From the NCBI GenBank assembly GCA_051294905.1, contig CM119377.1, forward strand, positions 9,796,001 through 9,860,000: 64,000 nt of DNA, written 5' to 3'. This document shows, one piece after another, positions 1 to 64,000 of the stretch (positions are counted from its first letter, which is position 1; each line of letters starts with the position of its first letter). This DNA is from Botryllus schlosseri (lineage: Eukaryota). A model generated the notes under the pieces. The model worked only from the letters and a program-made list of their open reading frames with translations, was not told the DNA's origin and made no database searches. The position numbers and the translations under genes were made by a program.

Positions 1-1361
1 GCTCAACGCCACCGAATTATGATTCCAGTGTAGCCGCATATGTGAACAGCCTTAATGTATACCCAGTTCTGTATTGCAATAAGTAATTTCATATTGAATA
101 ATGAATGAATATAGAGTTTGTTCCTATGTCATGTTGTGAGTGTGTAGGAATTTTTTCTATAGTTTAGCATCGCGTTGCTTTGCGATAGGTACGGATGTAC
201 GTTAATTTACATGCAGGCATGTAATCCTTGATTTACACGGACAGCGTGTAGGCCTGCCGAGTAACAGGTAAAATTAGTCTCGGTCGCGAATGTACAGGAG
301 AACATGTAGATTGGATCTAACGGGGGCTGTGACATTACCGTTTGTCGTGTACAGTGAGATTAAGATATGGGTGTAAGTTAAATTTACATTTACTGACGGT
401 TATGCTATATCACCGCGAAGTGTCTGTCTAGTGTCTATACCGTGCTTTCAAACATTTCGCAGTAAATCGAGGTTATCATTTTTACAGTGAGGATACTACG
501 ATGCTACTATGACATTTACAATCACATTATAATACAGGTTATTGCCGTTGTTGAAACCAGAAAGTTTCAGCAAAATGAAACTCATTCCTAGCTCATAAAC
601 TTTATTTCTCTCAGATGATTTCGTGTCCCCTTTAGATGCTTCCCCGACCCCAGTTTAAGAACCACTGCTCTAGCGCAAAGCTCCTAGTCTGACGATCGCA
701 AAAATAAGGATAGCCGACTTTGAAATCCCAAGCCCCGTTTTATTCGTACAATAATATTTAACACTACAGGGGTGCGATATTAATTATAGAGTTGAAAAGT
801 TTGATGGGACAGTGTGGTGCTCTGGCCCCTTCTCTCTCCTATATCTGTTATGGTATAATACTACATCACGTGACTTATCGCATAGTTATAACCCAGTGCA
901 TATCAAAGATTGACTCAGTGAGACTCATGTACGCTAACCTTCTGCTTATACCCGAATTGATACAACCGTCCGTACAATATATCTGGAAAAGGCAATTGTT
1001 TGTGTCTATTGAACTATACAGTCAAGAACTACACAGGACGTTCGTGTCAGCTACTGCCAGTTAAGTATATACTGTAAGCTGTTATCCGTAGAGCACGGAC
1101 TTGCCGTATACAATCGCAGACTGACAGACCGATCTCCATCCTGCAATTGCTATACAAAAATACATGTCAAGTCAAAAATATTTGAAAATTTGAAAGGTCT
1201 CGTGATCCCTGCCATTAGCTACGTTGCCACACGTTGTCACGCTTCATAAATACCCGTTGTCGTGCCGGAATGCCAAAACACTGTTATCTCAGTGTGTAAA
1301 TCTGTTGGTAAATAACTCGTAAATTATTTTGTTATGTAACAATAATTCAACCACCCGTCTC

Positions 1362-1633
1362 CTCATCGCTAACCTCACTGCCAAAGCAGTGTCTCAAAAA
1401 GCCCAGTATCATGGTGAGCCGTTCCAGGAAGAAGTCGGCAGTAAAGAACAAATCCGGATGTATGAAAGAGAGAGAGACTGAAGTTAGGAGCCCGCGATGA
1501 GTGTGGAAGCCGTCTGGGAAGAATACGAAAGCAAAGATCCTGAACATTACAAATATCATTGTCGTGGGGTACATGACCTTGATAGGCGATAAACACCACC
1601 GTTGTATGTGTTAACAAAACAAACAAACAAACA
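1362..1633 (+). mobile_element. 5'-truncated non-LTR retro-insertion with (AAAC)n tail
   Basis: Flanked by AACCACCC(C)GTCTC direct repeats (1349-1361, 1634-1647) and ends in aaacaaacaaacaaac. The paralog at ~52583 has the empty site. Confidence 0.7.
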
Positions 1634-2737
1634 AACCACCCCGTCTCGTAAGCCATCATCATCGACCACCGCACAATGTCAAGATCTCTGTTTCTCCAGA
1701 CAACTATCTCCTAATTTTTTTCCTTATGTAACGATAAATTCTAGCACCCGAATATAGTAAATATTCATCATCCACCACACAATCAGAATACCAAGCGCAT
1801 CCCTAACGCGCCTCGTAGACATGTGTATTTGCGATTATACTTCTCCCCATGGAGAATTTTTTTATGGATGAATTTTTAAAGTCGAAGAATTCACTTTCCT
1901 CATTATATGCTCGTTGTTTGTGTTTTGCATGCTATCTGCTATTCTCCTAAAATACTTTCGTCCCACACTAATAATACGGTGGACAAGGAATGACAAAAAG
2001 AAGTCCAAGATATGTTGCATTGATAATAATCGACCATGTCGATAATCGGTCGATTATTGGCACTGCTAAATAGCACTTTACCCATTCCCCGAAGCATTCA
2101 GTCTCTAGGGCAAATTTCCTAGTCTGATGATCGCAAAAATATGGCTCAGCAGGATTTTGAAATCCCAAGCCCCGTTTTAGTTATGCAACAATGTTCAACA
2201 CTATAAGAGGGTTGAAAAGATCATTGCTGCAAAAATACAAGATAAGTCAAAAATATTTCGCCATCCAAAAGGAAAGGTTTGGTGACCCCTGACATTAGTT
2301 ACGATGCCACACGTTATCACGTTACGTAAATACCCAATACCGTGCCGGAATGTCAAAATATTCCGACCAAACTAACTCAATATATTTGTTTTTCTTAGCG
2401 TGTAAATCTGTTTCTCGTGACAAATAACTCAAAAAGGATTTGGTTATGTAACAATAATTCAACCAACCCGTCTCGCACACCATCATCATCCACCACCACA
2501 CAATTTCAACATCTCTGTTCTGTCAATGTCTCAATCTGTTACTCCATGTAACTATCTCATAAATCGTTTCCTTATGTAACGATAAATTCTAGCACCAAGT
2601 AAATATTCATCATCCACCACGCAATCAGAATACTAAGTACGTCACTAACGCGCTTCGTAGACTGGTGTATTAGCTATTATATTTTTTCCCGTGAAGTAAG
2701 AAAGATATTTTTATGGACCATTGTATAAAGTAGAAAT

Positions 2738-3040
2738 TTGAATAGTATATTCATATTGAAATGAACCCGAATATTTTCGGCTGACACTCGTCAGGGGTAA
2801 TCGTCAGCAACTAGTAGAGAATTGGAAAGAACATTGTATATCACGTAACACAAAATATGACGTCACCAGCAAGAAATTTCGATTGAGAGAGCGTTCAATG
2901 TACTATTTTTAGGTGATTCACGAACTCCTTTTGTTGACAGAGTTTTGGTTGGTGTCTTTTGATAAAAGTCGACTCCAAGGCACACAAATGGAATTGTGAA
3001 CGGCCCCGCCCAAAGTAGAAATTTGACAACTTGCCGGTGA
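2738..3040 (-). mobile_element. Penelope-like element 3' fragment (GIY-YIG endonuclease C-terminus)
   Basis: Minus strand reads GRGRSQFHLCALESTFIKRHQPKLCQQKEFVNHLKIVH*. Homologous to 14810-15160. Confidence 0.7.
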
Positions 3041-3940
3041 TTTCACTTTCCTGAGTATTACTTGTTGTATGTGTTTTGCATGCTATCTGCTATTCTCGTA
3101 AAATACTTCCAACCCCACACAAATAATATGATAAAAGTACGGAATGAAAAAATAAGCTCGAAGATACGTTGCGTTGATAATCGCGCTTGATGTTAATATG
3201 TCGTTTAAAATTTCTTATTTGTCTCGGACCACCCTGAAACAGTTTACAAAAAAGCGGCGATCATTATTTTCTACGGAGCAAAATCCATGCCTGACACGTA
3301 TATCGCGGTATGGCTAAAGAGCATGACTTAATCGAATAGTGATTACATTGATGATATAACCAACGTATATGCTGACATTGTCAATTTATAATCACCCCAG
3401 TTTACAGACATTACAGCGCAGTATCAGTGGTGCTGTAGATGTCCCTTGAATCGCGATTTGTCAGGATGTCGGTCACGACGGTTACGACGGTTACGCTATA
3501 CCGAAATCGGGTCTGACTCCGACTAACGACCCAGTTTTCAGTTTTAAGATAACAACTCTGTACTAATTCTGTAAGCGTAATTGCCACTTCGACTCTTACT
3601 CAAAATTCTGACTCAAAATTCCAATACGAGCTGTATTAGAAAACTATCCAATTGCTTATCGTGAAAATTTGATTGCCACTCAAGTAACCGAAAATGACCC
3701 GAATCCCGACTCCGACAATTATAGTGACTATGCAGCCCTGTTGCGCTCACGTCGTCGTAGCGACATGACGGAAAATTTCAGATGGTCAGCTATCTCGCTA
3801 AACCGAGTAAATTCATTATTCGTCAATCAAAATTTTCTGCCAGATTCTAGCTTTCATCGCATTCATCGCGCAGGCCATACTGTTCGGAAAAAGTCACTTG
3901 CTGGAAACAGAGATACAGCTGGGGTGATGACAGTAAATAA

Positions 3941-4024
3941 TAAGGATGGTGTGGGCATGGTTGACGTTCGCGTTCGGTGTGCGAACCGCAGAAATTTGGA
4001 GGTTCGCGTTCACAAACCATCCTT
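3941..4024. mobile_element. Mini internally deleted copy of the TAGGGATGGTGTG MITE family
   Basis: aaggatggt...accatcctt ends. Internal gttcgcgtt...cagaaatt(t)ggaggtt resembles the ends of 39088-40088. Confidence 0.45.
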
Positions 4025-5845
4025 GGTGGATTCTACAAAAGCATAGACATGGCAACAAACAAGATTTGAGCCTGAATATGGAAACAGTGAATTTTAATTT
4101 TAATCTTTACGGCATAGTTTGCTGTATTGGCTTTATTGTGAACCTGGATTAGCCTACTCCCACGACGTTTACGTAGGCTACGTAATCGCGTTACTTAAAT
4201 AAATTAGACTTCATTCTAAATGCAGTTCTGGATCAGTTTATACAGTATATTTTTTGTCCGGGCATTAACATTAATGAATATGTTTTCTGGTCTAAATTCC
4301 CACGAACGTTTCGCGGGCCGCACAATACCCAGGTCTGCACCAACGCATGAAACAGTGCTGCTATAGAATTTTGAGTTGGGTTTCGTTTGCGACTTGTTTT
4401 GAAGCAAATAACTTGGGATTACCTGCTTGGGATTACCTGATCACGATCACATAAATCGATTCGGCCTACTAATACATGTCACTTCATTTTCATTGCTTGA
4501 CCATCATATGTTTACTATTGTCATTTTTCATTCGGTGTGCGGCATGATGCCTGATATTTAACTTTTTATTTTTTAGTCATGTTTAAGGTGGGTGTTTGAT
4601 TTCATTCACCATTCCAAACCGTTTCGATTTATTCCAATCGCATTTAATCGCAATCTTGTGGTGTTTTGAATTGATGAAATTTCAATAAACAGAGCAAAAC
4701 TGAACTGTATCATATTTTGAAAACAACAGAGCAGTCGGATTTTCGTTCGAAATGTGTATAGAATATCAGTTTACTTTTTAAACAATCATATAATATTCCC
4801 AGTTCATTTTGCTAAAGCGTATAACGCTGAGTCAGGAATACATGATACCGCACCGTGAAACAAAGAATGGATTCCCAAGTGAAGATACTGTATATTAATA
4901 TACTGTACAATCCTTTTCTGAAAAGCGTCAAGATTTTAACCTCAGTATTCTTCACAATGCTTTTGGGAAGTATAGGATTATGGTCCTTCTCTTCGATGAA
5001 AACGGTAAATCGCAACAAGCTTGCAATCGACAACTATACGATGTAATGGCTGCTTATCGTCTTTTATAAGTCTTCCTTGATTTGGCACCTTCATATAAAA
5101 AGAGAAGAATTAGCATTCTCCAAAATTGTACTTTGAACAGACACTGGAATGTAAAGTAGACGTCATAATTCCTTGTAATAATTGCTTACATTTAGTAACT
5201 TTTTTTGAAATCATCAAGAGCCAATGCCATGGACGAGGGATCCATGGACCCATCACCCTGATATGCTGTAAATCTCGAAAATAATTTTTCGATTTCAGTG
5301 CAACTAGACGCATTATACAAATGAAATTTCTAAGTCCCGCAAAAAGATCCCTTTTACTGGCAAATTCTTGTCGAGCAAATAATGAATTGTAAATCAGAGT
5401 CCACTTCAATAACTTTTCAAGGCGACCGCAACTGAATCTCTTGTCGCGTTTAGTATTGGAAGTGGGTGTAACTGTAATTAAGTAAGAAGTTTGTGTGTTT
5501 CGAATGAGCAATACTGTGTATTTCGGTTGAACTGATGCTATGCGGTTCCCTTGGTATACAAATAACAAGATAACTTGGCGGAGGTCTGCACTCCAGCTCT
5601 CGAGCGATGACCAATCCCAAGGTCAATTTCGAAGTATCTGTAGTATGGATTATTAGCACTGTCGATATCACTGAATAGGTATGATAGATTCTATCCCTAA
5701 AATAAACATCCAATGTTTATTCGCTATATTTATTGCCGTCATTGCAAGACAGCCACACGAATATTTCAAAATTCTAGCACTGACACTCAAGTACTCTCTA
5801 AATATATCCTGAGATTACGTGGGGGCAGTAAGCTTTCCACTATTC

Positions 5846-6957
5846 CAGGGGTGGGCAAACTACGGCCCGCGGGCCGCATGCGGCCCGCCAAGCCGTTTTG
5901 TGCGGCCCGCGAGAGTCTAAATAAACTTTTTCAAAATTTTGATAAAATGCGTACTAAAAATTGAATTAATGCAGGGATTTGATTAACTTTTCTTATTATA
6001 TGTCACCATGATAATTCTAGGACAGTGGTTTTCAAACTGGTGGGCGCACCCCCTTGGGGGCGTGAAAGCATCTGAAACGGGCGCGAAGCTGAGCTCGACT
6101 GAAAAAAATTTTCGCGCTACGCGCGATTTTCTTCCAATTCAATGTTATTGCTATGTATTTAGTCTGAATTACATATTTAAAAAGCTCTCATCCACAGTCG
6201 TAACCTTCCATGCCATCAAACTACCCGTTAGGTTTGCTACCATCCTGGTTGCGTTTTGTGATATGACGATAAGAGGCTGCGAAATATTTGACCATCATAA
6301 GGAGGGGGGCGTGTCTTAAAAAGTTGGAGAACCACTGATCTAAGGTAAATACTTAATATCACAGCGGGATAGCTGCAACAAGATTGACATAATTTGGATC
6401 ACCAGTGAGATTTTAGATTGCCCACTTCATTTTTAATTATTTCAGTGATGTGCTTATAAAAAACCGATTCGGGCGTGTCTTAAGCACATTCGTTGTCTGT
6501 ATGCGTGGAATGGGGGTATCTATATTTTATCTACACATAGTAGAAGCGTGTTTGAAGCTAACATGGTTATGATGCTGTTAGCATTGTGTGTCCTGGAACT
6601 GAGCCAAAAGTGGAATTAGTAAATCTATGAACAGATCACTGCTCACAGATTTATATTTCAATCCTATTCTAAGAATCGGGCAAACGGCCTTTTATCTTTA
6701 TAGTTTTGACAAATTGGTTATTGAGGTCCGCCTGCCTATGAAATCTCGCCACTGTATGTTTCTGACGCGTGTACGATATCATCAAAGCAATATTTGGCTT
6801 GTTTTAAATAAGCACATATATTGTCTCCACGTCCTCACTATATAATCACATATCAATATTATGTTTTGGGTTATAATCCCAATTTTATATAGTGCGGCCC
6901 GCGAATGAATTCAGATGTTGAATGCGGCCCGCGAGCTCAAAAGTTTGCCCACCCCTG
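5846..6957. mobile_element. hAT-type MITE (CAGGGGTGGGCAAACT TIR)
   Basis: TIRs at both ends and a perfect 8-bp TSD CACTATTC. Empty site in block B at ~53875. Confidence 0.9.
6023..6337. mobile_element. Nested hAT-type MITE (CAGTGGTTTTCAAACT...GAGAACCACTG)
   Basis: TIRs present. A second family copy lies at 44109-44410. TSD is degenerate. Confidence 0.8.
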
Positions 6958-7016
6958 CACTATTCTAATTTTATTATGCTCGCGACGGGGCAGTGATCCT
7001 CTATGTACAATGCTTT

Positions 7017-7704
7017 GAGTCCGTCTATTTTGTGCATGTCGACTATGTAGGCTATGTCGCAGCTATATGTCTACAATGGTCGGGGAGATGGATATTAGGG
7101 TTGGAGAGGGAAGTATTAGGGTTGGGGAGGGGATATTAGGGTTGAATGGGAGGGTATTAGGTGTGGAGCTGGGGATATTAGGGTTGGGGTGGGGGATATT
7201 GGGGTTGGAGGCGGATTAGGGTCAAAGTTGAGGTTAGGGTATAACAATATTAGGGGATGGAGTACCGTAATATTAGGGTTGGAGTGGGGGTCACGATACT
7301 CTCAACCCTAATATCCGTAACCCCCAACCATTATCTAGGGAGACCCTCACCCCAACCCCCCTACTACCCTAATCTTGGGATACCCCTACCTTAACCTTGA
7401 CCCAAACCCACCTCCGACCCTGTTATCCCCTTCTCCAACCCGAATACTCCCTCCCCAACCCTAATATCCCTCTCCCCCAACCCTAATATCCCTTTACCTC
7501 CACCCTAATATTCCCCTTCCCCAACCCGACCATAGTCGACATAACTGATACATAGCCGACATAACTGATACATAGCCGACATAGTCGACATGGCTGCGTC
7601 ATAGCCGACATAGCCGACATAGCTGCGACATAGCCGACATAGTCGACATAGCCGACATAGTCGATATAGTCGACATAGTCGACATGCACAAAGTAGACGG
7701 ACCC
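7017..7704. mobile_element. Foldback/MULE-like palindromic element with TTAGGG-containing subrepeats
   Basis: TIR gtccgtcta.tttgtgcatgtcgactat. Contains a G-rich arm (atattagggttgggg)n, its complementary C-rich arm and (catagccga)n repeats. Flanks CAATGCTTT/GAATTCTTT (7/9). Absent in block B. Confidence 0.75.
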
Positions 7705-10700
7705 GAATTCTTTTCAGGAAATAACCGAATGAAATTAGGGGGTTGTGAATACTTCATTGCTCCCCAATACAAAATGAATTATGATTCAACCGCAGTTCAC
7801 AAACTGGAATAACATTATGCTGTTCAATAAAGTAATAAAGTCCCTTTCGTCTCTCATCGGCAGCAAAGGAATGCATGTCGTTGTCCATGTCGAAATAGGG
7901 AATGTCGCCGACGTTCGTAGAACTGGCGTTAGTCATTCTTTTGCATCTCTAAGCATCCCATTATTGCGGCACCGTGAAAAGACAAGATGGCCTCAAAGGA
8001 ATTTGGCGATGCTAAAAACACAGATACAACAGCAGGTTACAACATTGAACATTGAAGTATGGCGGAGAGGATGGCAAAATTTGTTACCACCGATATAATA
8101 ACACAAAATTGGCGAACACAAGTATATCCAGGAGTGGGCAACACATCCACCCTGTCGCATTTCCAAAAGAGCCTTTTTTAAGCAAGACCAAGATGAACAG
8201 AATAACAGAAACACATCATACACACGGAGAAACAATACTTTTTCTGTCATAATAGAAACTGTCACACGCTCGACGATCGTGGTAAAATGAAATAACAAAC
8301 AAATGTTTCAACTTGGTAAAATTTTGTGACATAACCAATTGAACTCTATTGTGAACTTGAAATCGTCACTTTTCTCGACGCGCGAAGAGAACAATAATAT
8401 GAAGAGTTGCAGGCCTTTACATCGGCGGAGTCACGATACGAGGCTGTTGCCTTATACTAGTCGGTCAACACTCCGCAATGGAATTGAGTCGAGGTAGATC
8501 CCAAACCAAAAAGTTATCATAATAGGCCGAAGAATAAATATGTTTTCGATACCCGGTCTACGATGTTTGAAACGCTGTATAACGCCGAATTTGGGCTTAT
8601 GGTATAATAAAGTTCTATACCCCCAAGAAGATCTTCTGTTTTGAGAATAACAACCAGAAGATACTGGCCATACCTAAATAAATGCTACAACTTTGTGTCG
8701 TGTCAGTGTTATCCGGCCACGGGGGCATCGTTCTTGCTATGCATATCAGACAAAGCAGCTGATGTACCCTTCAAAGTTGTTCCTCGACTCATGCACCCGT
8801 GTCAGGTCAAGCTATACATAAATTGCGTGTGTCAACTAAACAAAAAAGGTTATCAGTGTCATCTGCCTTTCAAATTATGAGAAAATTGTTCAGACTGATT
8901 AATATAATGTGTACTGACAAAAAAGCGGCCAAAAATTGGCCCATTACAGAGCCTGATTACTAAAATTAGCTCGACAAAATCACGAGTTTTATCCACAGGA
9001 TGTTAACCACAGATGTCACCCTGTTCACCCTTTTGTACTGGTACACCCCATGTACATTTTTCTGCATCGTGGGGTGCACTGTGCGCACCGGTTGAAGAGC
9101 ACTAGCCTAAAGAACTGGGCTAGGGACAGTACGGAGTGTGTTTTAAGTCTATAAATTTTAACGTCGCAATTTCTTGACGAATAGGAACATAGTTGCGTAT
9201 TATCGGAAGTTGTACAGTTTCGAATCGTATGGAACGATCTTGCTCGTGGCTGATCTCGCTCCGTTCTAAGATTCCTGCTGATATGCGCTCGATGGTAACT
9301 CAAAATAGGCCGATTTGAACTCCGCGTCGGTGCCGTTGTTTTGCTTTGGACTCCTATCGCTGTTATACCAAAAACGAAATAGGCCAATAACAACGGGAAA
9401 TGTGTACATACATGTACTTATTATAATTGAAGATAATTAATGCAATTGTTGAATTCCTCATTTTTATGATTGAATATTAGGCGTGAACCTTCGGGTAATT
9501 TCCATACCAGTTGGAACTTTTATTACAACATACCGAGAGGCAGACAATTTCGCTGACATATCAGGCAACTTGAAAAACGATAATAAAAAGAAGATTGATT
9601 GTTTTTACAACTTCTGATCAAGGTCGCAATCCTCCCTTGCGATGAAAATTCAATGTATTCTATCACAGTAAAAATATGATTATTAATAGTAGTAACATCT
9701 TGATAGTAGCGCTTATAAGATCACGGGTTTTGTGCGGCACGTCTGTAAAAGTATAGGTCGAAGTATTGATGTTTGACGAATAGACTGCACTAATTCTCTT
9801 CGACACCGCGTGAATTTACATAATTTCGCCATCTGTAAATGTTTTGAAACGATGGATGAATACAATCTAGGTGCTAGCCTACTGTTAACTCACAATTCCC
9901 CGATTCAGAGGGAATCTATTCAATAGTATCCGCTATTGAAATTCCCGAAGCATTGCGTTTAAGGAACATTAATTCCATCAAGCAGTGGCGGCTCGTGACA
10001 ATATCGGGTGGTGGGGCAAGGGCTGCAAGCGACTTTTTATCAAGATGACGTCACAATGGCGTTTTCCAACGTAAACAAGTAACTTAATGATGGTACGGTA
10101 ACATGAATTTCCCGGCAACAATGATTTTAACGTATGTGCCACGAGAGGTCCGCTGGTGAGCTGTGACTTGAAGTGTGGTAACTGCGTAAACGGCGTACGG
10201 AACAAAGATTCAACACGGTTCATGTTCGCATTAGACCTGACTAATTATCTGCAGAAATGGAAATGACTATAACTCGAGAGATAGCGTAAGCCTAATTGGA
10301 AAGGTCAACGAATTCGGACAGATACGCAATTGTTATCTCATAGATTGGGCCTGTCCTATTGAATCCAAAACATCATTCTAAAGAACTAAGAATAGCAGCC
10401 TCGGAAATTTGGTCTCGGTAGTCGGTACAGCATAAGAGATTTTGGCCTTGAAACTGCAGACTGTAACACGACACATACGTTTTTATTACTGTCTTATAGG
10501 TCTGCTGCGAAATCGCCTTTGGAAAATATATTACCGAATAAATACGTGGATGAAAGCCTTAAACTTGGTACACTGTTACATGACATTATCGAGAAGTGGC
10601 CTCATGGCCCTTTTCGGTATGGTACACTGTCAAAATTAATGCGAACAGACCAACACCGAATTCTGCGTAAAATTTACTGAGGAATAGGCTGATCAAGTGA

Positions 10701-10739
10701 TCAGCTGTTAGCCGCCATCGAAAACCTAATAACTATCGC

Positions 10740-11709
10740 GCTTGACAGGGGGTTGTAAGCAAAGGGCTTGAAGACCACAATTTCACGGTGAAATTGACAT
10801 TGGAGAATATAATATCAAAGTAAATATTTGAATGCAAACTGAGAATGATATCATCATCTCAGTTAACGTTACCGCAGATACACCGGCTTTTGGGTGAAAT
10901 CCGCAATGTGTTGTAGGCTAAAGTGTCAGATCGGAGCACATCTTTACCATACTCGACCTTGATAACGAAATTACTGCCCTAATCATTGAGTGTCAACCTT
11001 GAGACTTGGCACAGCGTTCGATACTAAAATCAAGACATACCGTACAAAAGCTTATGACGGATCTAGGTAAGGAGCATCGTTAAAATCAATAGAGACCAAT
11101 ACCGGCTTTGCGTATAATCTGTTAGCGATAAATGACGAGTCTGCTCTCACTCGAATTAGGAAACGAAATTACCACTAACACAGTTCAGTGACAAACTTAA
11201 AACTTGGTACAGCGTTCGATACTAACATTAAGACTTACCGTGCCAAATGTCATAACCGATCTCAGTATTGAACATCGTCAAAACCAATGGATACCATTAC
11301 CGGCTTTTGAGTAAAATCTGTTTGCGATGCATGACGGATCAGCACACACTCAACTTCGGAAACGGAATTACTACCCTAAACTTTAAGTAGAAACCCTGAA
11401 ACTTGGGGCAGTGTTAAATACCACCATCACGACATGACATAACAAGTTTCAAGAGTTTTCATGGTGTGAAACCCCATTAAAATCGACCTATACCAGCAGA
11501 GGTCGACTAAACGCATATGACGGTAACAGAGTTTAGCTATAGATACGATTGTTACATCACACCTTAAGGGCACAGAGCTATCGTGCCCCGGTTGCTCGGT
11601 AATTTTATGAATAGGAGAGAGTAAATCACCGTTTCTTTATTGGGCGCGGCTTTGAGAGAATAGATAGTGAAAGCTTGTTATGAGCGCTACCGGGGCAAGC
11701 CCCGGCTAG
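10740..11709 (+). mobile_element. Probable non-autonomous Helitron/Helentron with ~200-bp internal tandem repeats
   Basis: Three diverged units (accggcttt at 10884, 11101, 11299; ...aaacttgg.acagcgttcgatacta). GC hairpin CCGGGGC-AA-GCCCCGG (11690-11705) is followed by CTAG. Lies in a block-A-specific insertion (~9935-11928). Confidence 0.45.
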
Positions 11710-12281
11710 GCATTCGCAAAGCGAAAACACAGAAGAGAATTCGATTTTCGCAGAGACTTCGCTATATATGGGCGTTTACAAGCGAAAGGACAAGAAGTAT
11801 ACGATTTTCGCTGTGATTTCGGTTTATATAGATAGGTGTGCGTCTATACATGGTAAAGAATTGTTATTTAACAGAATTTTAGGTGGGGCAATGCCCCAGT
11901 TGCCCTATAGGACGAGCCGCCACTGCCATCAAGTATACGGTTTTGATTGTAATTGTAAATGATTTCACGATGGCCACAATCGTGTCTTACAATGTTGCGA
12001 TCCTATCCCATGAATATAACACTGAATTATTTTGTATCCTTTGGAGAATAGCCGATAGAGCAGTGTGAGTAAACGTAATAATATCGTGGTTACAGTTGAC
12101 GGTAATAGCGACCTGCTCGCGGCAGTTCGTAGGAAAAATCAACCGTCCAAGGCTATTTTTCAACTTAATTTATCCTTCACAATGTCCTGCCTATATGTCT
12201 CGTATTGGAAATTTAATTTCCTTCTATACTTTCGTCAAGCGTGACATCGTAGGCTAAAGCTGTCTCAGTTTTGGAAATGCG

Positions 12282-12289
12282 CATAAAAA
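12282..12289 (+). promoter_or_regulatory. TATA-like element of gene 1
   Basis: CATAAAAA about 80 nt upstream of the ATG, conserved at 59691-59698 in gene 2. Confidence 0.45.
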
Positions 12290-12363
12290 CGTGGCGCACG
12301 GCGGCAGGTGAGCAGAATCGCTTCTGCGCAATAGCTGTATTCTTGGCTATATACTTGGACAAT

Positions 12364-12479
12364 ATGAAGTCTTTAATGTCATCAATCTTACTCGCGACAT
12401 GTGTCGCAATGCTTCTACACTCATTAACACAATGCGAAGCAAGGGTTCGCAGGACGAACATCCAAAGGTTTTATGGAAG
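12364..12479 (+). CDS. Secreted peptide precursor gene 1, exon 1 (signal peptide + RVRR)
   Basis: Reads MKSLMSSILLATCVAMLLHSLTQCEARVRRTNIQRFYG plus AG, followed by GTGAGT donor (phase 2). Hydrophobic core ends in C-E-A. The paralog at 59769 differs by 8/116 nt with no indels. Confidence 0.88.
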
Positions 12480-12777
12480 GTGAGTACTGGGTATACCAGA
12501 GATGTTCACACTTATGTTTGTAAATAAAATAGTCCTGAAACTGCTGATAATAACTATCGCCATACCGGTGACACTACGCAATGTAGCTCGTCAGAGATGG
12601 ATATGCGGTATAGACTTCTTACAGACGTGTGAGGCAAACTATATTCTAATCACTTCATTATACATTACATGAAGTCATGTTGAAGCTATCTTATTTCGAT
12701 CAATATGTTTATATGTAAATCATCACTTGATTTCATTACTGCATACTGTATATAATGTGTTCATTTTCTTATTTTAG

Positions 12778-12902
12778 CTTTGCAAACTCAGTGGTTCGCA
12801 ATTGCCGACCTCTCATGCGAGCGTCGTGCCACAGAGTTATTTACAAATGCAAAATCGGCGTTTTCCGACGAAAAAGAAACATTAACTCGGGATATGGTCG
12901 AG
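12778..12902 (+). CDS. Secreted peptide precursor gene 1, exon 2 (cationic Cys core + RRKR)
   Basis: ttttcttattttag acceptor and GTGAGA donor. Reads (S)FANSVVRNCRPLMRASCHRVIYKCKIGVFRRKRNINSGYGR, phase 2 to phase 1, in frame with exon 1. The paralog differs by 11/125 nt with no indels. Confidence 0.88.
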
Positions 12903-14809
12903 GTGAGATTAAAATCGACTTTTGTGACTTAACTGAAAGAAGCTTTAAGCGTAACCTACCGTATAGAGAATATAGCGCACATTTTAACGTTTTAATGTAA
13001 TGTTTCTACAATTTCAAAGGTTGGGCTGTGGTCAATAGAAGAAATGTCAAAAGAAGGAGACGAATCCATGCCAATTGCCTCACGTGCAGAAGCTGCATGT
13101 GAACACTGAATAACTCATCTACCATCGTATATTTTCATTTAAACCGGAAATATACGTGAATAATATTCACTGAATTTACACGAGAAGCAGAGGACTACTA
13201 TACGCAGACCTGAAACGATTGACTTCTGAGGAAATCTTAAGTCGGTCAATGAATTCCATTTGGTCGAAGTCATGAAGACGGAAGCAATGGAAACCCCCTG
13301 TCCTTACAACTTATTCGATTGGGATCCTAATTTGGACGGCTGTTCGCAAATGATGACAACCAAGCTACTGCAGTAACGTGACGTAGGAGCTGTTCGCCAC
13401 TTATAACATATATATATATATGTCCAGCTTGCAAAAGGCAGATATAGGATTGATTCGAAGTTATCGAAAGCCCAAGCTGACCATACCCGTGGAGCTATAA
13501 AGTCTGCTCCCTGACTTATACGGATTCAAGTGATCGCGAAAATAGTATATGGAAAGATGCATCCAAAAATAGAATGTCGAGAGACTTGTTAAATCTTAAA
13601 GATAGATGATAAATTCCTCTTTACCTATCCAACCGGACACTGTGACCATGAGTGTGGTGTTTAACACTCCTCTCTTATTTATTGTTCTTCAAATTGCATG
13701 TTTGATATTTGTCGATGTTCATATACAGTGTTACTACTCTCGGGGATTGCGATTCACGCGTATCGATAAGATGGCACCAGTTGTAATTGAAATATATGGC
13801 AATATTTATAAAGTAAGTGCGTGATTGTTTTTTACTAGGCCGTATAAAATCGTGACTATTTGAAATGTACCCAGATGTGATGAAATGTAAAAGTGGTGTG
13901 GGATGACAAGATTCCACGAAGGTAATATTCTCGAATATAGATTAGCATTCCAAGGTCGAATTTAAGAAAACGATCGCGAAAAATACGTGATAGTATTTTA
14001 GTTTTCCAGTATGAATTAGAGTTGATAAGGAAGATTTTTGTTGTTGTGACTCAGCAAAATTCAGAGGCTGCCCGAAAGCTTCCAGATCAGCCTAACCGTT
14101 CACCATGCAGGTTATGAAACGTTAAGAACGATTGCCCAATCCATCTTGAAAATTACATGGTATTTCTAATGTCGTAATGTTTCATTTTGAAGTACAACAG
14201 AATAGAGTAACATGTATTTAGATTGCGACTTGTGTGTTAATTGATTCTCGAGTTACTACCGAGATAGCTCAGACTTATTCAGTCGGTACAGTTTTCACTT
14301 GGTTGTTTTCTGCAACATCAATACTATACTGGACATATGTGGGCAAGTTCCTCAAGAAGTCGAGTGCTGGCCTTGAAAATTTAAATAAAAGGCAAGTACA
14401 CTGAATTATAAGTAATAGACGATATCATATCGGAACAAGTGAGGAAAATGAAGGTTCAAGTGTCGATGGGCGAGGTCGATATGCTAAAGATCTTGATCCG
14501 GCAATATCAAGCTTTGATTGTTATGTATATGTTTTTGTTATGGGGTATTTTTTATATACTCTGCTTGTTGACGAAGCAATAAAATCTCTCTCTCTCTCTG
14601 ACTAATTATTCAGCAACAGAATCCAGCAATTCCTAAACCTTGCAACCTTGCTCATCCTTATTCCGATTAGCATTGCTACGGATCCGGTGTATTATGTAGA
14701 TTAGGGTACACCATAGTGCTGAGTAACCGTTAGAAGGGTGTACCATTCCGGAAAAGGTTGAAAAGCACTGGTTTCAATTATAAAATGGGTGTGGTAATCA
14801 TAGTAGTCT

Positions 14810-15349
14810 TGAATAGTATATTCATATTGAAATCAACCCGGATATTTTCGGCTGACACCAAGGCCTACCAAAAACAGGCCATGCTGACACTCGTCAGGGG
14901 TAATCGTCAGCAACTAGTAGAGAATTCACAAGAACACCGTATATCAACAATCGTAGCACAAAATATGACATCACCAGCATGAAATCTCGAATACGAGAGC
15001 GTTCAATGTACTATTTTTAGATGATACGCGAACTCTTTTTGTTGACACAGCCTTGGCTGGTGTATTTTGATAAAAGTCGACTCCAAGGCACACAAATGAA
15101 AGTGTGAACGACCCTTTCCGAGTATGCAAAATCTGTCGTCTCGATAATTTTTCGCACCGGCGGGATTATCCAACAAGTGTTTGCCAATTGCAGAATTTAT
15201 GGCCTTTGATTGTTTCGCATCAATCTTGAGCGGATGAGTTGCGGGCTTCGGTGAAAAGCTCACCCTTAACTCATCCACTCAAGATTGATGCGGAACAATC
15301 AAAGGCCATAAATTCTGCAATGGCCAAACACTTGTTTGATAATCCCGCC
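14810..15349 (-). mobile_element. Penelope-like element fragment with inverted terminal duplication, in intron 2 of gene 1
   Basis: SAIGKHLLDNP...DDRFCILGKGRSHFHLCALESTFIKIHQPRLCQQKEF matches the PLE GIY-YIG C-terminal pattern. Arms 15159-15240 and 15268-15349 are inverted. Absent from the paralog. Confidence 0.78.
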
Positions 15350-15431
15350 TGGTCGTTGTGAAGCACAATATGGTTTAAAAGTGATGGTGATATTTCCCGG
15401 TATTTACACACGTGTGTTATACATGTCCCAG

Positions 15432-15520
15432 ATTTTCAAGGACAATGCATGTCCCGCAATTCCTTATACAATGTAATCCCCTCTTGGGAAGAAGATACGA
15501 CGCAATCCCTACTGGAGTAG
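15432..15520 (+). CDS. Secreted peptide precursor gene 1, exon 3 (acidic tail, stop)
   Basis: tgtcccag acceptor. Phase 1 gives (D)FQGQCMSRNSLYNVIPSWEEDTTQSLLE*. In this frame 3 differences to the paralog are synonymous (TGC/TGT, TCC/TCT, ACG/ACA). Total CDS 330 nt, 109 aa. An extra symmetric exon cannot be excluded. Confidence 0.7.
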
Positions 15521-15701
15521 AAATAACCGATATTCTATGGGTCAACAAGCTTAAAATTACGCGAAACGCTCGGACAATGTGGCTGATAGGCGCAGTTATG
15601 TGTCGAGCACGAACTCGCCCGAGCATTCATTTGAGTAATGCTGTTTCGTCTGGATATCGTATGAATTGTGCGAATTGTACCAACAAAGTATATAAGTACA
15701 T

Positions 15702-15707
15702 AATAAA
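15702..15707 (+). terminator. Candidate polyadenylation signal of gene 1
   Basis: First AATAAA I found after the stop codon at 15520. Confidence 0.35.
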
Positions 15708-17009
15708 ACGAATGGTAATCCTATCCATTCCGAAACTGGAATGTGTATTTTCTAATGGCCCACCGCGTATAGTTTTGGAGATTATCTCGATACGAAACAT
15801 TACCAAGGACAGTTACATACTTCTAAATATGAAAATGCCGGATTTTAATTTCCACTCTAATAATTTTTGGTAACAGATTAGAGAGTAATGGGGACAAGTA
15901 TGCATGGGAGCCGAGACAAACACGAAATGAGATGGTGTAATCCTTATTGAATATCACTGTACAATGATTTCATGCGCTCTGTCGCTATAATATTTGGAAT
16001 ATTATAGAAACACACGGATAAATACGTGGATAACTTTTTTGATATAGACATCCATTAAAGGCCATCCAAGTCTTCTTGCAAATAACGTGGTATTTGAGGG
16101 TTAAACTCTACCAGCATCATATCCATGAATTAATATGGAACCCTCTGTCATACTAAAGACATGTGTTTCGAAACTGTATGTTCTTTGTTCGAGTTATTTC
16201 GCGGGACTTTCACACTTTACATGATGAGCAATGAAGTTCACGATGTAATAGTGTGTACTTCCACCTACCTACGGCACTCTTCAATATTCGTTAAAGTAGC
16301 ATGTTGGGAAATGTAGTTTGTCAGGTGATTGTCATTATAGACACTACACCGACCGCTTGGTAAATAACGTACATATCGTCATTTTAATCAAAACTAATAG
16401 CCATTCAAATGCTGCATAATGAAGACAAACCGAATAATAGAAATACGAATGCCAAATGCCTGACGACCAGTGGCATTGGGACGAAATAAATTTCGAAATA
16501 GTTTTATAAAACCGTTCAATACCCAGGTCAACGTGTGTGATCTGATGGCGCGACATTTAGACTGGTCATAAAAGCTCGAAACAATTTTACGAAGAACCGA
16601 TTTCATGTAAGCTCAATTTACCAACATTCATTTCGTCGTCAGTGAATCTATCGCCTTTTACCCGTAAGGCATTTCAATCAAGCTGTGATTGCACAGGGAA
16701 TTGACAAAATTAAATACCGATATCCACTTGATGGGCGGATGTAAGAAAACAATAATGGAGTATACCGTCAATTGTTTCCATTCTTTGGTTCAAATAAAGA
16801 CAACATCGCAGTCTCGTCTTGATCATATCTAAAAATTTGTTTTCAAGTCGGTATCGTTGTTTTTATGTCTTCTGTAACGCTCAAAGCTCTTTTTAGAGCA
16901 AATTTCATTTTTAGCGTTTCTTGTAGATAATTCGACCAAAATGTCGCTTCTGAAGCTTTCTGGCATTGATCAATGAAACGATGTTTCGCAAAATAGTGGG
17001 ATGTGAATT

Positions 17010-17200
17010 CAGAGGTGGTCAAAGTAGTCAAGAAGGCTACTCAAGTAGAAGTAAAAGTGGCGACGAAAAAATCTACTCATGTACGGGTAGAAGTACTTCA
17101 TTCCTAGGTAACCTGAAACTACTTGAAGTAGAAGTAGAATTGACTGATTTTAAATCTAGTCAAGTAAGTAGTTGTGAAAACGATCGTAATTCGTTCGCAT
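17010..17200 (+). mobile_element. Partial copy of the CAGAGGTGGTCA hAT MITE family
   Basis: Reverse complement of the 42780-42971 end (agtagaagta repeats). Confidence 0.7.
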
Positions 17201-19278
17201 GGACTGCCAAAAGCTGCAAATGGAGCTATGCGGAAGGTGTAGGGAGCTTGATTCATATTGATGCATCCCAGGAGATGTCAATTTTTGACAGAATAAGCAG
17301 TCGTCCACATCATGGGATGTAAATGATAGTATTAACATCTATACGCGATACTTATCCTTTGTTTACTCGAACACCCCATTTTAAAGAATATCATGGCATG
17401 GCGCCCTCCCCCATATTATAATGCCCCTAGTTCAGTCAAAGAGCAATACGGAGAAGTTGTATCGGATACGGCTTTAACACTTTGCGCGATTAGTATACGT
17501 TAATTAAAAATATGGCAGATCTTTAAAATGCCATATAGTGTATAGCTTTATTTTCGGAAAATATAAGGCATTACTACACTTGCTTTTATACTTTAACATG
17601 TATGATCTCCTGAGAAAAGAACTGAAACTTTATTTAGAACTCAACGTTTATACTAGTAATGGAAGGAAAAATACAATAACTACTTCTATAAAGCGTAAAA
17701 TATATTTCATGTCTTTTGTCCATAAAGTTTCAACGGTGGTATACTAAAACAGGTCTGACGTTAAATAAAGTCAAAATCCACTTTTCCACATTAGGACACG
17801 TCATGGGCTGCTAGGTATAATAGGTAATTGCTAGTCGAATAGAAATAGAAGTAATGGGGTAAATTTCTAGAAGTAGCAATTTCAAAGACATTCCAAATTT
17901 ACTGCAGGTAGGTGTAGAAAATAAATATGCGAAAGGTACTCATGTAATTAATTTCAAAAACTAGATTCGGTCGATGAGTCGCCTACTTTTAGCAGTCCAT
18001 TGGGGGGGGGGGCAGTGCCCACTCTGTAAATTGCAGGGTGCATTTTCGCGAATAACACAGAATGAACAATGATACTTGGAATAGGCTCGATCTTCTAATA
18101 TAGATTTAGGTACCGTGATATAAGTGTTTTTCCGTCCCTTTGCCATGGACAGTTTCACTCTTTTACGTGATGAAAGAATATCGGTAAAAGTGAAATTAAA
18201 TACTGAACACCTCTGCTGATAATTTTTCGGCAGTTGTGTGGAAGTAAGTTAGTAAAAAAATGGAAGCACTGCTATTGGCTGCAATTAATTTTAATTTAAT
18301 TTATTTAAGTTTAAATAAACCAACTTTTTCCCCGAAAAAATTTCTCTCTCTCTCAAATTTCAAGGCTGACCCTCAGGATGGCGTCAGAGAGAGAAATATG
18401 ATGCTTCAGTGCGTAGTCACTGTTGCCTGGTTTCAAACGAGCCGTCAACCATGGTTGTAAATCGCGCGGTTCGTCAGATATGGAAAAATGGAAAATACAT
18501 AGAAAATGTACAAATGGGCGTGGTCAGTGAGTGGTCGTCAAGGTCAAGTTCATGATCAAGACTCAATCGGCCCTTACCGTTCAGTTTATGCCATGAAACA
18601 ACGCGATGTGCTTTCTTTCGTCGTATCCAACTATTTGCAGGCATAGTAAACCTGTTTATGACTCATATGCCGTCTGAATTTGCACTTGAACTTGACCTAG
18701 ATCTTGAAAATCACTGAAGCGTGACCAAAATTAACAGATCCCTCTCAGAAAACTCTCCAGAACACGTTTTGAAAATTGAAACGGTGAAAATTTACACAGA
18801 ATACCGTACATGTCGACTTCTGATGTTGTGGCAGATTTTCCGTCAATATTTCCCACTCGGAAAATATCTGGAAATTTCAGGTGATAACCATATTTTCATT
18901 TATTTTTTATTCATTTTTTATTTTTATGAACCCAAATTTTTGAGTAAGGTACCAAATGTATCGGAAAAGTCTTAGCTTTTCAGAACACGTAGTACCCGAT
19001 GTCTATGTTTATGGTATGTGATGATTATTCTTTCTTCGTGATCTCATCATTTGTGTTGATTACCCGCATGTTACCCTACCTATATATTGTATGTTTTTAT
19101 ATATCGCGTTAAGTTGCTTGAGTCTTCATTTAGTTAATAAAAACCAAATTTGCGTAGAGGTCGTAGTACGTTTTCAGTACAATTTTATAAACTAAACGAA
19201 CGGTGTCGTCTTTTCCGTAAAATACATGGCTGCATACAACGCGAAGCTCATCTGCGTACCAGTGTTGGAAGCGTAGTG

Positions 19279-19681
19279 CAGTGGTGGCCCGACGAACGGG
19301 GGGGGGGGGGGGTCTGGGCGAGACTTGCCGGGGGCCCCCTATAAGTATCTATCCGTAACTTCTGGAGGGCTCCGCCCCCCAGACCCCCCTCCGCATCGCT
19401 TATCATTATCTATCTTTCACCACCACAAAGGTTTGCTCAGGTGCTGAATTCGGCCATGTCTATTTTGCATGAAAACTAAGTAATTCTACCGCATGCAGAG
19501 ACGTGATGATTATCGGGATACGGGACTTTTCTAACAAATGCAGTGATTGGATGATGATTGACACATCTGTACGGAATCATATTCTTGCTTGGTGGGTCGA
19601 AGGGGGGCCCCTTCGACCAGGGGGGGGGGGGGGGGTGGGGCGGGCGACCGCCCACCTCGCCGACCCCAAAAGCCACCACTG
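19279..19681. mobile_element. GC-rich MITE with CAGTGGTGGC TIR and poly-G tracts
   Basis: TIR pair present. An inverted, longer copy lies at 26602-27234. Confidence 0.75.
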
Positions 19682-19990
19682 CACGTGCGGTGGATTCGCA
19701 GAAGGTTTTCAACCATTGGAAGCATATGTTGGAGAGCTATATTGAAGCCATTGAGCAATCAATAAATGCCGGCTCTGCATCGTGTGGGAGTGGATCGGAT
19801 TCACCCGCCCTTGCTGCCATCAATAAGATCGCCATTATTGGTGGATACATGTCTGCTGAGATATTTTCGTATATCGAAGATAAGAAGGACTACCTTGATG
19901 CAATGGAGGTGCAGTACATACTGCTAAAATATAATCAAAAAAGCTAAAAACCTTGTCGATAGTCCGCGGCAATAATTATATAATCAAAAA
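19682..19990 (+). pseudogene. Ty3/Gypsy-like gag N-terminal remnant
   Basis: KVFNHWKHMLESYIEA...NKIAIIGGYMSAEIFSYIEDKKDYLDAME...Y resembles the F.HW...FE.Y...KL..L...VS..IY..I.D..DY..A...L...Y gag pattern as I recall it. Ends in stops or a frameshift. Confidence 0.55.
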
Positions 19991-20228
19991 ATTTAACACA
20001 GTATACAAACTGTGTTTTGGTGGTTTGCAAAGACGATTTCAATATTTTGACGCTTGATGGAAAACTCCAATGTAAATCGGATAAAACATAAGCGGCTTAA
20101 GGCATTTTCACGCACTAAAATTTGCGGGTGGTTACCGCGTGTTTTAATTGTAATCCAAAACTTGTAGGACAAGGAAAACGCTTGTTTGCATCTCCTGAAT
20201 ATTCGCAGCCATGAGCGATATTGTTAAC

Positions 20229-22161
20229 CAGGGCATGGTATGGTATGGAATGAAATGGGAATTTTCCATACTCCATACCCACCCCAATCGTTCCATACCA
20301 TACTCAGAAAATTCCCATACAATAGCAACATTCTTCCACACCATATTTAATACTTTTTCCATACTTTCGCAAATTGCCCTACCTCTCATCTGATATGTGG
20401 AAATGTTCCGGCGTTTTAATTCTAATTATTTTGGATGAAATCATCCATTTGAACAGCCCTGATGCACCAATGATATCCCCAGCTCTTTATATCATATTTC
20501 GTCAGCAATGTATGTTACCTATAATCATTGAAGACGGAACGTATAATATATACACACGGGATTATTTGGAAGTAACAAGAGAATCTCATGACATGTGAAT
20601 CTAGTGTCGTAACACACTGCTAGCAGTAACATATTTTACAAAATTACAGAAACCAAAAGTATTGCGAAATTAAAAGATTGGTCCCAAACCTTTTTTCTTT
20701 ATTTCCCACAACCGGAAATATACATTTCCACCCTTTAAAATTGTTCCCTCCAATAAAATTTGGTAAGACTTCGTTATGTAAAGACTTGCTATTAGTGGAA
20801 GCTAAGACCCCCAGAATTGAGCAGCACACAATAAAATTAATGAGCAGTGAACTGGTAACCATAAACGTAATGTTGCGCCTCCGTAAAATGTATATATGTA
20901 AGCCGACAAAAAATAGAAAGGATTTGAAATATTTCCAAATGTAGCACGGTAGCATCAATTTATATGTGTAAATGTTAAATAATGCTGTGGTCAGATAAGC
21001 TTCCTGCTGTTGACGAACTTATGCGCATGGTAGATATAAGCCGCCATAAGCTACACTTTCGCACGCTACTATAACTCGAAAAGAAATATATCATTTCATT
21101 TGTAACGAGTCCGGCTATATGCTATCATTTAGCGAGTGCGCGCATCTCCCGTGAATACGTATTCATGTAGATATGAACTCCTACTGTAACGAATTACACC
21201 ATTTCGCATACGACTGAATACCAACCTATATGCGGGAGATCGCGTGCCGCGATCCAGTCGATTCTCGATAATTCGAGGCACTGATGATACGAAATGCTGA
21301 ATTGCAAATGAGCTAATAGGCCTAAATATTAGAGATACGATCGACATTTCACACAGAAGTGTAATAAACAGGTAAATACTGTAAAAAAAATAACAAGTGA
21401 GTCTATTCCCAACCAGAAACCCTTAAATTCCCCACACTGCATTAGAGTATATCTTAGGATATAAATTTACATCACTCCAATCATATTTGGACAGTGGTAA
21501 CACATTAGCTTCATTAGCCAACATCAGGGTGTCCAGTGTCCAATGTCGATTCTTTTATTGGCGATAACCAGATTTCATGAAGTTTAATGCGTGTTGAAGG
21601 CCGGCATACCTTAACGTCGCTCCAAGATAAGGTACATATTTTTGAATAACAATTACAATTACATTCTCAGAGTCTACGATTTTAAAACTCCCCTGGTAGT
21701 TTACGGAGTAGAAGTTGCGATAAGCGAAATGCAAGTTGTAACGTGACAGCGGTCGAATATCATTCGTTTTTATGATATTTACATTGGAATAATTATTATT
21801 AATATTATTTTCCTTCATATGCGCGTAGAGCAATTTGTTTGTCTTCAAATAGATGTCGAGCGTGGTTGGCTATTCATGAATCGCAATATTAGATATGAAC
21901 ATAGACAGTGAGCGATTTTCTGATGTATGCAATCAATTTGACAAATCAAAAGTAGGATCATTGCCATGATTCTGACAAAACTGTCAAAGTATGGAAAAAG
22001 CATGGAAGTATGGAAAGAACATGCCATACCATACTTGGGAAATTTCCATACCATATACCATACTTGTACTTTTCCATATTCCATACCGAGATTTCGTTCC
22101 ATATCAGACCATACTTCCATACCATACCATACCATACCATACCATACCATACCACACCCTG
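20229..22161. mobile_element. hAT-type non-autonomous element with (TGGTA)n/(CCATA)n subterminal repeats
   Basis: TIR caggg..tggtatggtatgg and a perfect 8-bp TSD TTGTTAAC. Confidence 0.9.
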
Positions 22162-22369
22162 TTGTTAACCGTTAGATTAGAACGATTATTCGTTTAAGTT
22201 TGAGATAGTTTCCCATTTCACAAACGCGCAGGAGAGAGAACGCCGAAAATTACATTTTCACCGAGTCACCTTTATCAGGCCTTTTTCTGTATTGCCCTGG
22301 GTAATGTTTGCCGACCTATGGGGTTTGGGGTTGTTTGCTTGCTGTATTCATGGTCTTTGTCGACTGTGG

Positions 22370-22597
22370 TCATTCGCACCAGGCCGATATTCTTCATTTT
22401 TTATTCCTTAGCTACCTGACTTGTAGCGCGGTCCACGTCTAGGCTTTTACAAGACACCGCTTACACTGATGAGATGGCGAGGAGGAGCCGAGATAAACCT
22501 CCAAAACTTGGGTAGCAATTCTGAAGTCGACCTTGGTTGGACTCGAACCCATAATCCATTGGTGTTGCAGATGTAGATTGTACCACTACGTTGGGGG
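22370..22597 (-). mobile_element. tRNA-derived SINE
   Basis: Minus strand carries an A-box-like cgtagtggta and B-box GGTTCGAGTCC (22539-22549). The body caccaggccgat...cttgtagc...ctaggctttt..aagacaccgctta recurs at 27370-27475 and 46620-46710. Confidence 0.7.
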
Positions 22598-24593
22598 TGT
22601 GTTATTTGACTTGTTTTAGGGGGAGGGGTCATCGCTGTTCTGTTTGGTCTTTTGGGGGAAAATTATTCCCGCATTACGTAATTTTATTGCTCTGTACCGG
22701 GAAAATGCCGTTAAATGGCAAAGTAACGAATTTGACATCTCTGCAGGAACTAGGTTATACAACAGAACCTTTCGAGTATCTCATACCCTACTAATTCAAC
22801 AAAAATTATAAATGAAACTTTTTACTGCAACTTTTGTGAAAATTGAATGAAACTTTTTCGCGATTTTAGTGCAACAAACACTTGCCCTACTAATATTACA
22901 AGATAGCAGATCTCATCAACGCAACTAAGGATACGTATTGAGGTGACTCATATACAATGGAAATGGACATATAAACTATCGACTGATTACATCTTCACAT
23001 CAGCACGAACAACCCACCACAACGAAACGGATTGACACGTCAGTAAAGCTATGACGCTTCACTGTCTAAAAGGCGCAACGATGGCTCAATATAGAACCGC
23101 AAAGAAGGCATTCTCGTGCCTGGAATCTCAGATAAATGTACACACGGATGTAAACCGGGGCCATTCGGAGATAGGCAAGGCATAGGAAGCGATATTATTG
23201 ATCCGAGCGAACTCCATAGGCTACGACTAAGAACGCAATGGGGATTCTATTCGTGCCGTCAAAATATGCAATTGTTCTGCTGGTGGTCGGGGTGGTGGTA
23301 TTGGACTGCGCGTCAGTTAACGCCATAATTGGAATTAAATTTCGAAAAGGATTCAGAATGATGAACGGGTACGTATCTTACAGCGAAAAAAATGCTTCCA
23401 AATAATCAAGTTTGGCCGGGCGGGGTTGTGGATGTAGATATTTCTATCAAGAAAGATCTATTTTACATACTTGTAAAAATGTTCCGCGGGCATTGTGTGA
23501 TGTAGGCCCTATTGCATATCTGGGATCACGGCGGTCGGTGGTAAATATGTGGTTGCCGACATGTCACTTGATTTAATGGTTAGAACGTTTTCCGATGCTT
23601 TTTATTCTTGAGAATATTATTATGTTCTTTATGTACAGTAAAACTGGTAAATACCCACATAATCCGGGAGGCAACCTGCCTCCAATACACGAAGAAGTTA
23701 GATCACAGAATTGCAATAGATGGAGAATTGGCAAGGGTTGCAGAAGTAAAGATGATTGAAAATGAAGAATCGAAATTACATAAATTATGTTGTGATATTC
23801 CAGTAGAAGTGTAGCTTAGTCCAGTGGCGCATTCAAGGTCTTTTGAAGGATCACCTATAAAGTGATTTTCTGGATCATGTCGAGTCGAACGATTCCCGGA
23901 ATTTCGTGGATAGGTCTCATGAGTTCATGTTTAATGCTCGTAACAGCAGATGCATCGAGCATCATTACATCGTCATGATCACGCCAGATGCACTCAGTTA
24001 TGTGTATTTAGTGTTAGGATAAAGTCACAAGTCATATCTAGTCACTGCAAACTCGAGTCAAATCGATTAATATTTTCTCAAAATTTTCGTCTCAAATTTC
24101 GAATCATCAAATATTTTCAGCTTATGCCGTTTTATTTCAATGTGCGGATGCAGATGCATAATTGCATCAAGGCTAGCGCTAGACCACGCCGAATCAGTCA
24201 AACTTGGTATCGTGCAATTTCTATACTACTAAAACGACATGAGTTTCCGCTGTCATTTATGTAAATTGATGAGAGGCTGCCCGCAGGACATGTTCCGTTC
24301 AATATAGTATGGGAGTATACCAACGTGTAAGTTATGTTTATTAATTGAAATGCTGCATGAGTGCTATAAAGGCAGCACCGATTGAAATAGGTGTGAAAGC
24401 GAAATCTGTTAGCGGAAAGTGCCGATGGCCTGATAGCAACCTGTATATAGTAGCTCATATATATGTTATGGCGAAAATCTGGTAAATACACCTATCTCCT
24501 ATGCATGAATTTGCATTGCAAAATACGAAGTTGGTCATGGTGAGCTAATCAGATTAGTAAACATAGACTAAGTTTGGGCTATGTAATTAGCAG

Positions 24594-24730
24594 GATCTTC
24601 AACCAGCTCGTGACAAATTGTGTTCCTATCGTTCGGGATATCTGCAGTAGGATGATGCGCAGATGCATGCATAGTACGTGGCGTGGCAAGAGGAGTATTT
24701 TGGATGCTGATATCACGATCGACTTACAAC
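24594..24730 (+). CDS. Divergent third paralog, exon 2 equivalent (gene or pseudogene; other exons unresolved)
   Basis: ttagcag acceptor and GTGAGT donor, 137 nt, phase 2 to phase 1 as in genes 1 and 2. Reads IFNQLVTNCVPIVRDICSRMMRRCMHSTWRGKRSILDADITIDLQ, with the same N..V.NC.P..R..C.R....C.....RxKR.I pattern. Confidence 0.72.
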
Positions 24731-26601
24731 GTGAGTTTATTACCGATAACATTAGAAATGTATCAGTCGATTTTAGTAGGCACAGTAGATTTCCTTATCA
24801 AATTACGTTTCGTGCTGATGGAATCGCATCATTGTAAATTTTATGTCTAGTAAACACAGCTTTACACGTTATCCTCACCGGCAGACAGTGGTGACGCTAA
24901 TGGATTTATCAGACTCTTTAGACCTGGTGTGAAAAGCAATAGTGGCCGAACACCATAAATTACAATACTAACAACAACAGCTTGACACGAGCCCTTGTAT
25001 ATATTTTGGAAATTTACCGGAGTAGACTTATCGCATTCAAAAAAAAATCACGTGCTGACAAGAAAAAAGAATAGTCAGTAATTTAAACATCATTAACGTA
25101 AGTAGTTGTACATATATTGTCTGTCACCTTTTACCTAAAGCCCACTCAAATTTTCACATGCGAGACTCCTATTCCAAAATGTTCATGCTGCATTACTTAA
25201 CCTCAGGTGTTTATTGAAATGATTTGAGAGGATCGTCACAAGGATTTCGGAAACTGTAATATTAAGAGTCACTCAAGCTATAATCTATCATTCTAATAAA
25301 CACAAAACATTGACAGCGCATGGGTCATTATGATTGTCTTTGAGTGAAATGTCTTATTGTCTGCGAGCGACACAAACAATTCTTCTGCCAATACGCCGAA
25401 TTCTTTGATAATAATGAAGTTAGAAATTTACACATTAGCCTCAAGAGTTGGATACAGCTATTTTATTCAGCGCTAAACACTCCTCAAACGAATATGAAAC
25501 TCGACTTGCGACGAAAGAAACTCTGAACCTTACATGAGGTTGTTACTTTTCATTAGGGACCGGGATTCGAGTAAAGCGATCAGAGCGCAGGAGGCGACTT
25601 CGACCGAGCTGCAATAGCTGTTTTCGGTGTTTGGCCTAACGCATCAGGTATTGCGCAAGTCTATATGCGGAAATGATGAAGTGCATGCTGTGGATCCAGC
25701 AACATAAAGATCTCACATCGCCCCCGGAAAGAGCACTGTGTCAACCGGTCGACTATTATTTATCAAGAGCGGAGTTCGTAAATTTAAGTGGTGCACGGTC
25801 ATTTCGAAACTTATTATTTGGACTGTGACGACGACCAGACAATGGACCAATCAGGACGACAGATACCGTATTGTTTATTCCAGAAAAATATTTAGGGTGT
25901 CTGAGATACAATTGTGTTACGACGAAATTCAATTTCGTTGAATTCCAGGAAACACTTTAAACATCTTGACTGTGTGAACACTGAACAGCCATGAGCATTG
26001 TAACGTAGTCTGTGTGATCACGTCACAACGAATCACAGTGCTGCTAGAAAAAATGGCGCCTTCCGCCAAAATCTTCATTATCCCAACGCTCTTCCCAAAT
26101 ATTCATCCTGACTACACCTATGTGTGCGTGAAGCATTGTTTATGTCAAAAATTTGGGGATTTAGCTCCGTTTCATTTGATATTCAGCTGTTTATATTCAT
26201 ACGCAGGCCTCTATTATATGTTCATGTAATTGGACGTTTGTACGAGTTCTTAGTGACTGTCCTGGCGATGTTGGTGTGGATTACCTTAATTTCATGCAAC
26301 AGAGATCAATTTTGACGCAGATGGCTGTAAAATACATCTTCGATTATACTATGAACAGACAATGAAAGATGTCACTCTTCAGTTGTGCTGTTTTTCGTTT
26401 TCATCCATTTTCAATGGCACAGGGCAGGGGTGGGCAACATACGGCCCGCGGGCCGGATCCGGCCCACAAAGGGATTTTGTCCGGCCCGCGGACAGTTTTC
26501 CGTCTTACGTGATAATGTGGCCCGCGGCCCCAGTCTTCCGAGATTCCCCACTACTTGCTTACATACATCAAATTTTAGTGACTGTATGTTATTATACACA
26601 T

Positions 26602-27234
26602 CAGTGGTGGCTTTTGGGTGGGCGAGGTGGACGGTCACCCGGGCCCCCCCTGGTCGAAGGGTCATCCTAATTGATCAATCATCAAATCTCTGCATTTGTT
26701 AGAAAGTCCCATATCCCGATAATCATCAAGTCTCTGCATGCGGTACTTAGTCTTAAAGGTACTTATCCACGCAATAATACAGCGCTTGGCTCAAACCTTG
26801 ACGTAGTGTGCTGGCTCATTGATAATGCCAGTCGATAGCTTTCCAGATCAGTGTGGGCCTAACTAGCCTGCAGCAGTTGTATCGCTATTCTTTTATTTCA
26901 CGCTGAATGCCACATAACTTCAACACGAAGGCATGAGCTATAAATTATAGTTAACTGGTTCACTTGTTTTATAATTTGACAATGTATGATAAAAGAAGGC
27001 CCAGCAGGAGCTAGAGCAACTCAACATTCCGGCCTCCTTCAAAGCCGTATTATTATAGTGTGGTATGCACATCACGGCCTAATCCCGTTACATATGGAGC
27101 ATTAATACTACGTTAGTAACAATAGATGCGAAGGGGGGTCTGGTGGCGGAGCCCCCAGGAGCTGAGGTTACATACTTATAGCCCCCCCCCCCCCGGAAGT
27201 CTGGCCCAGGGCCCCCAATTGTAGGCCACCACCG
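26602..27234. mobile_element. Nested CAGTGGTGGC MITE (inverted relative to 19279-19681)
   Basis: TIRs present. TSD ATACACAT/ATACACTT (7/8). Confidence 0.8.
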
Positions 27235-27369
27235 ATACACTTGTATGCGCACTGCGCAGCGAGCGAGGGTGAAGGCTACGTGTACGTTCGTCGAAGCAAG
27301 AAGACCTGCATTATCGGCATTTACGATGTACTCAACCCTAATGTCATTTGTGGAAATCATGGTGTTTGT

Positions 27370-27475
27370 CGCCTACAATGGTCATTTACACCAGGCCGAT
27401 ATTTCTTATTTTTGATACCGTAACCGTCGACTTGTAGCACGACACACTTCTAGGCTTTTGTAAGACACCGCTTAT
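27370..27475 (-). mobile_element. SINE body fragment (same family as 22370-22597)
   Basis: Direct sequence similarity to 22365-22465. Confidence 0.6.
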
Positions 27476-29103
27476 GCCAGGGGTCGCCAGCTCAAAACGG
27501 ATCGCGGGTCACTTTTAAATTTCGAGGCCGCTGGCCGCATGAATTCAATAGGCCACACAGTTGAACAACCACGCTATTTCGTAACCTACTAAACCCTATA
27601 CAATGAATTGATAATGTATCGATTCAGCAATCCGGCCCGCCAAATATTTAATTTTCCTCTATCCGGCCCGCCGACTGGAGAAGTTGCCCGCCCCTGGCAC
27701 ACGGCGTATCAATTCAATTTCAACAACCATTGACACATCTGTGTCCGATTGCCGGATATCAAAATATCTGTATATAATTTCCAAGAAAATGTTTTTCATG
27801 CACAATCGAGCATTGCATTTGCCTCAATCGCAAATAATCTAGAGTTTCTAGACAGTCATTGCGATTCGCCTGGTTTCATAAACCTGTTTCAGTGTTTGAT
27901 ATTTAAAAATACAAAAGTGTTTCATGTTTTATAACGAAGATGTTGGCAATCACAGCGGTAAAAACCGAGATTGACAGCAGCAGAGCAAAGAATATAAAGC
28001 AAAGTATATATAAAAACACACAATTAGTATTTGTGTAATCTCGGGTAAGTTTACCGCAATATTGCCACTATGAGAACATTCCTGAAATACAGATTATCAT
28101 TGCGATTGCCACAGTGAGGAATATATCCTAAACATCGTGCCTTCATGCAGAATAATGAATAATATTGAAGGCATTGATTATGTTGGTGTGTGAGATGAAA
28201 GAGAGAATCGCCATCAATATGCCGTTGACATGCGGCGTCTTGTATGTAGTTTCTACGCTTAAACCTTTCTGCTTTGACAGTTTTCGAGAAATATGATTAT
28301 TTATTTGATAACATTCGATGAAAACGAAAGCGATTTCGAAGCGATCAATTATAGAAATAAGGGCTTTTGATTTTAACGAGTCTCCGATCGGAATGCCTAC
28401 AATGTTATAATTAAACGGTGAGCGCGATTTTAGATCCTGTTTACAATTGCTACCTATATATATCCGCGTCATTGGCGACGATACCTAAATTTCGTTTGAT
28501 GACGCGGCAAGACAAAATATCATATGATAAAAATCACTAAATCATGTGTTCTATGGGCTTCGATCAAGCGCACACGTTATCACCAAATTGCATATTTGCA
28601 AGACTTCGGTCACGTGATTGGTTACGCATAGGAACAGACGACTGGTTTAACAAGCTACTCGCTCGCTCATGCGTCTTTATGGCCAATTTCTCATTTTAAA
28701 CCTTCGTTTTAAAGTTGTAAAGGTATCAAAATATTGCTGCGATTGTAATTTGAGAGCTGGCTATATGTTCGGTTCGTGGGTCTTCTCCGGTAGTGGTTCT
28801 TATACTGTTATCGTCAAAAACACTCTGATTTACTTGGTGTTATATTGTCGTATTCTGGCATGTATAACATTACCACCATGGTCTTGTGTTCAGGTACCTG
28901 CTCATTTTATTGCTGCGTAAGTAGCAGTATAGATTAATTATAGAGTTAGTGTTCTTGTATATTCTGCTTGAAAATTATCGATATCTAGCGATTTTTTTTC
29001 TTGTAATATAAAATATTTAAACGGGGACACGATTTGGATGTGCTTTACATGGATGAACCCTGGATAAATGTTCCGTCTCGTCTATAGCGTGCATTGGTGA
29101 CAC

Positions 29104-30036
29104 CAGTGTTGGGATCAAGTCACCACCTTCGAGTCACGAGTCATTTCGAGTCATTGCAGATTTTGACTCGAGTCAAGTCAAGTCAATCGATTTTCGAAGG
29201 TGACTCGAGTCAAGACAAGTCACTTGATTTTTGGAGGTGACTCGAGTCAAGTAGAGTCAAGTCAAGTCAAGTCACGAGTCAAGTCACAATTCAAGTCAAG
29301 TTGCCTTTTCGAAGAATGAGGCATGATTACGTCATTACATTTTGCTAGCTGTCTGAAATACAGATTGAGTGATCATTGACTCGGAACCGATGAACGAATA
29401 TAGAGCTAAATATACACGCAAGAAGGCGCTGTATCGCTCACATATGCGTAGAACTGTTATACTGCTAAGTAACTGCATAACCTCAGTTTAATGTTACCAG
29501 CCAAAATAGAGAAACGAATCGATATGAGACCCTTTGGACCCGCTGAATAGTATATAAACTATATTCAATTTCAAAACTACTTCAATTTCAATGAAACAAG
29601 AGGTTTGGCTAAGGTAAGAACAGAGAACAGACATAGATAATTTGCTATTCAATTACGTTACTACTAGTTAACGACAACGTAAGCTGTAAGCTTCGATCAC
29701 TTCGTTTGTGGTGAATGTATTTGTGAGAGAACACCGGAGGCTCAGAAAACACACGATCATTGAATGATTCGGCGCTCTCACGGGTTACACCTGCGTATCG
29801 CGAACAATCCGAACATATGCAAGATACAGTGATTTCTATCGACACCGATTACTTGATGACTTGAAATTGACTCGTGAATTTTGGTCCGAGTCACGAGTCA
29901 ATCCACATTTCTGAAACGCCGAGTCAAGTCAAGTTAAGTCATTTTAGGTAAGTGACTCGAGTCAAGTCAAGTCATACTAAAAAGGTGACTCGAGTCTGAC
30001 TCGAGTCAAGTCATGACTCGAGTCATCCCAACACTG
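29104..30036. mobile_element. hAT-type MITE (CAGTGTTGGGAT TIR; GACTCGAGTCAAGTCA subrepeats)
   Basis: TIRs present. Inverted full-length copy at 56620-57561. Confidence 0.9.
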
Positions 30037-31327
30037 ATTGGTGTCACTAGTAGAAAATTTATCACCCCAAGATTAAGTCTATTCTTGAAACCTTTATACA
30101 TATGCAATCGCTACACGCGGTCAGGATATACGGTATCATGTTATCATGTTCAGGTGCGACTGGTAGTCTATAAATGCGGGAAGTACTTATTCTGATCTCG
30201 ATATCCCAGTACGCCTGTAATTTATATGGCCGGGAATGAGGTAAACCTGGTTAGTCGCCAACCTTGCCATTGTTTTCATACCGGTCTGGTCACGGGTACC
30301 TAGTCTTAGAACTCCGAATTCTATGACTTAACCGAAGCGAACATTGCGTATAGACCAGTTTTTCTCAACCTTTTTGACCTCGCGGACCGGTGAAACTTCA
30401 AAACAAATGTTGCTGACCGTTGATCAGTCAAAAATAAAAATTAACCCTAAATTCAATTACATTGCAACTCAATATCATATTGGAAACTTCATTTAATGCC
30501 TTTTTATAAAAGATATTTGTATGCGGTTATATTGAAGTTTCTGCAAGGCCAAGCTCGAGAAGTCACGTTAAATAACATTAACTTGACTGTGATTATACTG
30601 CCAAGTGACGCTTAATTGCACTGTCGGAGAGTTCGATTAAAATTCTCCGTAGCATTTACATATAACTTGTCTGAAACGAGTTGGTACTTTCAAACAGTTT
30701 CGTGCAACACGGTGCACCATTGTGACATACGCACAAAATACACAATGTAGTATCTCTCTTCAAGGGCATAACAATGCTTGCGCCGGGCAATATTCCGCGA
30801 TACAATGAAAATGGCGTTAGTTAATTGTGTCAGCTTTCTTGCTGAAAGTTGTCAATAGTTTCTGCTTGGCAATTAGGAATAATTGGCAAATCATTAAGCT
30901 TATTCCTTCGTAATTCCGACTAAGGTGGCCTGCGCTATCCTGATTAATTATTATCAAATCCAATATTGATCACTATACGCACCGTTGTCGAGCATGAAAG
31001 GTTCATGCGAGCTCCATTCGAGATTTGAATTGCTCAAACCCATCTTGTTTAAGTGTATAGCCGCGCTCACGTCAATTTTTCAAATGGTACGTTGTATTCC
31101 AAGAAAAAATAGGAATACAATACGCCGGCATATTGCTAATACGTCATGCATTGTTTGCATGCACACGTGAAAACATTGTTGTGAAGTTAAAGGGGCACTG
31201 CACTCTAAAAATGATGTGGTCTCAAATTGAAAGACAAAACGAAATAAGAATTTTGGCTGCAGCCGTTTTCTTCAGAACGCCACCGTAATGGAGCTGCAAT
31301 TTATTGAAATTTCGATAGCAACTTCAC

Positions 31328-31580
31328 GCTCCTGCAGTCACGCAGATATCAAACTTTATATCGTTGTCAGCCGATGTTATGAAGGAAATATGTCGTACAC
31401 GCCAAGGTGGTTTATATATAGCGTTCAACGGAAGATGTTCATTGTTCAGTCAGGAGATTTATGTCAAAATCGGGCCTAGTGTATTCTATTTCTTTAGGAG
31501 ATGGGGCGTGTACGACATATTTCCTTCATAGCATCCGCTGACAACGATATAAAGTTCGATATCTGCGTGACTGCAGGAGC
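31328..31580. repeat. Long inverted repeat / hairpin MITE
   Basis: 76-bp arms at 31328-31403 and 31505-31580 with 3 mismatches and a 101-nt spacer. Confidence 0.85.
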
Positions 31581-32169
31581 TACAGACCCATTATACAATG
31601 ATTACCACATGTATAGCTCTAGATCCTTGTTCTAGTTCGAGTGCTATATATCGCTGGTGGAGCTAGGATTTTTTAAATATTGGGGCGACGTTACAAATAT
31701 TAAAGACGTAATACGCCGAAGTCGAGATTTGCAGGGTGCATCCTCACCTTTAGTGACTACGGCGTTTTTATTCATTATGGTGCTTCTGCGTTCGCATCCT
31801 CTGAGTGTCTGGTAGTGGAAAAACGAGAAAACCACTAAATCGGCATGTGAGCGTATGACGTTCCTGCCGACTTACACTCGGCTTAAATGTATTGAATATT
31901 ATATACGGTAGATTTAGTAATGATCTTAAGCTGAAGTAAAACTTTGTTATGGGTAATAAAATATTTGGTATTATCTGATGTCAAAGCATTGCAGAGCAAT
32001 CACAACATCAATTTGTCATTTTCCGCGTTCTCTCGACCCTTATAGGTCTTGATCAATGCATTCCCCTCATATAGTTGATAATTTGATACATATTTCTTCC
32101 GTATTTCATACGCATAGTGTATTTTTTGTCGATCTGACGTTATTAAGTAGGCAAATCTAGTGTTTTATC

Positions 32170-33145
32170 ACGAACACCGAGTGGCAACGCTGTAGTTGGT
32201 TAATGAGTGGACTTCCCATAATAGCCTTCGGGTTAACGCTGCGAAATCCCAATTATTGGTCGTGAACTGCTGCGATAACCTCACCGTTGACATCGCTGCC
32301 CAACCAATTTCCAACACTAAAAATGCCAAATACCTTGGTGTTTTACTGGATTCGGACATGTCCTGGAAGAGTCACATAGAATCACTCAAACCACAACTAT
32401 CGAAGCTATGTGGTCTATTCCGCCGCCTTAGCTACACTCTGCCAGTCAGCGTGCTGTTGATACTCTTCAACACTCTATTCCTATCAAAATTACAATACGG
32501 AATTCTTTGTTGGGATGCTGCCTGCAAGAATACAATTAACCCACTGCAAAAACTTCAACATCGGATCATCCGTATACTTGCCAAAGCCCCACGGGTGCCT
32601 GGATGTGCAACTGATGAATCGCTTCTCAAAAGATTTGGTGTTCTAAACTTAGAAGATATGAGGAAACTAGAAATCGCCAAGTTTATGTATCAGCTCCATT
32701 GCGGTCAATGTCCCTCAAATTTCAACGACTACTTCACCTCGGAGACAAAAGCGCACAAGTACAGCACACGCGCGTCGACGAAGAACATCTACCACATGAT
32801 CAGGACTGAATACAAGAAAACGCATTGCTCTATCAAGTATGCCAGACCCCAATTGTGGAACAGCATCTCGCCGGCTATCCGACAGTCGTCGAGCATGTCC
32901 GCATTCAATTCGAAATACAAGTAATTTCTTCTAAATGAATATTAGCCAGTCTTCAGGATTACCGGACCACGACCCAACATCGACCTCGCCCTCCGCCACA
33001 TACCACTTCATGTTGTCGCTTGCGCCTTATATTCTCTGCATTACTTTTAATTCAGTGTGCATGCCTCTTATTTACTTCGCCTAGGCTAAGGTGGGTGTCT
33101 GATCTTAAAGGCTACTCCAAGTTGTTTCGACACCTTTCTATCTTT
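32170..33145 (+). mobile_element. CR1/L2-group LINE 3' fragment (RT C-terminal/thumb region), 5'-truncated
   Basis: ORF 32196-32924 has N.L.VN..KS, KYLGVLLDS.MSWKSHI, L.YGILCW, LQ.LQ.RIIRI, H.YSTR and IKY..P.LWNS motifs. An in-frame stop precedes FLLNEY*. The 3' boundary is approximate. Confidence 0.9.
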
Positions 33146-33520
33146 TCATTGTATCGCAGTCTTGTGATGTTTTCGAAACGATGAAAATATTAATAAACCT
33201 GATTGATTGACCGTGAGGTAAATGATACCGACGCCACACGAGGGCTGCTCTGTGCCAGGCGCTAACGAGCCATTAGTGATTCTTCTGACTCTTAGCTCAT
33301 CGATCGCCAACAAATGACTGGCTATCATTGGCGTAGCCGGGGAGGACGTGGTCCTGCCACACCCTCTTCCTAAAGAACAAAATATACTTAAATATATTTC
33401 GTGCATTTTCTTAAATTAATATAAAGTACAGTTATCTGGGTAAATGAATTCATGCCGAAGTTTTTCTTCGCACTTCACGAGATATAGTGTCAATACATTT
33501 GGTGGGTTTATTATGGGTAC

Positions 33521-34130
33521 TAGAGATGCTGCGAACGTATGGTTCACGTTCGCGTTCTGTGTGTGAACCTCAGAAATTTAGAGGTTTGCAATCTCAAACG
33601 AACCTTTCTGCACTATGAACTTTGTCATAAATCACAATTCTTCACGTCATTTAACATCTTCTGTTGAAAGTCTTTGCACTTTAACTTCGGACCAATCTCT
33701 GCATGGCGCGGGCTCCATAAAAAAATTCAACACCAAACGAGCATGCAATTTCCCAATATCAAAATTTTTACTTGCTTTGTTACAAAAGTTTGCACGAAAG
33801 GGTCCATGACTCTCTGCTGTGAGCTTAGCGCGCAATCGCACAACATCAATATCGCAATACACTACATGTAGATTGTAGGTAGTCAGCAAAGTATGCTTAT
33901 TCAACCCAATTATTGAAAATAATATAACGAATACATCGATGTCTAATGTAAAAAATCTAGCAGGCATACGGGATCCATATTGATTTGATAGGTTTCTAGT
34001 ACCAAAAAAAAAAACAAATTCTCGTGCAATTGGGGTGTTGGCTGCTGTATAACTTGTTTATGGGGTGATATCGGTAGCAAGTACAGAAACCCGTTTTACA
34101 CTCTGATCAATATCAATGTAGCAATAGTCA
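33521..34130 (-). mobile_element. Inverted partial copy of the 39088-40088 MITE
   Basis: Reverse-complement similarity to 39480-40088. Confidence 0.75.
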
Positions 34131-34177
34131 GACACCGAACACAATGTCCGATCTAGCCTACACCGTTAAGGCGTAAG

Positions 34178-35861
34178 CAGGGCCGTAACTGCCGCACTCC
34201 AATCCGCCAATTGGAGGGGGCGAGCTCAAAGGGGGGCCAAGTTTTTTCGTGAATTAACACAAATTATAGAGTATTTTCGAATATTTATAAAACTTTTTTC
34301 AAATTTGCTCTTCTTGTCGCTTGCTGTTATAATATTAATATGGGTGGTAGGATGAGAGGCTGGGAGGCTGGAAGATTGACATTTCAGCGTCGATGATTAC
34401 CGCGTCACGACCAATGTTCCCTCTAAGCTGCCCGCACTACAGACACATTCTGCACGCACAGAAAATCTGTGCCGCGCACAAAAAACCCACCCGTGGTTCG
34501 ACAAATAATTATCACTATGTGTTTCGCAAAGGCACTAAAGCTCATCTGACTAAACTTACGACCATTTTAGATGTACAAATGTAGGCTGCATCACTAATGT
34601 ATAATCAGTAATTCGCAATCATACGAAGCGACGCCATCTTGGTAGAAACGTCGATTTCAAGCCGAGTGCTCTGAGAAGCATCATCTCCTCTCTCCATCGG
34701 ACGAGCAAGTTCACGTCCCTATTTTCTGAATTATATTGTATTGCACCCATGAGCGTCGCATTCCCGTGTTAAAAATGATTCGTGAGTGATTTTCGTGTTA
34801 GTCTTTTCAATCGGAGTTCGAAATTGGACTGTGAGTTATTGCGTATGCCTGCGAATTGCAATATTGCTGCGCAGAATAGTTACTCAACAGGGCCTTGCAA
34901 GCGTTGATCGTGAAATGCTGCAATTGCGCAGTGTGCATTGTAGCTCGGCGTTGAATTACATCAGCTTCACAGCAGCAAAATTCTGATTTTATTCGATTCG
35001 TTTGAACATGAATTTTCTGTACTACAATTAACTTAGTCGCCTGTGGGCAGACAGGTAACATTTGCATCAATATCAAATTTCAACTAATTGCGCATTTCGC
35101 AGAAATTGGTCATTCGCTCATATAGTTCTTGCTTCAGTCACACTTGAATAATTGTTGCCGAACGTTCTGACACACTCATTGAAGTCGCATGTTACATAGG
35201 CTTACCATATTTTGAAAATGCAAAAAGAGGACACTTTTTCAGAAATTTGCAAGATACAAAACCGGAGTAGAATTCCCAAAAACCGGTGAATTTTTCCCAC
35301 TTTGCGGTGGGTTGACTAAAAAAAAAAAAAAAAGGTCTTCATCTCGCTCAGAGCTGAAATCACCGCTTTTCCTCCGAAATACCCGCCGGAGCTTCACTTC
35401 TGCGCTATTTTGCGGCATATCACTCGCAATTTCCTCTATATCTGACCTAAATTTTCAAAAAAGAGGACAAAATCTCAAAAAAGAGGACAAAAGGGCGTCC
35501 TCCGAGGACACTTTCAAAAAAGTCAAAAAAGAGGACAAATCCTCTTAAAAGAGGACGTATGGTAAGCCTAATGTTACATGGCATAAAACTCTATATGTCT
35601 TGGTGCGTCGTGGCGAGGTAATGGCCAACGCCGATATGTCCATTTCTATAAATCTTGCGTATTTTTTCTTGGGGAAGGAGCACCCAATAATTGAGATATT
35701 TACAACTTGAAATCGCGCCGGGCGCGAAATAGTTTTTTTTAAATGCCTAAATTTTCAAAAAATACTATATAATTTATGCTAATTCACGAAATAATTTTGG
35801 GTCCTCTTCGAGCTCGCCCCCCCCCAATTGGAGGGTTAGGGGTGCTTCAGTTACGGCCCTG
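34178..35861. mobile_element. CAGGGCCGTAAC-TIR element (hAT-like), TSD not matching
   Basis: Inverted ends cagggccgtaac/gttacggccctg with the subterminal gagctcgccccc motif. Further right-end copies end at 37041 and 62973. Confidence 0.6.
35197..35570. mobile_element. hAT-type MITE (TAGGCTTACCATA TIR; AAGAGGACA repeats)
   Basis: Perfect 13-bp TIR and perfect 8-bp TSD ATGTTACA. Confidence 0.92.
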
Positions 35862-37495
35862 CCCTAATCCTAACCCTGCAACCTGATTCGGAAGAAAGTA
35901 TCCGTCTTACTTCTATTTTCATCATAGCATACTGTTGTGGGTAATTTTATTTCGCAATGAAATTTATGAAGTCAATGCATCGCTCAAATTTGACGGACCA
36001 ACACTTGAAGAAAATCCCCGTACTGCCTCGAGGACCTACCAGCCTAACTCCTCACACCTTGCTGCCCAGTTGGAGACTCACAGTATAATAATAACACCAC
36101 CACTACAGTCAATATTTGATAACCTGCCCTTCATTGTGATTTGTGAATGAGTACTTTCGTATTTTTGATATTTTTGCGCTGCGGCTCTTTTAAAACTACT
36201 CTTTTTGTTAGATCGGCTCGGGCATGAAACAGGTCTGGCCACTCAGTGACGTGCGGTGAGGTTCATGGCTGGTGAGGCACGGACACCCCCCCCCACACAC
36301 ACACACACAAACACGCACCCACGTAAAGTAGGGGAGATGTGGTACCGATGGATCACTGGGACCGAAAATACTTTGAAAATTCTTTATGATAATTCCGTGA
36401 TTACACTCCGTGAACTTGTCTACAATTGCTTGCTGGCAAAATCTTTCCTCACATACAAAAAAATTCGACGTGCGCGAGCTATGGGGTCTCTCACAGATGT
36501 TTTTTGTTTTGGGGGGTGTAAAGTAAATTTATATCGACATATACATTTTTCTTTGTAACCTCCAACACGAACAAACCAGCAATCATTTTTATTGTGAAGT
36601 GTAGAGCTTGTATCAGGCCATATAATGGCACCTATTATTTTTTTCAGTACTTTCCTTGAGTGGAATTTTTTTCGATTCATGTATAAAATTCGTAGGGTGT
36701 GGACCGATGATACAATAGCCAAATCAAGCAAAATAATCAAGCATACTAATCATAAAACAAATGAAACATGCCTACGTACAGAAAATATTTATGTAATAAT
36801 TGCATATGACGATATGCCCATTTCTATAAATCTTGCGTATTTTTTCTTGGGGAAAGAGCGCCCATTAATTGAGATATTTGACAACTTGAAATCGCGCCTA
36901 GCGCGAATTTTTTTTTAAAAAATGCCTAAATTTTCAAAAAATACTATATAATTTATGCTAATTCACGAAATAATTTGGGGTCCCCTTCGAGCTCGCCCCC
37001 CCCCCAATTGGAGGGTTTGGGGTGAGACAGTTACGGCCCTGCCCTAATCCTAACCCTGCAACCTGATTCGGAAGAAAGTATCCGTCTTACTTCTATTTTC
37101 ATCATAGCATACTGTTGTGGGTAATTTTATTTCGCGATGAAATTTATGAAGTCAATGCATCGCTCAAATTTGACGGACCAACACTTGAAGAAAAGCCCGT
37201 ACTGCCTCGAGGACCTACCAGCCCAAATCCTCACACCTCGCCGCCCAGTTGAAGACTCGAAGTATAATAATAACACCACCACCACAGTCACTATTTGATA
37301 GCCTGCCCTTCATTGTGATTTGTGAATGAGTTCATTCGTATTTTTGGTTTTTTTGTGCTGCGGCTATTTCAAAACTACTCTTTTTGTTAGATCGGCTCGG
37401 GCATGAAACAGGCCTGGCCACTACTCAGTGACGTGCTGGTGAGGCACGGACACCCCCCCCCCCACACACACACAAACACACACCCACGTAAAGTA
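35630..37495 (+). repeat. Young direct duplication of ~700 bp (35630-36328 and 36810-37495)
   Basis: Near-identical stretches with a period of about 1180 bp. Confidence 0.9.
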
Positions 37496-38608
37496 CCTGA
37501 TAAAGATACCCAAAACGTGAATAACAACAGCAGCGGGTATAGAGAGCATTTTCATGTACACTGATAGCCATTACAATTCCACATTCTACAATACATGTAG
37601 GAGTGGTCGCTATTGTGCTAAATGGACAAGTTTAGTCGGATAACAATTAACAACTACTATCTCTTGAAGTACCGGTATAAATTATTCGAAGTACATGAAA
37701 ATAGCATCCTCATTTACAAATATTTTTTCAGTAAAAAACACTAGATTTGCCGAATTTCGAAAGAAAATACACTGGGAGACTAGATCCAGTCAAAATACTA
37801 TCTAGTGTAAAAACACAGGGAGTGGCACCACTGACCACAAACAACGACAACGTAGGCTATGTAACTATAGCTATCACATACCACAATTAAGGATTATAGG
37901 TATTGCAGTTGAACACAGCATAAAGGCCACAAACAACGACAATGCAGCATATGCAAGTAGCTATCACATACCACAATTTAACGTAGCTATGGATGGAATA
38001 TTCATAACAGATACATAAGTAAGGGAATGTATTTGCTCTGCATTACGTATTGGCCGCCGCTACTATATAATTCCTTCAAGACTGTTGGATTCCGAAATCG
38101 ATAGCGCGTTTCACTGTGTTGCGATTGTCCAATTGTTAGCGAATAGTGCACGAGGCTGATTCGTTTGTGCCTTACCTGGCTATTGTTTCTCTGTGATGGC
38201 ATTGTCTATAATAAAGCCGAATGTCACCTTCATCGACGATTTTGGGGGGTTCTGGTGCTCTGACACTGTTAATATTTGGTTTTCGAAATCAGTGTGACGA
38301 TGGCATTTGATTGATACCAGTTATTATTAATAACGAGCTAATTATGATGAATTGCATTGTCGCAGGTGAGGCACGACCCGCCCGTGCCTCACATGTGCCT
38401 CACTTCTCCTTTCGCGCTGTATTTTTCAATAATAATTATGCGAATTCATGATGTTGGGTGAAAAAATGTTCAAATTTAGTCATTTATGGACATCGATGTA
38501 AAATATCAATAATCATCGACTCATTGAGGGTTTTCACAATTTTCACTTACTCGCCCTGACGACAGGTGAGGCACTGTCTCACCTGCCTCATTGGACCGCA
38601 CGTCAATG
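37426..38608. mobile_element. hAT-type element (CAGTGACGTGC TIR; TGAGGCA motifs)
   Basis: TIR cagtgacgtgc/gcacgtcaatg and a perfect 8-bp TSD CCACTACT. Confidence 0.85.
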
Positions 38609-38945
38609 CCACTACTATATATCATCACGCATCGACCAAGCAGTGTGAGCTTTAACTTGGACTGTCTGTTGACTGATCCGCGTATGGAAAATCCGGTCAT
38701 AGAATTTGTTGTATTGTGTAGACGTATCTGATTCATTTATTAGCTCCCCCAGGCCTGGTGCACAAGACCTTAGTAGTCGAGCACCATAAACCCCTTATAC
38801 ATACATACTATATATCATGTAATCTTCATGTACAGTAGTTTCGCGTTATCACACATTCCGCCATTAACCTGTATGGTAAGGAAACACTGCACTTTTGTTA
38901 AGGAACACAATCCTTCGCCATATCGACATTTATCGTAATTTCACC

Positions 38946-41099
38946 CAGAGTTAGAACAATTACAATATTGTTTTTCAATTACAATTACAATTACTCAATG
39001 CTAAAAATATCAAATTACAACTACTGTTAAACATGTATTAATTACAATTACAATTACTTTTAAACAGGTAATTGATTCAGTAAAGAGTAGGGATGGTGTG
39101 AACCTCTGAAAGGTTCAGGTTCGTGTGAACGCGAGCCTTTTTGAAAGGTTCTGTGTGAACACGAACGTGAACCTCATGACGTCACGTGACGTCATATTGC
39201 TAATTCCAACCCTATCTTTCAATGAAGTGATAGCCTATATTAGCGTACACTGTACCTAGCGACGACTCGGGCCACATCATGTCACAATGCAGAAGTACAT
39301 GTTGGCGTTTTAAACGTCACTAAATGTTTCAACTGGGGCAATCAAATGATATAATACTCCTATAAAATCAATATCTTCCGTCGCTTTGCCGACAATTTCG
39401 ACGAGGACTTACCAGGAAATATAAGCTTACGCCTCAACGGTCTAGGCCAGACCGGACAATGTATTCGGCGTCTGAGTAGCCTATCGCTACATTGATATTG
39501 AGCTGAGTGTAAAACTGGTTTCTATACTTGCTACCGATATTACCCCATTAACAAGTTTTACAGCTGTAGACAACACCTCAATCACAAGGATTTGGTTCTC
39601 GTGATGCAGTAAAGATATGAAGTCAAGATTGCCCGTACCCCTGCTAGCTTTTTTGCATCTGAAAACGATATCAATCTCATTGATTGCGGGTTGAATATAA
39701 GCATCATTCGCTGACTACGTATTTCGCTCGTGATGTTGTGTGATCGCAGGTCAAACTCACAGCAGAGAGACACTAAATATTCACAAACGGAAAGCTGAAT
39801 ATTTCGAGCAAACATTTGTTACAAAGCAAGTAAAACTTTTGAGATTGTCAAGGTTCATGCTCGTTTATAGTGTTAATTTTTAATGCTGCCAGCGCCATGC
39901 ATAGAGTGGCCCGCAGTTGAAATGCAATTATTATGAACCAAAGATGTTATAATGAAGTGAAAATTGTAATATATGAAAAAGGTTCACAGTGCAGAACCTA
40001 CCAAGGTTCTGTTGTGAACGCGAACCTCTAAATTTCCGAGGTTCACACACAGAACGCGAACGTGAACCTCACGTTCACACCATCCCTAGTAAAGAGGAGT
40101 TTTTTGACAACCGTAGCGACGTTATTAGCAACAATCTCAAGCTATTCATGTTTCATTCCTGATATGTAGAATACCCTTTAATTAAAACACTCGAACCCAC
40201 GTATTCGAACTATTCCAAATCATGAGTGCTGAAAACTACAAGCACAGAAAAATGTTTCAAGCGACTTTTAAGAACCAAAGGTTTGAGCGACTAACAGCGA
40301 ATAGGCTACAGGACAGTCAATGAAACGTAATCAAACGATTAGGCTACTCAGGATAGTCAGGAGTCAGGATAATGAAATGTAATGGGTAAGGCGTCAGCGA
40401 TAAGGATGATAAGGTGCGTAAAATTAAAATAAATGCAAAAGGAAAGAACCTCCTGATAACTAAGAAGTACAATATTTTGGTTCGCATTCACATTTTCACT
40501 TACCCGGAAACTGTTAGATTGCATTTGATGAACATTAGGGTGCGAAAAGTTTCTGGCCCCAGTAAATTAGGCCAAGATTGGAGGTAAGATTGGGATAACA
40601 TCTCTACAAATGCGTGATCAAGTTTGATGAAGCCTTGGTTGGAAACTTGAATGGACGCTCCCAGTTTGAGAACCACTGGTTTAGCCTATATTGTAATTCA
40701 CAAAGTTTTCTGTTGCTATCGAAGTATGGGAAACAGTTTAGCGTGACTGAATTATCTATAGTTATAACGCAGCACGCATAGAATACGGATGTAAATAAGC
40801 TAATTATTACATTTCGTGACTGTTTACTAAGGCCTTAAGGCACCTCGTCGTCATCCTGGCCTGTACCGAATTTTCACTGGTGCGACGAATAAATGATTGA
40901 TTAAATGATTATTTTATGTTGTGATTGTCAGGTCTCCATGAAAATGTAATTGAGATTGTAATTGATCAAAATTTTGATCCAATTACAATTACAATTAGAA
41001 TTACACAAAATAGAAATGCTTCAATTACAATTACAATTACATGAAAAAATGTAAAAATTACATTCAGCTCAATTACAAATTCCAATTGATCCAACTCTG
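38946..41099. mobile_element. hAT-type MITE with (CAATTA)n repeats, interrupted by nested inserts
   Basis: TIR cagagtt.ga.caatt. TSD ATTTCACC/ATTTCATC (7/8). Confidence 0.8.
39088..40088. mobile_element. Nested hAT-type MITE (TAGGGATGGTGTGAAC TIR)
   Basis: Perfect TIR and perfect 8-bp TSD GTAAAGAG. Confidence 0.92.
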
Positions 41100-41684
41100 A
41101 TTTCATCAAGCGTATTGCAACGGATCTCGCCATTATTCATTTGCGCAAAATACTCCACGACAAACATCGCTGCAAAGCTTCATTGTAGATTCTCAGAGAA
41201 TAATTTTGATAGAGACTGATCATCTTTTTATCAAAGTGTTATGACACGGTGTTATATTCTGCGTTTGCTGACTGCGAAGATTGTGTTTTGACCTTGAGAG
41301 GGCGGGTCGTTACCGATATACTCTCAGCTGATTGATCACCGCGCGTGTTCTAACATTTGCAGATGAGGAATTCGGATGTCGGTGTATTTCGTTGTTACAG
41401 ATTTCTAGGTGTCCTGATACGTGAGTCATCGATGATTGGCGATTGGCGAATCCTATGAAATATGATGGGCTGATTATAATGAGGTTCACTGGGCTTCTGG
41501 GTCACGTGACTCACGTGAGCAACATCAACTTACCAAGGCGCTGTCAGGTCACGCGAAAACAAAGCAGAAATGCCCTGCGCAAACAAGCGTGATTCGTGTA
41601 GGCATCAGACGCCTTATCCATTCATACTGGCCTAGTTCATCATGATGATCGTCATCATTTAAATCAGGGGCACTATGACAATTT

Positions 41685-42971
41685 CAAAGGTGGTCAGTAA
41701 CGAAGTACTGCTACTTTTTCGAAGTACTCAAGTAGTTTTCCTATACTTCTGGTACTTACTCAAGTAGATCTTATTTTCGCTACTTCTACTTCTACTTCGT
41801 ACTTTTTTGTGATCTACTTACTTACTTTTCGCTATTTTCAGTTTGTCAAGTAGAAGTAGTTTAATCCTCCAATCAGGAAGATAGCCAGAGGAATTTCAGG
41901 GCTGTTTTCAAGGAGTATCAACATTTAATTGTCATAAAAGTTGAGTAAAGCCCAGAATTTTCGTCGCGCTCCGCGCTCAGTGGATACGGAGTAACCAGCA
42001 TGATTTCACGAAAGTTTTGGTGAATATAATTTAGGTAACGGGTTGGCGTGGTTCCGCTCACACCGCATTGTCGCCCTTTGCCCGTATGAAACATTTCATC
42101 ACAGTATATATATGGCTCATCATAACTTTTGAAACTGATGTTTAGCAATCTAGCATTTCCCTTATCAAATCGTAATCTAGCAGTCCATGGCGTATCCTAA
42201 TCTGGAAAAGTGGAATCAGACTTTTCTCAGTTTTAGAGCTGTTTTAGCTTACCACCTTTGAAACTTTATGGACCAAAGACATATGAAATACATTTTCCGC
42301 TTTTAGAATTAGTATTTATATTTCACTTTCAATTCTCAGTATCATATATTTTGAGTTATAATTGATATCAGTTCTTTTGTCTGGATAACATACATGTTGA
42401 AGTATAAAAGCAAGTGTAGTGATACCTTTTATTTCCGGAAATAAAGATACACAATTTGGCATTCTTACGATCCACCATATTTTTTATTCACGTTTTCTAA
42501 TCGCGCAAAGTGTTTACTCCGTATCCTATACAACTTCTCCCTATTGCTCTTCGACTAAACTACGGGCCTTATAATATGGGGGGTACGCCATACCATGATA
42601 TTTTCCAAAACGTCCTGCTCGATTAAACATAGGATTAGTATCGCATTTCCATATCAATATCATCATTTTTATCCCACTATGCGGACGAATGCTTATGCTG
42701 TCGTATATTGGATACCTCGTGATATGCATCAATATGAATTAAGCTCGAACCTTTTCGCATAGCTCAATTGACAGCATGCGAACGAATTACGATCGTTTTC
42801 ACAACTACTTACTTACTTGAGTAGATTTAAAGTCGGTCAATTCTACGTCTACTTCAAGTAGTTTTAGGTTGCTTGTGGAAGAAGTACTTCTACTTGCACT
42901 TGAGTAGATTTTTTTCGTCGCTACTTCTACTTCTACTTGAGTAGCTTTCTTGACTACTTTGACCACCTCTG
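41685..42971. mobile_element. hAT-type MITE (CA(A/G)AGGTGGTCA TIR)
   Basis: TIRs and a perfect 8-bp TSD GACAATTT. Confidence 0.9.
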
Positions 42972-43169
42972 GACAATTTTCTGCAACTGCGATTTTAACG
43001 TTTATGTGACAAGCAAGAGGAAAGTTTATTCAGAATTTCTGAAAGCTTAAACCACCATGCTTTTACATTGCTGAGTAACTCTAGTCGGCCCATCTACACT
43101 CTTTATCTACTGCCGCGGTGATGAGAGTAACTATAGTTACATATACGTCACAGGCTGTAGATCTCAGAT

Positions 43170-43480
43170 CAGTTTTACCAGAACCAGTGCCATCTGTTTA
43201 TTTGAAGGCTACTGGGTTAGCGACGTTGCAATCTTCGGTGTTTGCTTATGTACAAGGATATGAAGGCTATAGTTTAGGGGACTCGTCTGGTACGGTAAGG
43301 TCGTATCCAGCAGTGCAAAAAAATGTGTGAAGAATATTTTGCTCTTTCGATCCACTTACACTTGTGAGCAAGGATTTTCAAGAATGTGCATTCTGCTTTG
43401 TGCATGATGAGCAACAAATTTCGTGCCAGATGTTCCGTTGAACATAATTTACCAACACTTCTCGAAATAGATTTACTCGT
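43170..43480 (+). pseudogene. hAT (Charlie/Buster-type) transposase C-terminal remnant
   Basis: LFEGYWV..., FRSTYTCEQGFSRM (43345-43386) and NKFRARCSVEHNL match the F.STYLCE.GFS.M...K.K.R.RL.VE..L dimerization-domain pattern. Contains stops and frameshifts. Confidence 0.65.
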
Positions 43481-43642
43481 GGAGTAGCGTCAAGCATCCA
43501 TCAAATTAAATAATGTTTGAAAGTTGTATTCTCACCTTTTGACTTTGCGCATCCTGTCAAGTATTCATTCAAATTTAGATTAACGATCCTCAATTAACCG
43601 TCATCTGTCTCGTGCAAAGTTTAACTGTAGGCTAGTGTGAAC

Positions 43643-44555
43643 CAAAGTTGGATCAATTGTAATTTGTAATTGAGCTGAATTACATTTTTTCATGTAATTG
43701 CAATTGTAATTGAAGCATTTCTATTTTGTGTAATTGTAATTGTAATTGTAATTTGATCAAAATTTTGCTCAATAACAATCTCAATTATATTTTCATGGAA
43801 ACCTGACAATCACAACATAAAATAATCATTTAATCAATTATTTATTCGTCGCACCAGTGAAAATCTGGTACGAACCAGGATGATAACGAAAGGCCTTAAG
43901 GCCTTAGTAAACAGTCACCGCATGCAATAATTAGCCTATTTACATCGGTGTTCTATGCGTGCTGAGTTATAACTAGATAACTAGATAATTCACGCTAAAC
44001 TGTTCCCCATACTTCAGTACAGGGATATCTTGAAACTCTAGACAGACTTCTAGATATCCCTGCTTCAGTAGCAACAGAAAACATTGTGAATTACAATATA
44101 GGCTAAACCAGTGGTTCTCAAACTGGGGGCGTGCCCCCTTGGGCGGCATGAAAGCATCTGAACGGGGCGCGACGCTCCAGTGAACTTAAATCTTTTCCGC
44201 GCTTGGCCCGATTCACCTCCGTCTTGATGCTCGGTGTATAGTCGGAATTTCGTATTGGAGAATTCTCTCATCAACAGCCATAACCTTCCATACCATCAAA
44301 CTATATGTGAGGATTGCTAACTTTCTGGTTTCATTGTGTGCTATGACCATAAGGGGGGCACGGAATATTCACTGTCATAAAGGGGGGCGTGTCTAAAAAA
44401 GTTAGAGAACATGTTTAACAGTAATTGTAATTGTAATTGCATTTTGATATTTTTAGCATTGAGTAATTGTAATTGTAATGTAATTGAAATATGCAAGGAA
44501 GTAATTGTAATTATAATTGTAATTGAATAAAAATATTGCAATTGATCCAACTCTG
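43643..44555. mobile_element. (CAATTA)n hAT MITE, inverted copy of the 38946-41099 family
   Basis: TIRs and a perfect 8-bp TSD GTGTGAAC. Contains nested MITE 44109-44410. Confidence 0.9.
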
Positions 44556-45643
44556 GTGTGAACTGCACAATTTGCTCGTGTCTTGAATATGACATCATAT
44601 TAGAAGCAAGTATTAAAATACGTGGTTGTTGTTCGGAAATCCGCTACTATACGATTTTGCATGAATGGCAACCGAAAATCTACTTTCACAAATAAATGTG
44701 TTGGCGAACCGACTAATACGGCGTAACACTTCCAACAACGCCTTTGGGTAATACGGCAACATGAGGCATGTATCAAAATAAGAAAAATATGTGCCAATAA
44801 GCATATCGCGTCCAGCCTATTCATTTCTATCCAGCAGCTCATGTTGATCTTCTGGTATATGGGGGTTATGTCTACAAGGTTTCAACCCCTTGGGACGTAC
44901 TGGGAAAAATAGCTTGGACTGCGACTGCGAATCTTCATGTTCACTAAAGTAATGAGCATGACAACTTCAACTCCAGGAAGTTTGCAAACATTGCGAAGTT
45001 TTTGCGGATAAGCACTGTAAAGTAGAAAGTTGTTTAGGGATATTTTTGCGACAGTTGCACTAGTGAAACGGTCATAACGACTCGGCGAAATCGGCACCGG
45101 AATATATTTTATAAAATTGCACCTGTACTTGGGCTCGCGAAGATGCATGTTGCTAGTTTGAATGTAGCCGTTTGAGATTGACTGTACTATGATTATGCGA
45201 CCGCTCAATCCCATCTTCATTTTAAAACTACTTATTTGAGTACTTCTCAGGGTTCCATCTTCCACTTCCATCTGTAGTAGGTTTGTCATTTCTTGGAAAT
45301 CACACCTTCTACTTGTAATTTCGTAGAAATTTACAACGTGATGATTTACCTTGGCGAGAAAATTGTAAACTAGGTTGGAGTGTAATTAGAGTAGTGTGTA
45401 GTTAGAATGCATGATATACCCCGTTATCGGGCGGGTATTGGTCAATGCGGTTGCATGCGGAAATTCTCCTACTAATGTTAAGAAACGGCTATGAGCGACT
45501 TAGACATAATTGATATCCGTTATTTCAGCATTGTTATACATAATTTGAAGTGAAATATTCAAACAACTATAAAAACGAATTTACAACTGTCTATGATTGT
45601 CTATTATATAGTCGTGGGATTTTCAGGGCGCTATAGCCTACAG

Positions 45644-46477
45644 CAGGGGTGTCAAACTCAACTGGCGTCGCGGGTTGGATTCAACCTTCAGATCGCTCGC
45701 GGCCGGACCAGTTAAATTATTTCAAAGTTGTGCCTTAAAATCCATTCCCTCGTTTCTCACGTATACTTCATCAATCATGCCTTATACAATCGTATATTAT
45801 ATTAAATTACGGATTACAGGGGTTCTATTCTCGCAGCACATATGTTGGCAAACAATGGAATTGGCAAGAATCCGATGATTGGCCGGTTGAATACATAACG
45901 CATACATATGCTGACATATTAATATGTTTCCTTTGCGCAGACGTAGGAATTGCTTCACTATTATTTAATCGCAATTCGGGTTTTTTTCTGGGGCCGGTAT
46001 CTTTTGAGTCAGAAGCGATTCATCAGTGCGACCACATAAATTCGAAGTATAGTTTTGTGTAACTATTTCCATTCTCCATGTAACCTGCACATAACGGTCT
46101 CTCATTGGCGTTTTCGCTGCTGTAAATACCTCATTTTGGTCAATATCTCCATAAAACTATGCGCTCAGTGTGCACTGTGCAATTTTATGTCTTCCGGAAT
46201 CGGGTGTCAATGACGTATTCTTAATGGTGAACAGAATGACACCTGAACACCGCTGTCGGCGTCGGGTGGTTATAATGACATCTATGAACATACTCGTCAT
46301 TTGCAGTCTTGAGGGATTATTTAATCGGTGTATTTATTACTAAAAATATCAACAATTGTTAGACATATACTGGAGAATACATGCATTTTTTTCAATCTAT
46401 TCAGTATCGCTTCGCGGGCCGGATGAAATGGTCTGGCGGGCCGGATGCGGCCCGCGGGCGTATGTTTGACACCCCTG
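45644..46477. mobile_element. hAT-type element (CAGGGGTGTCAAAC TIR)
   Basis: TIRs present. TSD GCCTACAG/GCCTTCAG (7/8). A faint transposase-like NRMTPEH lies near 46230. Confidence 0.85.
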
Positions 46478-46619
46478 GCCTTCAGTGATGAAATAATAGG
46501 ATATGTTTAATAGAAATACTAATTATGAATTCACGCGCATTACGCGAAACAGAAAGTAATTCATATACGTTGTTGTTTTATCATCCAAGGTGTTTTGGAT
46601 AGGCTGCCTTATTAATTTT

Positions 46620-46710
46620 ACACCAGGCCGATTTTTTTCATGATACCTAGGATGTCGACTTTTAGCACGGCCCATAGTCATTCTTGACTTTTGTAGCACA
46701 CCACCTACAC
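46620..46710 (-). mobile_element. SINE body fragment (same family)
   Basis: caccaggccgattttt...gacttttagcacgg...gacttttgtagcacacc. Confidence 0.5.
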
Positions 46711-47699
46711 GGATCGTGTATGAATCAACCTTGTATTTGTAAATTTTGACCAATACTTCGGATTGCTGCCCGGTATCGCGCTGTGAGCGTCGTAAAATCC
46801 TTCCCACGGTCAATATTTGGACTTGAAGATGCCTATACGGTTGTTTATATTAGGGAGATTGGGATCTTTGTGCTCTGATCGTTCGCCAATACTTGAAACA
46901 TGATCGCCCGATTAAAAGATTTAAAGAATTATATGAGCCGGCAAACTCGCATTGATCCTAGCCCATGACGTGAAATGAGATTTGCAGTTTGACAATTGAC
47001 ATGTTAACCGACAAAAATAGCTGCTTTCGCTATGACATCGCAATGCCATACTGAAACGGAGAAAACATATAAGGCTCTTTTGATGATGTGTTATGGCTCT
47101 CTGATAATTTTTTATTTGGCGCTTGATTCGGATCTTATCTATCGATATTGGTGCATTTTCAAAACGACCAGAATTTATATTATTTTGGTATCCGTGACCT
47201 GTCTTTGTGAGGTCAAGACAGTGGCGAATGCAAAGGGGTTTTAGGGACTCGGAACCATCTATTTCAAAATGCAAAAAACATTTGTCAAAAATTGCCTGCT
47301 GATAAATGCTAATTTAATAGCAGTCCAATATATAATAGTTTATTTCTATATTAGGATAAACACGATACCTTGAAGTTTTCGAATATTCTACATCGGACAA
47401 ATCTAATCCAACGAGCTCGATACGAAGTTTCTATACTTGTATGCCGTATTTCGCGTTACCAAACATCGGATTGCACAACATGCTGATGGATCATAGTGAA
47501 AAGCAGACATGGCGATAGGCGACGCCTTATGATAATGCAGTTTTCAAATCCGAATTGTTTTCCAGATCATGTCAACGAGAAATGAGCTTGTTGGGCAGCT
47601 AGCAGGCACTGTCAATAAAATGCAGGGTTGTTGCGCCAGACGTGGACAACTAGATAATTCTTGTTGTCTAATTTCGCTAAATTAGAGCGAAATGCCACT

Positions 47700-48075
47700 A
47701 ATCTAATTTTAATCTAATTCTAATTCTAATCTAATTTGGAAAAAAAACCTGTGTAGCTCCAATTCTAATTCTAATTCTAATCTAATTTGGAAAAAACCTG
47801 TGTAGCTCTAATTTTAATTCTAATTCTAATCTAATTTGGAAAAAGCCTGCGTAGCTCTAATTCTAATTCTAATTCTAATCTAATTTGGAAAAAACCTGTG
47901 TAGCTCTAATTCTAATTCTAATTCTAATTCTAATCTAATTTGGTAAAAGCTGTGTAGCTCTAATTCTAATTCTAATCTAATCTGGAAAAACTTGTGTAGC
48001 TTTAATTCTAATTCTAATCTAATTTGGAAAAAACTGTATAGCTCTGATTCTAATCCTAATCTAATTCGGAAAAGC
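47700..48075. repeat. Minisatellite, about 8 copies of a 42-56 bp unit
   Basis: Unit (ctaatt)n-ctaatctaatttggaaaaaacctgtgtagct. Confidence 0.95.
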
Positions 48076-49379
48076 TGGAAATTTTCTAGCTGTCCAAGTT
48101 TGTGTGGCGCATCATTATCAGTTTAGAAAAATATCCGTCGTTGAAGTTATTATCCGGTTTATAGGAACGGATTTAACCATAAGCAAAACTGTGGTGTGGT
48201 TACACTTGCGCACGCTGGATGTGCTACTTGGAAATCCGCCAATCTGTAAAAAGAGTGTTACTGAACAACAAACAGTCGATTCCCGCGTTAACTGTTGTTT
48301 TTTGTTGATTTTGCTTTAGAATGTACTTGATATTTTCCCCGAGTTTCGAAAAATATCATATGACTTGCATAAAAATACAGCTAAAAATATGTAGCTAGCA
48401 AACGGTTTCCGACTACAGTCGCTAAGGTAAAACGTCGCATGCCCAACTGCCGTTTTTCTTTGTGGTGGCTGATCCTTTTCTCTCATCCTTGTCCGTATAC
48501 GTATGAGTAGGCTATTCCATTGGTAAGCGTATAGGACAGTGGTTTTCAACCTTTTTGTGTGCGCAGACCACTTTTGGACCGTCACGGACCCCCGTTGATC
48601 TCCCAAAGTTTTAGTTCACATAGAACTGAATTGTCGTGCAGCCGTAATCTGTCTGGTGCAAATATTAACCATAGGTTAGTGATAAACAGCAACGAAATGT
48701 ATTCTTCTGAAAATTACATCATACTATTTATGTAAAAATTGGGTAGACTTTTATTAGTTTAAAGCGAATTCTGTAGCTGCATTGAAATACGTGATCATGT
48801 CTTGAAAATCCACGCCATCGATTTGATATGCACGAGTGTGGAAAATAAAATGATATAGGTGGCGGGACATGTAATGATGACACGGAACGTTTCCGACGAC
48901 ACCTTTGGGTAAGATCGCAACAGCTATGGCACCAAAATTGAGAAACAGATTTATAATAAACATATAACGTCCAGGCTACATTCATTTCTATATAGCAGCT
49001 CATCTTGAAGTTATTCTGGAATAGTGGTTCTGTATAATTGCTGATACGAAACTTGTCATCTCAATGAGTTCGCGGTCTATTCGATGAAATGCGGATTTCA
49101 GAATTGATCTTCTTCGGTAGGTATTGCTTCTCGCTAGAAAATGTTGACGGTATCGCTGACAGTTATTTTTCGTTGTGTCCCATGACCTGCGATGGTATAC
49201 CAAGTCCGACTTCTTTACGGATATAAATACTTAATTCGCAACGGCATGGTATGACCGCGTCCTGAGTTACCTCCTGATCTGACAGCAAAACGACGCTTAC
49301 AGTTGCCTCAAATTAGGTATTGATTAAATGGATATAGAGTTGAATAGTGGAAGAGTCCCATATCGGTAAGAATAGAGGT

Positions 49380-49826
49380 GGCAAGAAACGAAGTAGGCCA
49401 CTTCTACTTTGTCGGAGTAATCGAATAGATTTCCTTTACTGGCAGTACTTATACTCAAATAAAGCTAATTTTCCGCCTCTTCTACTTCTACTGGGTCAAT
49501 TTTGGTAACTTATTCACTTATATTTAGCTATTTACAGTTTGTCAAGTAGAAGTATTTTCGTCTTCTAGTAAAAATAAGTAAGGAATGGAGAAATTCAAAG
49601 ACATCTCTTTGAACCGTCTGCATGTGTCAGTTTCCAGATGTTGACGGTCCCCGAGAGCGTATTTATGACCGCTTTTCAAAATTACTCACTTACTTGAGTA
49701 TAGTTTTCAAAGAGAACAAATTATATTTCTACTTGTAATAATTTTGGGATGCTTCTTCTACGCTACTTCTATTTCGACTTGAGTAACCTTCTCGCCTACT
49801 TGACCACTCGCCTACTTGACCACTCG
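49380..49826 (-). mobile_element. Degenerate copy of the CAGAGGTGGTCA MITE family
   Basis: ctacttctact/ttgagta motifs. cagtttgtcaagtagaagta is shared with 41840. Confidence 0.55.
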
Positions 49827-52800
49827 CATCGCAGATTGGGTCCGTATATTTTGTTCCAAAAATTCCGTTGACGCGAAGGATAAGAATTAGACATAAAAAG
49901 TACACACACATATCCTGAAATTGTTTCATCTCCACGGCGGGAGTATGATTTTGAATGCTATTGTCCTGTTAACAACTTTCTTTATGTTATTTGTGAACGA
50001 GAAAGGCGAAGTCGTGTTTGTCCAAGGTTGTTTGTCACAAATACGAGCTTGTGAAGAACCAGTCGTTTACATAATATCTCCGAATCCGCATTTTGGAATA
50101 AAAAGATGAAACGTTGACATGTGTGATGTGCACCACTATATATACTGTCTCAGATAATTTCCTAGAGTGACGCAAGATCTTGTCATTTTTTCGAAATACA
50201 AAACAGTAATGAATATATGAAATCCGATTTCAAGAGACGGATAAGCGAAAAATGAATGAAACTGCAAGTGGTGCATATTTCATGTGTAATGATATCGAAA
50301 GTCGTTATCATGACGGAAGGATCAAATAATTCATCATATGCATGGGTGGTAAAATCCGGTCAATGATTAGAGATTTTCTAGCATCACATAAGATGTAGGT
50401 TAACAGTGTGCTTCTCAGGTTGGACCAAGTCCACTACAATTTTCCTTAGAAGAAATTAACAAGTGTTAGTGTGCAGTTGTATATTTTGAGGCGATATGAC
50501 CCGTGCACTTTCCACGACTTGTAAGTTACGATATACATATCTGTAACGAAACGAAATGCCCGATGGTGTTGTACGAAAGTATGCTATTTTGACTTTATAT
50601 ACTCACTGTTGATCGTATAAATTTTTTGCCCACTGATCAAGAGAACATTCCTATGCTATTAAAATCGATCCTGACACGGTTCCCTGTTGAGATACACATA
50701 ACGCACACCCAAAAAGATGACGGATTGACAATTAAAAACGAAAGATAATAAGGGGTAAAACTTGCTCCATTGACGAAATATATGTATTATTGCTGTTGAA
50801 CCGACTATTTTGAGGGTTCCAACCATCCCATATCGATATATGTCGGCTAAATCGGGTGGTAATTGTCAGTAGGCTAATACTATATGTTTTTTGTAAAGTA
50901 GGCCTATTTACACAATTATGGCATAATTTTACAACTTTAAAAAACACCATTTTTTTCGAAATGCCTTTTTCTAAAACACTGCTCAAAACATGTTTTCAAC
51001 AAAGTATTTTAAAACGCCGTTTGTTTTAAATGCAGCCCTAGGTCCACAGACTCCTGGCTAATAACCCCTAGAATAGAAATGTCCAATCACCGAATAATCA
51101 ATTAGTGTTACAGCTGTGGAGTGGAGCGTACCACTATCTTACTCGCCACCGGCGATAATAAAATGGATGAAGAAACCAAAGATCACCCAGGATGTATAAC
51201 TAGCTATACATAACGGGAGCAACTGGACGCCAATGGATTCCATGTGGACTTGATTAGCTAGCTATATACGCTACGCAACGCAAGCAAGGACCTTTTGATA
51301 TTTAGGCTATTCCGGGCCTGGCCCAATATAGCACATTACACTTGCAGTTGCAGGATATAAGAGGCCGACGCCTACAAAACAGACATCACGACTGACTCAA
51401 TGATTGTTTGCGATCTCACTTCTTGATCAGACGCCTCGCCATACAAGTCTAATGAAGTCGCATAACAGGCAAAAAAAACAATTAAGGGCCAAGTGACATC
51501 GTCGCAATGTATTTATCCACCAACGCAAAAGAAGAAAATGAGGGTGAGAGCAGATGATTTTATCAGAGCCATCTAGGATTGAAAAACTGAATTATGATGT
51601 CAGTGTATAGACGCATTTGTGAACAGCCTTCATGGATATCCAGTCTTTGCATCGTAATCGTAATAAGTTGCTTTCATTGCTTCTTTTTATTGTGATTTCA
51701 CCTTGAATAATGAGCGAATACACATTTTTTTCCGATGTCGTGTTCGGAGTATGAAGGAATTTTTGCGATACTTTAGCATCGCGTTGCTCTGCGATATAGA
51801 TAAGGATGTACGCTAATTTGCATGCAGGCATGTAATCCTGATTTACACGGACAGCGTGTAGGCCTACCGTGTAACTGGTAAAATTACAGTCTCGGTCGCA
51901 AATCTACAGGAAAGCATGTAGATTGGATCAGACAGAGGTGACTGTGACATTTCCGTCTGTCGTGTACAGTGAGATTACGAGATGGGTGTGAGTTAAATTT
52001 ACCTTGACTGACGGTAATGTTATATTACCGCGAAGTGTCTGGCTACCGTGCTTCCAAACATTTCGCGGTAAATGGAGGTTATTATTTTTTACAGTGTGGA
52101 TAGTACGATGCTACTATGGCATTTACAATCGCATTATTGCAAGATTATTGCCGTTATTGTTGATACTTGCAAGTTTCTGCACAAATTAACCTCATTCCTG
52201 GCTCATAAACTTTATTCATCTCTTTATTTATCTCCCTTCAGATGCTTTCCCGCCCCCAGTTTGAGAACCATCTGCGCAAAGTTCCTAGTCTGACGATCGC
52301 AAAATTAAGGTCAGCAGGACTTTGAAATCTCAACCCAGTTTTATTTTTACAACAATATTTAACACTATAGGGTGCAATAATAATTATAGAGTTGAAAAGT
52401 TCATACAAACATACACGTTAAGTCAAAAATATTTGAATATTTGAAAGGTCTCGTGATCCCTGCCATTAGCTACACGTTACATAAATACCCATTGTTGTGC
52501 TGGAATGTCAAACATTGTTATCTGAGTGTGTAAACCTGTTGGTAAATAACTCATAAATTATTTGGTTATATAACAATAATTCAACCACCCCGTCTCGTAA
52601 GTCATCATCATCGACCACCACACAATGTCACCATTTCTGTTTCTCCAGGCCACTATCGTCATTTTTAATTCGGTGTGCATGGTGCCTGATATTTAACATT
52701 TTATTTTTTGGTCACGGTCAAGGTGGTTGTTTAATTTCATTCACTATTTCAAGTCGATTCATTCCCATCGCATTGTATCGCAATCTTGTGGTGTTTTGAA

Positions 52801-55800
52801 TTGATGAAATTTCAATATACATAGCCAACCTGAACTAGATCATATTTTGACCACACCAAAACTGTTGAATTCATATATAATCTCCAGTTCACTTTGCTGC
52901 TGCGTATAGCGCTGAGCCAGGAATACATGAAACCGCATCGTAAACAGAGAATGGAACTGTAAATCAATATTCAAGCCTTTTACGAAAAGCTTCAAGACTT
53001 CAAAACCAGTGTCCTTCCTTTGTGAAGTATGGTCATTGTCTTCGATAAATCGGAACAGCACAAAAACTTGTAATCGGCGACGATACGAAATAATGGTTGC
53101 CAATAGCTATCTATATAGTCTTCCTCAATTTGGCACCTTGATATAAAAAGAGAGGAATTAGCATCGCCCCCAAATTGTACTTTGAACAGACACATGAATA
53201 TAATGCAAATTATGAAGTTATAATTTTATGTACAAGGAATCCATGGACCCATCACCTCGACACTTTAAATCTCGAAAATCATTTTATGATCAGCACAACC
53301 ATATGATAAGGATAAAATTGCTAAGTTTCGCGAAAATATCCATTTTACTGGTGAACTTTTGTTTAGCAAATAATGACTTGTAAATAAGAGTTCACTTCAC
53401 AATAGTTTTGCAACCCGACCGGCGACCATAACCGAATTTCTTGCCGCGTTTGCGATTGAAAATGGGTGTAACTGTACTCGAGTTTAAAGTTCGTCTATAT
53501 CGAATGAGCGATATTGTGTATTGCGGTTGAATTGATGTCATGTGATGAGGTTCCCTCATTACACAAATAACACGGTAACTTGACGGAGGTCTGTCTGCTC
53601 CCCAGTGTTGAAGAGACCGCATCGAGCGGTGACTAATCCCAAGGTCAAAAGCGAAGTATTTGTGGTAGGAATTGTTGGGCATTCTCGAGACAATACTCTT
53701 CTGTTGTTGCATACGTATATAGATCCTATCCTTAAATAAACAACTAATGTTTATTCGCTATATATATATTGCTGTCTTTGCGTGAGGGCTACACGGATAT
53801 TTAAAAATTCCGACATTGACACTCAAGTACTCATTAAATATCTCGCGAGATTACGTGGGAGGCAATGAGCATTCCGCTCATTCTACTTTCATTATGTCGA
53901 CGATGACATTGATCCTCTGTGTATAATGCTTTTCATGACATAACCACGGACATTAGAGGGGTGGTGAAGACTCCCCAATACAAAATGAATCATGATTCCG
54001 ACGCGGTTCACAAACTATAGAATACCATCATGCTGTTAAATAGAGCGATAACGTCCCTTTCGTTTCTCATCGGCAGCAAAGGAATGCCTAACGAGGAAAT
54101 ATCGCCGACGTTTGTCGAAGTGGTGTTAGTCATTATTTTGCATTTCTAAGCATCCCGTAATTGCGACACCGTCAAAAGACAAGATGGTGCCAAAAGAGTT
54201 GGCGCTGCCTAAAACGCAGATACAAGAGCAAGTTACAAAATTGTACCTTGACGTAAGGAAACTGCGGGAGAGAAAGTACATATTTGTAACAGCTATAATC
54301 AGACAAAATGGACGAGTACATTACAAGCATATCCACCGGCGGGCAACACGTCCATACTGTCGTATTTTCGGAAGAGCGTTATTTAAGCAATATATATCAG
54401 CATGAACAGAATAACAAAAACCACATCATATATACCAACTCATTATTTTGACAAATCATGCTATGCGAGAGGACAAATGCATCATGGCATCGTAAAAACT
54501 GTTGCGTTATAATATTGCAGATAGCGGACACTTACGGGTAGAATCAGGGCCTATACCCTACGATACATATAGTATTTCTAATTAACCAAAGATTGATCTG
54601 ATATCAGATCATTTGAGCAGTGTAGCCTAATCCTGGTTTCTGGTATAGTCCCGATAAGTAGGCTATTGTTCATCTCATTGACAAAGTCAAATTAAATCAG
54701 CGTTACATTTGCAATCGGAACTGATCAATAACAACTTAAATATAGTAAATATTGTGTCATAGTAATAGCAGTGATTCTCGCTCGACGCTCGTGGGGTAAT
54801 GAAATAATTAATTGTTACATCTTAATAAAATATATTGTGACAAAACCAATTGAATTTTAGTGTCAACACGTGAAAACGTCACTCTTCTTGACTCGCGAAA
54901 AGAACAATAATATGCTGGATTGCAGGCCTTTACATCGATGGAGTTACGAGGCTGCTTCTTACTGGTCGGTTGGTTAACAGTCTGAAATAGAAGCGAGTCG
55001 AGTAGGTGTAAAGCCCGAAGTTTTGTAGGCCGAACAAAATATGTTTTCGATACCCGGTCTACGATGTTTGAAATGGTGTATAACGCCGAATTCCAGGTCC
55101 TATTCTAGGACTGTTTAGGCCCGACTGAAGCGGTCCAATGATTTTTTTTCTGTTTTGAGTATAAGAACCAGACGATACTGGGCGCACTTCAATAAATGCT
55201 ACAGCTTTGTACCGTGTCAGTGTCATCCGGCCACGTTGGGCATGGTTCTTGCAATGCATATTAGACATAATAGTCGATGAATTTACCTTGTCGTGAAAAT
55301 TCGCTTCTTCGCAGCGCGATGTTTGGTAGGCTACCACGCATAGAAAATAAACATTCGTTGGAAGTTTGTTTCTACGATACAATCAGATATCGTGAAATAA
55401 TTTTAAAAACGGTCGTTACAGGTGCGAAACATTAAATATTTAACGTTTTGTTTGTTCACGACATGATTTTAATCCCGTAATCGTACTTAATTACTCTATC
55501 ATTAGCCTACCTATATGTCACGTTTACGAGTCCAACATGAGAGACCTGTGGCATCTATTTATTAAACTCCGGGCATTGCATGTCTGTATATTGCGTTCCG
55601 TGCAAAATACTAAAATACTAAGAGCCAAAGACAATTTCAAACCTTCAGAATATAATGTGATGTTTAATCCGCGCGAACCCCTGACGCGTTCACTACATCG
55701 TACAAACCGTATGAGTAATTGCCTTGGTAATCCGATGTAATCTGACTTCACACGTATCACTATGTGCTTTCCACGACAGGCGCATGAATTCAATTTCTTT

Positions 55801-56619
55801 GATGTATTAAGTGAGGAACACCGACAGTCCATTCTGGGAAATTTGAGTTGAATTTACCACAATCTCAAATAGAAGATTCATCGTGTACCAGTATCTTTAA
55901 CACATCATCTCTATCTCATAATTGGCGGTAATTACAAACTCCTCGTGGTACCATTAGCAACTATTAAGGCATTATCCAACGCACTACGCCCTATACTAAG
56001 CTTTCTATAATGTTTGCCTAGAACTAAAACGATGATTTCTCAAACAGGTCTAAAGCCACCCAAACGGTGACATGCTGTGTATACTTGGTTGCGCAAGGCA
56101 CAAGCAGTTTCAGACATTACATTAGCGTACCTACCTTAGGGCGAAGCGGGTCGACAAATTCTCTGGTCCGAGTCCGGTACGACTCACTTGCAGGATTCTA
56201 GAAATGACCGTGATCCTGTCCGAAAAACTCCGATAATAATTATCTACTCACAGGATGGTATCGAATATTGATTGAAACAATGCGAACAGGAAATTAAAAA
56301 CTCATAAAGATCAAAGCCAACCCTTATCTGAAATAATTATGCCAACTTGCACTTAGCATGTGGTTTATTTCCATGAGAGTCTCATTTTAACTATTGATTC
56401 AAGGGTGGAAGAGGGTAAGGTTGTCATATTCTTAGTAAAAAGTACTGATCCGGATCCGGCCGAACATGAGAAAATTTGGCAGGATGTCCAATCCGGCTCC
56501 AGTCCATGCTCCGCCTTACCTATTAGAACTAGACATAGAGCAATCAGGTATATGGTATGGGACGGGTCATATAATAAGCCCTACGTGTTATCAACATCAA
56601 TCAAGTTTAGTGCTAATAC

Positions 56620-57561
56620 CAGTGTTGGGATGACTCGAGTCATGACTTGACTCGAGTCAGACTCGAGTCACCTTTTTCGTATGACTTGACTTGACTCGAT
56701 TCACTTTGCTAAAATGACTTGACTTGACTTGACTCGGCGTATCAGAAATGGGGATGGACTCGTGACTCGGAGCGAAATTCACGAGTCAATTTCAAGTCAT
56801 CAAGTAATCGGTGTCGACAAAAATCATTGTGTCTTGCATATGATCGGATTGCTCGTGAAACGCTCGTGTAACCCGTGAGAGCGACTAATTATTCAATGAT
56901 CGTGCGTTTCACTGTGCCTTCATTGTTTTTTCCCAAATAAATTGACCGCAAACGAAGTGATCGAAGCTTATAGCTTACGATGTCGTAAACTAGTATAGTA
57001 AAGTAATTTAATAGTAAAATGTATATTTCTGTTTTCTGTTCTTACCTTAACCAAATCTCTAGGGTTATTGAAATTGAATTCGAATGTAGTTTATATAGTC
57101 ATCAACCATTGGCGCAGGCTCGAATGTATCTTATCGATTCGTTTCTCTATTCTCTATTTTGGCTCGTAACTAGAAACTGAGGCTAAGCAATTACTTACGT
57201 AGTTTAGCAGTTCTACCGTATATGTGAGCGATACAGCGCCTTCTTGCGTGTATATTCAACTCTATATTCGTTCATTGGCTCAGAATCAATGACCGCTCAA
57301 TCTGTATTTCAGACAGCCAGCAATATGTAATGTCATAATCATGCCTCACACTTCGAAAAGCCAACTTGACTTGAATTGTGACTTGACTCGTGACTTGACT
57401 TGACTTGACTCGACTTGACTCGAGTCACCTCCAAAAATCGAGTGACTTGACTTGACTCGAGTCACCTTCAAAAATCGATTGACTTGACTTGACTCGAGTC
57501 AAAATGTGCAATGACTCGAAATGACTCGTGACTCGAAGGTAGTGACTTGATCCCAACACTG
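56620..57561. mobile_element. hAT-type MITE, same family as 29104-30036
   Basis: TIRs and a perfect 8-bp TSD GCTAATAC. Confidence 0.92.
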
Positions 57562-59690
57562 GCTAATACTAGTTGGTAATTTGAAATTCATATCATAGCA
57601 CAAAGTGAAAATGTCCTGTGTACTCCGACTCATTTGAATTTCTTCACAAAGCACTTATAGAAGTCATTTCTTGCATTACTCCTATACCCGAGAGTTAAAC
57701 GGTAATTATAAATACGGAAAAGAATCACAGCATCGGTATTTTAACATTATTTTCCGATCGAGATCCATAATGCGAATTCAATTTTCGAAGGTCATGGATG
57801 TTCCGAATGATTTTTCTATAGCACGAGCTTTAAGCGATGATGCGTTACTGGAAAAATTGAAATACAGTACTTCAGCAATGGCAAGTAAAGACAAATGATA
57901 AATGATAGCTACATGCTTTCCATGTACGTACAATGTATTGTAAAATGTATGTTTATACAATACACGAACCATTAGCCTGGTTAAGATGATGTTGCAATAT
58001 TCTTTCATGTCACACCGAATCCATGATTCTATTTTAATTAAGTGATACGCGTCCTGCTCTTCGTATGCTTATAAACGGCTGAAAGTACATGTTCAATATT
58101 TTCATGATATCTGGTTTGGAGTTTGCGATATCACATGGCCTGAAACCGGCTCCGACTCAGGGTAGTGCTATTGAGCCTATTTTCGGAGTGGTGTACCCTT
58201 CAAAGTTGTAGCTCGACTCATGCATCCCCTGTCAGGTCGAGCTATACATAAACTGCGTGTGTCAGCTAAGCAAAAAAGTCATCACAGGATATATAAACTT
58301 TTGTACTGGTGCACCCCATGTACATATTCCTGCATCGTGGGGTGCGCCGTGCGCACAAGTTGAAGAGCATTGACCTAGAAGACTGGGCTAGGGACAGTAC
58401 GTCGGGTGTTTGAAGTCTATAAAATTTGAACGTCGGAATATCTTGACAAATGGGCGTATAGTTGCGTATTATCGGCAGTTCTCTCGTTTCGGATCGCACG
58501 GAACGATCTTGTTCATGGCTGATATCGTTCCGTTTCGATCTAAGATCCCAGCTGTTGCGCGCTCGATAGTAACTCAAAATGGGACGATTTGAACGACGCG
58601 TAGGTGCCGTTATTTTGCTTTGGACTCCTATAGCTAATATCACAAAAACGAAATGAGTCAATAACAACGGGAAATGTGTACACTGTACAGTGTACAACTG
58701 TACAGTACATACAATACAAGCACATATTATAATTGAAGACTATTAATGTAATTGTTGAATTCCTCATCTTTTTGATCGACTATTAGGATTGACCCTTCCG
58801 GTAATTTCCATACCAGTTGGAACTTTCATTACAACACACCGAGAGGCAGAAAATTTCGCTGACATGTTATCAGACTAATCGAAAACGACAATAAAAAGTA
58901 GATCGATTGTTTATGCATCTTCTGACCAAGGGCACAATCCTCACTTGGGATGAAAATTCAATGTATTCTATCACAGTAAAAGTATTATTATTACTAGCAG
59001 TAACATCTTGATAGTAGTGATTATCATATCACAGGTGTTGTGCGGCACGTCTGTAAAAGTATAGGTCGAAGTATTGATGTTTGACAAATAGACTGCGCTA
59101 ATTCTCTTCGACGCCGCGTGAATTTACATAATTTCGCAATCTTTAGATGTTTTAAAACGATGGAATTTTGAATGCGTATGAAAAAAGGAATCGATACTGA
59201 ATTCACAGTTAGTTAGGAAACTGTATGCTGAGACTTCGTAGCCGCCGGCGACGAATCACATCAATACAATTCGGTCCTCGCATACTGTTAACTCACAATT
59301 CCACGATTCAGAGGGAATCTATTCATTAGGATCCGCTTAATTACATTAAGTATACGGCATTTTATTGTAATTGCAAATAATTTCACAATGGCCACAATCG
59401 CGTCTGACAATGTTGCGAACCTATCCCAAGAATCGAACACTGAAGTATTTCGCTTCGTTTGGAGAATAGCCCATGATGCAGAGTTAGTAAACTATCGTGG
59501 TTACATATGACGGAAATAACGACCTGCTCGCGGCAGTTCGTAGGAAAAATGAACCGATCAAGACTATTTTGCAACGCCTAATTTCTCCTTCATATTTTCC
59601 TGCCTATGTCTCGTATTGGGTATTTAATTTCCTTCTACTTTTGTCAAGCGAGACATCATAGGCCAAAGCTGTCTCGGATTTGGAAATGCG

Positions 59691-59698
59691 CATAAAAA
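59691..59698 (+). promoter_or_regulatory. TATA-like element of gene 2
   Basis: CATAAAAA 78 nt upstream of the ATG, conserved with gene 1. Confidence 0.45.
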
Positions 59699-59768
59699 CG
59701 TGGTTCACGGCGGCTGGTGAGCAGAATCGCTAGTGCGCAATAGCTGTATTCTTGGCTAGTTGGACAAT

Positions 59769-59884
59769 ATGAAGTCTTTAATGTCATCAATCCTACTCGT
59801 GACATGTATCGCAATGCTCCTACACTCATTAACACATTGCGAAGCAAGGGTTCGTAGGACGAACATCCGAAGGTTTTCTGGAAG
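59769..59884 (+). CDS. Secreted peptide precursor gene 2, exon 1
   Basis: MKSLMSSILLVTCIAMLLHSLTHCEARVRRTNIRRFSG plus AG, followed by GTGAGT donor. Confidence 0.88.
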
Positions 59885-60183
59885 GTGAGTACTGAGTATA
59901 CCAGAAATGTTCACAATTATGTTTGTGAATAAAATAGTCCAGAAAGGGCTGATAATATACCTATCCCCATACCGGTAACACCACGCAATGTCGCTCCTCG
60001 CCTCTCGGAGACGTATATGCGGTATACACTTCGGTGTAAGGCCAACTTTATTCTAATCACCTCATTATACATTACATGAAGTCATGTTAAAGCTGTCTTA
60101 TCTCGATCCATATTTTATATGTAACGCCTCGCTTGATGTCATTACTGCATACTGTATATAATATGTTCAATTTCCTACTTCAG

Positions 60184-60308
60184 CTTTGCAAACTCTGTCG
60201 TTCGCAATTGCCGACCTATCATGCGAGCGCTGTGCCACAGAGTTATTTACAAATGCAAAATCGGCGTTTTCAGGCGAAAAAGAAGCATAAACACGGGATA
60301 TGGTCAAG
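60184..60308 (+). CDS. Secreted peptide precursor gene 2, exon 2
   Basis: ttcctacttcag acceptor and GTGAGA donor. Reads (S)FANSVVRNCRPIMRALCHRVIYKCKIGVFRRKRSINTGYGQ. Confidence 0.88.
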
Positions 60309-61627
60309 GTGAGATTAGATTGGACTTATGTGGCTTAACTATAAAACCTTTATGCGTAACATGCCGTATAGTAAATATACAGCACATTTTTATGTTTTAA
60401 TATAATGTTTCTCTAATTTCCAAGGTTGGGCTGTAGTCAATAGAAGAAATGTCAAAAGGAGAAGACGGATTCATGCTAATTGCCACACGTGCAGAAGCTG
60501 CATGTGAACGCTGAAGAACTCATCTAACATCGTAAATTTTCATATAAACCGGAAATATACGTGAATATATATGAGAAGCAGAGGGACTACTGCGCAGGCC
60601 TGAAACGATTGACTTTGAGGAAGTCTTAAGACGGTCAATGGATTCCATTTTGGTTGAAGTTATGATGACTGCTGCGATGGAAACCGCCTGTCCTTACAAC
60701 TTATTCGATTGAGATCATAATTTGGATGGGTCTTCGGAAATGATGACAACCAACCTACTGCAGTGACGTGACGGAGGAGTCACTCGCCAGTTATAACAAA
60801 TATCTATCTATCTGTCCACCTTCCTAAAGGGGTTTATCGTAAGCCCAAGCTAACCATACCCGTGGAGCAATGAAGTCTGCTCCCTGACTTATATGGATTC
60901 AAATGATCTTGGAAATAGTATATGCAAAGACGGCTGTAGAAATAGAATGCATGGAGTGACTTGTTAAATCTTAATGATAGATGATAAATTCCTCTTTACG
61001 TATCGGACACTGTGACCATGAATGTGGTGTTTAACATTCCTTTCAGATAATTTTATTTATTGTTCTTCAAATTGCATGTTTCATATTTTTCAATGTTCAT
61101 AAACTATATTACTATTCTCGACTTGATTACGATTTACGCGTATCGATTGGCACAATTTGTAATTCAAATATATGGCAATATTTATAAAGGAACTACGTGA
61201 TTGTTTCGGATTGCAGGCTGTATAAAGCCATGACTATCTGACACGTGTCCAGATGGGATGAGACGTAAAAGTGGTGTGGGATCACAAGATGCATGAAATG
61301 GTAATATTCTCGTACATAGATTAGCATTCCAAGGTCGAACTTTGGAAAACGTGCGTGAAAAATATTCGTGATGATATTTTAGTTTTCCAGTATGGATAAC
61401 TGTTGATAAGGTGTCAAGCGACCGTAGCTATATACAGTTTAGGCCAGTCCTCTTAAACCCGATGTACCGTACACTCCAAGGCAGCGGTTGATTAGCGGGG
61501 ATTCCCGAGTCAGTGTCAGGGTACCACTGGAGATTGAGACATACTCACCTTATACATATGATTCATGATAACACCGCTGTCTTGGTCATCATTGTCTGTA
61601 GCAACTAAGGCGCGTTCGGTAGTCGAG

Positions 61628-61700
61628 GTGTGGCCGTTGTGGCGGTAGGTCGTGTGCAGTTGAGGTTCGGGGCTCGAGATCCAAACCCGCCGTTCTGAAA
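61628..61700 (+). mobile_element. Degenerate tRNA-like SINE head
   Basis: tggccgttgtgg (A-box-like) and ggctcgagatcc (B-box-like), inside a block-B-specific insertion. Confidence 0.35.
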
Positions 61701-62749
61701 TTCACATTCTATATATTTCCAATAATTATCAGCTATCTTCCGTCATCACGCTGTCTCGCATTTCACACTGGTCTCTCAAAGGGAATAGCAGACGTTACAC
61801 CGAGTTGGAATAAATATTAATTTATACTGTTTTCGTTTTGTGTAAAAATCATATTTTAATATTTTTATTCCTGTAACACTTTGTTCATATACACTGCACA
61901 GTTCGTTTTGCGCTCCAATATTATATTACAAAAGTATTCTAGTGTGCAGTTAGGTGTGTAATGAGGTAGATTTTTGTTTTTGCGACTCAGGAAAATTCTA
62001 GGGTTTCCTGAAGGCTTCCAGATTAGCGAAACCGGGACCGAAACAGCACTTCATCACCTCCCCCAAATAAAACTTTAGTATATGGCTATGGCCCCCATAG
62101 TCTTGGGCACCAAGACCCCATAGCAGGTTAGAGTTTTCACCGCTGCTTGTGAGTAACATTTAATATTCTCATTACTGAGTCCATTTATTCCAAGTTTTCT
62201 ATAATTCAATAATATCGAAAATGGCATATATTGCTATAAAACTTTTTATTCTCTCTCTGCTCACGTAATCAGATTTACCTGTACAGCTGAGTGCGGTGTT
62301 GTCTTAAAAATGTCGGGCTCGTAAATAACAATTAACTATATTCGGGCGGGCCCGTTGTTAAAATGACTTCGTTACACGATGTTATTTCGTGGCCTCTTGT
62401 CTGCTTAAATCGCCCAAACGTACTAAACTAAAAGACGCACACGACTTCAAGTTGATCTTTTTTCACTGACAAATAATTTTTCTCTGCTGGGTGGCATTAG
62501 CCTTTTGGGGATCAGATTGGCAGAACAAGAACATTCGGCACCAGCCATTTAGGCGCTTATGGACATGGACAATTGAACGTATATGTATATATAATGAAGT
62601 TTTCGGTCAGTATAAGAGCAGTCCTTGCCGGTCAAGGTTTTCTCGCTGCTGATCGTTCTGGCCTATACTCCTCGGACTCTTCTCGAACTTTTACGCATGT
62701 TACATGGCCTAACACTTCATATGCTTCGGTTACGGCCGGCGCCGAAACG

Positions 62750-62973
62750 CCTATTTCTATAAATAATGCTTATTTTGTCTCGGGGGAAGGGTACCCCAAA
62801 ATCAAGATTTTTGGCAGCATGAAATCGCGCGTGGCGCGAAAAAACATTGAATGAAGTTGCATAAGTTTTGAAAATAATACTCCATAATTTCTGTTAATTC
62901 ACAAATGATTTTGGGCCCCCTTTGAGCTAGCCCCCTCAATTTGAAGGCTTGGGTTGCGTCAGTTACGGTCCTG
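62750..62973. mobile_element. Right-end fragment of the CAGGGCCGTAAC family in intron 2 of gene 2
   Basis: Matches 35640-35861 (gaaatcgcgc...aattcac...gagct.gccccc...cagttacgg.cctg). Confidence 0.7.
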
Positions 62974-63885
62974 AGCATAAGGTTCACCTTGCAGGTTCTG
63001 AAACGTTATGAACCATTGCCCCATCCAGCTTGTAAATTACAATGTAATTCTGTTGTGCTAATGGTTCATTTTGGAGTAGACCAGGATGGATTAAAAAGTG
63101 CTTAGCTTGCGACCTGTGTGTTATTTGATTCTCGAGGACCAACCGCGCTACCTCAAACTGCTTGAGTCTGTACTTCCTGCCTGGCGTTTATAAATAGTGC
63201 AATTTGCATTACCGCTATTTAAATTACAAAGTACAGTTTTCACTTAGTTGTTTGCTCCGACATAAATAATACTGAACAATGGACATAATAGGTAAGGCAT
63301 GCACATTGAATTTAAAGTAATACAATGCGGTAACATAGAAGTAATATACGATGACATGTGGCAGGTGTTGATGGGCGAGGTTGAAATTCTATGGATCTTG
63401 ATTCAGCAATCTAAAGCGCTGATCAATGTGTATGTGTTTTTGTTTCATTGGTAATTTTTATATATTCAATCTGTTCCGATTGACGAAGCAATAAAATCTC
63501 TCTCTCTCTCTCTGACTAATTATTCAGCATTATAATTGAGCATTTCCTAAACCTTGCCCATCATTATTCATATTATCATATCCACGGATCCTGTGTACTA
63601 TGTAGATTTGGGTGCACTATAATGTTGAGAGGCTCACCGTTAAAAGGGTGTACCATTCCGAAAAAGATTGAAGCGCACGGCACTGGTATAGGTCAATGGT
63701 TATAATAATACAAGTGGTGTGTTAATCATTGTAGTCTATAAACCAGAGTCACTCTTCGTGAAGCAGTCCTGACAAAAATTCGTCCTATGATGTCCCGGTC
63801 GGTGAGAAGCACAATATGGTTTAAACGTGATGGTGATATTATACAGTATTTACACACGTGTGTCTGTGTACACTGTATGTCACAG

Positions 63886-63959
63886 TTTTTCAAGGACAAT
63901 GTGTGGCCCGCAATTCTTTATACAATGTAATCCCCTCTTGGGAAGAAGATAAGACATAA
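63886..63959 (+). CDS. Secreted peptide precursor gene 2, exon 3
   Basis: tgtcacag acceptor. Reads (V)FQGQCVARNSLYNVIPSWEEDKT*. Total CDS 315 nt, 104 aa. Confidence 0.7.
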
Positions 63960-64000
63960 TCCCCACTGGAGTAGAAATAACCGATATTCATTGGGTCAAC

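What the first reader, a model, noticed from the sequence alone, without database searches (positions are those of the whole stretch)
12364..15520. Unrecognised family of secreted cationic Cys-peptide precursors in a gene cluster (gene 1; paralogs at 59769-63959 and 24594-24730)
Seen in sequence: splicing three exons with canonical GT-AG sites and compatible phases gives MKSLMSSILLATCVAMLLHSLTQCEA-RVRR-TNIQRFYGSFANSVVRNCRPLMRASCHRVIYKCKIGVF-RRKR-NINSGYGRDFQGQCMSRNSLYNVIPSWEEDTTQSLLE. Gene 2 has the same architecture. Exons 1 and 2 have no indels between paralogs, whereas the flanks have many. The 38-aa segment between the two R-x-R/K-R sites has 7 (gene 1) or 8 (gene 2) Arg+Lys and no acidic residue, and the tail is net acidic. 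Established knowledge: R-x-R/K-R is the furin-type convertase consensus, and signal + cationic peptide + anionic pro-tail is typical of prepro antimicrobial peptides, including ascidian ones. Inference: this is a clustered host-defence peptide or peptide-hormone family. I cannot match it to a named family.
Basis: partly seen in the sequence, partly recalled or inferred. Interest (0 to 1): 0.88.

Follow-up and report, generated by a model that had tools for sequence, protein, structure and literature searches.

The report
Orphan secreted cationic cysteine-peptide gene cluster
A sea-squirt genome window carries three neighbouring small genes, with no detectable relatives, that each appear to encode a secreted precursor of a positively charged three-cysteine peptide followed by a cleavage site and an acidic tail; this is the layout of antimicrobial or hormone precursors, but neither expression nor activity has been shown.

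Summary
Gene 1 splices exactly as written into a 109-aa ORF. Gene 2 is an intact 104-aa copy inside a segmental duplication. The exon at 24594-24730 is a real, very divergent third member, and I extended it to a candidate three-exon 122-aa gene with the same intron phases and the same layout.

Selection supports coding. The exons are 92% identical without indels, against 86-88% and 25 gap openings in flanking DNA. dN/dS is 0.34. The third copy keeps N..V.NC.P..R..C.R....C.....R.KR at 32% identity.

No relatives turned up in Pfam, PDB sequences, 5.8 billion protein clusters or 1.84 billion representatives, apart from one unspliced exon-2 ORF from another sequencing run.

Transcription is not shown. 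There are about seven clipped RNA reads on exons 1-2, from sister copies or alleles, and no junction.

Only the RxKR site after the core is conserved across the family; the N-terminal RVRR is not. Cysteine totals after the signal peptide are even only when the tail is counted (3+1, 3+1, 3+3). This suggests a disulfide-linked two-chain product.

The function, host defence or signalling, remains inference.

The parts
12364..12479 (+). Gene 1 exon 1: ATG, signal-peptide-like region (cleavage predicted after ...TQCEA), RVRR, start of the cationic chain; donor GTGAGT, phase 2
12778..12902 (+). Gene 1 exon 2: 3-Cys cationic core (NCRPLMRASCHRVIYKC), RRKR convertase site, start of the tail; AG acceptor, donor GTGAGA
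15432..15520 (+). Gene 1 exon 3: acidic tail with the conserved single Cys and the NVIPS motif, stop TAG
15702..15707 (+). AATAAA, a possible polyadenylation signal about 180 nt after the gene 1 stop (could be chance)
   Evidence: read directly
59769..59884 (+). Gene 2 exon 1 (8 substitutions against gene 1, no indel)
60184..60308 (+). Gene 2 exon 2 (11 substitutions against gene 1, no indel)
63886..63959 (+). Gene 2 exon 3, stop five codons earlier than in gene 1
23238..23368 (+). Gene 3 candidate exon 1: ATG, strongly hydrophobic signal-like segment, ...SVNA then a cationic start; donor GTACGT, phase 2 (candidate only)
24594..24730 (+). Gene 3 exon 2: divergent 3-Cys core (NCVPIVRDICSRMMRRC), RGKR; acceptor at the homologous codon position, same phases as gene 1 exon 2
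28093..28193 (+). Gene 3 candidate exon 3: acidic tail with 3 Cys and the NIVPS motif; AG acceptor at the homologous position and phase, stop TGA

Best explanation
The window holds a tandem, same-strand cluster of three members of a lineage-restricted gene family. Two are recent duplicates and one is old and divergent. Each member is a three-exon gene for a 104-122-aa secreted prepropeptide. Shown from sequence: an N-terminal hydrophobic segment with a small residue at -1 and a small or neutral one at -3; a 38-44-aa core of net charge +7 to +8 with three cysteines at fixed spacing (C-x7-C-x6-C) and invariant Asn, Pro and Arg positions; an invariant R-x-K-R site; and a 32-45-aa acidic tail (-1 to -7) with one cysteine aligned in all members. 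Inferred mechanism: the precursor enters the ER and the signal peptide is removed after ...CEA (or ...VNA in gene 3). Disulfides form using core and tail cysteines together, since totals are even only when both are counted. A furin-type convertase then cuts after R-x-K-R in the late secretory pathway or in granules. The product is either a free cationic chain plus an acidic pro-piece, or, as I think slightly more likely, a disulfide-linked cationic/acidic two-chain peptide. Most likely role, by analogy only: a host-defence (membrane-active or microbe-binding) effector. My function split is roughly 40% host defence, 30% signalling peptide and 30% other secreted role. The organism is a colonial sea squirt according to an earlier scan note that I did not verify.
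For: Exact exon structure and ORFs. Purifying selection between genes 1 and 2: exons are 92% identical with no indel, against 86-88% and 25 gap openings in non-coding DNA. dN/dS is 0.34 overall and 0.23 in the core, with dS 0.18, close to the non-coding divergence. Deep conservation: the third exon 2 keeps 13 invariant positions, including all three Cys, Pro and R-x-K-R, at 32% identity, with the acceptor at the same codon position and the same phases. Its candidate exon 3 is the best non-self match to the gene 1 tail in the whole window and starts after an AG at the homologous position and phase. Charge layout and Cys parity. Not a repeat or transposon ORF: only three copies in the window and one related ORF, P0001 from another run, among billions of proteins. 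Read coverage in one bulk RNA run is roughly 16-fold denser on exons 1-2 than on non-repeat intron. Precedent: the botryllin prepropeptide (signal, 37-aa mature peptide of about +11, C-terminal propeptide) and furin in morula-cell granules of Botryllus (PMC9966394).
Against: No splice junction or full transcript was seen. The roughly seven RNA reads are clipped, carry letters of sister copies or alleles, and none lies on exon 3. Such reads could also only map where copies are conserved, so DNA carry-over is not excluded. No indexed RNA run holds the exon words, and no spliced product is present in the protein collections. That is odd for a constitutive haemocyte AMP, which would be abundant. 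The hydrophobic moment is only marginally above shuffles (p 0.04 for genes 1 and 2, 0.11 for gene 3; not significant over the full 29-mer). The AF2 model of the core is a low-confidence single helix (pLDDT 62.6). Exons 1 and 3 of gene 3 are candidates only. Signal-peptide and cleavage predictions are rule-of-thumb, because neither SignalP nor ProP was available.
Confidence: 0.5

Rival explanations
1. The family encodes neuropeptide or peptide-hormone precursors. The cationic 3-Cys peptide, or the tail peptide, is released by prohormone convertases in a rare neuronal or endocrine cell type and acts on a receptor.
For: Signal peptide plus basic cleavage sites. Very low representation in bulk RNA and absence from assembled transcript-derived proteins fit expression in a rare cell type. 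The fixed Cys spacing and invariant Asn, Pro and Arg positions look like a folded ligand. Gene 3 ends its core in W-R-G-K-R, which could give a C-terminal amide.
Against: Genes 1 and 2 have no amidation Gly before RRKR. The sites are furin-type R-x-K-R rather than plain KR/RR pairs. Divergence between paralogs is fast (32% identity). No relatives were detected in other animals. The cationic core with a charge-balancing acidic tail is more typical of defence-peptide precursors. None of these points is decisive.
Confidence: 0.25
2. Another secreted role for a rapidly evolving small protein, for example in reproduction (gamete interaction), allorecognition or rejection effector, tunic or adhesive component, or a toxin-like peptide. 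The R-x-K-R cut would serve as a maturation step.
For: The genes form a lineage-restricted, tandemly duplicated, fast-diverging cluster. Expression is low or conditional. Net charge of core plus tail varies from 0 to +7 between members, which would be odd if all act as simple cationic AMPs while the chains stay linked.
Against: No positive evidence points to any particular one of these roles, and no domain or motif of known families was found.
Confidence: 0.15
3. These are not functional genes. They are chance ORFs with chance GT-AG sites, preserved only because the segmental duplication is young, or decaying pseudogenes.
For: Splicing was not shown and only a handful of ambiguous reads exist. 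No spliced product appears in any protein collection. The gene 1/gene 2 comparison alone has limited power, with 26 substitutions.
Against: The third copy has lost detectable nucleotide similarity, yet it keeps the Cys framework, Pro, R-x-K-R, the exon boundaries and the phases. Its tail exon candidate has the right acceptor and phase. dN/dS is 0.34 with dS at the neutral level, and the coding sequence has no indel where about 4 would be expected. P0001, from another run, keeps the exon-2 reading frame with conservative changes.
Confidence: 0.1

Closest known systems
Botryllin and styelin-type ascidian antimicrobial prepropeptides (Botryllus schlosseri, Styela clava)
   Same: Both have a signal peptide, then a strongly cationic mature peptide of about 37-40 aa, then a C-terminal propeptide removed by proteolysis. 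Furin has been reported in the producing morula cells (PMC9966394). Both are small multi-exon genes of a colonial ascidian.
   Different: No detectable sequence similarity. Styelins and botryllin are not described as cysteine peptides, whereas this family has three fixed Cys in the core and a conserved Cys in the tail. Botryllin is constitutively and visibly transcribed; these genes are barely seen in RNA.
Halocidin and dicynthaurin (Halocynthia aurantium)
   Same: They are cysteine-containing alpha-helical cationic ascidian AMPs that act as disulfide-linked dimers (PMC7024374). An odd number of Cys in the cationic chain here likewise calls for an inter-chain bond.
   Different: Those peptides have one Cys per chain and dimerise with a like chain. 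Here there are three Cys plus a Cys-bearing acidic tail from the same precursor. No homology was detected. The helix prediction here is weak.
Centrocins (sea urchin heterodimeric AMPs)
   Same: They comprise a cationic heavy chain (30 aa, amphipathic helix, carries the activity) and a second chain linked by one intermolecular disulfide (PMC8659048). This is the best functional analogue for the two-chain reading.
   Different: Different phylum and no sequence similarity. The centrocin light chain is 12 aa, against 32-45 aa and acidic here. Centrocins have one disulfide, against the two or three implied here. Centrocins carry bromo-Trp. That both centrocin chains come from one precursor is my recollection and was not checked here.
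Furin-processed vertebrate Cys peptides (hepcidin, LEAP-2) and generic prohormones
   Same: They are small three-exon genes with a signal peptide and an R-x-K/R-R cleavage that releases a disulfide-bonded peptide (from my own knowledge, not tested here).
   Different: In those genes the active Cys peptide lies C-terminal to the cleavage site. Here the best-conserved, cationic part lies N-terminal to it. The Cys frameworks differ, and there is no Pfam or PDB sequence match.

Membership tests
Ascidian cationic AMP prepropeptide (functional kind: styelin/clavanin/botryllin-like layout) | Signal peptide, then a cationic mature peptide, then an anionic C-terminal extension | tested here: met
   Core net charge is +7, +8 and +7 and tail net charge is -3, -1 and -7 in genes 1, 2 and 3. 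The N-terminal h-region and the -3/-1 rule were read from the sequence.
Ascidian cationic AMP prepropeptide (functional kind: styelin/clavanin/botryllin-like layout) | Detectable sequence homology to a described AMP family | tested here: not met
   No Pfam family, no PDB sequence, and no protein other than P0001 in 5.8 billion clusters or 1.84 billion representatives.
Ascidian cationic AMP prepropeptide (functional kind: styelin/clavanin/botryllin-like layout) | Amphipathic structure of the mature peptide | tested here: inconclusive
   The maximum 18-residue helical moment is 0.60-0.68, with p 0.04, 0.04 and 0.11 against shuffles. It is not significant over 29 residues. AF2 gives a single helix at pLDDT 62.6.
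Ascidian cationic AMP prepropeptide (functional kind: styelin/clavanin/botryllin-like layout) | Expression in immunocytes and microbicidal activity | not testable with these tools
   Run, sample and tissue labels are coded, and the single read-laying run gave about 7 reads.
Neuropeptide / prohormone precursor | Signal peptide and peptide flanked by basic convertase sites | tested here: met
   RVRR and RRKR in genes 1 and 2; RGKR in gene 3.
Neuropeptide / prohormone precursor | C-terminal Gly amidation signal or other typical neuropeptide processing marks | tested here: not met
   Genes 1 and 2 end the core in ...GVF-RRKR with no Gly. Only gene 3 has W-R-G-K-R, which is ambiguous.
Neuropeptide / prohormone precursor | Orthologues in other species, or neuronal or endocrine expression | tested here: inconclusive
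   No relatives in the protein collections, but no eukaryotic genome search tool was available. The cell type is unknown.
Insulin/relaxin superfamily (two-chain, disulfide-linked) | Cys framework: B chain C-x11-C and A chain CC-x3-C-x8-C, six Cys in all | tested here: not met
   The core is C-x7-C-x6-C. The tail has one Cys (genes 1 and 2) or C-x-C-x12-C (gene 3). The framework definition is from my own knowledge.
Centrocin-like two-chain AMP | Two chains from one precursor, each with Cys, separated by a cleavage site | tested here: met
   The tail Cys aligns in all three genes, R-x-K-R lies between core and tail, and Cys totals are even only when the two parts are counted together.
Centrocin-like two-chain AMP | An actual inter-chain disulfide in the mature product | not testable with these tools
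   This needs non-reducing mass spectrometry. Spliced proteins could not be sent to the structure tools.
Pfam PF08131 Defensin_3 | Score at or above the gathering threshold (18 bits) | tested here: not met
   12.5 bits, E 0.18, for gene 2 exon 2 only. This is chance level.

The most novel reading that the evidence does not exclude
The family makes a previously undescribed type of covalent two-chain peptide. A cationic 3-Cys chain would be disulfide-bonded to an acidic chain cut from the same precursor at a single R-x-K-R site. This would be a self-neutralised cationic/anionic heterodimer, whose net charge ranges from 0 to +7 among paralogs. It could be a new tunicate-specific class of defence or signalling molecules, unrelated in sequence to insulin-like or centrocin-like two-chain peptides.
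Probability: 0.2. Interest if true: 0.65.

Novelty: new member of a known kind. Interest (0 to 1): 0.42.

Why it matters
Small secreted peptide genes are systematically missed by annotation, and tunicates are the closest invertebrate relatives of vertebrates. If these genes are expressed, they add an orphan, fast-evolving family of processed cysteine peptides to the ascidian repertoire. They could be new antimicrobial scaffolds; ascidian AMPs are actively mined. They could instead be unknown ligands. The conserved Cys in the supposed pro-piece makes a testable prediction, a two-chain product, which would be unusual. The practical value is modest until expression and activity are shown.

Tried and rejected
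1. RNA evidence. That repeat, not the gene, explains why runs X1 and X24 'hold' the stretch. Only about 7 clipped reads touch exons 1-2, and no exon junction was listed. A second run search restricted to exon 1-intron 1-exon 2 found no RNA holder.

2. Homology. Pfam on the whole protein and on each exon found nothing above threshold. PDB sequences gave nothing. The word-indexed search gave only P0001, an exon-2 ORF that reads through into the intron. Its contig DNA could not be fetched. The exhaustive HMMER search added only P0002. I reject P0002 as a false positive: it is a translated tandem repeat with ten weak partial matches and no Cys. A search with the gene 3 exon-2 ORF found nothing.

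3. Structure. AF2 of the exon-2 peptide alone gave a low-confidence helix, which I did not take to fold searches.

4. An apparent exon-1 remnant at 24124-24252, upstream of gene 3 exon 2 (weak tblastn match, E 8.5), was rejected. It has no hydrophobic signal segment and its donor phase is incompatible.

5. The TATA-like TATATA at 12348-12353 lies too close to the ATG to serve it, so I treat it as chance.

6. The idea of a continuous amphipathic helix with a Cys stripe was weakened by shuffle controls.

7. A literature search for the peptide strings found no paper.
Full report
**Observation**

- Exons 12364-12479, 12778-12902 and 15432-15520 on the + strand are 116, 125 and 89 nt.
- The donors are GTGAGT and GTGAGA, and the acceptors are AG.
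- They give a 330-nt ORF and the 109-aa product as written.
- An AATAAA lies at 15702-15707, about 180 nt after the stop.

A tblastn of this protein against the window finds each exon a second time at 59769, 60176 and 63888. It also finds exon 2 a third time at 24601-24750 (32% identity, E 2e-4).

Gene 2 (59769-59884, 60184-60308, 63886-63959) has the same exon 1 and 2 lengths and the same splice signals. It is intact at 104 aa. A CAA>TAA change ends it five codons early.

**Context**

A self-comparison of the window shows that genes 1 and 2 lie in a large segmental duplication, block 83-15546 against 51692-64000, at 75-88% identity. Gene 3 sits between them on the same strand. Nothing else in the window was recognisable:
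- five ORFs over 130 aa have no real Pfam match (one sub-threshold ComP_DUS hit, E 0.006);
- there are no Rfam families and no tRNAs.

An earlier scan note calls the organism a colonial sea squirt. I did not verify this.

**Is it coding?**

Evidence from genes 1 and 2:
- In a global alignment of 11927-14030 with 59344-61411, exons 1 and 2 are 93.1% and 91.2% identical with no gap. The upstream flank and introns are 85.7-87.9% identical with 25 gap openings in about 1,860 bp.
- Nei-Gojobori counting over 104 codons gives 11.5 synonymous and 14.5 non-synonymous changes. dS is 0.18, about the non-coding divergence. dN is 0.063. dN/dS is 0.34 overall and 0.23 in the segment from RVRR to RRKR.
- This is moderate but consistent evidence for purifying selection on both copies.

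Evidence from gene 3, which is stronger:
- Nucleotide similarity is gone, yet the exon at 24594-24730 is bounded by AG and GTGAGT.
- It starts at the homologous codon position, with 1 nt completing a codon and then eight residues to the first Cys.
- It leaves in the same phase.
- It keeps 13 invariant positions across four sequences: N..V.NC.P..R..C.R....C.....R.KR.I.
- A six-frame HMM scan finds only these three exons in the window, so this is not a dispersed repeat.

**Extending gene 3**

I looked for its other exons.
- Upstream: the most hydrophobic ATG-initiated ORF ending in a phase-2 GT donor is 23238-23368. It has a long hydrophobic stretch, then ...SVNA, then a cationic start, and its donor is GTACGT.
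- Downstream: the best non-self local match to the gene 1 tail anywhere in the window, on either strand, is at 28086 (score 39; the next best are 37 and 33).
- The frame of that match begins right after an AG, with the same two-base 'AT' codon completion as exon 3 of gene 1.
- Joined, the three pieces give a 369-nt ORF and a 122-aa product with the family layout.
- I treat exons 1 and 3 of gene 3 as candidates.

**Anatomy of the products**

| Feature | Gene 1 | Gene 2 | Gene 3 (candidate) |
|---|---|---|---|
| Predicted end of signal peptide | ...TQCEA | ...THCEA | ...SVNA |
| Core length | 38 aa | 38 aa | 44 aa |
| Core net charge | +7 | +8 | +7 |
| Cleavage site after core | RRKR | RRKR | RGKR |
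| Tail length | 37 aa | 32 aa | 45 aa |
| Tail net charge | -3 | -1 | -7 |
| Cys in core + tail | 3+1 | 3+1 | 3+3 |

The three core cysteines have the same spacing, C-x7-C-x6-C, in all members.

- The RVRR of genes 1 and 2 follows the predicted signal-peptidase site directly and has no counterpart in gene 3. Only the site after the core is a family feature, so the mature cationic chain may include RVRR.
- The tail is not featureless. One Cys and an N-[VI]-[IV]-P-S motif align in all three genes. The number of Cys after the signal peptide is even only when core and tail are counted together. This suggests that the tail is disulfide-bonded to the core before cleavage and could stay attached as a second chain. 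Another first-stage note on this stretch raised the same idea. The gene 3 parity is new support, but it rests on a candidate exon.

**Structure hints are weak**
- AF2 on the exon-2 peptide with the four-row alignment gives one long helix at pLDDT 62.6.
- The best 18-residue helical hydrophobic moment is 0.60-0.68. It beats shuffles only marginally, at p 0.04, 0.04 and 0.11.
- The moment over 29 residues is not significant.
- Spliced proteins are not accepted by the Atlas, and I did not send them to the structure tools.

**Relatives**
- Pfam finds nothing for the whole protein or for any exon. The only output is a sub-threshold Defensin_3 hit (12.5 bits against an 18-bit cutoff) for one exon.
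- PDB sequences give nothing.
- The 5.8-billion-cluster search returns only P0001. This is a 77-aa ORF from a Logan contig of another run. It is exon 2 read through into the intron and carries four amino-acid differences from gene 2.
- The exhaustive search of 1.84 billion representatives with the exon-2 profile adds only P0002. This is a translated tandem repeat without Cys that scores by summing ten weak partial matches, and I discard it.
- The gene 3 ORF has no relatives.
- No paper in the library prints these peptide strings.
- The family is therefore an orphan as far as these tools can see. No eukaryotic genome search was available, so absence from other tunicates is not established.

**Transcription**

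The single read-laying run used two contig runs and two 2026 bulk RNA runs.
- The high share of words in X1 and X24 comes entirely from an interspersed repeat inside intron 2 (14767-15400).
- In X5, with about 6% of the run read, four reads lie on exon 1, all in one orientation.
- Those four reads carry 12432C, 12450G and 12464G. This combination is neither gene 1 nor gene 2. It encodes the gene 2 amino acids with different synonymous codons, so a further copy or allele exists.
- Three reads lie on exon 2 with gene 2 letters.
- Intron 1 has no reads and exon 3 has none. The non-repeat part of intron 2 has a few.
- Coverage is about 16 times denser on exons 1-2 than on unique intron. However, reads from diverged copies can only be laid where the copies are conserved, so this does not prove mature mRNA.
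- No exon junction was listed. X9 had no reads.
- A second run search limited to exon 1-intron 1-exon 2 found only a probable DNA holder.
- Expression is therefore unproven and at best low in whole-colony RNA.

**Interpretation**

I am fairly confident (about 0.8-0.85) that these are real protein-coding genes for secreted, convertase-processed, disulfide-bonded small proteins.

The function is inference. Points that favour host defence:
- the cationic core balanced by an acidic C-terminal part;
- tandem duplication with fast divergence;
- lineage restriction;
- ascidian precedents. Botryllin has a signal peptide, a 37-aa mature peptide of about +11 and a C-terminal propeptide, and furin is reported in morula-cell granules (PMC9966394). 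Halocidin and dicynthaurin are Cys-containing helical dimers (PMC7024374).

Sea-urchin centrocins show that a cationic chain disulfide-linked to a second chain can be an AMP (PMC8659048).

Points against host defence:
- The near-absence from bulk RNA fits a rare neuronal or endocrine cell type, or conditional expression, better than a constitutive haemocyte product.
- If the chains stay linked, gene 3 would have net charge near zero.

I therefore split function at roughly 40% host defence, 30% signalling peptide and 30% other secreted role. About 10% overall remains for 'not a functional gene'.

**Novelty and score**

This is a new, unannotated orphan family within a well-known kind: small secreted prepropeptides with a cationic Cys peptide and an acidic extension. 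The possible two-chain cationic/acidic product is the only feature that would set it apart. Interest is moderate, because there is no expression or activity evidence.

Noticed in passing
window 14767-15400 (inside intron 2 of gene 1); related copy at 2780-3006: An interspersed repeat with very high depth in RNA-run contigs (summed word depth up to about 41,000 in X1) and tens of reads per base in both orientations in bulk RNA runs. It has many variant letters and element boundaries near 14809, 14883 and 14926. It is a transcribed repeat family, with no tRNA or Rfam match. It is also why RNA runs seemed to 'hold' the gene.
   Followed up: partly
window 83-15546 versus 51692-64000: A segmental duplication of at least 12-15 kb at 75-88% identity, broken by insertions. 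It carries genes 1 and 2 at its 3' ends. The second copy runs off the window end, so further family members may lie beyond 64000.
   Followed up: partly
window 12424-12479 (reads of run X5): RNA-library reads on exon 1 carry 12432C, 12450G and 12464G. This combination is found in neither gene 1 nor gene 2. It encodes His and Arg as in gene 2 but with different synonymous codons. At least one more close copy or a divergent allele exists in the sequenced animals.
   Followed up: partly
window 47702-48073: A tandem array with a period of about 50 bp (self-matches offset by about 51, 100 and 150 bp, 84-87% identity). It looks like a minisatellite.
   Followed up: no
window 17010-17814 / 42971-42177; 29103-30036 / 57562-56620; 33518-34178 / 40091-39425; 35632-36330 / 36810-37495: Several inverted and direct repeat pairs of 0.3-0.9 kb at 80-92% identity, presumably copies of transposable elements. 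The only long ORF in the window (32196-32924, 242 aa) has no Pfam match.
   Followed up: no
protein P0002 (not in the window): The exhaustive HMMER search returned a 683-aa translated tandem repeat at E 4e-12, built from ten weak partial matches to 'RVIYKCKIGVFRRKRSI'-like text without Cys. It shows how repeats inflate scores for short profiles.
   Followed up: yes

What the first reader, a model, noticed from the sequence alone, without database searches (positions are those of the whole stretch)
24594..24730. Third, highly divergent paralog hidden between the two duplicated blocks
Seen: the exon IFNQLVTNCVPIVRDICSRMMRRCMHSTW-RGKR-SILDADITIDLQ aligns without gaps to FANSVVRNCRPLMRASCHRVIYKCKIGVF-RRKR-NI. 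It keeps N, V, NC, P, R, C, R, C, RxKR and I, the C-x7-C-x6-C spacing, and the phase-2/phase-1 boundaries, without obvious DNA similarity in the flanks. Inference: the family is older than the A/B duplication, and the Cys scaffold plus convertase site are the selected features while surface residues diversify, as in immune effector families.
Basis: partly seen in the sequence, partly recalled or inferred. Interest (0 to 1): 0.78.

Follow-up and report, generated by a model that had tools for sequence, protein, structure and literature searches.

The report
Intact third cysteine-peptide precursor gene
The flagged stretch is the middle exon of a complete small three-exon gene, one of at least eight related genes in this genome for secreted, positively charged, cysteine-bearing peptide precursors with no known relatives; no RNA from this copy was seen and its function is untested.

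Summary
Window 24594-24730 is an open exon with AG and GTGAGT borders, preceded by a phase-2 intron and followed by a phase-1 intron. It aligns without gaps to exon 2 of genes A and B (E 6e-6 and 3e-7 within the window; 0 of 5000 shuffles reach the score).

It is not a lone exon. A signal-peptide exon (23238-23368) and a terminal exon (25557-25639) complete a 116-residue precursor.

The genome holds at least eight such three-exon genes. Seven lie within 137 kb of this contig and one on another contig. All share the intron positions, C-x7-C-x6-C, a [FW]-R-[GR]-K-R-[SN]-[IL/N] site, a second multibasic site and a C-terminal C-x2-C-x2-C. Two contigs whose DNA does not match this genome carry relatives. 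Pfam, PDB, the ESM Atlas search and papers gave nothing.

Gene C has two close copies just beyond the window. Their coding length is identical, their introns vary by hundreds of bases, and dN/dS is 0.3-0.4.

Four bulk RNA runs showed no reads on C, so expression is unproven.

Best reading (inferred): a secreted precursor cut by furin-type convertases into two disulfide-linked cationic chains.

This scan had already noted the cluster (s1-253984). I find more genes, outside relatives and a different last exon.

The parts
23238..23368 (+). Gene C exon 1: ATG, signal peptide (hydrophobic core of about 13 residues, then D-C-A-S) and a basic N-extension; donor CGG|gtacgt; the intron that follows is phase 2
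   Evidence: this is the only ATG-started hydrophobic ORF upstream with a phase-2 donor. It is conserved with the same length (131 nt) and the same donor in paralogs C3 and C2.
23369..24593 (+). Intron 1 of gene C (1225 nt, GT...AG)
   Evidence: Intron 1 is 1263 nt in C3 and 854 nt in C2, while the exon lengths are identical.
24594..24730 (+). Gene C exon 2 (the finding): C-x7-C-x6-C domain, S-T-W-R-G-K-R-S-I site and the start of the spacer
24731..25556 (+). Intron 2 of gene C (826 nt, gtgagt...attag, phase 1)
25557..25639 (+). Gene C exon 3: R-V-K-R and R-R-R-R sites, then L-R-P-S-C-N-S-C-F-R-C-L-A and the stop codon TAA
   Evidence: about 90% conserved in C3 and C2; aligns to exon 3 of all 8 genes, with R, C, C, C invariant.
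22893..28486 (+). Duplicated block that carries gene C; copies C3 and C2 lie beyond the right edge of the window
   Evidence: 83-87% DNA identity to the C3 block and 70-80% to the C2 block.
26422..27694 (.). Insertion of a dispersed repeat into the C block, absent from C3 and C2; not part of the gene
   Evidence: thousands of first-look candidates genome-wide. It accounts for most of the partial RNA reads.
12364..13102 (+). Gene A: exons 12364-12479, 12778-12902 and 13020-13102 (107 aa)
59769..60507 (+). Gene B: exons 59769-59884, 60184-60308 and 60425-60507 (107 aa)

Best explanation
Window 24594-24730 is exon 2 of an intact three-exon gene (gene C: 23238-23368, 24594-24730, 25557-25639; 116 codons). 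It belongs to a family of at least eight genes for small secreted precursors. SHOWN: the exon-intron structure, the intron phases, the cysteine pattern and the basic sites are shared by all eight genes and by relatives on two foreign contigs. Coding length is preserved among the close copies and dN/dS is below 1. INFERRED mechanism: (1) The signal peptide is removed, probably after D-C-A-S. (2) The six cysteines (three in exon 2, three at the C-terminus) pair in the ER. (3) Furin-type convertases cut after R-G-K-R (P1' Ser, P2' Ile) and after R-V-K-R / R-R-R-R, releasing a mildly acidic spacer. (4) This leaves an N-chain of about 48 residues (net charge about +8, helix-prone) joined by disulfides to a 13-residue C-chain. 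The layout resembles the B chain, C-peptide and A chain of insulin but is unrelated in sequence. (5) The near-invariant Gly before K-R suggests that the N-chain ends as Arg-amide. The product would act outside the cell as a defence peptide or a signalling peptide; I cannot tell which. My confidence is about 0.9 for the gene and family part and about 0.4-0.45 for the two-chain processing.
For: Gene and family: searches find 8 clear exon-2 copies in the genome (profile E 4e-17 to 7e-23) plus one weaker copy; all have AG exactly one base plus 8 codons before Cys1 and a phase-1 GT donor; every locus has a downstream exon ending R-x4-C-x2-C-x2-C-x(1-3)-stop, preceded by a multibasic site; every locus has a signal-peptide exon with a phase-2 donor, giving precursors of 98-125 aa. 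Constraint: dN/dS is 0.21 (A-B), 0.39 (C-C3), 0.31 (C-C2) and 0.42 (C2-C3), Fisher p 3e-4 to 0.013. The CDS is 351 nt in all three C-type copies, while their introns differ by up to 570 nt. Other sources: the exon-2 profile found 3 hits among 1.84 billion proteins. Contigs L023 and L024 carry exon 2 and exon 3 with the same acceptor position and have no DNA match in this genome. Two-chain reading: each half carries exactly three cysteines in all 8 genes, so separated chains would each have an unpaired Cys. Both multibasic sites are present in every gene. Variable sites among C/C3/C2 concentrate in the spacer and the N-extension (16 of 38), not in the Cys segments (6 of 46; p 0.005). Amidation: Gly at P3 is kept in six of the eight genes here (not in A or B), in the weaker copy G and in the three foreign genes, although furin leaves that position free. 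AlphaFold2 models the exon-2 domain as one helix, residues 2-38, at low confidence. On such a helix the three Cys fall within an 80-degree arc.
Against: No RNA reads lie on exons 2 or 3 of C in four bulk RNA-seq runs, each sampled at 6-13%. No indexed RNA run holds the exon or gene A. No spliced transcript-derived protein of the family appeared in the 1.84-billion-protein search. On the C lineage alone there are 6 synonymous and 8 non-synonymous changes (omega about 0.4 by my arithmetic on those counts), too few to show constraint on this copy by itself. No canonical AATAAA or ATTAAA lies within 960 nt after the stop. Cleavage, disulfide pairing and amidation are all inferred from sequence. 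The complex prediction gave no answer, the fold model has pLDDT 57, and helical amphipathicity is only mildly above shuffles (p 0.1-0.2 for most genes).
Confidence: 0.6

Rival explanations
1. Gene C is a silent or recently dead copy. It is a structurally intact duplicate that is no longer expressed, and its open frame persists only because the duplication is young.
For: Zero RNA depth over 23400-26399 in four runs. The only reads near exon 1 fit paralog C3 better (28 of 30 in the loose end, plus the 23237 A>T difference). Changes specific to the C lineage are 6 synonymous and 8 non-synonymous, not significantly constrained. A repeat has inserted 780 nt downstream of the stop.
Against: All three exons are open and all four splice sites are canonical. 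There are no indels in 351 nt, although the introns of the same block gained or lost hundreds of bases. dN/dS against both C2 and C3 is 0.31-0.39, p 0.001-0.01. C has the shortest terminal branch of the trio. RNA sampling was shallow and covered unknown tissues.
Confidence: 0.2
2. The precursor yields separate single-chain products rather than a two-chain molecule. The active product would be an amidated N-terminal peptide (a neuropeptide or hormone). The C-terminal Cys peptide would be an independent product, or the odd cysteines would make homodimers.
For: The G-K-R motif is the classical amidation and dibasic signal of neuropeptide precursors and is conserved across species. Absence from bulk RNA-seq would fit a rare secretory cell type. 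Homodimeric, single-disulfide ascidian peptides exist (dicynthaurin and halocidin; from my own knowledge, not tested here).
Against: The strict 3+3 cysteine count in every member, and the joint conservation of both Cys segments while the spacer varies, are more simply explained by pairing between the segments.
Confidence: 0.2
3. The similarity is chance and the exon is not coding.
For: The region is short (35 aligned residues) and no transcript was seen.
Against: E 3e-7 within the window and 0 of 5000 shuffles reaching the score. Intron positions and phases are identical in 8 loci. Matching first and last exons exist. Two copies are 82-89% identical.
Confidence: 0.01

Closest known systems
Insulin/relaxin-type two-chain prohormones (B chain, C-peptide, A chain)
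   Same: A small secreted precursor with a signal peptide. Two conserved cysteine-bearing segments are separated by a fast-evolving connecting peptide that is flanked by basic convertase sites. The predicted product is two chains held by disulfides.
   Different: The cysteine framework is 3+3 (C-x7-C-x6-C ... C-x2-C-x2-C), not 2+4 (C-x11-C ... CC-x3-C-x8-C). There is no sequence similarity: Pfam and PDB searches of the exon peptides found nothing. The chains are strongly cationic. The two-chain state is inferred, not shown.
Hepcidin/LEAP-type and other convertase-released cysteine antimicrobial peptides
   Same: Signal peptide, pro-region, an R-x-K/R-R site directly before a short cationic C-terminal Cys peptide, and lineage-specific tandem gene expansion.
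   Different: Hepcidin has 8 Cys and LEAP-2 has 4, all within one chain after the site (from my own knowledge). Here only 3 Cys follow the last site and 3 more lie before the first site. No homology was detected.
Ascidian helical antimicrobial peptide precursors (styelins, clavanins, botryllin; PMC9966394 for botryllin)
   Same: Ascidian secreted pre-propeptides with a cationic, helix-prone mature part. Several are C-terminally amidated through a Gly plus basic signal (from my own knowledge).
   Different: Those peptides are cysteine-free and have an anionic C-terminal pro-piece. This family has six conserved cysteines and stays cationic throughout (net +5 to +9 after the first site). No sequence similarity was found.
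Amidated neuropeptide precursors (x-G-K-R processing)
   Same: A conserved W/F-R-G-K-R-S motif, where Gly is kept although furin does not require it. A small secreted precursor that bulk RNA-seq did not detect.
   Different: It is not a multi-copy peptide precursor. The predicted peptide is long (43-49 residues) and disulfide-bearing. No receptor or neural expression is known.

Membership tests
The 3+3-Cys precursor family defined here by genes A and B | Exon 2 acceptor lies one base plus 8 codons before Cys1 (phase-2 intron) and a phase-1 GT donor follows the basic site | tested here: met
   identical in C and in all 8 loci, and the acceptor is at the same place in foreign contigs L023 and L024.
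The 3+3-Cys precursor family defined here by genes A and B | C-x7-C-x6-C followed, four residues later, by [FW]-R-[GR]-K-R-[SN]-[IL] (Asn in place of Ile/Leu in A and B) | tested here: met
   C9, C17, C24, R30, K32 and R33 are invariant in the 8-sequence alignment. Profile E for C is 6.6e-23.
The 3+3-Cys precursor family defined here by genes A and B | Terminal exon with a multibasic site and R-x4-C-x2-C-x2-C-x(1-3)-stop | tested here: met
   present at 25557-25639.
The 3+3-Cys precursor family defined here by genes A and B | First exon encodes a signal peptide and ends in phase 2 | tested here: met
   23238-23368. The signal peptide is judged from its hydrophobic core and small residues at -3 and -1; no dedicated predictor was available.
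The 3+3-Cys precursor family defined here by genes A and B | Transcribed and spliced as predicted | tested here: inconclusive
   no reads on C in four subsampled bulk runs. Four reads over the start region fit paralog C3.
Insulin/relaxin superfamily | B-chain C-x11-C and A-chain CC-x3-C-x8-C framework, with a match to the family profile | tested here: not met
   The cysteine spacing differs. Pfam gives no hit for the exon peptides at E up to 10. The full spliced protein could not be submitted.
Hepcidin / LEAP-2 | All cysteines (8 or 4) lie in one C-terminal peptide after the furin site | tested here: not met
   Only 3 Cys follow the last basic site. No Pfam hit.
Furin/PC substrates (works-like claim only) | R-x-K/R-R followed by a small P1' residue and a hydrophobic P2' residue, in a secretory protein | tested here: met
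   R-G-K-R|S-I and R-V-K-R|S. Cleavage itself cannot be tested with these tools.
Peptidylglycine-amidated peptides (works-like claim only) | Gly immediately before the dibasic cleavage site | tested here: met
   W-R-G-K-R in C. Gly is kept in six of the eight genes here (not A or B), in the weaker copy G and in the three foreign genes. Amidation itself cannot be tested here.

The most novel reading that the evidence does not exclude
This would be an undescribed family of two-chain secreted peptides in sea squirts. A long cationic helix ending in Arg-amide would be laddered by three disulfides to a short C-x2-C-x2-C chain, after a connecting peptide is excised. That would be an independent invention of the insulin-like 'two chains from one precursor' design. 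The family would have an old, conserved single-copy member (E-type, with a counterpart in another species) and a recently expanded tandem cluster (A/B, C/C3/C2, D, F) serving hormone-like signalling or defence.
Probability: 0.3. Interest if true: 0.7.

Novelty: new variant of a known kind. Interest (0 to 1): 0.45.

Why it matters
If the products exist, this is a new family of processed cysteine peptides in the closest invertebrate relatives of vertebrates, and current protein databases hold no annotated member of it. Its precursor logic parallels insulin-type hormones without being related to them. The family offers a natural comparison between one member that has a counterpart in another species and a fast-duplicating cluster. 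That comparison bears on how peptide hormones and defence peptides arise and expand. In practical terms, the report gives gene models for eight genes for which the protein searches returned no spliced or named product.

Tried and rejected
1. The search for homologous proteins was run twice, with the stop-to-stop ORF around exon 2 of C and of E and scoring restricted to the exon. No candidate shared three words either time. Since P0003 carries the S-T-W-R-G-K-R-S motif and was still not returned, this blank says little.

2. Pfam on the four exon peptides, the PDB sequence profile search and the ESM Atlas search by features found nothing.

The 4-row alignment gave 133 pattern matches, none confirmed.

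4. Complex prediction with the exon-2 and exon-3 halves of gene D gave no verdict (score 0.02, pLDDT about 42). This is neither support nor evidence against.

5. AlphaFold2 on the exon-2 domain gave pLDDT 57, too low for a fold search.

6. Paper searches for the motif TWRGKRS, for ascidian cysteine-rich peptide precursors and for the three sample accessions gave nothing relevant.

7. Exon 1 and exon 3 of A did not find their C counterparts by tblastn. They were found instead through conservation among C, C3 and C2.

8. My first exon-1 donor for gene E gave a stop at the junction. It was replaced by the donor AGG|gtcagt 21 nt upstream.

9. I did not submit the spliced 116-residue protein to any tool, because it has no reference and I did not want to type a long sequence. 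Whole-protein Pfam, fold and annotation look-ups are therefore missing.

10. I did not verify the species. Earlier notes of this scan call it a colonial sea squirt.

Full report
OBSERVATION. Window 24594-24730 (+) is preceded by ...tagcag and followed by gtgagt. After one carried base it reads 45 codons without a stop, from I-F-N-Q-L-V-T-N-C to D-L-Q, and one base is carried into the next exon. They have the same layout: AG, one base, 8 codons, then the first Cys, and a GT donor in phase 1. The ungapped alignment has 13 of 35 identities to A and 15 of 35 to B. Within the window tblastn gives E 5.8e-6 and 3.4e-7, against 0.03 or worse for every other hit. None of 5000 shuffles reaches the observed score of 72 (mean 19.9, sd 4.0, maximum 42). 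DNA similarity between the C region and blocks A/B is absent apart from repeat fragments, and exon 2 itself is only 46-48% identical.

IT IS A WHOLE GENE. The block around the exon (22893-28486) has two further copies on the same contig, 55 and 70 kb to the right and outside the window. I call them C3 and C2. They share 83-87% and 70-80% DNA identity with the C block. Comparing the three copies exposed two more conserved open pieces.
- A terminal exon at 25557-25639, with acceptor ...tcattag. It encodes R-V-K-R, S-E-R-R-R-R, then L-R-P-S-C-N-S-C-F-R-C-L-A and a stop.
- A first exon at 23238-23368. It has an ATG, a hydrophobic core of about 13 residues, D-C-A-S, a basic stretch and the donor CGG|gtacgt in phase 2.
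Joined, the three exons give 351 nt, or 116 codons.
Gene A resolves in the same way: 12364-12479, 12778-12902 and 13020-13102, 107 codons, ending N-C-L-T-C-R-S-C-M-stop. Gene B is 59769-59884, 60184-60308 and 60425-60507. The terminal exon is therefore homologous between A/B and C, with a multibasic site followed by C-x2-C-x2-C at the very C-terminus.

THE FAMILY. Searching the whole assembly (495.5 Mb; the window is contig 7, 9796001-9860000) with the exon peptides and with their profile gives eight clear exon-2 copies (profile E 4e-17 to 7e-23).
- On contig 7 these are F (minus strand, 9.782 Mb), A, C, B, C3, C2 and D (9.919 Mb).
- E lies on contig 14.
- A weaker ninth copy, G, lies at 16.09 Mb of contig 7 with spacing C-x7-C-x8-C. 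I found no first or last exon for it.
All eight clear copies have the acceptor at the same codon position, a phase-1 donor, a signal-peptide exon ending in phase 2 and a terminal exon ending R-x4-C-x2-C-x2-C-x(1-3)-stop. The precursors are 98-125 residues long. The invariant exon-2 columns are the three Cys and R, K, R of the basic site. The mature parts carry exactly 3+3 cysteines.

OUTSIDE THIS GENOME. The exon-2 profile, run against 1.84 billion representative proteins, found three hits and no annotated protein.
- P0001 is an A/B-like read-through ORF from a Logan contig.
- P0002 comes from an ENA metagenome contig (L023). It carries exon 2 and an exon 3 that ends L-N-C-A-T-C-K-K-C-M-S, close to gene E.
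- P0003 comes from a Logan contig (L024). That contig carries two genes in tandem, one of the S-T-W-R-G-K-R-S type and one of the G type.
L023 and L024 have no DNA match in this genome, so they probably come from other species, which I could not identify. In a tree of the mature parts, C/C3/C2 (support 96/93) and A/B (98/98) are separate clades on long branches, D joins the C clade (90/90), and E pairs with the L023 gene (85/89). The family therefore predates the A/B duplication and at least one speciation. Pfam, the PDB sequence search, the ESM Atlas search, two word-index protein searches, JGI metagenomes and the paper library gave nothing.

HOW THE CLUSTER AROSE. The gene order is F, A, C, B, C3, C2, D. 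A-B and C-C3 have similar divergence: dS is 0.23 and 0.21, and flank identity is about 83-86%. C2 is more distant from both C and C3 in its flanks. This fits a tandem duplication of a unit that held both A and C, giving B and C3 next to an older C2. It is an inference, because the sequence between the genes is not alignable. So C is not a relic stranded between two blocks. It is probably part of the duplicated unit.

IS COPY C ALIVE? Evidence for:
- All three exons are open and all splice sites are canonical.
- The CDS is 351 nt in C, C3 and C2, while their introns are 1225/1263/854 and 826/668/1238 nt.
- dN/dS is 0.39 (C-C3) and 0.31 (C-C2), Fisher p 0.011 and 0.0009.
- C has the shortest terminal branch of the trio.
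Evidence against or missing:
- Four bulk RNA-seq runs of the same species, each read at 6-13% (1.0-1.9 billion letters), put no read on 23400-26399.
- The four reads of run X7 over 23222-23399 carry a loose end and a base difference that fit copy C3 (28 of 30). So a C-type paralog is weakly transcribed there, but C itself was not seen.
- The other reads in the stretch fall on a dispersed repeat inserted at 26422-27694.
- No indexed RNA run holds the exon or gene A.
- The C lineage alone has 6 synonymous and 8 non-synonymous changes, too few to decide.
I rate a silent or dying copy at about 0.2.

MECHANISM (inferred from sequence).
- The first basic site is R-G-K-R followed by Ser-Ile. This fits the furin preference for R-x-K/R-R with a small P1' residue and a hydrophobic P2' residue (established knowledge).
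- T-W-R-G-K-R-S is invariant across C, D, E and the L023 gene.
- Every member has a second multibasic site 4-15 residues before the C-terminal Cys motif.
- Among C/C3/C2, variable positions are 9 of 20 in the spacer and 7 of 18 in the N-extension. They are only 4 of 29 in the Cys domain, 0 of 4 in R-G-K-R and 2 of 13 in the C-terminal peptide. Pooled, that is 16 of 38 against 6 of 46 (p 0.005).
- Two conserved Cys segments separated by a fast-evolving piece bounded by convertase sites is the logic of B chain, C-peptide and A chain precursors.
- Because each segment has three cysteines, separate chains would each keep an unpaired thiol. At least one inter-chain disulfide is therefore the simplest reading.
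- Gly at P3 is kept in six of the eight genes here (all but A and B), in the weaker copy G and in the three foreign genes, although furin does not need it. This points to amidation, with the N-chain ending W-R-NH2.
- The N-chains carry net +8 to +14. AlphaFold2 models the domain as one helix at pLDDT 57. On an ideal helix the three Cys lie within an 80-degree arc. Amphipathicity is only modestly above shuffles.
- Whether the product is a defence peptide or a signal is open. Cationic charge and tandem expansion favour defence. The amidation motif, gene E's counterpart in another species and absence from bulk RNA favour a signal.
- The complex prediction gave no verdict.

RELATION TO EARLIER NOTES OF THIS SCAN.
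- Note s1-253984 described the same cluster as three orphan genes with a three-Cys peptide and an acidic tail. My tests give at least eight genes, relatives on foreign contigs, and a different, conserved last exon that adds three more Cys and leaves no acidic tail.
- Note s1-254095 (odd Cys count, two-chain or dimer) agrees with my reading.
- Note s1-278698 describes a two-chain cationic peptide gene on another contig, conserved in three ascidian orders. I could not establish whether it is gene E.

VERDICT. The 'immune effector diversification' part is not supported. The family is new to the databases I could search, but it is a variant of a familiar kind, the convertase-processed secreted cysteine peptide precursor. 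Expression and activity are unshown. Interest 0.45.

Noticed in passing
window 26422-27694: A composite dispersed repeat is inserted in the C block and is absent from the C3 and C2 blocks. Its outer parts (1-180 and 814-1192 of the insert) recur together on many contigs at 85-94% identity, with thousands of first-look candidates. It looks like a short non-autonomous element that has itself been interrupted. Most partial RNA reads fall here.
   Followed up: partly
G000 contig 7, 16088009-16088122, minus strand (locus L022): A ninth exon-2-like copy (G) with spacing C-x7-C-x8-C and S-V-W-R-G-K-R-S, and the same acceptor position and donor phase. No signal-peptide exon or C-x2-C-x2-C exon lies within about 4.5 kb. 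Its counterpart on foreign contig L024 does have a terminal exon. In this genome it may be a relic or may have distant exons.
   Followed up: partly
L024:2018-2400 and L024:5040-5830: The foreign Logan contig carries two family genes in tandem, about 3 kb apart: one of the S-T-W-R-G-K-R-S type and one of the G type. In this genome those two types lie 6 Mb apart on contig 7.
   Followed up: partly
window 35619-37422: Tandem duplication with a period of about 1179 nt and 87-97% identity (repeat families D3, D6, D11 and D15). A third, 73% copy of one piece lies at 62730-62812.
   Followed up: no
window 47742-48076: Minisatellite with 49-nt and 42-nt units built on TAATTC repeats (families D8 and D14).
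   Followed up: no
   Followed up: yes
window 23222-23399, run X7: Four reads (two start points, first mate on the minus strand) cover the start-codon region of a C-type gene. They match paralog C3 better than C, which suggests weak transcription of C3 or an allele of it.
   Followed up: partly
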